Shown: positions 1 to 39,378 of the stretch, in pieces
How the letters are laid out: the number at the start of each line of letters is the position of its first letter
Position numbering within the stretch: position 1 is the stretch's first letter
DNA from: a virus
Reading direction: 5' to 3' (one strand)
IMG/VR virus record: IMGVR_UViG_3300043331_001419
Location: 1 to 39,378 of that record
Length of the DNA stretch: 39,378 nt
The notes under the pieces: model-generated
Told to the model about the DNA's origin: nothing
Databases searched by the model: none
Seen by the model: only the letters and a program-made list of their open reading frames with translations
Translations under genes and position numbers: made by a program

Positions 1-97
1 CCTCCGACCGCTCGTCGAAACTCGTCCGCGACCCCGCGTCGACGCCGCTCGTGCGCGGCGCGCTCCGTGTCGCTGACCTCCGGCATCGGCGGCGCCG
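1..97. repeat. Direct terminal repeat, copy 1 (identical to 39282..39378)
   Basis: Read directly: bases 1-97 (cctccgaccgctcgtcgaaactcg...cggcatcggcggcgccg) recur base for base at 39282-39378. The window therefore closes into a circle of 39281 unique bp. Confidence 0.97.
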
Positions 98-773
98 GCT
101 CCGGTCGCGCGCGCACCCCGACGACGGCGAGCCGCTGCGCGACCTCGTCGATCAGCGGCTTCACGTCCGGCCGGAACTCGCCGTCCGGCAGCGCCTTCAT
201 CGTGTCCGACGGCGGCACCTCGATCTCACGCGGCGCAGCGTCCGGCAGCTCGAGCGGCACCACGCGCGGCGCCAGGTGCGCTGTCCCGTGCTCGACGCAC
301 AGTGTCGCGGGCGTGTCCATCGGTGCGCCGCGATGCCGGTACGCGAGCCAGAACTCGATGAACGCCTTGCGTGCCGTCGCGATCTCGACGGATTCGATGC
401 CGCGGTAGCCGAGGTGGTACAGCGCGTGCCAGCCGCCCATCGCCGTCACGGCCGCGTGGATCACCGGGTCGCCGAACGTGATCGGCGTGTACCCGCCCCA
501 GCCGCCGAGCGCTGCGCGATGCACGCGCGACCACGCGAGCGCCGCCAGCTCCTCCTCGCTGCCCTCGATGCGCTCGACAAGCTCCGCGACGGTCGGGAAG
601 AACCGCAGCCGGTCCAACGCCTGCTCGCACGCGCGCTCCACCGCGGCCAGCGGAAAGCGTGACAACCGGTCGACGTAGATCGCCACGCGCTCGGGCGACA
701 GCGTCTCGCCGCGGGCTTCCGCGAGGCCGCGCACGAGTCGACCGATCGCGAGCGCTTCGGCGGGGGCGGCCAC
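1..773 (-). CDS. Replication-module protein spanning the circular junction (5-prime 773 nt; continues at 39281..39251); helicase-loader-like N-terminus (tentative)
   Basis: Absent from the ORF track because it runs off the window edge. The minus frame from GTG 773-771 is open to base 1 with G/C-rich third positions. Translation: VAAPAEALAIGRLVRGLAEARGETLSPERVAIYVDRLSRFPLAAVERACEQALDRLRFFPTVAELVERIEG... It joins in frame across the repeat to TGA 39253-39251 (267 codons). The RFFPTVAEL-type N-terminus recalls G39P-type phage helicase loaders, and it lies next to the replication gene. Confidence 0.75.
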   Translation of the reverse strand, partial: MAAPAEALAIGRLVRGLAEARGETLSPERVAIYVDRLSRFPLAAVERACEQALDRLRFFPTVAELVERIEGSEEELAALAWSRVHRAALGGWGGYTPITFGDPVIHAAVTAMGGWHALYHLGYRGIESVEIATARKAFIEFWLAYRHRGAPMDTPATLCVEHGTAHLAPRVVPLELPDAAPREIEVPPSDTMKALPDGEFRPDVKPLIDEVAQRLAVVGVRARPEPAPPMPEVSDTERAAHERRRRGVADEFRRAVG

Positions 774-776
774 GGC

Positions 777-1370
777 CTACGCGCCCCGCGCCGCGCGGCG
801 CCGCAACACCATCGCGACCCCCTCGCGCTCCGCGCGGTCGTTCTGCTCCCGGCGCTCGTCGATGATCGACCGGCGACGATGTGGGGGGGGAGGGGGGGCC
901 CCTTCTTCTTCTGTATGTACTGTAGGAGATGTAGGAGATGTAGGAATAGAAGGGTCCGTACGTACCGCGTTACCGGCTTGGTGTAACGGTGTACGTACGT
1001 CGTTACCGGGGGCCCCGGACCCGTTCGACTGCCGCGACGTCCGCCACGCGCGGACCCGCTGTTTACTGGCCTCTCGCTGCTCTCGGATCTCCTCCGCGGA
1101 GTCCTGGTAGTGGAGGAAGTCGTGCACGATCAGCGCACCGCGCTTGCGCTCCCACGACGTGCACTTGAGTAGCGCGGCGCGTGCGCGCGCGTAGCGGTTG
1201 CGGTGCAGGTGCGGTAGCAGTTGGCGTGCGACCTCCTCCGCGATGACGCCGTCCGTGTTGTGGATGCGGCAGTAGTCGACGCTTTTCACCCAGAGCCAGT
1301 TGGCGATTTCGTCGCACGCCAATCGCTTCGGATGACCGGAAAAACCGGGCTCGAAGTGCACCCAGGCCAT
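777..1370 (-). CDS. Putative replication initiator / replisome organiser (winged-helix N-terminal domain, low-complexity linker)
   Basis: ORF track 777..1376. ATG 1370 follows GAGGAG by 7 nt. N-terminus: MAWVHFEPGFSGHPKRLACDEIANWLWVKSVDYCRIHNTDGVIAEE. The linker (TSPTSPT, PPPPP) is encoded by the low-GC iteron region. Function is inferred from position and the internal ori-like repeats. Confidence 0.6.
   Translation of the reverse strand: MAWVHFEPGFSGHPKRLACDEIANWLWVKSVDYCRIHNTDGVIAEEVARQLLPHLHRNRYARARAALLKCTSWERKRGALIVHDFLHYQDSAEEIREQREASKQRVRAWRTSRQSNGSGAPGNDVRTPLHQAGNAVRTDPSIPTSPTSPTVHTEEEGAPPPPPHRRRSIIDERREQNDRAEREGVAMVLRRRAARGA
881..1010. repeat. Iteron cluster / putative origin of replication inside the replication gene
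   Basis: G8-A-G7 run 883-898, then C4 and (TTC)3 to 912. Three tandem 9-mers TGTAGGAGA/TGTAGGAGA/TGTAGGAAT lie at 922-948. GTACGTAC-N3-GTTACCGG occurs at 958-976 and again at 991-1009 (33-bp period), with a partial inverted GTAACGG at 983-989. This is the lowest-GC stretch I see in the genome. Confidence 0.55.
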
Positions 1371-1403
1371 GACCAAACTCCTCGGGGTTCGTTGCTCGTT
1401 GAC

Positions 1404-1595
1404 TCAGGAGGCCGCGCTCGGCCGGCCCTGGTGCTCGGCATGCCGCGTCCGACAGGTCGGGCACGCGAGGAAGTCCGACCGGTGCGACCAGTCGACGTGG
1501 TGCTCCCAGCAGGCGCGGCAGGTGTCGAGCGCGGCGACGATCGCCGCGGATTCGGTGGGGAAATGTGCTATCGTCAGGGCCTCAGGTTCGAGCAT
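1404..1595 (-). CDS. Small zinc-ribbon protein (CRAC...CPTC)
   Basis: ORF track 63 aa. ATG 1595 is preceded by GAAGGAGAACC. Carries two CxxC pairs. Confidence 0.7.
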   Translation of the reverse strand: MLEPEALTIAHFPTESAAIVAALDTCRACWEHHVDWSHRSDFLACPTCRTRHAEHQGRPSAAS

Positions 1596-1608
1596 CTCGG
1601 TTCTCCTT

Positions 1609-1633
1609 CGGCCGCCCCTGACCCGGGCGGCCG
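1609..1633 (-). terminator. GC-rich hairpin (9-bp stem CGGCCGCCC / GGGCGGCCG, 7-nt loop) between two early genes
   Basis: Read directly. It lies between the TAG at 1642-1644 and the SD of the 1404..1595 gene. There is no U-tract, so attenuator or RNA-processing roles are equally possible. Confidence 0.3.
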
Positions 1634-1641
1634 TCGCACGT

Positions 1642-1842
1642 CTAGGGGGTCGTCACCGCGCGCGCCAGCGCCCGGCGCAAGCGCGCGTCCTCTTCGGCCA
1701 CGAACAGCGCGACCCGGGTCCGCAGCAAGGGGCTGACGTGGCCGCGCTCGACGTCCTCGAGGAGCTGGCGCAGCATCGCCACCGCGCGGCCGAGGCGGAA
1801 CGCCACGCGCGCCTCGGCGGTCACGCGGCCGTCGGGGCTCAC
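1642..1842 (-). CDS. Hypothetical protein (66 aa)
   Basis: C-terminal part of ORF 1642..2079. GTG 1842 forms a GTGA overlap with the stop of the upstream gene. Sequence: VSPDGRVTAEARVAFRLGRAVAMLRQLLEDVERGH... Confidence 0.55.
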   Translation of the reverse strand: MSPDGRVTAEARVAFRLGRAVAMLRQLLEDVERGHVSPLLRTRVALFVAEEDARLRRALARAVTTP

Positions 1843-2105
1843 GGCGCGGGCTCGGCCTGCCGCATCTCGGCCACGCACGCCCGGTGCATCGGCTCGCCGA
1901 GGTCGTCCACCACGAGCGCCGGGCTGCGCAGCCCGCAGTAGGCGCACCGCGGCATGTCCGCATGCTCCTCGCACAGCAGCTCCGTGCCGTCGGCGTCGAG
2001 CGGGCAGTAGGTGCCGTCCTCGTCGCGCACGGGGCGCGTCGCGCAGCCGATCCGGGCCGGGCAGCCGGGCTCGCTGCACGCGTGGTGATGAGTCCAGGCG
2101 GTCAC
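1839..2105 (-). CDS. Cys/His-rich zinc-finger protein (88 aa)
   Basis: Tail of ORF 1839..2789. GTG 2105 forms a GTGA overlap with the recT stop. Sequence: VTAWTHHHACSEPGCPARIGC...PRCAYCGL...HRAC. Confidence 0.65.
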   Translation of the reverse strand: MTAWTHHHACSEPGCPARIGCATRPVRDEDGTYCPLDADGTELLCEEHADMPRCAYCGLRSPALVVDDLGEPMHRACVAEMRQAEPAP

Positions 2106-2956
2106 GAGGCGTTCTCGGTGTCGTCGTGCGGCGCGTCGCCGTGGCCGTTGCCTTGCCGCTGTTGCTCGAGCGTCTCCGTGAGCGCGCCGAGTCGGGACGA
2201 GGGATCGGTGTCGGGCGGCGGCGCCAGCTCGCCGAGGTTCTGCGGCATCTGGACCTCCGCCTGCTGATCGAGCGCGACCGCGGTGTGCAGCTCGATCGAC
2301 GCCGGCAGCAGCTTGCAGAGTCGCCGCAGCACGGTCTTCTTGCCCATCTCGTCGTACTCCGTGACCCACGGCCCTTCCTTGGCCGCGGCGGAGTACCGAT
2401 CGCGGTGCGCGTCGACCTCGCCCTTCGTCATCACGTCGAACTGCACGCCGCCGTCCTTGAGGCGCGCGACGGCGTAGAAGTGCGTGATCGGCTTCTTGAA
2501 CCGCTCGGCGTCCTCGCTCGGCGTGTGCGTCAGCTCGGGCTCGGTGCCGAAGCGATAGCGGAACGCGTCGCCGGCGCGGACCTCGTGCGCCATCACCGTC
2601 GACAGCTCGCCGGAGCGGCGCGCGAGGTCGACGAGGCCCTTGTAGCCGATGATGACCTGAACCTCGGTCGTCCCCGTCTTGCGGTTGCGGAACGGCACGA
2701 GGTAGATGCGGCCGAGCACGCCGGGCTCGAGGCCGAGCTGCGCGCACTGCACGATCGCCCCGAACAGCGACCGCCGGTCGCACTCCCACAGGCGCGGCGT
2801 CGTGTTGAACGCCGTGAACGCGGTGCGGATGAGCCGGTCGACCGAGAGGTGCCGCGGCAGCGCGGCGGCGATCTGCTGCTTGTGCTGGTCGAAGAACTCG
2901 CGCACGGTCGTGACGCGCTTCGCGAGCGACTGGATCTCCTGGGCCGTGGCCGCCAT
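2102..2956 (-). CDS. recT: RecT-family single-strand annealing recombinase
   Basis: MAATAQEIQSLAKR...GRIYLVPFRNRKTGTTEVQVIIGYKGLVDLARRSGEL...HFYAVARLKDGG...KKTVLRRLCKLLP. ATG 2956 overlaps the upstream TGA by 1 nt. Confidence 0.9.
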   Translation of the reverse strand: MAATAQEIQSLAKRVTTVREFFDQHKQQIAAALPRHLSVDRLIRTAFTAFNTTPRLWECDRRSLFGAIVQCAQLGLEPGVLGRIYLVPFRNRKTGTTEVQVIIGYKGLVDLARRSGELSTVMAHEVRAGDAFRYRFGTEPELTHTPSEDAERFKKPITHFYAVARLKDGGVQFDVMTKGEVDAHRDRYSAAAKEGPWVTEYDEMGKKTVLRRLCKLLPASIELHTAVALDQQAEVQMPQNLGELAPPPDTDPSSRLGALTETLEQQRQGNGHGDAPHDDTENAS

Positions 2957-3882
2957 CACTTCATCTCCTTCCGGCGGAGCGTGCGGGTGATCGTCGGTGC
3001 CACCGTGTAGCCCTTGCGCTCGCCCGTGATCCACGAATAGGTCACGCGAGTCGGGAGCACGCCCACCGCGGCCTCGCCGATCGCGGCCTTCATCCGGCTT
3101 TCGTTCTCGTCGCGGATCGCTTCCCATCGCTTCACTTCCTGCTTCGCGCGCTGAATCTGCTCGTCCCACTCGACCGCTTCGTCGGGGAGGTTCACGACGA
3201 GGCCCGGCGTCTCGCGCGGGTACAGCCGCCGCAGCAGCTCGCGGCACGCCTGCGAGGCGTCGACGGGCGGCGGCTCCTTCGCCGCGAGGCGCTCGAGGAA
3301 CGCGCGCTCCGTCTCGATGAGCACGGCGATGAACCGCTCGTCGCGCGGCACGTCGCACCACACGAACCGCTGCCCCGCGATGAGCACGCACACGCTCGCC
3401 CACGGCCAGCCGGTGACGGCGAGCTGGTGCTGGACCTGGACCTGGACGTGGAGCGGCGGCTCCTCCGCCCACTCGTCCGATTTCCACAGCCCGGTGGTCT
3501 TGACCTCGAGCGGCGCCGTGACGTCGGCCTCGTGGATCACGGCGTCGAGGCTCGCCACCATCCACGGGTAGGCGCGCGAGCGCCGCAGCGTGTACGCCGG
3601 CTCCTTCTCCGCGCGTCGGCCCGTCACGCGCCGGTACTTCTCGACGAGCAGGGGCTCCAGCAGCCGCCCCCACTCGACGCGCTCGAGGTCGACCACGCTC
3701 GGCTCGACGAGGCCGAGCTTCTCGGCGTACAGCTCGAGCGGTGACTTGTACGGCGACACGCCGAGCACCGCGGGCGCTTCGCTCGCGCCGATGCCCTGGC
3801 GCCGCGCCTCCAGCCAGTCGCGCTCGTCCGCGAGCTGGTCGGTGTCGCAGCACGGCTCGGTGACGGCCGGCAGCGTGCTCAT
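2956..3882 (-). CDS. YqaJ-type (lambda Exo-like, PD-(D/E)XK) recombination exonuclease
   Basis: MSTLPAVTEP...RRQGIGASEAPAVLGVSPYKSPLELYAEKLG...SLDAV...LEVKTT. Forms the classic exo-recT pair. ATG 3882 is in an ATGA overlap. Confidence 0.88.
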   Translation of the reverse strand: MSTLPAVTEPCCDTDQLADERDWLEARRQGIGASEAPAVLGVSPYKSPLELYAEKLGLVEPSVVDLERVEWGRLLEPLLVEKYRRVTGRRAEKEPAYTLRRSRAYPWMVASLDAVIHEADVTAPLEVKTTGLWKSDEWAEEPPLHVQVQVQHQLAVTGWPWASVCVLIAGQRFVWCDVPRDERFIAVLIETERAFLERLAAKEPPPVDASQACRELLRRLYPRETPGLVVNLPDEAVEWDEQIQRAKQEVKRWEAIRDENESRMKAAIGEAAVGVLPTRVTYSWITGERKGYTVAPTITRTLRRKEMK

Positions 3883-4169
3883 CGCGCGGCCTCGGCGGCG
3901 GCGGCGCGCCGCGGGTCGGTCACCCGCGCCTGCCAGCGCGCGGCGACGAGCACCAGCTCGTCGATGAGCCGCTCCAGGTCCTCCGGCGCGCGGAAGAACG
4001 CGATGGTCTGGACGGTGCGCCGCGCGTCGTGCGGGATGGCGAGCCAGCACGAGGTGTCCCCCAGGCCAGGCTCGAACCGCGCCTCGTGCACGTCGTACGT
4101 CGTGTGCGTGTACGGCTGGGCGGCCTTGTGTCCGTTCGTCGGTGTTGCTACGGTGGGCTCGTCGGTCAC
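3879..4169 (-). CDS. Hypothetical protein (96 aa)
   Basis: Tail of ORF 3879..4235. GTG 4169 follows GAGGGAGAG. Its stop overlaps the exonuclease ATG. Confidence 0.6.
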   Translation of the reverse strand: MTDEPTVATPTNGHKAAQPYTHTTYDVHEARFEPGLGDTSCWLAIPHDARRTVQTIAFFRAPEDLERLIDELVLVAARWQARVTDPRRAAAAEAAR

Positions 4170-4242
4170 GGTTGCTCTCCCTCGGTTGACTGCGGTGATC
4201 GGCCACGCCCGGGGCGTTCCAGCGCCGCCGGGCACTCCCTTG

Positions 4243-4356
4243 TCAGACGCCTCGCACCCACGCCCAGAGGCGTGTCCACCACCGCTCCGGCCGCGCCATC
4301 CGCCCCGCGAGGCAGCGGACGATCTCGTGCGACTCGATCCGGTAGACGCGGGTCAA
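4243..4356 (-). CDS. Possible 37-aa protein
   Basis: TTG 4356 forms a TTGA overlap with the stop of the 4353..4514 gene. Sequence: (M)TRVYRIESHEIVRCLAGRMARPERWWTRLWAWVRGV. Short and supported only by the coupling pattern. Confidence 0.3.
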   Translation of the reverse strand: MTRVYRIESHEIVRCLAGRMARPERWWTRLWAWVRGV

Positions 4357-4514
4357 CGCGTCTCCTGCTGCCACGCGGCGTATTCCTCGGCGCGCTCCTT
4401 GGCCCGCGGGCCGGAGAAGATCGCGACGTTCACCTCGCCGTCGCCGTCGTGGTTCGTGGCCTCGACGCGCCAGTGGCCCGGATGCTGTCGGTCCTCGACG
4501 ATCTCCCAATTCAC
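4353..4514 (-). CDS. Hypothetical protein (53 aa)
   Basis: GTG 4514 lies 6 nt after GGAAAGGAG. Sequence: VNWEIVEDRQHPGHWRVEATNHDGDGEVNVAIFSGPRAKERAEEYAAWQQETR. Confidence 0.6.
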   Translation of the reverse strand: MNWEIVEDRQHPGHWRVEATNHDGDGEVNVAIFSGPRAKERAEEYAAWQQETR

Positions 4515-4530
4515 AGCGGGCTCCTTTCCG

Positions 4531-4740
4531 TCAGAAGGGGACACGGCCGTCCTCGTCGGCGCCGCGCTGATCAGGGCACGCGCCGTCGTCACCGTGCTGC
4601 GCGAGCGGGAAGTGACACGACCAGCACAGATCCCACGCGCGGAACGCCCGGGCGTGCGGCGGGCCACAGAACTTGCCGGGGCCCATCGCGCCCCCGCTCC
4701 GGCGCGTCGCTTGCCACGCGCGCTGCACGCTGAGACTCAT
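4531..4740 (-). CDS. Small Cys-rich protein (69 aa)
   Basis: ATG 4740 is in an ATGA overlap. Sequence: MSLSVQRAWQATRR...FCGPPH...LCWSCHFPLAQHGDDGACPD. Confidence 0.6.
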   Translation of the reverse strand: MSLSVQRAWQATRRSGGAMGPGKFCGPPHARAFRAWDLCWSCHFPLAQHGDDGACPDQRGADEDGRVPF

Positions 4741-4925
4741 CGCGTGAACCACGCCGCCGCGCGATCCGCCGCGGCCCGCGTCCGGTGGTACTCGAACGCC
4801 GACGTCGCCATGACGGGGGTGCGCCACCGCACGACGTAGCGCCAGCCGCCGAGTCGTCGTGCGTACACGCGGGCGACTTCGGCGCGGCGCCCGGTCGCCG
4901 TCTCGACGCGGTAGAACGGGCTCAT
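4737..4925 (-). CDS. Hypothetical protein (62 aa)
   Basis: ATG 4925 is in an ATGA overlap. Sequence: MSPFYRVETATGRRAEVARVYARRLGGWRYVVRWRTPVMATSAFEYHRTRAAADRAAAWFTR. Confidence 0.6.
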   Translation of the reverse strand: MSPFYRVETATGRRAEVARVYARRLGGWRYVVRWRTPVMATSAFEYHRTRAAADRAAAWFTR

Positions 4926-5083
4926 CGCGCGTCCCGCTCGGCGCGCAGCTCGTGCGCGCGCTCGCGTTCCCACGCCTGGTGCTCGTCGGTCGCGCGGTGC
5001 GCGGCCATCGCCACGCGCGCGTCGACCGGGCTCACGTTCTCCGCGACGAAGGCGCCGCAGCCGCAGAACACGGTGCTGGTCAT
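4922..5083 (-). CDS. Hypothetical protein (53 aa), below ORF-track size cutoff
   Basis: Hand translation: MTSTVFCGCGAFVAENVSPVDARVAMAAHRATDEHQAWERERAHELRAERDAR. Third positions are G/C-rich and the stop is in an ATGA overlap with the next gene. Confidence 0.5.
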   Translation of the reverse strand: MTSTVFCGCGAFVAENVSPVDARVAMAAHRATDEHQAWERERAHELRAERDAR

Positions 5084-5196
5084 GCCGGCACTCGCCGCGC
5101 GAACCGCATGAAAACCGCCCGAACCGCACGCCCGGTCACGCCCTGCAACTTTTGCTTGCCGGCGCCCCGGGGGGCGCGCGTAGACTCAGGCCGAAT

Positions 5197-5214
5197 GGTC
5201 ACCAAACGGTCACC
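5197..5214. repeat. Two GGTCACC sites phased 11 bp apart (possible operator pair)
   Basis: GGTCACC at 5197-5203 and 5208-5214, just downstream of the Cro-like gene. It is the reverse complement of the pair at 5466-5483. Confidence 0.4.
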
Positions 5215-5219
5215 CCGGC

Positions 5220-5486
5220 TCATGCGTAGATCCGCCGTCGTGCGGGGAAGGCATCCGGCCCGCGGCGACCGAGCACCATCTCCACATACCGACGCGCAGA
5301 GGGGTAGCGGTAGGGACGTGTCACGGCCTTGACGATGAGCGACTTGGAGCAGCCGCGGTCGTCCGCGATCTGCTGCATGCTCGCCGGCCAGCCCCCCTCG
5401 ATCCGGTTCTTGCGCAGCACCGCGCGAATCTCCTTCGCCGTCATCGCCGGAAATCGCGGGTTTTCGGTGACCAGTCGGTGACCCAT
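5220..5486 (-). CDS. Cro-like / early-operon HTH regulator (88 aa)
   Basis: ORF track. First gene of the long minus-strand early operon and divergent from the plus-strand HTH gene. HTH-like segment: ASMQQIADDRGCSKSLIVKAV. Confidence 0.6.
   Translation of the reverse strand: MGHRLVTENPRFPAMTAKEIRAVLRKNRIEGGWPASMQQIADDRGCSKSLIVKAVTRPYRYPSARRYVEMVLGRRGPDAFPARRRIYA
5466..5483. repeat. Two GGTGACC sites phased 11 bp apart (possible operator pair)
   Basis: TCGGTGACC at 5464-5472 and 5475-5483, inside the first codons of the Cro-like gene. They overlap a possible -35 (GGTGAC 5477-5482) for rightward transcription. Confidence 0.4.
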
Positions 5487-5497
5487 CGCACGCCGAA

Positions 5498-5524
5498 CAT
5501 ATACCCGTCTCTGACGTGATGCAA
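5498..5524 (-). promoter_or_regulatory. Putative sigma70-type early (leftward) promoter
   Basis: On the minus strand: TTGCAT (5524-5519), 15-nt spacer, TATATG (5503-5498), about 12 nt upstream of ATG 5486. No SD is present, so the transcript is possibly near-leaderless. Confidence 0.4.
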
Positions 5525-5546
5525 GAGGATTCTGGCGTGACGTCAG
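5511..5546. promoter_or_regulatory. Inverted repeat CTGACGT-N22-ACGTCAG (includes palindrome TGACGTCA) across the divergent promoter region
   Basis: Read directly: CTGACGT 5511-5517, ACGTCAG 5540-5546, TGACGTCA 5538-5545. It brackets the leftward -35 and the SD/start of the rightward gene. Confidence 0.4.
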
Positions 5547-6181
5547 AGCGCACCGGCGGCGTGCCGCGCGGAGACCTTAAGCGCCTGTCAGATCGCGAGA
5601 TTCTCGACCTGGCGACTCAGCGATTCGGCGCCGACAAGGCGCTCGCCGCACGACTCGGGGTCACCAAGAACCTTGTCCACTCTTGGCGGTCCCGGGGGTT
5701 GTCTCGCGACGGTCGCTTGCGACTCGAACACGCCCTGGCGGCCGACGTCGCGCCGCCCGAGCCGGTGCAGCCCGAACCGCAAGTGGTCGCTGCTTTGCGG
5801 GAGGTCGTCGAGACGCTGCGCGCTATCCAGAGCGATCTCGTGGCGCTACGCGCGTCGATTGATGACGTGAAGGCCGCGCAAGCCGAGGGGGCCAAGCGTC
5901 TGCAACAGCTCGAGGCGCGCGTCGTGCTGTCGGAGGAGGCCGTGAAGCTCCAGTTCGCGCGCATGCGCGGCGACCGGCCGCTCACGCGCCACCCCGACGA
6001 CGACGGGATCGGCGTGCCGCTGCAGTTGTCGGGCAGCGCCAGCGAGATGGTGCGTCGGGCGGCCCGCGACCTGGTGGACCAGTACGTCGCCGCGGCGATG
6101 TCGGGGGGCGGGCCCGGCGCCGCCGAGGAAGAGCCCCGGCGCGCGGCGGCGAAGCGGCGGAAGGCGGCGCGCGACGTCTGA
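5537..6181 (+). CDS. Repressor-like HTH protein (Cro/YdaS-type HTH + Pro-rich linker + coiled coil; no peptidase domain)
   Basis: ORF track 5516..6181. I prefer GTG 5537, 7 nt after AAGAGGA (5523-5529). HTH: FGADKALAARLGVTKNLVHSWRSRGLS. The C-terminal half is heptad-like (LREVVETLRAIQSDLVALRASIDDVKAAQAEGAKRLQQLEARV). Confidence 0.7.
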   Translation: MTSERTGGVPRGDLKRLSDREILDLATQRFGADKALAARLGVTKNLVHSWRSRGLSRDGRLRLEHALAADVAPPEPVQPEPQVVAALREVVETLRAIQSDLVALRASIDDVKAAQAEGAKRLQQLEARVVLSEEAVKLQFARMRGDRPLTRHPDDDGIGVPLQLSGSASEMVRRAARDLVDQYVAAAMSGGGPGAAEEEPRRAAAKRRKAARDV

Positions 6182-6182
6182 G

Positions 6183-6344
6183 CCCCGCCGGCCGCCCGCG
6201 TGCGCGCAGTGCGGACGGAGCGACGTGCCCCTGTTCCCGGTCGTGTGGGAGCAGGACGGTCGGGAGGTGCACGGCTATCTGCTGTGCGCCGCGTGCGACG
6301 ACGCGGAGACGCGCGAGCTGGCGCGCGAGGCTGACGGCCGCTGA
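6183..6344 (+). CDS. Orphan zinc-ribbon coding segment without a canonical start
   Basis: Hand translation of frame 0: ...PRRPPACAQCGRSDVPLFPVVWEQDGREVHGYLLCAACDDAETRELAREADGR*. Third positions are almost all G/C. The first in-frame start is GTG 6225, after the first CxxC. The frame is +1 relative to the upstream gene, whose TGA is at 6179-6181. Confidence 0.35.
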   Translation, partial: PRRPPACAQCGRSDVPLFPVVWEQDGREVHGYLLCAACDDAETRELAREADGR

Positions 6345-6369
6345 CCGCGCCGGCGGGGTGTGGTAAAAG
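6341..6369 (+). promoter_or_regulatory. Possible internal promoter (CTGACC-17-TGgTAAAAG extended -10)
   Basis: CTGACC 6341-6346, TGG 6361-6363, TAAAAG 6364-6369, upstream of the 6442 gene. Weak match. Confidence 0.2.
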
Positions 6370-6441
6370 CGAGACAGCGCGTCCGCCCCGCCGCCGCCAC
6401 GTCGTGGGTCCGGTCGCCATTCCGATCGCAGGAGGCACGAC

Positions 6442-6765
6442 ATGGCGACGCTCGCAAACCTCTGGCAGAAGCTCGACACCTACCACGCGACCATGAGCCA
6501 GCACTGGACCGGCTTCGACCGCGCGTTCACCGGCGCCCAGCAGACGATCAAGCAGATCGGCGGCATCCTCGCCCTCAACCGGGGCGTCGGGCCGGCGCGC
6601 GCGGCGACGGTCGGACGCGCGACGATGCCGGGGCGCCGGGGCCGGCCGCGCCTCCCCGGCATCACCAAGATCGTGAACGTCAGCACGAACACCGGGATGC
6701 CGCGGGGGCGCCGCGCGCACCGGGCGACGCGCACGACGACCCAGCGCGCCCGCATCCCGGCGTGA
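6442..6765 (+). CDS. Hypothetical protein with AT-hook-like RGRP motif (107 aa)
   Basis: ORF track. ATG 6442 lies 5 nt after AGGAGG (6431-6436). Sequence: MATLANLWQKLDTYHATMSQHWTGFDRAF...PGRRGRPRLPG... Confidence 0.7.
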   Translation: MATLANLWQKLDTYHATMSQHWTGFDRAFTGAQQTIKQIGGILALNRGVGPARAATVGRATMPGRRGRPRLPGITKIVNVSTNTGMPRGRRAHRATRTTTQRARIPA

Positions 6766-6773
6766 GGCGGCCC

Positions 6774-7109
6774 GTGACGCCGAGCCAGACGATCACGAAG
6801 GCCACGCGACTGATCCGCACCGCCGACCGGCACGGCGAGGCGCTGACGAAGACGCTCGGCCAGGCGCGCGAGGCGCTCGGCACGGAGGCGTGGGCGCGCG
6901 GCTCGCGGAGCCTCCTCGCCGGCCAGATCGCGGCCATTCACGCGTGCCTGGCGACGATCCACGCGCTGACGATGACGCACACGCAGCTCGCGCTCTGGGG
7001 CGACCAGGCGACGACGAAGACGAAGGCGGGGATCCCCCGCAACGTGCAGAAGACGCGTCCGAAGGCGAAGGCGATGACCGCGCCGCCCGCGACAGAGGCC
7101 GCGGCGTGA
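6774..7109 (+). CDS. Hypothetical protein (111 aa)
   Basis: Second half of ORF 6360..7109. GTG 6774 follows GAGG (6764-6767). Sequence: VTPSQTITKATRLIRTADRHGEALTKTLGQAREALG... Confidence 0.6.
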   Translation: MTPSQTITKATRLIRTADRHGEALTKTLGQAREALGTEAWARGSRSLLAGQIAAIHACLATIHALTMTHTQLALWGDQATTKTKAGIPRNVQKTRPKAKAMTAPPATEAAA

Positions 7110-7141
7110 GGTAGACTCGCCGCGTTCTCGGGAGCCATGAA

Positions 7142-7160
7142 GGTCCGTCTGTGACGGACC
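7142..7160. terminator. Hairpin GGTCCGT-ctgtg-ACGGACC between convergent operons
   Basis: Read directly, in the 110-nt gap between the plus-strand stop (7109) and the minus-strand stop (7220). No clear U-tract. Confidence 0.4.
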
Positions 7161-7219
7161 GCCGACGGCGCGATCGGGGGGTGGAGCACTCGGGCCCCCG
7201 GGTCGCGCCGTTGCTGCGT

Positions 7220-7423
7220 CTACCGCTCGGCGCTCGCCTCCGGGCCGGGCTTCGGCGTCTGCCGGCCCTGGAACCAGAAGCCGACGACGGCGCCGGCCAG
7301 GCCGAGGAACGCGTCGGCGCTGACGGTGCCGACGATGAATCCGTACACGACGGCCGCGGCGAACAGCACGGTCACGATCGGGCGCACGGGGCGGTCGATG
7401 TACGTCTCGACGCGGTCCATCAC
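7220..7423 (-). CDS. Small two-TM membrane protein (holin candidate)
   Basis: ORF track 67 aa. Sequence: MMDRVETYIDRPVRPIVTVLFAAAVVYGFIVGTVSADAFLGLAGAVVGFWFQGRQ..., with two hydrophobic helices. It is the last gene of the late operon, and its start overlaps the upstream stop. Confidence 0.65.
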   Translation of the reverse strand: MMDRVETYIDRPVRPIVTVLFAAAVVYGFIVGTVSADAFLGLAGAVVGFWFQGRQTPKPGPEASAER

Positions 7424-7797
7424 AGCCCCGGCAGGCGCTTGGCGCCGCGCACGAGCGCCGCCCAGGCGACCGCGCCGCAGTGCTGCCGCACGGCCGGCGG
7501 CGGGGACATGACGACGTGGTCGAGCACGTGCGCGCGCAGCGTGGCCGTGTAGAGGCCGTCACCGGGGCGGGGGTCAAACAGCGGCCCCTCGAGCGCGGTC
7601 AGGATCTCGGCGAGCGCGGCCGCGCACGGCCCCCACGGATCGCTCGCGGGCAGCAGCTCGCGCACGTCGTCGGCGAGCTGGGCGGCGGCGCGCAGATCCT
7701 CGAGCGTGCGGTCGCGCAGCCGGTCGCCCGCGGGCGACGACGACGCGCAGCCGGCCAGGGCGAGGGCGGCGAGCAGGGCGAGGGCCATGAGTTTCAC
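7420..7797 (-). CDS. Lipoprotein (lipobox LAGC), 125 aa
   Basis: GTG 7797 lies 5 nt after GGAGG. Sequence: VKLMALALLAALALAGCASSSPAG... It could be an outer-membrane spanin-like or an exclusion lipoprotein. Confidence 0.7.
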   Translation of the reverse strand: MKLMALALLAALALAGCASSSPAGDRLRDRTLEDLRAAAQLADDVRELLPASDPWGPCAAALAEILTALEGPLFDPRPGDGLYTATLRAHVLDHVVMSPPPAVRQHCGAVAWAALVRGAKRLPGL

Positions 7798-8000
7798 TGG
7801 AACCTCCGGAGCGGGGGGCGGGCGCGCCGACGCGGCGCAGGACGCGGCGTGAAGTCGTAGAGCGTGGCGCCGATCACGACGCCGACGAGGCCGCGCGCGC
7901 ACGCGATGCGCACGAGGTCGACGCGGCGGAGTCGCCCGGGTCGGCGCAGACGAATGGCCGGGACGCGCGGGCCGCGGCGACGCACCAGGCGCAGCGTCAT
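7794..8000 (-). CDS. Arg-rich protein with one TM segment (68 aa)
   Basis: ORF track. ATGA overlap at 7997-8000 and GTGA overlap at 7794-7797. TM candidate: LVRIACARGLVGVVIGATLY. Confidence 0.5.
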   Translation of the reverse strand: MTLRLVRRRGPRVPAIRLRRPGRLRRVDLVRIACARGLVGVVIGATLYDFTPRPAPRRRARPPLRRFQ

Positions 8001-8215
8001 GGGCGCTGCCTCTTGGCCCGCTCCCGCAGCGCGCGCTCATGGCGGAGGTCGCCCCACGCCCGCCCGCAGGGCGCCCCGCGGCGCCGGCACCCCGCGCACA
8101 GGTGGCGCGTGTCGCAGCCGTCCGTCGGGCAGCGCCGGCCGCACGCCTCCGGGCAGCGGTGCCGGACCTTGTCGACGATCGTGAGAAACCGGGCGCGGAT
8201 CTCCGCCGGCGTCAT
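7997..8215 (-). CDS. Cys-rich protein (72 aa)
   Basis: ATG 8215 is in an ATGA overlap. Sequence: MTPAEIRARFLTIVDKVRHRCPEACGRRCPTDGCDTRHLCAGCRRRGAPCG... Confidence 0.6.
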   Translation of the reverse strand: MTPAEIRARFLTIVDKVRHRCPEACGRRCPTDGCDTRHLCAGCRRRGAPCGRAWGDLRHERALRERAKRQRP

Positions 8216-8730
8216 GGCGCCTCGGCCGGCACGCGGGCCACGCGCTCGACGTGGATCGACAGGGGCGGGAACCCGGTCGACGGCAGGCGGAGCATCGCGA
8301 GGTCGCCCCACTCGGCTGTGCACGGCGGCGGCAGGATACGCACCCGGCGTTCGGTGGCGTCGCGCACGGGCGCGCGCAGCAGCACCTGCCTCAGCTCACG
8401 CACGTCGGCGCGCGCCTGCGCGACCTCCTCGTGCACGGGATCGATGAGGTGCCGGAGGTCCGTCATGAGGTCGGCGCGCGCCTGGCGCATCGCGGGGCCG
8501 ACGTTGTCCAGGTGCTCGCGCAGGTGCTTCTCGTGCGCGGCGTGCGCGGCCTGCAGTTCGGCCACGTCCGTCTTCGTCGCCCACGGGATGACGGACGACG
8601 CCGTGACGAGCGCGCCGGCGCCGGCGACCAGCATGGCGATGGCGCGCACGAACCAGTGCGCGGCCAGGCGCGCGAGCGGCGACGGGCTAGCGGGCGGGGC
8701 CTCGGAGGAGCGCGAGCACGTCGGGTCCAC
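8212..8730 (-). CDS. Membrane-anchored coiled-coil protein (i-spanin-like architecture)
   Basis: ORF 8212..8796. The start is uncertain; I chose GTG 8730 after GGAAGGG. TM: AAHWFVRAIAMLVAGAGALVTASSVI. A helical region follows (ELQAAHAAHEKHLREHLDNV...ARADVRELRQVLL). Confidence 0.55.
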   Translation of the reverse strand: MDPTCSRSSEAPPASPSPLARLAAHWFVRAIAMLVAGAGALVTASSVIPWATKTDVAELQAAHAAHEKHLREHLDNVGPAMRQARADLMTDLRHLIDPVHEEVAQARADVRELRQVLLRAPVRDATERRVRILPPPCTAEWGDLAMLRLPSTGFPPLSIHVERVARVPAEAP

Positions 8731-8983
8731 CGTCAGAGCCCTTCCAATCAGAGTCACAGCGCGCCCGACGCGGGCGCTCGTCGACCACGTCGTCAATCGG
8801 CACCAACACGCCGACGATCCCGGGCGGATGGTCGGCCAGATGTGCCGCGTGCTGTGCGCACACGGGCCAGAGCGTGAGCCAGCCGCGCGAGGTCCGCACG
8901 CGGAAGACGTGCGTCACCGGGGCGGCGTGGCAGCGCGTCACGTGCGAGGTCGGAAAGCGGCAAAGCGCGCCCGGCCACGTCAT
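8687..8983 (-). CDS. Hypothetical protein (98 aa)
   Basis: ATG 8983 is in an ATGA overlap. Sequence: MTWPGALCRFPTSHVTRCHAAPVTHVFRVRTSRGWLTLWPVCAQHAAHLADHPPGIVGVLVPIDD... Confidence 0.6.
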   Translation of the reverse strand: MTWPGALCRFPTSHVTRCHAAPVTHVFRVRTSRGWLTLWPVCAQHAAHLADHPPGIVGVLVPIDDVVDERPRRARCDSDWKGSDGGPDVLALLRGPAR

Positions 8984-9345
8984 CCGAGGGCCTTGTACTT
9001 GTCGACGACGCCCTGCTTCACCTGGGCGATGGTGAGCGCCGGCAGCGCGTGCAGGGCGCGCAGCGCGTTGAGCTGCTCGCGGACGTAGAGCACGGCCGCC
9101 TGCAGCGCCCGGTTCGTGTCGAACTCGCGGATGCCGTTGGCCTGGGCGCGCTCGTCCGCGGTGGGCGGCACATGCGCGGCGATCAGCGCGTCCACCTGGG
9201 CGTCCGTGAGGTCCTCGGCGCCGAGGATGCGAACGACGCCGGCGGACTCGATGAGGCCGCGGAACGCCGACGGCGACTGCGCCACGAACTCGCTGTGGAG
9301 CTTCGTCAGATCGAACGGCTGCGTCAGGACCCGGGTCCTCTCCAT
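8980..9345 (-). CDS. Hypothetical protein downstream of the tail fibre (121 aa; fibre-assembly position)
   Basis: ATG 9345. Sequence: MERTRVLTQPFDLTKLHSEFVAQSPSAFRGLIESAGVVRILGAEDLTDAQVDALIAAHV... Confidence 0.65.
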   Translation of the reverse strand: MERTRVLTQPFDLTKLHSEFVAQSPSAFRGLIESAGVVRILGAEDLTDAQVDALIAAHVPPTADERAQANGIREFDTNRALQAAVLYVREQLNALRALHALPALTIAQVKQGVVDKYKALG

Positions 9346-9353
9346 GTCGTCCC

Positions 9354-10727
9354 TCACCCTCGGATGGTGGCGGTGATCGTGGTGCGGCTGCCGGCGGCGC
9401 CGCTGCCCTCGATCGTGAGCGCGTTGGCCGAGGCGCCGGCCAGGAGCGTCGCATAGTGCCAGCCCTCGGTCAGCCGCGCGACGACGTGATTGCTGAACAT
9501 GCCGGCGGAGACCGAGTCGTCCCACCGGCCGGCGGTGTCCTCGGCCGTCGTGTCGTCGATCCCGATCGAGGTGCGGCCGGTCCCGGCGCCCGTCATCACG
9601 CACCCGCCGTGCGCCTGGATGATGACGTCCTCGTCGACCCACGTCACGAACTCCACGCGGCTGCCCACGGCCATCTCGTCGAGTCCGGTGCCGGTGGTGT
9701 TGACGCTCGCCCCGAAGTTCGCGCGCGCCGTCTTGGTCCGCCGGGAGTACGGGAACCATGAGATGACCAGGCGCTTGTTGTCGGCGTCCATGAACTGGCC
9801 CGGCGTGGTGGCGATGGTGATGACGAACCCCACGAGCGTGCGCGTGGCGTCGCCCGACTTCACCTCCACGCCCCATGTCGCGTCGGGCTCGTGCGCCGTC
9901 GTCGACAGCTCGAGCACGGTGCTGCCGAGGCTGTCGTAGGCGTAGACGTAGTAGCCCGTGGTCGCCGCGAGCCCCGTGTTGGCGATGGTGAGCGCGGCGG
10001 GGATCGCGCGCCGCGTCCAGGTGCTGCCGACCAACAGCGGGATCACGCCGACGCCGAGCGACAGGCTGGTGCCGCTCGCGACCGCGAGGATCGGCGTGCC
10101 GAGCGTCGACGGCGGGACCCAGAGCAGGCCGTCCGTCTGCGCCGCGGCTGCGGCCAGCACCTGGCCGTCCGCGCCGACGGCCTTGCGCGCGGCCACGCCC
10201 GTGGCCCCGCCCACGAGCACGTCGCCCTTGGTGGTGATGGGGTCGGCGTAGGTCCCGCTCGCCGCCAACGCGACCAGCTCGAGGCCCGTGGCCCCGCCGT
10301 TGACGCGCAGGTAGCGGTTGGCGACGAGGTCGGGGAAGGTCACGCCGCTGAACAGGCTGGCGGTGCCGAACTTCACGGCGCGGCCGACGGTCTCGTTGAG
10401 CTGCTGCACCAGGCGCGTGACCTTGTCGAAGGCCCCTTCGACCGTCTGCGCCGGCAGCGGATCGTTCTCGACGAGGTCGACGGCCTGCGTCATGGGCGCC
10501 GCGGAGATCAGGCTCACGGCGGCGCCGCTCGCGGGCGCGGTCGTGAACGTGACGCTGCCGCCCGCGGCCTCGCCGACGCCGGCGACGGTGTAGCCGCTGG
10601 CCTGGAGGACGCCGCCCACGTAGACGGCCATGTCGGTGGCGACCAGGCACTTCCAGGTGTAGGCGAAGGCCGTGGTGACGCCGTTGCCGGTGTAGTTGTT
10701 CCGGGTCGTCGTGGTCGCGATCGTCAC
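9354..10727 (-). CDS. Tail fibre protein (T7 gp17 position)
   Basis: GTG 10727 follows GGGAGA, right after the TAG of the upstream gene. N-terminus: VTIATTTTRNNYTGNGVTTAFAYTWK. Central motif: TTKGDVLVGGATGVAARKAVGADGQVLAAAAAQTDGLLW, typical of phage fibres. Confidence 0.8.
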   Translation of the reverse strand: MTIATTTTRNNYTGNGVTTAFAYTWKCLVATDMAVYVGGVLQASGYTVAGVGEAAGGSVTFTTAPASGAAVSLISAAPMTQAVDLVENDPLPAQTVEGAFDKVTRLVQQLNETVGRAVKFGTASLFSGVTFPDLVANRYLRVNGGATGLELVALAASGTYADPITTKGDVLVGGATGVAARKAVGADGQVLAAAAAQTDGLLWVPPSTLGTPILAVASGTSLSLGVGVIPLLVGSTWTRRAIPAALTIANTGLAATTGYYVYAYDSLGSTVLELSTTAHEPDATWGVEVKSGDATRTLVGFVITIATTPGQFMDADNKRLVISWFPYSRRTKTARANFGASVNTTGTGLDEMAVGSRVEFVTWVDEDVIIQAHGGCVMTGAGTGRTSIGIDDTTAEDTAGRWDDSVSAGMFSNHVVARLTEGWHYATLLAGASANALTIEGSGAAGSRTTITATIRG

Positions 10728-10729
10728 CG

Positions 10730-13700
10730 CTATCTCCCGATCGTCAGGCTGCCGACGGTCAGCGCCGCCGCCCGCCGCTGCACGTACGCGAGGTGCTTCT
10801 GCACGAGGTCGTCGTCCTCCCCGAACAGGCGCGCGCGCGCTCCCTGCCGGTGGGCGCCGATGACGTGGCGGATCATGAGTGCCTTGCCGCCGTCGGGCCC
10901 GTCGCTGGCGCTCTGATAGACCGGACTCTCGATGAGCGCGGCCAGCTCGTCGCGCAGCCCGGCGCCGGCGAGCTGCACGTAGCGGTCGTACTGCGCGGGC
11001 GAGAGCTCGACGCCCTCGATGGCCCGCGGCGCCTCGAGGCGGATCGACGGCGGCCGCCGCCCCTCGATCACGCGCGAGGGCATCGACACGTTGATCCGGT
11101 GCCGCGCAATCTCCGCGCTGACGACGTCGTCCTTCACGGTCGACGTGTAGATCGGGGAGACGAGGTCGTGGCCGAGCCCGCCCTGCAGCAGGATCGGCTC
11201 GCCGAAGATGTTGCGCCGCGGGGGCAGCCCGGAGGCCCAGCCGGGCACGCCCTGCTGGATCGCCTCGAGGACCCCGCGCGCTTCGCGCACCGTCGGGTCG
11301 ATCGTGCGCGCGATCTGCCGCAGGCCCGTCGGCACCAGCGTGCGTGCGAAGGACTGGACGTACTTCTGCATCCCGCGATCGGGATTCGACACCGCCTCGA
11401 TCGCGTCGCTGAGCCCCTGCAGATACGTCTTGTTGACGAGGGTCTTCGACAGCGCCAGGACGACGGCGGCGGCGACGTTGTCGGCCTGGACCTCGGGGAC
11501 CTGTCCCAGCATCTCCGCGGTGTCGGCCACGAGCCCGACGAGGGCGCCGACGGGATCCAGCCGATTGTAGGCGTAGTAGGTCTTGCCGACCTTGAGCGAG
11601 TACGGCTGCCAGCCGGTGTCGCGCAGCTCGCGCTTGAGGTCCGGGTCGCTCGGTCCGCCGCCCGTGATGAGCCCGGCGCCGGCCATCGCCGAGACGGTCG
11701 CGCCGACCATGAGGCCGAGCGACATGCGCGCCAGCGCCAGGTCGCGCGTCGGCCCCGGCTCGGCGAGATCCGCGCGGTATTGCCGGCTCAGCAGGTTCAG
11801 GCCCGGCGTGCGGTAGATCGTCCACTTCGCGATGTTCGTGGGCGTCTTGATGAAGGGCAGCACCAGGCGGGCGCCGGGGGCCGCGTTCATCGCGCGCATG
11901 AACGATTCACCGGCCTCGCCGAGATCGTTCTGGAAGGTCTGCAGCAGCATGAACGACTCCGCGCGCGCCTTCACTTCGGCGGGCGGGTTGGCCTCGATCT
12001 GCGCCACGCGGCGCACGAGCGCGTCGCCATCGAGCCCCTCGGCGGTGGCCTGGCGCAGCGCCAGCGCCTTGAGCTCCATGCGGTAGTTGACGGCCTTGAA
12101 GAACGCGTCGGTCGCCATCATGAGGCGCGACGGCATCCGCACCGCGGTGCCGAGGTAGTCGATCGCCCGGCCCACGGAGCCGTTCGGGTCCTGGCCGAAC
12201 GCGCCGGCCGTGATCGCGTGCTTCGGGAGATCGAGCTTCGTGCCCTGCAGCGGATCGGCGGCCATGGCCCACGCCTGCCGCGCCAGCCGGAGCGCGTCAG
12301 CGAAGCCGTCGACCATGCCGCGGAGCATCGCGGAGGCCTCGCCCTTGACCACGCTCGTGTCGACGTCGGTGTGGAACTGTGCCGCCAGGGCGCGCTCGGG
12401 GATGGCCCAGAGCGTCGTGAGCGTGTTGCTGAGCGGATTGACGACCTGCGTCTGCGGCCCGGACAGCAGCCCGTTGATCCAGGCCTCGTAGAGCGCGTGC
12501 TGGCCGGCGCGCAGCAGGTTGACCGCCTGCTTGGCCATCACCCGCTGCTGCTTCACCGTGAGCGTGTCCAGGCGCGCGAGGAACGCGTCCACGTTCACGT
12601 CGCTGGCGTCGCGCATGGTGTCGGCGAGCTGCACGAGCTCGCGGGCATCGAACGGGGCGGCGCCGCTCTGCGACACCTCCTGTTGCATCCGCATCCCGCG
12701 GCCCAGGATCGACTCGCCCACTTCGACGTTGGCGGCCAGGTGGCCGGCGACGGTGAAGGCACGCCAGACGTCCCACTTGGCGCCGGGGTCGGTCTTCGCG
12801 CGCTCGCGCGTGTCCTTGAGGAATGCCGTGGCCGCGTCGCGCCAGTCTGCGAGTGCGCGGAGCGTGCCGGGCAGCTCGGCGCCCGGTGCCGCCTCCGGGT
12901 TCCACGCGATCGCCGCCTCGAGGTCCGGCAAACGCGCGTGGCCGGCGGCGCGCATGTCGTTCACGGACTTCGTCGCGCGGTCGCTGGCGAGCCGGTCGGC
13001 GTGCATCTGGTTCACGGCCGCCGTGAGGTCCTTGAAGGCGGCCTCGCCGCTGACGTACTGGAGGTTCACGTGGAGCTTGTCACCGGGCTTCGGTCCCTGC
13101 GGCGCTCCGGTCGACGACTCGCCGCCGCTCGGCGGCTGCGTCGTCGCGCTCGCACTCGTGCCCGGCGCGCCCGTCCCCTGGAACGCCGAGCTCGTCGGGC
13201 CGCCAGGGCCCTCGATCGACATGGAGCCGGCTTCATTGAGCGCGAGGCGGCCGGCGCCTGCCTGCGCGCCCTTCGCCGTCCCGAGCGCCACGTTCGCACC
13301 GCCGCCCGTGAGTATCGCCGCCGGCACGACGTTCAGGCCGCGCTTGGCGGCCTCCATGATCCCGGTCCAGTCCTCGCCGAGAATCACGGCCTCGGTCGGC
13401 TCCTCGAGCCACTCGGTCAACCCCTCGCTCACGCCGGCGACGCCCGCGCGCCTGAGCGCCGGCCCGACGCCAGCCCTGGCCGCGACCTTGAACGCCTGGC
13501 CGAGCGACACGGCGTTGAGTCCGGCGGACGCCAGGCCCATGAACGCCAGCGCCTTGAGCGCGTCCTCGTCGGAGCCGCCGCGGCGCTTCACCTCGTCGTA
13601 GGTCGACGCGCCCTCGAGCGCGCCGCCGACCGTGCCGCCGGTCACCGCCGCGCCGATGCGCGCGAGCTTGAGCGCCACGGCCGGCGACCAGCCGATGAGC

Positions 13701-14161
13701 GTGCCGCCGACGCGGAGCGCCATGCCGGCTGTCCCGGCGGGAACCATGGACGCCGCGAGCGACGGGATCGACTCCGCCACGCTGGCGGTGAGCCAGTGCG
13801 GGTTGAGGACGAGCCAGGGGTTGTCCCAGAGCGAGCCCTGCGCCTGGGCCGAGGCGCCGTAGGACTGCGCCGTCTCCGACCAGTAGCGCGCCATCGATTC
13901 GCCGGCCTGCGTCAGGAGGTCGCTGCCGACGAGCTGGCCGCCGGCCTTGAGCAGCGTGCCGAGGCCGCCGAACGTGTGGGCGCCACCGCGCGCGACGCCG
14001 CGCACGAACTCCTCGCCGAGGCCGATCGCGTCGGACGTCGCCGGCGACGACGGTCGCGTGGCCGGCTGCGGCGCGCGCAGCCGCTGGCGAACGTACGCAT
14101 CGATCTCGTCGTCCTCGCGGCGCCGCAGTTGCGTGAGGTACAGACCGTCGAGCTCACTCAT
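10730..14161 (-). CDS. Large internal virion / ejection protein (T7 gp16 position), 1143 aa
   Basis: ATG 14161 is in an ATGA overlap. Begins MSELDGLYLTQLRRREDDEIDAY... and has Gly/Ala-rich hydrophobic stretches. Size and position (after the gp14- and gp15-like genes, before the fibre) support the call. Confidence 0.75.
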   Translation of the reverse strand: MSELDGLYLTQLRRREDDEIDAYVRQRLRAPQPATRPSSPATSDAIGLGEEFVRGVARGGAHTFGGLGTLLKAGGQLVGSDLLTQAGESMARYWSETAQSYGASAQAQGSLWDNPWLVLNPHWLTASVAESIPSLAASMVPAGTAGMALRVGGTLIGWSPAVALKLARIGAAVTGGTVGGALEGASTYDEVKRRGGSDEDALKALAFMGLASAGLNAVSLGQAFKVAARAGVGPALRRAGVAGVSEGLTEWLEEPTEAVILGEDWTGIMEAAKRGLNVVPAAILTGGGANVALGTAKGAQAGAGRLALNEAGSMSIEGPGGPTSSAFQGTGAPGTSASATTQPPSGGESSTGAPQGPKPGDKLHVNLQYVSGEAAFKDLTAAVNQMHADRLASDRATKSVNDMRAAGHARLPDLEAAIAWNPEAAPGAELPGTLRALADWRDAATAFLKDTRERAKTDPGAKWDVWRAFTVAGHLAANVEVGESILGRGMRMQQEVSQSGAAPFDARELVQLADTMRDASDVNVDAFLARLDTLTVKQQRVMAKQAVNLLRAGQHALYEAWINGLLSGPQTQVVNPLSNTLTTLWAIPERALAAQFHTDVDTSVVKGEASAMLRGMVDGFADALRLARQAWAMAADPLQGTKLDLPKHAITAGAFGQDPNGSVGRAIDYLGTAVRMPSRLMMATDAFFKAVNYRMELKALALRQATAEGLDGDALVRRVAQIEANPPAEVKARAESFMLLQTFQNDLGEAGESFMRAMNAAPGARLVLPFIKTPTNIAKWTIYRTPGLNLLSRQYRADLAEPGPTRDLALARMSLGLMVGATVSAMAGAGLITGGGPSDPDLKRELRDTGWQPYSLKVGKTYYAYNRLDPVGALVGLVADTAEMLGQVPEVQADNVAAAVVLALSKTLVNKTYLQGLSDAIEAVSNPDRGMQKYVQSFARTLVPTGLRQIARTIDPTVREARGVLEAIQQGVPGWASGLPPRRNIFGEPILLQGGLGHDLVSPIYTSTVKDDVVSAEIARHRINVSMPSRVIEGRRPPSIRLEAPRAIEGVELSPAQYDRYVQLAGAGLRDELAALIESPVYQSASDGPDGGKALMIRHVIGAHRQGARARLFGEDDDLVQKHLAYVQRRAAALTVGSLTIGR

Positions 14162-15987
14162 CGCGAATACAGTCCTGGTCCGCCGCCGGGCACGAGCTTG
14201 GGCGGCCGTGCTCCGGGCTCCGGCGTGTGCGTGGTCAGCGGCGCGAGGAGCGGATTCTTGCCCCGCGGGAACACCGTCAACCCGTAGTCGGGGGCGGGCG
14301 TCGCGGCCGACTTCTCGGGCTTGGCCGTCCCGAGCTGCACCATCGCCTGCTCGATCGCCTCGGCCTCGCGCAGCTGCCGGACGACCTGGTTGTACTGCTC
14401 GCGCGTGAGGCTGAACCGCTTCATCGCGTCGGCCGCAGGGCCGAGCTCCTCCAGCGTCCGCACGGGCGACGCCTTGCGGAGCATCGTGACGCGCGCCTGG
14501 GCGGCGAGCCCGACGTGCGCGATGTACTTCGGCAGCAGCTCCGTGGCGACCCTGTCGGGATCCTCCCCGTTGCGCACGCGCCGGACCAGCTCGTCCTCGG
14601 CCAGGGCCAGCGCGGTCTTGCCGGCGTGGCTGATCGCCTCGTTCAGGTCGTTGGCGCGCAGCCCGCGCTCGAGCGACAGCCGCGCCTCGCGCAGCCGGTC
14701 CTTCGCCTCGCGCTCCTGCTCGCGCCGCTCGGCGCGGGCGATGCGGGTTTCCGCGCGCTCCTCGGCCTTCGCCGCCCGCTCGTCGCGCTCGCGGTCCCGT
14801 GCCTCGGCCTTGGCGATCCGGTCGTTCGTGCGCTGCTCGGCGGCGTTCGCGCGCGCCGTCTGCGTGTAGACGGCGTTCCAGTGCTCGAAGGTCTTGCCGT
14901 TGATCCTCGGCGCGGAGCCGTCGGCGGGCGCGTACTGCTCGGCGAGCCACTCGACGTCGGCCTGCCCGAGCTCGGGCGCGCGCGACCGCAGGCGGATCTC
15001 CTTGAGCACGAGCGGATCGTCCTCGACGTCGCGGTTGGTGATGGCGTCGAGCACGGCGCGCTGCTCGGCGGGGTTGAAGTTCCAGAAGCGGTTGAGCCGC
15101 TCGAACTCCGGCGTCGTCATCTGCCCGCTGCGCGCGTCGGCGTAGTATTCGGACCACGCCATCGCCTTGGCGTCGTTCCAGTTCTTCGTGGCGAGGGTCT
15201 CGCGGTGCTCCTGCTGCCGCACGCTGTGCTCGCGGAGCGACGCGAGCTTGATGGGGTCGGTGATCTTCCCCGCGTAGGCGTCGACCGACTCACCGCGGTC
15301 GGCGGCCTTCGTGGCTTCGGCGATGACGATGCGCTGGTTGAAGTCCTCGATCCACGCGGCCACGCCGTCCTCGCCCAGCACCGGCCCCTTCTGGCTGACG
15401 ACGAAACGATGGCGCTCGGCGATGGCCTCGCGCTCCTGGGGCGTCGTCGCCGTCTCCATCTGCCGCAGCGTCTCGGCGCGCTGCTCGATGAGGCTCCCCT
15501 TCTCGCGGTCGACCCAGAGGCGCGTGGCGAACTTCTGCGCGTCGATCTGACGCGACGTCCACGCTTGGTTGAACATCCGCGTGAGGTACGTCTTGAGCTC
15601 GACGTCCTTGGTCGACTGCAGCAGCTCGTCGCGGATCCCGCGCTCGCGCTCGGTCAGGCGGGCGACGTAGTCCTGGTGGCTCGCGGGCTCCTCGAGGACC
15701 TGGCCGGTGACGGGATCGCGCCGGCCGGTGAGCAGCTCCTGCGAGGCCGCCTCCAGGCGGCTGCCGTAGCCGAGCAGCATCTCGCTCGCGGTCGTGAGCT
15801 GCTGCTGGCGGCGGCGGTCCTCTTCCAGGCGCTTGACCTCGTCGAGCGCGCGCACGCCGGTGCGGTGCAGCGTCTCGCCCGCCGAGGCGAGGGCCACGGC
15901 GCCCTGGCTGAACGCCCCCGGGCTCGCCTGGCCGTACGGGATGCCGCCGCCCACGGGCCCGGTCGCCAGCAGGGTCGGGATCTTCAT
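14158..15987 (-). CDS. Internal virion protein (T7 gp15 position), 609 aa
   Basis: ORF track full length. Sequence: MKIPTLLATGPVGGGIPYGQASPGAF..., with a long charged helical region (AKAEARDRERDERAAKAEERAETRIARAERREQEREAKDRLREA). Confidence 0.75.
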   Translation of the reverse strand: MKIPTLLATGPVGGGIPYGQASPGAFSQGAVALASAGETLHRTGVRALDEVKRLEEDRRRQQQLTTASEMLLGYGSRLEAASQELLTGRRDPVTGQVLEEPASHQDYVARLTERERGIRDELLQSTKDVELKTYLTRMFNQAWTSRQIDAQKFATRLWVDREKGSLIEQRAETLRQMETATTPQEREAIAERHRFVVSQKGPVLGEDGVAAWIEDFNQRIVIAEATKAADRGESVDAYAGKITDPIKLASLREHSVRQQEHRETLATKNWNDAKAMAWSEYYADARSGQMTTPEFERLNRFWNFNPAEQRAVLDAITNRDVEDDPLVLKEIRLRSRAPELGQADVEWLAEQYAPADGSAPRINGKTFEHWNAVYTQTARANAAEQRTNDRIAKAEARDRERDERAAKAEERAETRIARAERREQEREAKDRLREARLSLERGLRANDLNEAISHAGKTALALAEDELVRRVRNGEDPDRVATELLPKYIAHVGLAAQARVTMLRKASPVRTLEELGPAADAMKRFSLTREQYNQVVRQLREAEAIEQAMVQLGTAKPEKSAATPAPDYGLTVFPRGKNPLLAPLTTHTPEPGARPPKLVPGGGPGLYSR

Positions 15988-16601
15988 ACGCCGCTCACCT
16001 GCGTCGGCGCGCTGGACGGCCGCGTGGCCCTCGGCCCGTAGTACGCCATGCCGACGTTCGCGAGCCCCGACAGGAGCGACGCCCCGGCGCCGATCGCGCC
16101 GGCGCGTTCCGCCGAGCGCGCGTAGAAGCCTTGGAGCGTCGCCTGCGAGCGGAAGCCGGTCTCGGCCAGGTCGGCGTTGTAGCGGAGGAGCTGCTCGGAG
16201 CGCACGGCCTCGCGGGCGCTGTCCATCTGGACCAGCAGCGGCGAGCCCTCGGTGGTGATGACGCCGCTGGCGCCGTACGCCGCGCGCTGCGAGGCGAGGA
16301 GGCGTCGGTTCCGCTCGCGCTCGCGCTCGGCGGCCAGCTCGCCCTGATCCTGCGCGGACGTCGCCTGGTTCTGGGCCACCTTGCGGTTGTAGCGCGCCGC
16401 GGCGGCCTGCTGCTGGCCGGACTCGTACGCGGCGTAGGCGCTGACGGCCGCGCCGGCGACGGCGACGGCGACCACGGCGATCTCGACGCCGGTGTGCCGC
16501 TCCCGCGGCCCGGCGCCGAGCGGGCCCACGCGCCGCTGCCCGCGCCCTTCGCGCAGGATGCCCGGAGCGCGCCGCGGAGCGGCCAGGAGTTCATATCTCA
16601 T
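15984..16601 (-). CDS. Internal virion protein with TM segment (T7 gp14 position), 205 aa
   Basis: ATG 16601 is in an ATGA overlap. TM segment: VEIAVVAVAVAGAAVSAYAAY, followed by a Q/A-rich helical region. Confidence 0.65.
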   Translation of the reverse strand: MRYELLAAPRRAPGILREGRGQRRVGPLGAGPRERHTGVEIAVVAVAVAGAAVSAYAAYESGQQQAAAARYNRKVAQNQATSAQDQGELAAERERERNRRLLASQRAAYGASGVITTEGSPLLVQMDSAREAVRSEQLLRYNADLAETGFRSQATLQGFYARSAERAGAIGAGASLLSGLANVGMAYYGPRATRPSSAPTQVSGV

Positions 16602-17059
16602 GCGAGCCCTCCCGGGAACATGGCGAACCGCACGAAGTCCTGGCCCTGCGGCCCGTAGGCGCGCATGACCCCCTCCGGACGGAAGCCGAGCACCTCGGCC
16701 CAGCGCAGCGCGACGGGGTTGCTCGCGTCCACGGAGGCCTGCAGCCGCCGGAGCCCGAGCTGCCGCACGAGGCCGCGCAGAGTCCGCGCCACCGCGCGGT
16801 GCACGAACGCGGGATGCGCGCGGCCGACCGCCGTCAGCACCGCCCACGCCTCGGCCACGCCCGGCCACATGACCGCGATGCCGGCCACGGCGGCCACCTC
16901 GCCGTCGACCAGCGCGGTGTAGGCGGGCCCCGTGGCGGCGAACAGCTCGCCGACCTGTCGGGGCGTCGAGATGCACCAGCCGTCGCCGATGGCGGCGACG
17001 TAGTCGGCCGGGGTGAACGGCCGGACCTCGTAGCCGGCGGTGGCCAGGCTAGGAGCCAA
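16598..17059 (-). CDS. GNAT-family N-acetyltransferase (in the T7 gp13 position)
   Basis: ORF track 153 aa (TTG start 17059). Sequence: ...FTPADYVAAIGDGW...ALVDGEVAAVAGIAVMWPGVAEAWAVL...HRAVARTLRGLVRQLGLRRLQASVDASNPVALRWAEVLGFRPEGVMRAYGPQGQDFVRFAM, a typical GNAT core. Confidence 0.8.
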   Translation of the reverse strand: MAPSLATAGYEVRPFTPADYVAAIGDGWCISTPRQVGELFAATGPAYTALVDGEVAAVAGIAVMWPGVAEAWAVLTAVGRAHPAFVHRAVARTLRGLVRQLGLRRLQASVDASNPVALRWAEVLGFRPEGVMRAYGPQGQDFVRFAMFPGGLA

Positions 17060-19514
17060 CGGACAGGACCCCGCTGAGCAGCAGCACCGTGGCCGGCAGC
17101 GGCTGCGTCTGCTCGATCGTCACGCGCTTGTCCCGGTCGATCCCCTGGAGTCCGGCCACGCGCACGTCGCCGGTGAACAGCGGCGGCGGCTGGTCCATGC
17201 GGTCGGACGTCTTGCGGAACGTCACCGTCTCGCGCGTGCTGCCGACCGTGATGGACAGGCCGAGCGTCTCCCACACGCGCACGATGACCTCCGACCAGTG
17301 CCCCGGCACGCCCTGGGTCGTCCCCGCCACCTGCAGCTCCGGGCGCACCGTGACGAGCCGGGCCGTGTACGGCAGCCCGACCTCCACGACGATGCCGGGG
17401 GTGTCGGCGGTGACGGCGCCCGAGGCCACCGTCTCCTCGGGCAGCACCGCGCCGTCCACCACGATCGCGACGGCCTTGCCCTCGAGGTGCGCGAGGCCGT
17501 CCAGGTCCGTCCGGGCCACGCCCCAGGCGCCCGCAACGTGGGGTCCAACGCCCGGGAACGCGTTGACCACGGTGACGGTCACCACGGTGGACGACGTGAA
17601 GCCCGTGACCGTGGCCTTCGCGGACGCGTCGAAGAGCCAGAGCTGGCGCCCGACGTCGGCCGCCTCGAAGAACGCCGCGCCCGCCGTCGCCGTCACGCCG
17701 GTGCCGGAGGTGGCCGAGAGCGTGAGCGTCGTCGTCCCCGTGCCGTCGTAGGTCACGGCGCAGTCGGTGTGCAGCGTGCGGTAGAAGAACTCGGCGTCGT
17801 CAAAGTATTCGATGTAGCGCCGGGTCGCGCCGTTGACCGTGCGCTGCACGGCGAGCCACACCTGTTCGCGGTCGCCGTCGGGGTGCGGGATGACGCACAC
17901 CGACTCCACGAAGCCGTCCACCGGCAGCTCGTCGGCGTCGATCGCGCCCGTGACGTGCCGGTGCCAGGCGACCACGTTCTGGTCGCGCAGGTAGGTCATG
18001 CCGAGGAGCGTGCCGTCCTCGCGCACGCCCCAGAGGGTCGACGTCGGCTCGCGCTGGTAGGCCACCTGCGTGATCCCGCTGTCGCGCGTCAGATGGTCGG
18101 CGAGCAGGGTCAGGTCGGGGGCGACGTAACTGTCGACGTTGAAGTCGAAGACGAGCTCCCGCACCTGCTTCTGCGACACCGTGGTGAACAGCAGCACGTT
18201 GCCCACGCGCACGGGCGGGACGCGGTCGGTCGACCCGTAGCCGGTTTGCGGCTTCACCTGCACGTTGGTCGGCGTCAGCGGTGACTCGTTCGCCCCGGCT
18301 AGGAGCACCTCGCCCACGCCGGTGCCGGCGAGCAGCGCACGCGAGGCGTGCAGCCAGACGATGGAGTCGAGCACGCCCGAGATCGGGACCTCGATCGCGT
18401 CGTCGTCGAGCACGCCCACGGCGAAGTTCGGGTAGTCGTCCGTCTTCGAGGCCCACACGACGTACGGCTGAGCGAGCGACGACGCGTAGACGTGGCGCCC
18501 CTCGTGGAACTCGGTGCACGCGGGCCAGCCGTTGTGCGAGGACCAGGCGGCCTCCTCGAGCGTCCAGGCGTCGGCCTCGGCCGCCGTCGTGGCGTTGAGC
18601 TCGGCGCGGATCACGCCGTTGGCGACGGTCGTGGACGTCAGCGACGTGATCTCCACGCAGCCCCCGTTGATGTGCACGAACTGGCCGACGTGGCGCGCGC
18701 GCCAGCACGCCGCGGCGCCGGTCAGCGTGATGCCGAGGCCGACCGGCGTCTTCGCCGACGGCGTCACCTGCGTGCGCGGCGAGTCCGTCATCTTCCAGTC
18801 GGTGGCGGCGATGGCCGAGGTGCCGGCGAAGTTCTGCGTGATGTTCACCGTCACCTGCTGCTGGGTGACGTAGGTCGCGATAGTCGCGCGCGCCCCGATC
18901 GAGGCGCCGGCGGTCACGACCAGCTCACGCCCCACGTCGGCGGCCTCGAACTCGGTGGTGCTGGTGTTCACGACGATGCCCGAGCCGGTGGCCGCGGCGG
19001 GGGTCATGGTTCCGGTCGGACGCTGGCCGTATTCGTAGGACGGCGGCGGCGCGTAGGTCTCGGTGCGGAGCTTCCACACGGTGTCGCTGTAGCGCTCGAG
19101 CCGGCGCGGCTGGTAGTAGAGCGACGTGATGTAGATAACGTCGTTCGACTGCGTGAGGGTCAGCAGCGGCAGGTCGGCGGCCAGGTACGGGGTCGCGACC
19201 TCCACCGGGGTGCCGCCGGACAGCACCGGGGCGCCGTCGGCGAAGAACCGGATGTAGCCCTCGCCGAACTCCAGCACGTAGCTGTTCGCCACCGACTGCT
19301 GAAACTTGAACAGGCGCGGCGTCTTCGTCTGGTCCTTGACGGTGGCGATGTAGCGCGTGCCGGGCCGGCGCGTGACGCCGCCGGCGTGGCGGATGGTCCA
19401 GTTGCGCAGCGTCCGGCAGGACGAGAAGTACCGCTCGAGATCCACGCGCCCTTCGACGAGGTCGGAGACCTCGCCGTTGGCGAACGAGGATTGCAGCGGC
19501 CTCACGCGCGGCAT
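17049..19514 (-). CDS. Tail tubular protein B (T7 gp12-like)
   Basis: ORF track 821 aa. N-terminus MPRVRPLQSSFANGEVSDLVEGRVDLERYFSSCRTLRNWTIRHAGGVTRRPGTRY matches the conserved start of podovirus gp12-type proteins. It follows the gp11-like gene. Confidence 0.85.
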   Translation of the reverse strand: MPRVRPLQSSFANGEVSDLVEGRVDLERYFSSCRTLRNWTIRHAGGVTRRPGTRYIATVKDQTKTPRLFKFQQSVANSYVLEFGEGYIRFFADGAPVLSGGTPVEVATPYLAADLPLLTLTQSNDVIYITSLYYQPRRLERYSDTVWKLRTETYAPPPSYEYGQRPTGTMTPAAATGSGIVVNTSTTEFEAADVGRELVVTAGASIGARATIATYVTQQQVTVNITQNFAGTSAIAATDWKMTDSPRTQVTPSAKTPVGLGITLTGAAACWRARHVGQFVHINGGCVEITSLTSTTVANGVIRAELNATTAAEADAWTLEEAAWSSHNGWPACTEFHEGRHVYASSLAQPYVVWASKTDDYPNFAVGVLDDDAIEVPISGVLDSIVWLHASRALLAGTGVGEVLLAGANESPLTPTNVQVKPQTGYGSTDRVPPVRVGNVLLFTTVSQKQVRELVFDFNVDSYVAPDLTLLADHLTRDSGITQVAYQREPTSTLWGVREDGTLLGMTYLRDQNVVAWHRHVTGAIDADELPVDGFVESVCVIPHPDGDREQVWLAVQRTVNGATRRYIEYFDDAEFFYRTLHTDCAVTYDGTGTTTLTLSATSGTGVTATAGAAFFEAADVGRQLWLFDASAKATVTGFTSSTVVTVTVVNAFPGVGPHVAGAWGVARTDLDGLAHLEGKAVAIVVDGAVLPEETVASGAVTADTPGIVVEVGLPYTARLVTVRPELQVAGTTQGVPGHWSEVIVRVWETLGLSITVGSTRETVTFRKTSDRMDQPPPLFTGDVRVAGLQGIDRDKRVTIEQTQPLPATVLLLSGVLSVGS

Positions 19515-19523
19515 GGGCGCTCG

Positions 19524-20117
19524 CTACCGGACGTCCCGGGTCAAGGTGGTCGTCACGTAGCGCCGCTTCGACTGCTCGGTGCCGTCGAGTCCCTTGGCCG
19601 CGGACAGCGCGCGCGCGGCGAGCTGCTCCTGCTCGGCGCGCAGCTCGCGGTTCTGCGTGAGCGGGAAGGCCAGTTTCGCGGCGAGGTCCTGCACGATCGC
19701 CTTTTCCAGCGCGGGGGACCACTTCGTCACGTCCGTCTGATCGACGATGTAGCGAATGGACACGCTCGTCTCGTCGGTCAGGAGCGAGGCGTTCCCGTCG
19801 GCGTCGATCTCGATGTCCCACGCGTCGCCCTCGCCCTCTTCGGCGCGGTCGAGCGAGGTGGAGAGCACGCGCAGACACGCCACGGGCAGCGGGTAGGCGT
19901 AGCTGTAGCCCCACGTCGGCGCCGTGCTGGCCTGAGCAAGGGTTGTCCGCGCCACGCAGCGGTTCCAGGCGTGCGCGGTCAGCACCTCGCGCCGCGCCTT
20001 CGGGTAGAGGCGGGCACAGAGCCGCGCGCGGTCGCTGTCGTCGGTGAGCGCGGTGATGGCTTCGGCCCCCAGGAGCTGGAGCGCGGCGGAGCACACGTCG
20101 ACGTCGCTGTCTGCCAT
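19524..20117 (-). CDS. Tail tubular protein A (T7 gp11-like)
   Basis: ORF track 197 aa. Sequence: MADSDVDVCSAALQLLGAEAITALTDDSDRARLCARLYPKARREVLTAHAWNRCV... Confidence 0.8.
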   Translation of the reverse strand: MADSDVDVCSAALQLLGAEAITALTDDSDRARLCARLYPKARREVLTAHAWNRCVARTTLAQASTAPTWGYSYAYPLPVACLRVLSTSLDRAEEGEGDAWDIEIDADGNASLLTDETSVSIRYIVDQTDVTKWSPALEKAIVQDLAAKLAFPLTQNRELRAEQEQLAARALSAAKGLDGTEQSKRRYVTTTLTRDVR

Positions 20118-20121
20118 GTCC

Positions 20122-20304
20122 CTACCGTCCCCGCCGGCGCCGCCGGAGGAAGGTCAAAACGAAGTCCACGACCGCCGCCGCCGGCGTGCTGTTGACGATG
20201 TCGCCGACGTATCCCCACGACACGAGGCGCTCGGCAAACGTCCCCGTCGACCGGCGCAGGCCGCCCGTGACGACGGCTATCGCGTCAGCGCCGAAACCAG
20301 CCAT
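20122..20304 (-). CDS. Hypothetical small protein (60 aa)
   Basis: ATG 20304 lies 5 nt after GAGGA. Sequence: MAGFGADAIAVVTGGLRRSTGTFAERLVSWGYVGDIVNSTPAAAVVDFVLTFLRRRRRGR. Third positions are G/C-rich. Confidence 0.5.
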   Translation of the reverse strand: MAGFGADAIAVVTGGLRRSTGTFAERLVSWGYVGDIVNSTPAAAVVDFVLTFLRRRRRGR

Positions 20305-20603
20305 TCCAGTCCTCGGACGAAGGCCCCGCCCGCGGCCGCGGCCAGCAGCAGGCGCCACGCCATGCGGTGCTCGTGCTTGATCGTGAGTTGCTGGGGCGGC
20401 GCCTCGTCGTAGCGGCCGACCGCCCGCTCGTGGCCGAACTCGCACTGCGCGAGCACGTCCTGATCGGTGGGCTTGCGCCCGGCCGAGGCCTCGGCGTCGT
20501 ACCAGGCCAGCGCGATCGCGATGTCCGCGGGGTGGTAGCCCTTGCCGCGTAGCCAGCGGCGCAGCATGTCGCGGCGGGTCGGCGGCGTGCGCGTGTCGTT
20601 CAT
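20277..20603 (-). CDS. Hypothetical protein with C-terminal hydrophobic helix (108 aa)
   Basis: ORF track. ATG 20603 is in an ATGA overlap. Confidence 0.6.
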   Translation of the reverse strand: MNDTRTPPTRRDMLRRWLRGKGYHPADIAIALAWYDAEASAGRKPTDQDVLAQCEFGHERAVGRYDEAPPQQLTIKHEHRMAWRLLLAAAAGGAFVRGLEWLVSALTR

Positions 20604-21802
20604 GAGCTGGCCCCTCGCGTGGCCTCGCCGGCGTCATCGACCATCGCGTGATCGAGCTTGGGCGTGGTGCCGTCGTCCTCGAAGAGGACGAGATGGTCCG
20701 TGGCCTTGTCGTAGCGGAGCTTGTTCACCATCCACTGGCGAAAGCCCCAGATCAGGCCGCGCAGCGTGTTTGGCTTGCCGACGAGCCCGGTGGCCGTCTC
20801 ATCGAGGATCGCGTCCACGCCGGCAGCGCTGAGCGCGTAGCCGGTCTTCGTCGTCACGTCGTTGACCGAGCCGGAGATGTTGCCGGTGATGTCCCCGACG
20901 AAGTCCCCGGTCGCGCCGGTGGCGACGAGCGCGCTTCCTGCGGACGAGTCGATCGTGACGGCGTTGCCGGCCGCGCCCGCGGCCAGCGCCTTGCCGTTCG
21001 TGGACTGGAGGCGCAGCGCGTGGGCGTTGCCGGTGCCCGTCGCCTCGATGTTGACCGCGATGCCGCCGGCGTCCGAGCGCGACACGACGAGGCCCTTGAG
21101 CGTGAGCACGGTGGCGCTGCCCCCGTGGGCGCCATCGGCGAGCGTGACCGCGTCCGTCGCCGAGTCGAAGTAGTCGGCCGTCGGCTTGGTCCGCGCCTCG
21201 AACTCCGCCACCGTCGGCACGTCGCCGATCGCGGTCGCCAGCGCGTCCGTCGCCGCGATGATGAGCGACTGGTCGGCGGGATCGGTGGGGAGGTTGTCGG
21301 TCTTGGCCTTGATGAGGGCCAGGTGGCTCCCCGCCGCCTCCACCGTCGTCTTGATGTCCCCGAGCGCTGTGGCGTTCCAGCTCGTGGTGCCATCGCTCTT
21401 CGGGACCTTGTTCAGCTCGGCCTGGGTCGAGAGGCCGCTCTTGATGTCGCTGGAACAGGTGACGTTGAAGGTGAGCGAGCCGTCCGACTTCGGGACCTTC
21501 GCCAGTTCGGCGGTGTGGTCGGCCGTCTGCGGGAACGACGTGTAGACCTGCACCGTCGCCGGGATCGCGCCCGAGCCCGTGAAGGTGAAGGCCACCAGGT
21601 CGTAGTTCGTCTCGGCCTGCGCCGGGGCGTACGTGTGGTAGCCGTTGCCCTCGTGCGTGCACGCCCCCGAGCCCACGGATCCGGCGGCCTGGGTGCCGGC
21701 GTCGCCCGTGACGTACACGGTCACCGCGCCGGTGAACGCGCTGCCGTCGGTGGCGCTCACGAGCTGCGCGCCGATCTTCTGGCTCCCGACGTTCTTCTTC
21801 AT
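20600..21802 (-). CDS. Virion structural protein with internal 30-aa repeat (400 aa)
   Basis: ATG 21802 is in an ATGA overlap. Begins MKKNVGSQKIGAQLVSATDGSAFTGAVTVYVTGDAGTQAAG...HEGNGYHTYAP. Repeat: AELAKVPKSDGSLTFNVTCSSDIKSGL / AELNKVPKSDGTTSWNATALGDIKTTV. Confidence 0.7.
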   Translation of the reverse strand: MKKNVGSQKIGAQLVSATDGSAFTGAVTVYVTGDAGTQAAGSVGSGACTHEGNGYHTYAPAQAETNYDLVAFTFTGSGAIPATVQVYTSFPQTADHTAELAKVPKSDGSLTFNVTCSSDIKSGLSTQAELNKVPKSDGTTSWNATALGDIKTTVEAAGSHLALIKAKTDNLPTDPADQSLIIAATDALATAIGDVPTVAEFEARTKPTADYFDSATDAVTLADGAHGGSATVLTLKGLVVSRSDAGGIAVNIEATGTGNAHALRLQSTNGKALAAGAAGNAVTIDSSAGSALVATGATGDFVGDITGNISGSVNDVTTKTGYALSAAGVDAILDETATGLVGKPNTLRGLIWGFRQWMVNKLRYDKATDHLVLFEDDGTTPKLDHAMVDDAGEATRGASS

Positions 21803-22932
21803 CCCGCTCTCCCCGCGCCGATGACGGCGTTGCTCCCGCGCGCCCACGCGGCCTGGAAGGTGGGGCCGCCCCCCGTGGACGCCTTGAAGACGCACGCCGA
21901 CAGCGTGAGCGCCGGGTTGATGCCGTAGCGCTCGCCGGACACCGACCACGACATGACGCCGCCGGCCGTGCCGGGCTGGGTCGACATGCGGAAGTCGGTC
22001 GCGCTGTTCACCGTCTCGGTGTTTCGCAAGGTCTGATCCGCGCCGACCGTCGCCGTGGCGTAGGTGCCGTAGAGCGCGTCGATCACGAGGTCGTCGGCGT
22101 TGACGCCCGTGACGGTGACGCTGACGCTGGTCTGGTTCTTGTCCCAGGAGTTGAACGGCACGGACGCGCCGGTGGGCGTGGACTGGTCGACGCCGGTCAT
22201 CGAGATGCAGCCGAGCGCCAGCTCCGAGTCCGCGCCGGTGAGCGTCATCACGCAGTTCTGCGCGCCCGTCGCTGGAGCCGTCTTGCGGTAGCCGGCGCTG
22301 CGGAAGAAGCCGGCCGTGTTGTTGTACACGGACGTCATCGCCGCGCCCCCGTAGGTGATCCCCGAGACGTCGGCAACGGGGCTGTCCGACGACACGCCGC
22401 CCGCGAAGACGCACGTGTCGCTCCCGCTCGCCGCGGTGTGGCTGATCGTGACGCTGTTGGTGGCGGTCGCCTGACCGTCGGAGGCTTGGCCGAACGCAAC
22501 CGAGTTGTGCGTCTGCGGGACGAAGCTCCACGGCTCGTCGGGTTCTGTATCGAGCGTGACCCGCGTGACGACGCGATCGAGGTGCGTGTCGATCCGCACG
22601 CGCGCCAGCCGGCCCATGCCCGCACGCAGCCGCATCGTCGCCGTCGTCTCGGGCAGCTCGGCGCCGTCGCGCTCACGGCGCACCACGCCGCCCGGGAGGC
22701 CGACGCCCACGAGGCCCTGCGACCCCTCACCCCACGTCTGCCCGCCGTCGTAAGACACCTCGACGTAGACGTAGCCGTACGAGCCTTCAGGCGTAAGCGT
22801 CGGCGCGCCGACGTGCTTACGCCCGCACCGCACGGTAATGCGGTGCTCGTCGTCGGGGATCGCATACGGGCCAAACTCCCGGCGGTTACCGGCGCCGACG
22901 AGGGTGAGCGGCTGGTGGGCGAGGTGGCGCAT
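21799..22932 (-). CDS. Hypothetical structural protein (377 aa)
   Basis: ORF track full length, with diverse composition and G/C-rich third positions. Confidence 0.7.
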   Translation of the reverse strand: MRHLAHQPLTLVGAGNRREFGPYAIPDDEHRITVRCGRKHVGAPTLTPEGSYGYVYVEVSYDGGQTWGEGSQGLVGVGLPGGVVRRERDGAELPETTATMRLRAGMGRLARVRIDTHLDRVVTRVTLDTEPDEPWSFVPQTHNSVAFGQASDGQATATNSVTISHTAASGSDTCVFAGGVSSDSPVADVSGITYGGAAMTSVYNNTAGFFRSAGYRKTAPATGAQNCVMTLTGADSELALGCISMTGVDQSTPTGASVPFNSWDKNQTSVSVTVTGVNADDLVIDALYGTYATATVGADQTLRNTETVNSATDFRMSTQPGTAGGVMSWSVSGERYGINPALTLSACVFKASTGGGPTFQAAWARGSNAVIGAGRAG

Positions 22933-22942
22933 CAGGCGCGGC

Positions 22943-23284
22943 TCACGCCACCAGGAGCCACACGTCCACGTCGGTCGTGCCGGCGGCGACCGTGGGCCGG
23001 ATGTGCGTGACGCCCTCGAGAATCGCTTCGATCTTCAGCGCGTTGATCGTCGCCAGCGCGTTCCCCTGCGGATCGTTCAGCGTCGCCCACGTCGTGCCGT
23101 TGTCGATCGACCCCTCGATCGTGACCGAGCCCGCGCCGAGCGTGCCGATGATCTGCACCGTCTTGTCGCGGTACTTGCGCACGTCGACGGCGCTGCCCTC
23201 GTTGTTCGTGGCCGTCAGCGTCTCCCACTTCCAGAGCCGGTAGCCGGCGCCCTTGTCGACCAGCACCGCTGCAATCGTCGCCAT
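22943..23284 (-). CDS. Hypothetical small beta-rich structural protein (113 aa)
   Basis: ORF track. Sequence: MATIAAVLVDKGAGYRLWKWETLTATNNEGSAVDVRKYRDKTVQIIGTLGAGSVTIEGS... Confidence 0.7.
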   Translation of the reverse strand: MATIAAVLVDKGAGYRLWKWETLTATNNEGSAVDVRKYRDKTVQIIGTLGAGSVTIEGSIDNGTTWATLNDPQGNALATINALKIEAILEGVTHIRPTVAAGTTDVDVWLLVA

Positions 23285-23361
23285 GCGTGCGTTCTCCTTT
23301 GCGCGTCAGTCGAACGGCGCGGAGGCGACGGAGCCCGGAGGCCCCGCCGCCCCGCGCGCGG

Positions 23362-23841
23362 TTACCGCAGCTTCGCGAACGCGAGATAGAGGTCGATCGT
23401 GTCGTCGGCCTCGATGTTGCCGGTGTCGACCATGGCCTCCACGCGGATCGGCTCCGCGGCAGAGATCACGACCGGCGCCAGCGTGCCGGCCTTGGCGACC
23501 ACGCCGCCGCCGCTGTCCTCGTTGTCGAACACGGCGTTGTCGTCGGCGGTCGCCAGCGTGCCGTCGATCTGGCGGAACGCGTTGAAGCCGACGTGGACGT
23601 CCGCGTTCGCCGCCATCTGCGTCGTGCTCAGGTACGACAGGTGCGGGTAGATGACGTACTCGCCGGCGGGGAGCGTGCCGAGGTAGACCACCCCCGTGCC
23701 GGCGCCCTGCGTGGCGGTGTGCGTCCACCGCGAGAACTTCTTGATCTGGACGACGCCCGGCGCCAGGGTCTTGAGGACCGGCGCGGTGGTCTCCTTGACG
23801 TAGTCCGGGGCGCTGACCGGTGAACCTGTGAATGCGGCCAT
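23362..23841 (-). CDS. Hypothetical structural protein next to the capsid gene (159 aa; decoration-protein position)
   Basis: ORF track. Sequence: MAAFTGSPVSAPDYVKETTAPVLKTLAPGVVQIKKFSRWTHTATQGAGTG... Confidence 0.7.
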   Translation of the reverse strand: MAAFTGSPVSAPDYVKETTAPVLKTLAPGVVQIKKFSRWTHTATQGAGTGVVYLGTLPAGEYVIYPHLSYLSTTQMAANADVHVGFNAFRQIDGTLATADDNAVFDNEDSGGGVVAKAGTLAPVVISAAEPIRVEAMVDTGNIEADDTIDLYLAFAKLR

Positions 23842-23880
23842 TGGTTCAGTTCCTCTCTTTCTGCGGAGTCAGCGCGCTGA

Positions 23881-24774
23881 CTACGCGACCTCGCGGATCT
23901 TGCACTCGACGACGCCCGCCTCTTCGATGCGCGTGGCGCCGGCGGACACGGACGCGAACACCTGCCAGGCGTAGCTGAGGTCGCTGCGCTGGTCGATCCG
24001 CACGTCGATGTCCTGGGCGACGGCGAGGCCGACGCACGACTTGTGGAACGCGACGCACGAGCGATCGAGCGAGCCGTCGATGCTCAGGCGGTTGGACATG
24101 ATCCACTTGAAGCCCATCCAGAGGGCGTCGGCCGGGAGCATGCCGGTCTTCAGCGCGTTGAGCGTCGAGTAGTCCGAGGAGGTGACTTCCACCTCCGCGA
24201 GCAGGTCCTCGATGCCCTGCGGGCTGATCACGAAGTAGCGGTCCTCCTGCGGGACCTCGTCCTCGTTCAGCACGCGCACGACCTGGCTGACCTTCTCGAA
24301 GGTCAGGCCCGTGGTGCCGCTGGCGATGACGTGCGAGCCGGAGTCCCACGAGGCCAGCGTGACGGCGCTGGTGGCATCCGCGTCGTCGACCGACGTGGAG
24401 CTGCCGGTGAGGGCGGCGATGATGATGTCGTCGAAGAACCGGCCCACGCTCGCGGCGTGGTTGCGCGCGTACTTGTTCTTCGGCTCGATCAGCATCTTGA
24501 GCTGGTCCTGGGGGTCCAGCAGGATGGCGCCGCCCTTGTCCGTGAACGTGACCCGGCGGCGGGAGTGCACGGGGTTGAGGATCGGCGTGGCGGCGTGGCG
24601 CGACACGATCGTCTGCAGATCGCTGGCGCCGAGGCGCTCGAAGTTGTAGCTCTTCCCTTCGACGCCCGTCTCGACGGAGACGGCGCTGCGCAGCTTCGAG
24701 GTGCGCTGCTGCATGAGCTCGCGCAGCTCGCGGCTGTAGGCGTGAACGTATGCGACCGGGGCGGTTTCGGCCAT
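23881..24774 (-). CDS. Major capsid protein (T7 gp10-like, HK97 fold)
   Basis: ORF track 297 aa. ATG 24774 follows GGAAGGAGAG. Sequence: ...EDRYFVISPQGIEDLL...GFKWIMSNRL...SCVAFHKSCVGLAVAQDIDVRIDQRSDLSYAWQVFASVSAGATRIEEAGVV parallels the C-terminal half of T7-type capsid proteins. It follows the scaffold gene. Confidence 0.85.
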   Translation of the reverse strand: MAETAPVAYVHAYSRELRELMQQRTSKLRSAVSVETGVEGKSYNFERLGASDLQTIVSRHAATPILNPVHSRRRVTFTDKGGAILLDPQDQLKMLIEPKNKYARNHAASVGRFFDDIIIAALTGSSTSVDDADATSAVTLASWDSGSHVIASGTTGLTFEKVSQVVRVLNEDEVPQEDRYFVISPQGIEDLLAEVEVTSSDYSTLNALKTGMLPADALWMGFKWIMSNRLSIDGSLDRSCVAFHKSCVGLAVAQDIDVRIDQRSDLSYAWQVFASVSAGATRIEEAGVVECKIREVA

Positions 24775-24790
24775 CGGTCTCTCCTTCCGA

Positions 24791-24856
24791 AAGTCAGCGA
24801 ACGGTGCGACTGCTGTCTGACTTGTCGGAGGGGTAGCGGCCCGATGCCGGCCCTCC
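24791..24856 (-). promoter_or_regulatory. Structured leader upstream of the capsid gene (two hairpins)
   Basis: AAGTCAG (24791-24797) pairs with CTGACTT (24817-24823). GGAGGG (24827-24832) pairs with CCCTCC (24851-24856), with an inner GGCC/GGCC pair. TACCCCGG is repeated at 24892-24899 and 24902-24909. All lie in a 195-nt non-coding gap. Confidence 0.35.
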
Positions 24857-24969
24857 TCGCGCGCTGTCGCTGCGCTACCGCGCCGGGTCCTTACCCCGGC
24901 CTACCCCGGTCGCTCGCGCGAGTGCGGGGGACTGTCCTGCGGTGAACGGTCAGTGGCTGGTGATGAGCC

Positions 24970-25842
24970 TCACCGGGCCGCGGCGATGAGCCGCGCCTTC
25001 GTCTGCCAGAGCGCTTCGTACGCGTCCATCGCGCGCTTGTAGTCCGGGCTGCCGCGCTCCAGCCCCTCGAGCTGCTTGCGCGCGGCCTCGATCTTCGTGT
25101 CGACCTCGTCGGCGCTGAGCGCGCCCGGCGCGGTGCCGTCGATCAGGCCGTCCTCGGCGATCTGCAGCGCGATCGTGTGCCAGAGCTTGAGGAACTCCGG
25201 ATGCTGGTCGAGCTGCGTGGCCGCGATGGCCCCGCGCAGGGTGTCGGGCACGTAGTGGTCGAACGCGCGCTGCGCCAGGCCCACGTTGGCGTCGAAGTTG
25301 AGCCCCCAGGCCTTGCGCAGCTCGCCCTGGCCGGCGACGTACGTGTCGGCCAACCGGCGCTGCTCGCCCGTCATGTACTGGCGGAAGAGGTTGAGCGCGC
25401 CCTGCGCCTGCTGCGGCGTGAGGCCGAGCTTGAGGAAGCCCGGCTTCGCGATCTCGTCGATCGCCTGCGCGTTGATCGGGCCGAGCGACTTGTCGGCCTC
25501 GAGCTTCACGTCCGCGTAGCCCTGCACGTCCTTGGGCACGCCGAGCTTGTCCCAGAACGCGCGGACCTCGTCGGGCTTGGCGTCCGCGCCCGGGATCTTC
25601 GTCACGCCCTGGCCGATGAGCTTGCGCGCCTCGATCTGCGCCTTCGCGAGGTCGTCGACGCTCTTGTAGTTGTGCAGCGTCTTCTCGCCGCGCAGGCTCT
25701 CGTCCTTGAGGGTGGCGACCCACTCCGGCACCGCCCCGTTCGTCGCCGGCGGCGACGGGGGCGCGGCGGAGCTGGGAGCGCTCGCGGGCGGGGCGGCACT
25801 CGGGGCGGCAGCGGGCGCGGGGGCAGCGATCGGGTCGCTCAC
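24970..25842 (-). CDS. Scaffolding protein (T7 gp9 position)
   Basis: ORF track 290 aa. The N-terminus is Ala/Pro-rich and the rest is helical and acidic. It lies between portal and capsid. GTG 25842 is in a GTGA overlap. Confidence 0.75.
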   Translation of the reverse strand: MSDPIAAPAPAAAPSAAPPASAPSSAAPPSPPATNGAVPEWVATLKDESLRGEKTLHNYKSVDDLAKAQIEARKLIGQGVTKIPGADAKPDEVRAFWDKLGVPKDVQGYADVKLEADKSLGPINAQAIDEIAKPGFLKLGLTPQQAQGALNLFRQYMTGEQRRLADTYVAGQGELRKAWGLNFDANVGLAQRAFDHYVPDTLRGAIAATQLDQHPEFLKLWHTIALQIAEDGLIDGTAPGALSADEVDTKIEAARKQLEGLERGSPDYKRAMDAYEALWQTKARLIAAAR

Positions 25843-26159
25843 GAAGCGGACTCCTCTGTGGGGGCTGGGGCCGACGCGCTCGTGGCGCGGCGCTTGGCCG
25901 GCTTCGGCGTCTGGCCGCGCCGCACCCGCGCGCGGATGCGGAGCACGGCGGCCCGCAGCCCCTCGTTGTAGGCCATGAGCAGGGGATCGAGCGGGGCCGC
26001 GGGCGCGGGGCGACTCATCGTCGTGCGGTCGACGAACGACTCCGCCTCGAGCTCGTCCAGAATGGCGCGGCCATCCGGGCCGCCGAAGACGCGTGCATAG
26101 CGTCGCGCGCGCTCGGTCTGCGCGTCGGCGCCGTCGGGCTGGCGCGGTCCGTCGGTCAC
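25839..26159 (-). CDS. Conserved small head-module protein (106 aa; resembles Bbp19-type proteins, tentative)
   Basis: GTG 26159 is in a GTGA overlap. Sequence: ...ERARRYARVFGGPDGRAILDELEAESFVDRTTM...DPLLMAYNEGLRAAVLRIRARV. Confidence 0.55.
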   Translation of the reverse strand: MTDGPRQPDGADAQTERARRYARVFGGPDGRAILDELEAESFVDRTTMSRPAPAAPLDPLLMAYNEGLRAAVLRIRARVRRGQTPKPAKRRATSASAPAPTEESAS

Positions 26160-26347
26160 GTCAGCACCACCTCGGCCGCGCCATTGATCGTGGCCCGGCA
26201 CGTGCGGCACTCGAGGACGGTCTGCCGCGTGAACGCGTGCGTCTTGTACGCGAGCGCGTGGCCCTGGTGCGCGGCCTCGAACTCCTCGAAGGCCCGCTGC
26301 TCGGGCTGGCCCAGGACGAGCATCCCGCAGCGCTCGTAATCGCTCAC
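26156..26347 (-). CDS. Hypothetical protein (63 aa)
   Basis: GTG 26347 forms a GTGA overlap with the portal stop. Sequence: VSDYERCGMLVLGQPEQRAFEEFEAAHQGHALAYKTHAFTRQTVLECRTCRATINGAAEVVLT. Confidence 0.55.
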   Translation of the reverse strand: MSDYERCGMLVLGQPEQRAFEEFEAAHQGHALAYKTHAFTRQTVLECRTCRATINGAAEVVLT

Positions 26348-28020
26348 CGGCCGGCTCCGGTCATCGCGCCCGCCACGCCCCCGGGCACCGCGGCGTTCAG
26401 CTCGCGCACCAGCGGCGCCGCCTTGCCGCCGGCCTCGGCCAGCGTGGCGAGGCGCTCGAGCAGCGCCGCGCGCTCTTGGCCCTGCTGGCGCGCCTTGCGG
26501 AGCGCGTCCACCTGCGGCTTGCCGCGCACGATGTCGGCGGGCACGCCGAGGATGCCGGCGAGCTGGCGGCCCTCTTCGTCGGCGTCGAACAGATCCGCCG
26601 CCGTCGAGTTGCCGAGGCTGACCTGTTCGCCGAGCCACACGTTCTTGCGCTGGATCGCGAGGAGGTCAACCGATTTCTGGGCGCGCGCGAGCGGGCCCTC
26701 GAAGACCGTGTCGAGCTCGGCGCCCGTCTGCTGCAGCACGAGCGGGGGCGGGGGGAAGGCGTTCGCGCGATACATGAGCGCGAAGCCGCGTTCGACGAGC
26801 GGCCGGAGCAGCTCGACGGACAGGCGCCCGAACGTCGGGCCGAGCAGGCGCTGCATCTCCTCCTGCCGGTGCACCACCTCGGTCGCCGTCATCTGCGTCT
26901 TGTCGACGAGCTGCAGGTAGCGCACGAAGAACGCGTCGTTGATCTCCGCGCGCAGGTCTTCCTTTTCGACCTTGCCGACGTCGAAGCGGCCCTTGAGGTC
27001 CAGCGCCTGCACGGCGTTGTCCTCGTACACCACGTTGATGCCGGCGGGATCGAGGGTGACGTCGCCGATGACGGCCTCGTGCTTCTGCAGCAGCGGCGGG
27101 TCGACGGCCTTGGCGCTCGCCTCGAGCAGCAACTCGCGCAGCCGGTTGAGCGAGCGCGTCGGGCCGTAGGCGGTGTGGCCGGGGCCGCGGCCGTAGGTCT
27201 CGCCGCTGGACTTCGCCCAGCGCGGGACCAGGGCCGGGAACTCGCGGTAGCCGCCCTCGCTCAGGAGCTGGCCGCCGCTGTCGCCCGCGAGCACGTAGCA
27301 GGACGCCCAGGGCATGCTCAGGCCGTCGACGCGCCCGGGCCGGCGATCCGTGCGCGGATAGATCGCGTGGACGACCTGCACCGGCTCCTCCGGACGCGTG
27401 AGCGCCTTCTTCGCGACCTCGTCACCGACCCGGTCGCCCCAGAGCCGCACGGCGATGCGCGCGGGCAGGGTGAAGCGGCGGAACAGCACGTCGACCGTGC
27501 CGTCCTCGCCCTCCTCGATCACGAACTCGCCGTACGCCAGCGCCTTGAATCGGAAGCCGCCGAAGGTGCCTGCGCCCTGCGGCCGGATCCGCCGCCGGCG
27601 CTCCTCCATGAGCAGCGCGCCCGTGCCGAGGTAGACGAGGTCCTGGTAGGTCTCCGCGACCTCGAGATCGAAGTTGCTCTGGTTGAGCGCGGCGTAGAGC
27701 CGGTCGGCGCACTCCTCGCACCACGTCATGACGTCGTGGTCCTCGCGCAGCGCCTCGTCGCGGGGCTGCAGGCTGAACCACTTCTGCGCGGGGCTGGTGA
27801 GCGTGCCGTGGAGCGTGGCGGCCAAACGCTGGCCCGCCAGTTCCGCCGTCGAGTCGTACTGCCGGTCGGTCTGCTTGGTCCCCTCGGTCTCGGTGCGCGT
27901 CACGACCGCCTTGCGCGGGCAGACGAACTCGGCGAGCTCCTGCACGAAGCTCTCCGCCGTCGCCTTCTGTGTCTTCAGGCGGTCGTAGCGATCGAGCAGC
28001 GCCTTGGGGTCGGCCGGCAT
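26344..28020 (-). CDS. Portal (head-tail connector) protein, T7 gp8-like
   Basis: Start taken at ATG 28020 (MPADPKALLDRYDRLKTQKATAESFVQELAEFVCPRKA...), giving 558 aa. It is upstream of scaffold and capsid. Confidence 0.85.
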   Translation of the reverse strand: MPADPKALLDRYDRLKTQKATAESFVQELAEFVCPRKAVVTRTETEGTKQTDRQYDSTAELAGQRLAATLHGTLTSPAQKWFSLQPRDEALREDHDVMTWCEECADRLYAALNQSNFDLEVAETYQDLVYLGTGALLMEERRRRIRPQGAGTFGGFRFKALAYGEFVIEEGEDGTVDVLFRRFTLPARIAVRLWGDRVGDEVAKKALTRPEEPVQVVHAIYPRTDRRPGRVDGLSMPWASCYVLAGDSGGQLLSEGGYREFPALVPRWAKSSGETYGRGPGHTAYGPTRSLNRLRELLLEASAKAVDPPLLQKHEAVIGDVTLDPAGINVVYEDNAVQALDLKGRFDVGKVEKEDLRAEINDAFFVRYLQLVDKTQMTATEVVHRQEEMQRLLGPTFGRLSVELLRPLVERGFALMYRANAFPPPPLVLQQTGAELDTVFEGPLARAQKSVDLLAIQRKNVWLGEQVSLGNSTAADLFDADEEGRQLAGILGVPADIVRGKPQVDALRKARQQGQERAALLERLATLAEAGGKAAPLVRELNAAVPGGVAGAMTGAGR

Positions 28021-28030
28021 GGTCCCGTGA

Positions 28031-28723
28031 CTACTGCGCGGCCCAGATTCCGGTGGCGAGGCTGAGACTCCGCCACTGCGTGCCACCGTCCGCGATGAGC
28101 GCGATGGTGTCGCCGACGTTGCCGGCGGTGTTCTTGATCCCGGGCGCGCCGTCGGCCTCGGTCAGCAACGCCGTGGCTCCCGCAGCTCCGCCAAGCTCCG
28201 TGGTGAAGTACGTGACGAGGAACCCGTCGGTGTCGGCCGCGGCATCGATGTAGACGAGCGTGCCGGCGTTGGCCTGAACGATCGTGACCACGCACCCGGC
28301 CGTGGCCGCGCTCGGCAGCGTGAACGTCTGCGTGCCGCTCCCCGCGTTGGCGACGTACACGCGTCCGCAGTCGGCGGTGCCGACGGCGACGGTCGACGCG
28401 GTCGTGATCGTGACCGGCACCCGCCCGCCGGTGACGGCGCCGGCGAGCGTCAGGCTCGTCAGCGTCGGGGTGGCGCTCCACGCGGGCGCCGTGCCGGTCC
28501 CGGCCGAGGTGAGCACCTGGCCCGAGGCGACGGCGGCGAGCGAGGTCAGGCTGTTGCGATCTCGTCCGTAGACGAGGTCGCCCGTGCCCGGGTTGCCGGC
28601 CACGGGCAGGCGCCACGTGGAGGCGGCGTCGAGCCACGCCGGGGCGATGAAGGCGGTGCCGGCGGCGAGGCCGAGCAGCGCGGCGGCAACGAGGGCGTAG
28701 AGAGAGCGACGGGTCGTCTTCAC
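28031..28723 (-). CDS. Signal-anchored protein sharing a tail-fibre motif (230 aa)
   Basis: GTG 28723 lies 9 nt after AGGAGG. Sequence: VKTTRRSLYALVAAALLGLAAGTAFIAPAW... The motif GDLVYGRDRNSLTSLAAVASGQVLTSAGTGTAPAW parallels GDVLVGGATGVAARKAVGADGQVLAAA...LLW in the tail fibre. Confidence 0.65.
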   Translation of the reverse strand: MKTTRRSLYALVAAALLGLAAGTAFIAPAWLDAASTWRLPVAGNPGTGDLVYGRDRNSLTSLAAVASGQVLTSAGTGTAPAWSATPTLTSLTLAGAVTGGRVPVTITTASTVAVGTADCGRVYVANAGSGTQTFTLPSAATAGCVVTIVQANAGTLVYIDAAADTDGFLVTYFTTELGGAAGATALLTEADGAPGIKNTAGNVGDTIALIADGGTQWRSLSLATGIWAAQ

Positions 28724-29055
28724 GGGGCGAGTCCTCCTGGGACGGTCGGTGGATCGGTCAGCGCGAGCACGAGCGAGCAGCCGCGGCCCACGCCGCGGGC
28801 GAGGATGCAGAACGCTTCGGCCGGCGAGTCCTTGGCGCAGAGGCCCGCGCGGGCGACGGCGCCGGACGAGCCGACCATCCGGATCGGCAGGCCGTCGTGG
28901 CGGCCGGCGTAGACGGCGCACACGGTCGCCTGCGGCGTACCGATCGGGCGGACGCCCAGCAGGTGCTCGCAGCGCGTCCAGCCGTCCGCGCAGCAGAGGC
29001 CGCAGCGGTGGCACTCGCCGACGAGCTGGAGGCCGGCCAGCGGCACGCGGGTCAC
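28720..29055 (-). CDS. YkgJ-type CxxCxxCC zinc/iron-chelating domain protein (111 aa)
   Basis: ORF track (GTG start 29055). ECHRCGLCC, then CEHLL and TVCAVYAGRHDGLP, fit the CxxCxxCC ... C-x-(I/V)Y pattern of that family. Confidence 0.6.
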   Translation of the reverse strand: MTRVPLAGLQLVGECHRCGLCCADGWTRCEHLLGVRPIGTPQATVCAVYAGRHDGLPIRMVGSSGAVARAGLCAKDSPAEAFCILARGVGRGCSLVLALTDPPTVPGGLAP

Positions 29056-29126
29056 CAGGCCCCCACGACGAGGCCGCCGAGCATGACGGCGGTCACCAGC
29101 CAGAGCGCGATGCCGGTGACGACCAT
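29052..29126 (-). CDS. Possible 24-aa hydrophobic peptide
   Basis: Hand translation: MVVTGIALWLVTAVMLGGLVVGAW. The ATG overlaps the upstream TGA by 1 nt and the TGA is in a GTGA overlap with the next gene. It fills the gap exactly. Confidence 0.3.
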   Translation of the reverse strand: MVVTGIALWLVTAVMLGGLVVGAW

Positions 29127-29434
29127 CACCGGGCGCTCCGCGTCTCGCCGCCGCCCAGCACGCTCACGCGCCGCGTGGTGGCCGAGTCGGTGACGGACTC
29201 TTCGCCCGCCGCATACGACTCCATCGGATCGGACAGGCGCGTGCTGGCCGCTCCCCGGCGCTTCTTGGCGAGCCGCCGGGCCTGGCCCTCGGCCTCGCTG
29301 CGTTCCTTGGCGGCGGCGGGATCCTCTTCCTTCGGCGCCGGCGTCGGGGGCGGCGGCGAGGGCGAGTCCCCGCCCCCGAAGGCGAACAGCACGGGGGCGA
29401 GCAGCAGCGTGAGCCAGCCGAGGCCGTCGATCAC
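29126..29434 (-). CDS. Membrane-anchored protein with KKRRGAASTRL motif (102 aa)
   Basis: ORF track (GTG 29434, GTGA overlap). Has an N-terminal TM (LGWLTLLLAPVLFAF), a Pro-rich linker and a basic segment. Confidence 0.6.
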   Translation of the reverse strand: MIDGLGWLTLLLAPVLFAFGGGDSPSPPPPTPAPKEEDPAAAKERSEAEGQARRLAKKRRGAASTRLSDPMESYAAGEESVTDSATTRRVSVLGGGETRSAR

Positions 29435-30168
29435 GTCTGGGGCCCTGCCATGCGCACGGGCCTGGCGCCGCGCGGCGCGCGGATGACCGCCCGGCCGCGG
29501 TTGAGGGCCTCGAACACGTGCGCGCCGTACTTCTTCACGGCGGAGGCGTTCACGACGTACTCGCCTTCGTGCGCCGTGATCGGCTCGGCGCCGTCCGGCA
29601 TGTGCGCGCGATCGCGCACCAGGCCGCCGCGCTTGTAGCCGGCCGCGTCCCCGCCGCTCGAGGCGTCGCCGCCGCCGGCCGCGCCATCGCCACCGGCGGG
29701 CCCGTCGCCCGCCGCAGGGCCGTCGCCGCTGTCTCCGCTGTCGCCGCCGGGCGAGCCCGCGTCACCGCCCGCGATGCCGGGGGCGTCGGCGCCGACGTCG
29801 CCGACCGTGCCGTCGTCGCTCGCGTCGGTCCCCTCGTCGGCCGGATCACTGGTCGCCGCGCCGGGGTCGCCCGCGTCGCCACCGCCGATCACGATCGTGA
29901 CCGGGCCGCCGCTCGAGGCCGGTGCCGGCGGGGCGGGCGCCGGGGCAGGCGGCGCGGGCGGGGTCCCGTCCGGCACCGGGGTGTCCGGCACGGGCTGGAA
30001 CGCGGCCGTCTCGCGCCCGACTCCGGGCGCTCGCGCCGGCCCCGGCTCGGGCGCCCGGATCGCGCGCGCCCGCGCACGCTCGTCCTGCACGGCCTCGTCG
30101 TCCTGCACAGCCTCGCGCCGGCCCCCCAGCAGCGCTCTGCGGATCACGCTTGCCCCTCGCTTCGCCAT
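29431..30168 (-). CDS. Low-complexity acidic Gly/Asp/Pro-rich protein with conserved C-terminal module (245 aa)
   Basis: ATG 30168 overlaps the upstream TGA by 1 nt. Sequence: ...PPAPPAPAPAPPAP...GGDAGDPG...GDSGDSGDGPAAGDGPAGGDGAAGGGDASSGGD..., then GYKRGGLVRDRAHMPDGAEPITAHEGEYVVNASAVKKYGAHVFEALNRG. Confidence 0.6.
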   Translation of the reverse strand: MAKRGASVIRRALLGGRREAVQDDEAVQDERARARAIRAPEPGPARAPGVGRETAAFQPVPDTPVPDGTPPAPPAPAPAPPAPASSGGPVTIVIGGGDAGDPGAATSDPADEGTDASDDGTVGDVGADAPGIAGGDAGSPGGDSGDSGDGPAAGDGPAGGDGAAGGGDASSGGDAAGYKRGGLVRDRAHMPDGAEPITAHEGEYVVNASAVKKYGAHVFEALNRGRAVIRAPRGARPVRMAGPQT

Positions 30169-30347
30169 CAGCCCTGTCCTCCGGGTGTCGCCCAGCCGTG
30201 GGGCGCGTGGTCGCCGGCGCCGAAGCACCAGCACGTGGTGCCGTCGTGCACCGGCGGCAGATCGCACCGGCACGCCTCGCGCCCCTCGGTCGGGCAGGAG
30301 GCCAGGCACTTCGGACCCGCCTCGCGGCCGACGCGCGGCCGGCTCAC
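30168..30347 (-). CDS. Small Cys-rich protein (59 aa)
   Basis: GTG 30347 forms a GTGA overlap with the terminase stop. Sequence: VSRPRVGREAGPKCLASCPTEGREACRCDLPPVHDGTTCWCFGAGDHAPHGW... Confidence 0.5.
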   Translation of the reverse strand: MSRPRVGREAGPKCLASCPTEGREACRCDLPPVHDGTTCWCFGAGDHAPHGWATPGGQG

Positions 30348-31702
30348 CGGCCGTCCCCCCAGGCGTTGACGCGGCGCGTGGCCGCGCGCGCGTAGCTGTC
30401 GCGGCCCGGGCCCGACCGGCGCATCGGGTCGAAGGCGCTCCGCGCGTGGCTCTGCCGCGGCCCGGCGTCGCCTGACCGCAGGCCCATCGCGAGGTAGCGG
30501 AAGGCGTCGGCCCCGTGGCTCGTCCAGTCGTGCAGCGGCCGGTCGGCGTAGCTCTGCGTCGCCGGATTCCACGCGCGCCGGTACTGGCTCAGCGCGTCGA
30601 CCAGGCGCCGCGTCTTGCCTTCGTCGAACCAGCACCGCGCGAACAGGCGCCGGGCGGCCTCGATGCCGGGCTCGACGTCGGCCTGGCCGAGCACACGCAC
30701 GCGCTTGCGACCCAGCTCGCGGAGCTGCTGCGCGAGCGTCTTGCCCGTGGCGAGCTGCTTGGCGCCGCCGTCGTGGGGCAGCACGTCCTCGCCCCACAGG
30801 TACGGGCGGCGGTCGAGCTCGCGCGCGTAGTGGGCGAGCTCCTGGCCGTGGTCCTCGAGGTAGTCGATCACGTGCACCTCGGTGCCGGCCTGCTGGACCA
30901 TCAGAATCGCGGTGGAATCCGAGATGCCGAGGTCCCAGAAGGTGTCGACGGGAAGCGCGGGCTGCCAGGGCACGGTGCGGATGCGGCCTTCGGCGCGCAC
31001 CTGCTCCATCTGCCGCGCGTAGTAGGCGCCCTGGATCGCCGCATCGAAGGAGCACTCGAACTCCTGGGCGTAGAGGTCCGGCCCCATCTCGTCGCGCGCG
31101 ATCGCCAGCTCGTCGGCCGCGACCACGCCCGTCTCGCTCGCGCGGTAGAGCATCGCCAGCACGTCGTCGCGCTCGCGCGCCTTCTCGTAAAGCTCGTGGA
31201 AGTGGTTGCGCCCGAGCGGCGTGCCAAGGAACACGGCGAAGCCCTGCCGGTCCACGAGCGTCGGCCGGATCACGGCCTGCCAGACCGAGGGGTTCATCAG
31301 CGCGTACTCGTCGAGCACGACGCCGTCGAGGTAGATGCCGCGCAGGCTGTCGGGGTTGTCGGCGCCGAGCAGCGTGATGCGCCGGTCGCCGGGCAGCTCC
31401 ACACGCAGCTCCGACTCGTGGAAGCGCGCGCCCTCGATCGGGCCGGCGAACTGGCGCATGTAGTCCCACGCGATCGCCTTGGCCTGCTTGTAGAGCGGCG
31501 CCATGTAGGCGTAGCGCGGCGAGGGGTGCGGGCACTCGATGGCCGACCGGATCAACTGGTTCACGGCCATCACAGACTTTCCAAAGCGTCGGTGGACGAC
31601 GACGACGGCGGCGCGGGGGCGCTGCCGCTCGAAGGCGTCGTGGAAGGCGCGCTGCAGGCGTCGGGGGGCGTAGGGGAGGGTGACGACGCGCTCGTGTCCC
31701 AT
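30344..31702 (-). CDS. terL: Terminase large subunit
   Basis: ORF track 452 aa. Walker A: VVHRRFGKS. Also ...ITLLGADNPDSLRGIYLDGVVLDEYA (Walker B-like) and a nuclease-half motif VDTFWDLGISDSTAI. Confidence 0.9.
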   Translation of the reverse strand: MGHERVVTLPYAPRRLQRAFHDAFERQRPRAAVVVVHRRFGKSVMAVNQLIRSAIECPHPSPRYAYMAPLYKQAKAIAWDYMRQFAGPIEGARFHESELRVELPGDRRITLLGADNPDSLRGIYLDGVVLDEYALMNPSVWQAVIRPTLVDRQGFAVFLGTPLGRNHFHELYEKARERDDVLAMLYRASETGVVAADELAIARDEMGPDLYAQEFECSFDAAIQGAYYARQMEQVRAEGRIRTVPWQPALPVDTFWDLGISDSTAILMVQQAGTEVHVIDYLEDHGQELAHYARELDRRPYLWGEDVLPHDGGAKQLATGKTLAQQLRELGRKRVRVLGQADVEPGIEAARRLFARCWFDEGKTRRLVDALSQYRRAWNPATQSYADRPLHDWTSHGADAFRYLAMGLRSGDAGPRQSHARSAFDPMRRSGPGRDSYARAATRRVNAWGDGR

Positions 31703-32004
31703 CGGATCACCAGCGGCCCGGCGAACTTCGCGGTGACGCGCACGCGCTTCTGGCCGCGCAGGCCGGCGAGCTCATACAGCGCCTTCGCGGCTTCGAGCCG
31801 CGTCACGTGATCGGGCGTTCCGTACTTCGGATGGTCGGCGTTGAGCGCTTCGCGGTGACGCCGCACCGCCCGGCGCAGATCGCGCGCCGTCAGCCCGGCG
31901 ATCCGGATCATGCGGTCGATCACCTGATCGCCGGTCACGATCCGCGCAGCCTTCCGTGGGCGGGCAGCAGACGGCGTCGAGGCAGACGCAGACGTTTCGG
32001 TCAT
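31570..32004 (-). CDS. Putative terminase small subunit / DNA-binding protein (144-aa ORF; last 133 nt overlap terL)
   Basis: ORF track. It sits immediately upstream of terL. Sequence: MTETSASASTPSAARPRKAARIVTGDQVIDRMIRIAGLTARDLRRAVRRHREAL... The Ser/Pro-rich tail lies in the terL overlap. Confidence 0.45.
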   Translation of the reverse strand: MTETSASASTPSAARPRKAARIVTGDQVIDRMIRIAGLTARDLRRAVRRHREALNADHPKYGTPDHVTRLEAAKALYELAGLRGQKRVRVTAKFAGPLVIRWDTSASSPSPTPPDACSAPSTTPSSGSAPAPPSSSSTDALESL

Positions 32005-32208
32005 CGGGCACGGGGCGGGACCGCGGCGGGGAGAGTTCGAGCGTCAGCCGCAGCGAGGGGCCGAGCGAGCGAGCCGAGCGACGCACCAATCAGAAGCGTC
32101 CTCACACCAGATGACGGCGTCCGTCCGCCGCGCGGCCGTCACAGCGCGCAGCGTCGACACGCCGACTCTACAACGAGGTCCGCGGGCGATCTGGTGCGGG
32201 CGGCTCAG

Positions 32209-32502
32209 CTACGAGCGTTGACGGTAAGTGTCAGCGGTAAATGTGGGGCGTCGGCCGTTTGGCTCTGGACGACATTTCACACGGGGCTCCGGTCGCGGGA
32301 TCAACGCATGGAGCGCCGCCATGTCCTGCTCGGTCAGCACCCGACGCCGCTGCGGCCCGCGGAGCTTCACGTACATCGGCTCCGAGAACTTCGCCGCGTG
32401 CGACGACAGCAGGTTCCAGATGGTCCGCCGTGAGCGCCCGAGCAGCAGCGCCGCGGCCTCCACGGTGAAGGCCTGCGCCCAGGGGTCATCGGCATCGCGC
32501 AC
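32209..32502 (-). CDS. HTH DNA-binding protein (97 aa) between attP and the packaging genes
   Basis: ORF track (GTG 32502). Sequence: FTVEAAALLLGRSRRTIWNLLSS. G/C third-position bias drops in the last ~25 codons. Confidence 0.6.
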   Translation of the reverse strand: MRDADDPWAQAFTVEAAALLLGRSRRTIWNLLSSHAAKFSEPMYVKLRGPQRRRVLTEQDMAALHALIPRPEPRVKCRPEPNGRRPTFTADTYRQRS

Positions 32503-32546
32503 CCGTCAAGTGTGCACGGATCGCGGCCGACAACGTGTATAGACAG

Positions 32547-32738
32547 TGACCCCAAACTGACCCCGGACGTCCAGATTCCGAGGTCGCGCAGGGGTCTTTC
32601 AGGGCAGGGGACGAGCCCGGAAACCCGCGCCAAGCGCGCTGTCGGGGTCCGTGCGAGACTGCCACCATGTACAACGGGGACACGATAGTTCCGCGGATTT
32701 CGCGGGTTTTCGAGGGTCACTGACCCCGGACTGACCCC
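32547..32738. mobile_element. Putative attP region flanked by two pairs of phased TGACCCC sites
   Basis: TGACCCC at 32547-32553 and 32558-32564, and again at 32721-32727 and 32732-32738 (11-bp phasing, same orientation). The second pair lies in the last codons of int. Lower-GC non-coding DNA sits between the pairs. Confidence 0.45.
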
Positions 32739-33880
32739 AGACGCGCCGCGAAGTCCACCACGTTCGTGCCCCGCCGCCGCTCCTCGCGGTACGCCTCGAG
32801 CGCACGCAGCGCCGCCCGCTTCTCGTCGACCGACACGTCGTCGTAGTCTTCGTGGATCGCGTCCGAGCGGTGCCCGACGATCGCCTTCGACACGAGCTTG
32901 TGCACACCGAGCAGGCGCAGGCCGTGCACGACCGCGCGTCGGCAATCGTGGATGCGCACGCCTGGCAGTCCGGCCTTCGCGCGCGCGACCTTCCAGCGCC
33001 CGCGGAAGCCGGCGGTGATGCGCCGGCCGTCCTTGTGAAACACCCACGGTGAATCGAGCCGCCGCTTGCCGCGCCGCGCCTGGATCACGCGCTGGATCGC
33101 GCCCTCAAGCGGCAACACGCGCGGGTCGTTGTTCTTCGTGTCCGGCAACCGGATCACGCCCTCGTCCCAATCGACGTACTCCCACCGCACCGACATGACC
33201 TCGTCGTACCGCCAACCCGAGGCGAACGTGAACTCGCCCAGCTCGCGGTAGATGTCGGGGTCGCCGTAGCGGAAGCCGCCGAGGTGCGCGGCGATGCGGT
33301 CGAACGCATCGACGTCGACACGCGCCTTGCGCGGCGTGGGGCGCTTGAGGCTCGGCACGTAGGGCAGGGGCTCCGTGAGCCGCCGTTGCCGGAGCGCGAC
33401 CTGGAGCGCGGCGCGCAGATGCGCCAGCTCGCGGCCCACCGTGCCGCGGCTGACCGTCGTCGCCTTCGCGCGCGGGCGCGGGCCACCCGTGAGCGCGAAC
33501 GAGTCGAGCCGCTGCGTGACGTAGGCGTTCAGGATCTCGACGTCACGCAGCTCGTCGACGCGCCGATGCCCAAGCGCGACGCGCACAGGGCGCAGGTGCG
33601 CCACGATGGTGTCGACGCGCTTGAGCTCCATCTGCTCGGCGCGCGCCACGTACCCGTCGAGCACGGCGGCGACCGTCAACGCCTCCGGGCGCTTCGTCTG
33701 TCCCGCGACGACGGCGCCGACACGCCGCATGAGCAGATCGCGCGCATCCTGGCGGGTGACGCGCGCCGCAGGCTTGCCGAGCGCCTCGGCGACCGACTCT
33801 TCCTTGCGCTCCCCGTTGATCCGGTAGCGGATCTGATAGCCGCCGCCCTTGCGCTTGCGAATCGACCCGACGCCGCGCAT
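32717..33880 (-). CDS. int: Tyrosine integrase
   Basis: ATG 33880 follows GGGAGGG. Sequence: MRGVGSIRKRKGGGYQIRYRINGERKEESV...; ...ASGWRYDEVMSVRWEYVDWDEGVIRLPDTKNNDPRVLPL...; ...RIHDCRRAVVHGL...GHRSDAIHEDY (R, HxxR and Y catalytic pattern). Confidence 0.9.
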   Translation of the reverse strand: MRGVGSIRKRKGGGYQIRYRINGERKEESVAEALGKPAARVTRQDARDLLMRRVGAVVAGQTKRPEALTVAAVLDGYVARAEQMELKRVDTIVAHLRPVRVALGHRRVDELRDVEILNAYVTQRLDSFALTGGPRPRAKATTVSRGTVGRELAHLRAALQVALRQRRLTEPLPYVPSLKRPTPRKARVDVDAFDRIAAHLGGFRYGDPDIYRELGEFTFASGWRYDEVMSVRWEYVDWDEGVIRLPDTKNNDPRVLPLEGAIQRVIQARRGKRRLDSPWVFHKDGRRITAGFRGRWKVARAKAGLPGVRIHDCRRAVVHGLRLLGVHKLVSKAIVGHRSDAIHEDYDDVSVDEKRAALRALEAYREERRRGTNVVDFAARLGSVRGQ

Positions 33881-33905
33881 CCGTGAGCCCTCCCGTGCTC
33901 CGGGT

Positions 33906-34286
33906 TCACCGCACGTCCCGACCGCGCTTATACACGAAGTCGGCGATGCGGCGCGGGTCAAAGACGAGGCGGTCGGTCCCGTTGTTGACCGTGAGCGCCC
34001 GGACGAACGGATCGCGCTGCACGAGCTTGCGCAGCGTCGCGGGCTTCATGCCGAGCCGTCGCGCGGCTTCGGCCAGCTCGATCAGCGCGCCGTCGTCCGC
34101 GACGGACCCGCTCGCCGGCGACGCGACCACGCGCGCCGCGAGCTGGACGATCAGTGCTGCCGCCTGGCTCGCGAGCGCCCCGCACACGGGCGCGGGCAGG
34201 CGCTCGATGAGCCGCGGATCGGCGGCGACCTCGGCGAGCGTGGGGACGGCGACGAGCGAGGCGCGCGGCTCGGCGATGGCGTTCAC
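33906..34286 (-). CDS. Excisionase-family HTH protein (126 aa)
   Basis: GTG 34286 forms a GTGA overlap with the small upstream ORF. C-terminus: LIELAEAARRLGMKPATLRKLVQRDPFVRALTVNNGTDRLVFDPRRIADFV. Confidence 0.65.
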   Translation of the reverse strand: MNAIAEPRASLVAVPTLAEVAADPRLIERLPAPVCGALASQAAALIVQLAARVVASPASGSVADDGALIELAEAARRLGMKPATLRKLVQRDPFVRALTVNNGTDRLVFDPRRIADFVYKRGRDVR

Positions 34287-34408
34287 GGCTCCGGCCCCCC
34301 GCCGACGTCCGCGAGGCGCTCGCCGAGCCACGACACGGTGATGGCGGGCAGCGCGAGCAGGGCGCCGAGCAGCATCAGCGCGCGGCCGAGGGCGCGGCGG
34401 ATCAGCAT
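34283..34408 (-). CDS. Possible 41-aa membrane peptide
   Basis: Hand translation: MLIRRALGRALMLLGALLALPAITVSWLGERLADVGGGPEP. ATG 34408. Its stop is coupled (GTGA) to the HTH gene. Confidence 0.4.
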   Translation of the reverse strand: MLIRRALGRALMLLGALLALPAITVSWLGERLADVGGGPEP

Positions 34409-34421
34409 GCGAGTTTTCCGC

Positions 34422-34449
34422 TTGACGCCAGTGGTGGCGGTGATATCAT
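34422..34449 (+). promoter_or_regulatory. Near-consensus sigma70 promoter TTGACG-16-TATCAT with operator-like palindromes
   Basis: TTGACG 34422-34427 and TATCAT 34444-34449. CGCCA-gtgg-TGGCG (34426-34439) lies in the spacer, and TGATATCA (34441-34448) overlaps the -10. The predicted start is near ATG 34456. Confidence 0.55.
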
Positions 34450-34455
34450 GAAGAC

Positions 34456-34920
34456 ATGGAGGGCATGATGATGGCGACGACGACGAACGCAGTCAGCGAG
34501 CGCGAGCGGTATCCCGATCATGCCGTGCGGTGCGATGGGTGCGGAGCGATCTGCGTCCGCGCGATGGTCAGTCGCCTCCGCTCCGCCGACGCTTCGACGC
34601 CCGACGGCATGACGGACGTGGCGTCGTACTTCGAGCCGACCCCGCGCTACGCCCCGATTGCGGGGCTGTCCACGCCCGGTCGCCTGACGTGGTGCTGCGA
34701 GTGCCACCGTGCAGGGTCGTATTGCCTGCCCGGCGACCACGACGCGCGCAAGCCCGGCGAGCGCGACGACCCGTCGGGCCTCATCCGCGTCCGTCCCGGC
34801 GAGCGCGCGCCGCGCTGCTTGTTCGAGGCCGGCGCCTACGGGCGCTGGAATGGTCGCACGTGCGCCCTCTCGGCGCGCGGCGTCCCCCACCACGCGATGC
34901 AGTGCCGCAAGGAGGGCTAG
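34456..34920 (+). CDS. Cys-rich hypothetical protein (about 150 aa), first gene of the antisense operon
   Basis: ORF track. Alternative ATGs at 34465, 34468 and 34471 follow GGAGGG (34458-34463). Motifs: RCDGCGAIC and TWCCECH. Confidence 0.65.
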   Translation: MEGMMMATTTNAVSERERYPDHAVRCDGCGAICVRAMVSRLRSADASTPDGMTDVASYFEPTPRYAPIAGLSTPGRLTWCCECHRAGSYCLPGDHDARKPGERDDPSGLIRVRPGERAPRCLFEAGAYGRWNGRTCALSARGVPHHAMQCRKEG

Positions 34921-34923
34921 GCG

Positions 34924-35172
34924 ATGGACGAGAGACTGGTCACGCAGACGTGGGCGGTGTGGGGTGTCGGCGCGTCGAGCGTGCGCTACATCCGCGAGGC
35001 AGACGACACGATCGCGGCGCGGCAGATCGCAGCGGCGCACGGGTTCGACGTCGACCAGGCCGAGGCGTGGGCCGTCGAGGTCGAGGCTGACGAGCACTCG
35101 CTGGACGCGCACACGCGGCACGATTCCGCCACGGTCGGATTCGCGGCGTTCCCATTCGACGTGGAGGGCTAG
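34924..35172 (+). CDS. Very acidic small protein (82 aa; 16 D/E vs 5 R, no K)
   Basis: ORF track. ATG 34924 follows AAGGAGGG. It is flanked on both sides by the identical 17-mer GGAGGGCTAGGCGATGG. Confidence 0.7.
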   Translation: MDERLVTQTWAVWGVGASSVRYIREADDTIAARQIAAAHGFDVDQAEAWAVEVEADEHSLDAHTRHDSATVGFAAFPFDVEG

Positions 35173-35175
35173 GCG

Positions 35176-35391
35176 ATGGCGACGAAGCCCCGCCGCCGCC
35201 CCGCCCCCGCCGACGACGCCGAGCGTCACGCGACGACGCTCCGGCTGCCGCCCGCCCTCGTGCGCGTCGCTGCGGTCGCCGCGGCGTCGCGACGCATGAG
35301 CCTCAACGCCTGGTTGATCGAGGCCGCGCGCGCCCACGCGCTGCACGCCGCCCAGCGCGACGCGAGCGTGCGTGCGGCGCTCGAGGCGTGA
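35176..35391 (+). CDS. Ribbon-helix-helix (CopG/Arc/HicB-C-like) DNA-binding protein (71 aa)
   Basis: ORF track. The basic N-terminal tail is followed by TTLRLPPALVRVAAVAAASRRMSLNAWLIEAARAHA, a beta-strand, helix, helix pattern. Confidence 0.7.
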   Translation: MATKPRRRPAPADDAERHATTLRLPPALVRVAAVAAASRRMSLNAWLIEAARAHALHAAQRDASVRAALEA

Positions 35392-35395
35392 CGCG

Positions 35396-35581
35396 GTGTC
35401 TGACCACGCGCTCATCGCGCTCATCGCCGTCGGCGGCTTCGCGCTCCAGATCACCGGCCTCGTCATCCTCGGTGTGTATCTCAGCGCCCAGCTCCGGCGC
35501 ACGACCGACATCGCGCGCGCCGTCGGCGGCCTCGTGATCCAGGAGACGGACAAGCTCCGCGCGCTCCTCGGGTCGCGCTGA
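35396..35581 (+). CDS. Small membrane protein (61 aa)
   Basis: Tail of ORF 35372..35581. GTG 35396 follows GAGG. Sequence: VSDHALIALIAVGGFALQITGLVILGVYLSAQLRR... Confidence 0.55.
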   Translation: MSDHALIALIAVGGFALQITGLVILGVYLSAQLRRTTDIARAVGGLVIQETDKLRALLGSR

Positions 35582-35582
35582 C

Positions 35583-35972
35583 TCACGGCGCCTCCACGTC
35601 GCGGCCTTCGGCTGCCGTCCACGTCGCGGGCTCGTCGGCCGTCGCGGCGCCGAGCGGCACGTCGACGGGCGGCGCCACGCGGGCGAGGGCGGCGCGGATT
35701 GTGTCGCACATGACCTTCGTGGTGGCCTCGTCGGACCCGGTGAGCGCCTTCCACTCCGCGCGCCTCTCCTCGGTCCAGTCGCCGCCGCCGTGGAACAGGA
35801 GCGGCAGCCGCAGCGCCGCCACGAGCGCGTCAATCACGGCCTCGCGACGATCATCCGCCGGCTCCCCTGAGAACAGGGCCACGCACTCGCGCGCTTGCAT
35901 CTCCGTGTGCTCTCCTGCCGGCCGGCGACACACCCGACACGGATACGTCTCGCCCGGCGTCGGCGCGCTCAT
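35583..35972 (-). CDS. Hypothetical protein (129 aa)
   Basis: ATG 35972 follows GGAAGGAGAG and is in an ATGA overlap. Sequence: MSAPTPGETYPCRVCRRPAGEHTEMQARECVALFSG... Confidence 0.65.
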   Translation of the reverse strand: MSAPTPGETYPCRVCRRPAGEHTEMQARECVALFSGEPADDRREAVIDALVAALRLPLLFHGGGDWTEERRAEWKALTGSDEATTKVMCDTIRAALARVAPPVDVPLGAATADEPATWTAAEGRDVEAP

Positions 35973-36418
35973 CGTGTCTCTCCTTCCACGCGGGCGAGGG
36001 CGGCGCAGGCCGCAGCGAGGGCGGCATCCAGTGCCTCTGCGCCGCACTCGCACTGCCAGTCGCCTTTCCACTGATCCGGTGACGCCGCGCGCGCCTTGGG
36101 GCATCGGCAGTCGTGTGCCGCCACACACGAGAACCGTCCCCGGTTGCCATCGCAGGCGTCGAACGCCTCGATTAACCGTCGCACCGCCGCCACGAGCGCG
36201 TCACGCTGGGCGGTCAGGGCGGCCACTTGTACCTGCCAGTACGTCTCAACTTCGTTCCGCCAGTCGTTCGCGTCACGGACGACGTACTCCGCCTTCTCCC
36301 GCTCGGCGGCGAGGGCGCGGGCGACGACGCGCACGAGCCCGTCCTCGGTGCGATGACGCAATCCCTCGTTCACGACATCACGCGCAGTTGCTAGGTCGTG
36401 TTCCGTCGGCTTACTCAT
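35969..36418 (-). CDS. Hypothetical protein (149 aa)
   Basis: ORF track full length. Sequence: MSKPTEHDLATARDVVNEGLRHRTEDGLVRVVARALAAEREKAEYVV... Confidence 0.7.
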   Translation of the reverse strand: MSKPTEHDLATARDVVNEGLRHRTEDGLVRVVARALAAEREKAEYVVRDANDWRNEVETYWQVQVAALTAQRDALVAAVRRLIEAFDACDGNRGRFSCVAAHDCRCPKARAASPDQWKGDWQCECGAEALDAALAAACAALARVEGETR

Positions 36419-36455
36419 CGCGCGGCCTCGGGCGGCTCCCCCATCCGCCCCTCCG

Positions 36456-36698
36456 TCATCGCGCGGCCTCGTCGACCGGCCAGCGCGGGCCGCACAGCAC
36501 GCGCGGCTCGCGCCGCTCGTTATGCGGATGCTGGTACGCGTCCCCGGGGTAGCTGAACGCCGGCGTCGGCCGCGTGTCGCAGGCGGCGCAGATCACGCGA
36601 TGGCAGCCCTGGCACTCGTCGTCGCGGCGACACGCGGGGCCGCCGCAGTGCTCGCAGGTCGCGTGCGGGAAGTGGCCGCAGACCTGGCAGCGGGTCAT
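36456..36698 (-). CDS. Four-CxxC zinc-finger protein (80 aa)
   Basis: ATG 36698 forms an ATGA overlap with the rusA stop. Sequence: MTRCQVCGHFPHATCEHCGGPACRRDDECQGCHRVICAACD... Confidence 0.65.
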   Translation of the reverse strand: MTRCQVCGHFPHATCEHCGGPACRRDDECQGCHRVICAACDTRPTPAFSYPGDAYQHPHNERREPRVLCGPRWPVDEAAR

Positions 36699-37171
36699 CG
36701 CTCGCCGCCGGCCGCCACGAGCGCCCCCTGCGCCGGCGCCACGCGCAGCGGCAGCGCGTGCGCCACGCGGATGTGGACGCCGGGCGACGCGCCGAACCGC
36801 TTGCTCACGCTGAGGTCGACGATCTGGGCGTCGTCGCGGTAGATCAGACCCGCCGCCGCGTCCATCACGCCCTTCGCGAGATTGTCGACGTCCCGCCGGT
36901 GCGCCATCGGGTACTCCACGCGCTTCGGCAGCGACGCCGGTCGCGGCAGCGTGAACGCGAGCGTCACGCACAGCGGCCCGTCCACCGGCGCCGGCGGCTT
37001 GTGCGCGACGAGCTGCGCCTCCACGGTCCTCTTCCAATCTTTGTCCTCGGCGCGCTCGTACACGGACGCCTTGACGACGCCGTTCGGCAGCCGGAACGCG
37101 CGCGCCCGCGGCCGCCCCTGCGGCACCGGCAGGCCGTACACGCGCACGTCGAGCACGACGGAAAAGGTCAC
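36695..37171 (-). CDS. rusA: RusA-family Holliday-junction resolvase
   Basis: GTG 37171 is in a GTGA overlap. Sequence: ...VYGLPVPQGRPRARAF...DKDWKRTVEAQ...GPLCVTLAFTLPRP...RRDVDNLAKGVMDAAAGLIYRDDAQIVDLSVSKRF. Confidence 0.85.
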   Translation of the reverse strand: MTFSVVLDVRVYGLPVPQGRPRARAFRLPNGVVKASVYERAEDKDWKRTVEAQLVAHKPPAPVDGPLCVTLAFTLPRPASLPKRVEYPMAHRRDVDNLAKGVMDAAAGLIYRDDAQIVDLSVSKRFGASPGVHIRVAHALPLRVAPAQGALVAAGGER

Positions 37172-37428
37172 GCTGGCTCTCTCGCCACGTACGCAGGCTC
37201 CCACTCAGGCGGCGAGCCGCCGCCAACGAAAATGGTGCTCGCGTAGCAGAGCTCGCCGCGCCGAATCTCCGTGCCGCACAGATCGCAGACGTACCCGGCC
37301 TTCGCGACGCCGCGGACGACACGCTCGTACTCGGGCGGCTCGCCGTGCGGGCCGACATCCGCGAACACCGTGCGGGTGCCGAGCGGTCGTCCCTTTCCGC
37401 ACGCTTCGCACAGGATTTGTCGTGTCAC
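37168..37428 (-). CDS. Zinc-ribbon protein (86 aa)
   Basis: ORF track (GTG 37428). Motifs: LCEACGKG and VCDLCGTE. Confidence 0.65.
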   Translation of the reverse strand: MTRQILCEACGKGRPLGTRTVFADVGPHGEPPEYERVVRGVAKAGYVCDLCGTEIRRGELCYASTIFVGGGSPPEWEPAYVAREPA

Positions 37429-37955
37429 GCCGCCCGCCGCCGCCGGAGCGTGCGCCGCGCGATGCGTGCGAGGTCGGCCGCGAGGTCGGCGAGGATGCGC
37501 GCTACAGGATCAGCCGGAGCGGGATGCCGTCGGGGGTTGGCGCGCGACACTCGCGCAGCTCGCGCTGGAACTGCTCCAGGTCGGCGTCGGCCTCGACCTG
37601 GATCCGCGTGATGTACGCCGTCACAGGGATCCCCGTCTCGGTGTGCCCCTCCCACGTTCGCGCCTCGACGCCGTTGAGCGTCACGATCTTCGTCGTGCTC
37701 TCCAGCCGAACGATCATCGGTTGCCTCCTCGGGTCTGTGCCTCTTGATCCCGTTGCGGTCCAGCCCGTACGGGTCGCGCCGCACCGCTTCCCGCGCCAGC
37801 GCCTCGCGCATGACGTCGCGCGGCACGCCGTGCTCGTACAGAGCGTGCGACTCCGCGGCGACGATCGTGTCGAACACGAGCCCGCAGCGCACGTAGCGCT
37901 CGCGCGCCTCGATCGCGGCGACGGCCGCGGCGGCGCGTGCCTTCGTCGACGCCAT
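37425..37955 (-). CDS. Hypothetical protein; 176-codon ORF whose middle overlaps the 71-aa gene
   Basis: ATG 37955 overlaps the upstream TGA by 1 nt. The N-terminal ~70 codons (MASTKARAAAAVAAIEARERYVRCGLVFDTIVAAESHALYEHGVPRDVMREALAREAVRRDPYGL) and the last ~25 codons (ARILADLAADLARIARRTLRRRRAA) have coding-like third positions. There is no stop until TGA 37427-37425, which is in a GTGA overlap with the next gene. Confidence 0.5.
   Translation of the reverse strand: MASTKARAAAAVAAIEARERYVRCGLVFDTIVAAESHALYEHGVPRDVMREALAREAVRRDPYGLDRNGIKRHRPEEATDDRSAGEHDEDRDAQRRRGANVGGAHRDGDPCDGVHHADPGRGRRRPGAVPARAARVSRANPRRHPAPADPVARILADLAADLARIARRTLRRRRAA
37502..37717 (-). CDS. Hypothetical protein (71 aa), nested inside a longer ORF in another frame
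   Basis: ATG 37717 follows GAGGAGG. Third positions are nearly all G/C. Sequence: MIVRLESTTKIVTLNGVEARTWEGHTETGIPVTAYITRIQVEADADLEQFQRELRECR... Confidence 0.7.
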   Translation of the reverse strand: MIVRLESTTKIVTLNGVEARTWEGHTETGIPVTAYITRIQVEADADLEQFQRELRECRAPTPDGIPLRLIL

Positions 37956-38350
37956 CACGCCGCCTCGCTCACCGCCGGCAACTCCCCCTGCCGCTCCTCC
38001 GGCCGGAGCGTCCGCGGCGTCCCGACCACCTCGTCCGTGTCCAGGCGCCGTACGCGCTCGACGCCGGCGGCGTAGTCGCGCTCGATCACGCACGCCACGT
38101 CGCGCTCCTCGGTGCCGCGCCGGTAGCGGCCGGCGAGATCCGCCTGGGCGGCGACGAGATCCGCAAGCCGCCCCTTCGCCTGCTCGCGCCGGATCTTCTC
38201 CGCCGCCTCCTCGGCCTGGACGGCGGCGAGCGCGGTCACGAGCGCGTCGCCGACGGCGTGCAGCTCCTCGAGCGTGAGCCTGACCGGCAGCGCCCGCGTG
38301 TCCTCGCGCACGCGCTCCCAGCGCTCGGGCTGGCCGTTCGTCTCTGGCAT
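37955..38350 (-). CDS. Hypothetical coiled-coil protein (131 aa)
   Basis: ORF track full length. Sequence: MPETNGQPERWERVREDTRALPVRLTLEELHAVGDALVTALAAVQAEEAAEKIRREQAKGRLADL... Confidence 0.7.
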   Translation of the reverse strand: MPETNGQPERWERVREDTRALPVRLTLEELHAVGDALVTALAAVQAEEAAEKIRREQAKGRLADLVAAQADLAGRYRRGTEERDVACVIERDYAAGVERVRRLDTDEVVGTPRTLRPEERQGELPAVSEAA

Positions 38351-38351
38351 G

Positions 38352-38711
38352 TCACGCCGCTCCTTTCTCGTCGTCGACCGTCAACGTCGTCTGCCCGGTG
38401 TCCGTCCACCGCACCACGGGCCGCTCGCGATAGGGCCGCAGCGCCGCTTCGCACGCGCGGCACTGCCCGCCGACCGCCTGCACCGCCGCGAGGGTCACTG
38501 CGCACGCCTGGCACGCGACGAGCTTGAGCGTCCAGAATCGGATCGACCCGTCGGGCGCGGCCGCGCGCGCCCGCTCGCGCGAGGCGTAGCGCACGGCCTC
38601 GTCGAGCGCGGTCGACCAGATCCCGCCGGCGCCCACGGCCGGGGCCGGCGTCGCGTAGAAGAGCCACGCCCCCACGCCCGCGGCGCGGTGGCCGAGGACG
38701 AAGGCGGTCAT
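38352..38711 (-). CDS. Hypothetical protein with two CxxC motifs (119 aa)
   Basis: ATG 38711 is in an ATGA overlap. Sequence: MTAFVLGHRAAGVGAWLFYATPAP...VACQACAVTLAAVQAVGGQCRACEAA... Confidence 0.6.
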   Translation of the reverse strand: MTAFVLGHRAAGVGAWLFYATPAPAVGAGGIWSTALDEAVRYASRERARAAAPDGSIRFWTLKLVACQACAVTLAAVQAVGGQCRACEAALRPYRERPVVRWTDTGQTTLTVDDEKGAA

Positions 38712-38932
38712 CGCGCGCGCCCGTTCCCCGTGTGCAGCGGGACGACGCGCGGCGAATTCGTGAAGAACACGCCGCCCGTCGCGAGGTACTGCGCGCACGC
38801 CATACAGAGCGGCGTGGCCCCGTACACCGCCCAGGTGCCGACGCGCTCGCAGCTCTCGCACGTCCGGAACGAGCCCATCGCGCGCGGGCCGTGCGTCGGA
38901 ACGTGGCGCGGCCAGGGGTCGTTGGGCGTCAC
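38708..38932 (-). CDS. Zinc-ribbon protein (74 aa)
   Basis: GTG 38932 is in a GTGA overlap. Sequence: ...FRTCESCERVGTWAVYGATPLCMACAQYLATGG... Confidence 0.55.
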   Translation of the reverse strand: MTPNDPWPRHVPTHGPRAMGSFRTCESCERVGTWAVYGATPLCMACAQYLATGGVFFTNSPRVVPLHTGNGRAR

Positions 38933-39276
38933 GCGCCGCGCTCCTCGAACAAGTCCGTTTGCCCCGGCGCTTGGCCGATCAGCCGATTGCGCTGCCCCTC
39001 CAGCGCCGTCAAGTGGTTCGCGATCGCCGTCATCTCGTCGGAGATGCGCGCGCACTCGTCGAGCGCCTCGTTGCGCCGCACGGTCCACGCCAGCAGTTCC
39101 TCGCCGTCCAGCGGCCGACGCGCGTGGCGCGCCCACAGCACGATCGTGTCGCGCCGCTTGGTCGCGGAGAGCAGTCGATCCCCCGCGGACCTCAACTGGC
39201 GCTCCACAGTCTCAATCGCCGATTCGATCGCAGCCAGGGCGTCGTCGGGGTCACGTCGCTTGCCACTCCGAGCCAT
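38929..39276 (-). CDS. Hypothetical protein (115 aa)
   Basis: ORF track. ATG 39276 lies 5 nt after GGAGG (rc of 39282-39286). Confidence 0.7.
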   Translation of the reverse strand: MARSGKRRDPDDALAAIESAIETVERQLRSAGDRLLSATKRRDTIVLWARHARRPLDGEELLAWTVRRNEALDECARISDEMTAIANHLTALEGQRNRLIGQAPGQTDLFEERGA

Positions 39277-39378
39277 CGGCGCCTCCGACCGCTCGTCGAA
39301 ACTCGTCCGCGACCCCGCGTCGACGCCGCTCGTGCGCGGCGCGCTCCGTGTCGCTGACCTCCGGCATCGGCGGCGCCG
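39251..39378 (-). CDS. 3-prime end of the junction-spanning replication-module gene (same gene as 1..773)
   Basis: Bases 39282-39378 duplicate 1-97. The frame continues GGC GCC GAT GGC TCG GAG TGG CAA GCG ACG TGA, ending at 39253-39251. Confidence 0.7.
   Translation of the reverse strand, partial: APPMPEVSDTERAAHERRRRGVADEFRRAVGGADGSEWQAT
39282..39378. repeat. Direct terminal repeat, copy 2 (identical to 1..97)
   Basis: See copy 1. Confidence 0.97.

Follow-up and report, generated by a model that had tools for sequence, protein, structure and literature searches.

Hendrix and colleagues are said to have described the morons of temperate phages as autonomous promoter-gene-terminator units inserted between operons. 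In the immI region of P22 (Pant-arc-ant), the arc gene comes first and a large antirepressor is the cargo; as to anti-CRISPR proteins, a Cys-rich metal-binding cargo is atypical of those known. Aca14 is an experimentally validated anti-CRISPR-associated regulator of the ribbon-helix-helix (RHH) type, with an inverted repeat over the -10 element (bioRxiv 10.64898/2026.07.27.740549). In the PeSL cassettes of T4-type phages, short regulatory motifs flank small novel ORFs and the replacement breakpoints lie in the motifs; a PeSL is an early promoter plus a terminator stem-loop, so that each ORF is its own transcription unit (PMC2839356, PMC4122927). Here, we report a four-gene phage operon (g1 to g4) which we tentatively read as an autonomous, mobile accessory unit with a slot for exchangeable cargo and an RHH cap, quite possibly working like an anti-defence or host-takeover locus of the acr-aca type.

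With acr-aca loci the operon shares a strong host-type promoter, small ORFs that vary between elements, a palindrome over the -10, and, on the 3′ side within that operon, the gene of a small DNA-binding regulator (g3). The upstream ORFs change from one element to the other while regulator and promoter are kept, as seen in one alternative array. It departs from them in several respects: g3 and Aca14 give no BLASTP alignment and are placed in separate Pfam RHH families (PF05534 and PF01402, respectively), g3 falls into none of the named Aca families and is an RHH protein whereas most Aca regulators are helix-turn-helix (HTH) proteins, the cargo is Cys-rich with no ORF homologous to a known anti-CRISPR or anti-defence protein, and a membrane-protein gene (g4) after the regulator is atypical. 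Morons resemble the operon in the independent promoter, the orientation against the surrounding operons, the sharp boundaries, and the different neighbourhoods in which it occurs (configurations A and B, below); in contrast to them, it has no terminator-like site in 33800-36200, a regulator of its own, and an internal exchangeable slot. As in PeSL cassettes, a repeated conserved motif flanks ORFs and marks swap breakpoints. However, the repeat here is a 17-22-nt Shine-Dalgarno-stop-start junction within a single operon of a temperate high-GC phage, one swap was observed, and one promoter serves the whole array with no terminator predicted. The likeness to P22 immI consists of a strong promoter and a small RHH protein in the same operon of an accessory region, with autoregulation known for Arc and only presumed for g3; neither Arc nor Mnt nor Ant has a significant match here. 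Finally, with HicAB (type II toxin-antitoxin) systems the operon shares an RHH, that of g3, which matches the C-terminal, DNA-binding portion of the HicB model, but there is no HicA, no HicB N-terminal domain, and no partner conserved with the RHH.

Organization of the operon

The window, i.e., the whole stretch of DNA that was analysed, comprises positions 1 to 39,378 of IMG/VR record IMGVR_UViG_3300043331_001419 (39,378 nt) and represents the circular 39.4-kb genome of a temperate phage with 72% GC. The lineage is made up of uncultured environmental phages, likewise of 72% GC, with nothing annotated. The operon is a block of four plus-strand ORFs (Table 1) with intergenic gaps of 3, 3, and 4 nt. 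Its neighbours in the window, a 41-aa membrane ORF, an excisionase-like HTH gene, and the integrase, are all on the minus strand, and its promoter points against the direction of all neighbouring genes. Between g4 and the convergent early operon no terminator was predicted in the scan of 33800-36200. A separate HTH repressor-type block is found at 5516-6181. The codon-position GC of the four ORFs (GC3 0.90-0.94, GC2 0.45-0.64) is the pattern of true genes.

Table 1. Features of the operon and its borders, in window coordinates.
Feature	Position	Strand	Remarks
Left cassette boundary (mosaic junction)	34417..34421	+	Homology with HNH-flanked versions starts at 34417, 5 nt upstream of the -35
Sigma70-type promoter	34422..34449	+	TTGACG (34422-34427), 16-nt spacer, TATCAT (34444-34449)
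g1	34456..34920	+	154 aa from first ATG, 149 aa from likely start ATG 34471; GC3 0.90; cargo gene 1
Leader motif GGAGGGCATGATGATGGCGACG	34458..34479	+	Variant of the inter-ORF junction; direct repeat aligned with the g2/g3 junction
Junction repeat 1 GGAGGGCTAGGCGATGG	34911..34927	+	Shine-Dalgarno sequence, g1 stop, g2 start
g2	34924..35172	+	82 aa; GC3 0.90; orphan; cargo gene 2
Junction repeat 2 GGAGGGCTAGGCGATGGCGACG	35163..35184	+	Shine-Dalgarno sequence, g2 stop, g3 start; right edge of exchangeable slot
g3	35176..35391	+	71 aa; stand-alone RHH protein with basic N-terminal tail
g4	35396..35581	+	61 aa; GC3 0.94; one membrane helix
Convergent early operon, 3′ end	35583..35972	-	Stop codon 1 nt from g4 stop

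An earlier note on this DNA had described a stand-alone antisense operon with a strong promoter of its own and four genes spaced by 3-4 nt, encoding a Cys-rich protein of ~150 aa, a very acidic 82-aa protein, a 71-aa RHH protein, and a 61-aa membrane protein, none of them in a known family beyond the RHH fold. This description is confirmed throughout by the data given here and in the next section, and the operon acts as a mobile accessory ("moron"-like) unit. The note had also placed the operon beside the integrase, which is true of the window and of an independent contig (L042) in which the integrase-side junction is seen again; in at least five other contigs, however, the cassette adjoins an HNH/small-terminase module.

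The promoter agrees with the sigma70 consensus at 10 of 12 positions and has an extended -10, with TG at 34441-34442 preceding TATCAT; the promoter-leader sequence reads CCGCTTGACGCCAGTGGTGGC...GGAGGGCATGAYGATGGCGACG. Scanned over both strands, the whole window contains no other match to the promoter pattern (~0.6 expected by chance), in line with the previous assertion that it is the best sigma70 promoter of the genome. Two palindromes lie in it, CGCCA-N4-TGGCG (34426-34439) and TGATATCA (34441-34448). Both are short, and with 0.29 and 0.07 copies expected per window, respectively, they are near chance level. Variant promoters in two other contigs (L015 and L006) carry G to T at 34439 and A to C at 34443, by which each palindrome loses one base pair while the -35, the TG, and the -10 are kept; in L006 the variant promoter stands together with an unchanged g3. 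The operator-like palindromes noticed before are present and are at best putative operators, given their near-chance frequency and the pair that each loses in the natural variant.

Identical Shine-Dalgarno-stop-start junctions link one ORF to the next and suggest translational coupling. The 17-mer GGAGGGCTAGGCGATGG occurs exactly twice in the window, whereas 0.14 occurrences would be expected with as many as three mismatches allowed. The leader motif provides a Shine-Dalgarno sequence and the likely g1 start, and it is kept with one change in the array of L015, which also holds two exact copies of the 17-mer and one 16/17 copy. In IMG/VR, the 17-mer had 18 single matches and the longer junction pattern one; all of these are chance-like, none is accompanied by an RHH or cargo relative, and one falls within a portal-like gene.

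The four proteins

The g1 protein has 10 Cys, including those of CDGCGAIC and WCCECH. Its family is very rare and phage-borne, with four representative clusters among 1.84 billion, and the only homologues found were P0002, P0003, P0005, and P0006. Nine Cys and four His are invariant in the family (C21 C24 C28 C75 C76 C78 H79 C85 H90 C116 C131 H140 H141), and these are presumed to be metal ligands. No family, PDB, or fold match to g1 was found in Pfam, PHROGs, NCBIfam, PADLOC, PDB, or by Foldseek. Structure prediction reached a mean pLDDT of 36.6 with three sequences and 45.8 with five, both models being too poor for use; with the better one (pLDDT 45.8), Foldseek against PDB and BFVD returned nothing below E = 0.7 and TM-scores below 0.3. 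We also considered g1 as a degenerate HNH endonuclease and rejected it: in hhalign, the g1 family and an HNH protein aligned over 12 columns at 0.4% probability, and g1 has no Pfam HNH match. Short members of the family are without the Asp-His segment.

In other phages, g1-family genes occupy accessory regions. Small candidate DNA-binding genes adjoin them at three loci (L001, L004/L009, and L010), and an integrase fragment is near one in L011. At L004/L009 the g1 homologue is the first gene of an operon; transcribed divergently from it is a gene of Cro-like HTH type, identified by weak Pfam HTH/Cro matches below threshold. In a Ca. Binatia MAG phage a g1 relative shares a cargo island with genes of the Imm_superinfect and glycosyltransferase types. 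The neighbours of the g1 homologues were rejected as conserved partners: the only kinship among them is between the 87-aa protein of L010 and the 85-aa protein of L011, which share none with g2, and g2 does not significantly resemble any of the small proteins beside g1 homologues.

The g2 protein, with 16 D/E and 5 R (net charge -11, pI 4.3), is by far the most acidic of the phage, its acidity per residue being ~3 times that of any other protein. Database search returned only g2 itself, with no match in Pfam, PHROGs, NCBIfam, PADLOC, PDB, or GenBank phages. The g3 protein matches Pfam HicB PF05534 (E = 1.2e-5) in the RHH part only, i.e., positions 21-50 of the 51-position profile. A homologue in another phage (P0008) is 78% identical and itself weakly matches TacA1, and a dN/dS of 0.41 indicates purifying selection on the RHH gene. 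We presume that g3 acts as an autorepressor; it forms the conserved part of the frame at the 3′ side. The hydrophobic helix of g4 has a Kyte-Doolittle 19-residue mean of 2.34, and g4 is likewise without a match in Pfam (E <= 1, as for g2), PHROGs, NCBIfam, or PDB. Neither g4 nor g1-g3 or the integrase had relatives in the IMG/VR scans; sequence and profile searches of PDB gave nothing for g1, g2, and g3 even at E <= 10, and tblastn of g1-g3 gave no match in GenBank phages.

A sister array and the boundaries of the cassette

The same promoter/leader/RHH frame occurs with different cargo in another phage, in one alternative array. Three configurations can be distinguished. In configuration A (the window and L042), the integrase side is followed by the cassette. 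In configuration B (L034, L036, L005-7), an HNH/small-terminase side is followed by the same cassette, 100% identical from 34417. In configuration C, found in L015, the HNH flank is as in B and the promoter and leader are 99.5% identical up to window position 34484; the cargo then consists of three Cys-rich ORFs (86, 84, and 59 aa) without relation to g1 or g2, followed by an RHH gene with 84.5% nucleotide and 78% amino-acid identity to g3. Homology with the window restarts at ~35160, the ORF upstream of that RHH is unrelated, and g4 is missing after it; this holds for L015 and the 34-kb JGI contig. The three ORFs of the sister array have no match in Pfam, PHROGs, NCBIfam, or PDB.

Between the leader and the RHH gene the ORFs have been exchanged completely, with the swap breakpoints exactly at the leader and the junction repeats, and the promoter, leader, and RHH gene are common to unrelated phage backbones. 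Please note that "variable cargo" refers to one observed swap, two arrays being all that are known. The left boundary at 34417 is common to configurations A, B, and C, and every BLAST alignment of L005, L006, L007, and L034 with the window begins there. The break was considered as an att site with host DNA beyond it and rejected, since what lies on the other flank is phage DNA, an HNH/terminase module; neither a tRNA nor an Rfam family was found at the 34417 junction.

Possible functions of the operon

In acr-aca loci, small ORFs that vary lie between a promoter and a 3′ regulator that are both conserved. The operon has this layout, and in this respect the acr-aca interpretation put forward earlier is partly supported: the same promoter/leader and a 78% identical RHH frame unrelated small ORFs elsewhere. 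No library or structure search links the proteins to a known inhibitor; in Pfam, PHROGs, NCBIfam, PADLOC, PDB, and GenBank phages, the cargo proteins have no counterpart among known inhibitors, whether anti-CRISPR, anti-restriction, or other. If such a locus is at hand, host RNA polymerase would fire the promoter with no help from phage factors, either as the phage enters or from the prophage, and the presumed metal-binding g1 together with the strongly acidic g2 would be effector cargo directed against proteins of the host or of competitors, or against DNA-binding machinery. The g3 dimer would bind in or beside the promoter and shut the operon off, which would also limit collisions with the convergent early operon, and g4 may be an additional, membrane-acting cargo gene. 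The 17-22-nt junction repeats could serve as short homologies for cassette exchange, possibly aided by the RecE-like recombination genes of the phage.

A more far-reaching version of this proposal is rather unlikely in our estimate, namely that the locus is a cassette platform in which a fixed promoter/leader and a fixed RHH repressor surround a slot of small, mostly metal-binding effectors exchanged at the 17-22-nt junction, g1 and g2 being founding members of new anti-defence or host-takeover families. If true, it would possibly be the first such example in temperate phages of high-GC bacteria, and would resemble a miniature integron with no integrase. Searches for anti-defence genes use conserved regulators and promoters as bait, and the locus offers three possible baits, i.e., the RHH regulator, the near-consensus promoter, and the short junction repeat. 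Should the cargo inhibit host defences or machinery, it would represent new families with no relatives among cultured phages, the g1 family above all, and a junction-bounded swap would show a simple phage route for shuffling small effector genes within one operon.

Other explanations were weighed against the acr-aca-type locus. The operon may be a moron expressed from the prophage for superinfection exclusion or defence (lysogenic conversion), with a host-type promoter that is on in the lysogen, an RHH protein that sets the level, and g4, possibly with g1 and g2, blocking phages or altering the envelope. That is possible, although somewhat unlikely. It would agree with an operon that is antisense to all lytic operons and adjoins the integrase in the window, with a promoter that needs no phage factor, with the membrane helix of g4, and with the g1 relative sharing a cargo island with an Imm_superinfect gene, yet there is no PADLOC match, the configuration B cassette adjoins HNH/terminase rather than integrase, and a run of small, soluble, variable ORFs ending in a 3′ regulator is more typical of counter-defence loci. 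The absence of g4 from the sister array also indicates that g4 is not part of a conserved core. We hold it distinctly unlikely that the operon is a lysis-lysogeny or timing module, either an immI-like antirepressor operon (built from strong promoter, RHH autoregulator, and small antirepressor) or a convergent-transcription insulator; firing towards the 3′ end of the early operon, the promoter would then control whether transcription reads through into xis-int in configuration A or into the late HNH/terminase genes in configuration B. No other antisense island lies between the early operon and the following minus-strand operon in either configuration, the g4 and convergent stop codons are 1 nt apart with no terminator predicted, RHH autoregulation of a strong promoter is the logic of Arc and Pant in P22, and the L004/L009 homologue of g1 heads an operon divergent from a Cro-like HTH gene (on weak, sub-threshold matches). 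Against this module, similarity to Ant, KilAC, BRO, and Arc was not found (PHROG Arc-like matches have E = 0.36-0.49 only), a regulatory core should keep its protein content while here the cargo was swapped for unrelated ORFs, and a separate HTH repressor-type block already exists at 5516-6181.

The earlier note had also thought of a toxin-antitoxin or abortive-infection pair, with g3 as antitoxin and as toxin either the downstream g4 or, in hicA-hicB order, the upstream g2. Here g3 matches the HicB family model, P0008 weakly matches TacA1, g3 lies 3-4 nt from both neighbours, and g4 is small and hydrophobic. But g3 (71 aa with a 20-aa basic tail) is without the toxin-neutralising N-terminal domain of HicB, neither HicA (PF07927) nor another toxin family was detected at E <= 1, and g2 is acidic (pI 4.3) whereas HicA toxins are generally basic. 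Since the 78% identical sister RHH has no g4 and an unrelated upstream ORF, no partner co-varies with the RHH; keeping neither neighbour, it leaves the pair unsupported and, in our judgement, very improbable. The idea that g2 and g3 are a split HicB, with g2 as the N-terminal domain, found no support, g2 having neither a Pfam match nor a significant resemblance to the small neighbours of g1 homologues. Long spurious ORFs are common in high-GC DNA, e.g., the 450-aa minus-strand ORF over the block (34402-35754), and it might be argued that g1-g4 are likewise chance ORFs of a 72%-GC genome behind a chance promoter match and form no functional unit. That minus-strand ORF, with a GC3 of 0.72, was discarded as an artefact of high GC, whereas GC3 is 0.90-0.94 in precisely the g1-g4 frames. 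An origin by chance is extremely improbable, as it is already contradicted by these GC3 values, by the invariant Cys and His of the conserved g1 homologues, by the promoter kept in another phage, and by g3, which has a Pfam match and a dN/dS of 0.41.

Antisense operon, promoter and junctions

The genome has a GC content of 72%, so that ORF length alone is no proof of coding; the four plus-strand ORFs of the cassette (g1, g2, g3 and g4) were accepted as genes because codon-position GC is high in exactly these frames (GC3 0.90-0.94, GC2 0.45-0.64). A 450-aa minus-strand ORF across the block has a GC3 of 0.72 and was regarded as an artefact. The genes are separated by 3, 3 and 4 nt, and g1, g2 and g3 lie in one common reading frame. 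The four-gene operon claimed in an earlier note is thus borne out by ORFs, spacing and codon composition, and so is its best sigma70 promoter of the genome, which was the sole match in a sigma70 scan of both strands of the whole window (about 0.6 expected).

Features of the cassette and of other regions of the window
Feature	Position	Strand	Remarks
Promoter TTGACG-16-TATCAT	34422-34449	+	TG before the -10 box; 10/12 consensus positions
Leader GGAGGGCATGATGATGGCGACG	34458-34479	+	variant of the GGAGGGCTAGGCGATGG junction motif
g1	34456-34920	+	ORF
g2	34924-35172	+	ORF
g3	35176-35391	+	ORF; ribbon-helix-helix (RHH)
g4	35396-35581	+	ORF; hydrophobic helix
Cassette neighbours		-	integrase, excisionase-like HTH protein, 41-aa membrane ORF
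41-aa ORF	34283-34408	-	one hydrophobic helix, GC3 1.0; heads excisionase-like/integrase operon
HTH block	5516-6181	+
Possible 144-aa small-terminase-like ORF	31570-32004	-	between large terminase and integrase (31570-32716)
97-aa ORF, HTH-like segment	32209-32502	-	between large terminase and integrase (31570-32716)

The 17-mer GGAGGGCTAGGCGATGG, i.e., Shine-Dalgarno, stop codon, three bases and start codon, is identical at the g1/g2 and g2/g3 junctions, two exact copies in the window against 0.14 expected even allowing 3 mismatches. Since the leader is a variant of this motif, g1 likely starts at the ATG at 34471 (149 aa), though a leaderless start at 34456 may be used instead. The g4 stop codon is 1 nt from that of the last gene of the convergent minus-strand early operon (35579-35585) and no terminator was predicted between the two units, so their transcripts should overlap.

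Both promoter palindromes proposed earlier as operator-like exist, each of small length, CGCCA-N4-TGGCG (0.29 expected per window) and TGATATCA (0.07 expected per window). That they are operators of g3 can, however, be suggested only weakly: their occurrence is near chance level, and in a natural variant promoter G34439T and A34443C take one pair from each palindrome, with the -35 box, TG and -10 box retained. The variant promoter coexists with an unchanged g3 in another contig, L006.

Cassette proteins and the relatives of g1

In agreement with the compositions noted earlier, g1 has 10 Cys, g2 has 16 D/E versus 5 R (net charge -11, pI 4.3; three times as acidic per residue as any other protein of this phage), g4 shows a single, clear hydrophobic helix, and g3 matched the Pfam HicB profile PF05534 (E = 1.2e-5) at profile positions 21-50 only, which is the RHH part. 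There were no matches for g1, g2 and g4 in Pfam, PHROGs, NCBIfam, PADLOC or, where searched, PDB, none by tblastn for g1, g2 and g3 among GenBank phages, and the sole match of g2 among 5.8 billion clusters was itself; the cassette proteins are orphans. Two relatives of g1, 58% and 41% identical, came from a word-index search, and when 1.84 billion representatives were searched in full with a profile of the g1 family, four proteins were found in total. C21, C24, C28, C75, C76, C78, H79, C85, H90, C116, C131, H140 and H141 are invariant in the family alignment, in which the central insert is missing from two short members; we infer that these residues may be metal ligands. Structure models of g1 were too poor for use (pLDDT 36.6 and 45.8), and fold searches returned nothing. 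An HNH-like assignment based on the CxxC...CCxCH pattern was tested and discarded.

All g1 relatives are found in phage-like accessory settings. The 41% identical one, in L001 (5260-11103; Ca. Binatia MAG contig JBGPIK010000021.1), is located in a cargo island between the large terminase and portal genes of a lambda-like phage region, together with GLF and TAGT sugar-modification genes (glycosyltransferase-type), an Imm_superinfect membrane protein and an MgsA_C-domain gene; the gene directly downstream of the relative looks RHH-like. The second relative heads an operon that diverges from an HTH gene of Cro type (its Pfam HTH/Cro matches are weak and sub-threshold), downstream of the third come an 87-aa protein and then an RHH-like one of 93 aa, and the fourth has an integrase fragment nearby. 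Among the neighbours compared, no partner is conserved with g1.

Exchange of cassette and cargo

The RHH protein g3 is under purifying selection (dN/dS 0.41) and has one homologue, P0008 (78% amino acid identity), from a different phage, one with an HK97-type head/packaging module. P0008 closes a comparable antisense island on contig L015, whose promoter and leader are the same as the window's except at 34439, 34443, 34454 and 34469. Between leader and RHH gene, L015 has three ORFs of 86, 84 and 59 aa (4, 3 and 10 Cys, respectively, counted from the translations), unrelated to g1/g2, and g4 is absent. The GGAGGGCTAGGCGATGG 17-mer is exact at two of the three L015 junctions and agrees at 16 of 17 positions at the third. 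The 59-aa protein (L015 1801-1980, MATREHYRADGTCDCDVYGDGDGNCTGCDCCEW...) has many Asp residues and no family match.

Contigs L034 and L036 show a third configuration: the left flank is the HNH/small-terminase flank of L015, with 99.5% identity as far as window position 34484, followed by g1-g4 of the window and some 4 kb of early genes, with 100% identity from 34417; the integrase-side junction of the window was independently confirmed by L042. It follows from these comparisons that the cassette with its promoter moves between backbones, with a left boundary that precedes the -35 box by 5 nt, and that the cargo is replaced within a fixed promoter, leader and RHH frame, the breakpoints coinciding exactly with the leader motif (34484) and the pre-RHH junction (~35160). 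Please note that the data covered contain only two such arrays, neither phage being present in IMG/VR, and all sequences are metagenomic; the identical junctions could also be due to selective pressure on translational coupling, or to a signal at the RNA level, and not to recombination.

Window 34417-39378 and L034 1983-6944, i.e., the cassette and the early genes including RusA, are 100% identical, and identity falls to ~90% just beyond the window start. L034-type contigs carry an HK97-type packaging module on the other flank (Terminase_4-family small terminase, HNH), and the structural genes of the window are podovirus-like, which suggests that two phages with different morphotypes, occurring together, made this exchange very recently.

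Reading of the locus and its surroundings

Based on an acr-aca-like layout (anti-CRISPR genes with an associated regulator) and the precedent of Aca14, we favour an RHH-autorepressed accessory operon, in which a strong host-type promoter would drive small variable ORFs, a conserved small DNA-binding RHH regulator on the 3' side would autorepress the operon, and the cargo (g1, g2, perhaps g4) would act on host or competitor functions. Promoter type, small variable ORFs and a conserved 3' regulator are shared with acr-aca operons, and the RHH protein Aca14 was shown by experiment to be able to serve as an Aca, its inverted repeat lying across the -10 (2026 preprint, bioRxiv 10.64898/2026.07.27.740549). 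However, similarity of g3 to Aca14 was not detectable, and none of the cargo proteins is like a known inhibitor. The proposal of the earlier note is partly supported, in that an architecture of the acr-aca and moron type stands. We consider the architecture probable; the complete reading, with a role in anti-defence or host takeover, is tentative, somewhat below an even chance, and is a claim on how the locus works, not on membership. The cassette is a set of orphan proteins, and its cargo slot, bounded by junctions, is unusual.

A prophage-expressed exclusion or defence moron would suit the orientation of the operon, its factor-independent promoter, the membrane protein g4 and one setting of a g1 relative, but is unlikely: PADLOC had no match, g4 is not retained along with the frame, and in L034 and L036 the cassette is not beside an integrase. 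Somewhat less probable again is a module for lysis-lysogeny control or timing. It might be an immI-like antirepressor operon, or else convergent transcription might form a gate that separates the early operon from xis-int or the late genes. The island's unvarying position and the absence of a predicted terminator speak for it, and the replaced protein content against it. The toxin-antitoxin pair suggested earlier is disfavoured and quite improbable, as no toxin family was detected, g3 has no neutralising domain of the HicB kind, and the RHH gene in the L015 array has kept neither of the two neighbours of g3. That the ORFs are spurious is hardly credible, being contradicted by codon GC, the invariant g1 residues, the promoter conserved in L015 and the dN/dS of g3.

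The window ends (1-97 and 39282-39378) are identical over 97 nt, indicating a complete circular assembly of ~39,281 bp; a 267-aa gene spans the circular join. The window also encodes a RecE-like exonuclease and has no tRNA gene. Three plus-strand ORFs at 9490-10593 (GC3 ~0.98) were rejected as genes, being shadows of a minus-strand ORF (9354-11825) with common third codon positions. The start codon of the 41-aa ORF abuts the cassette boundary, and this ORF is also called as a gene in L042, an independent JGI contig.
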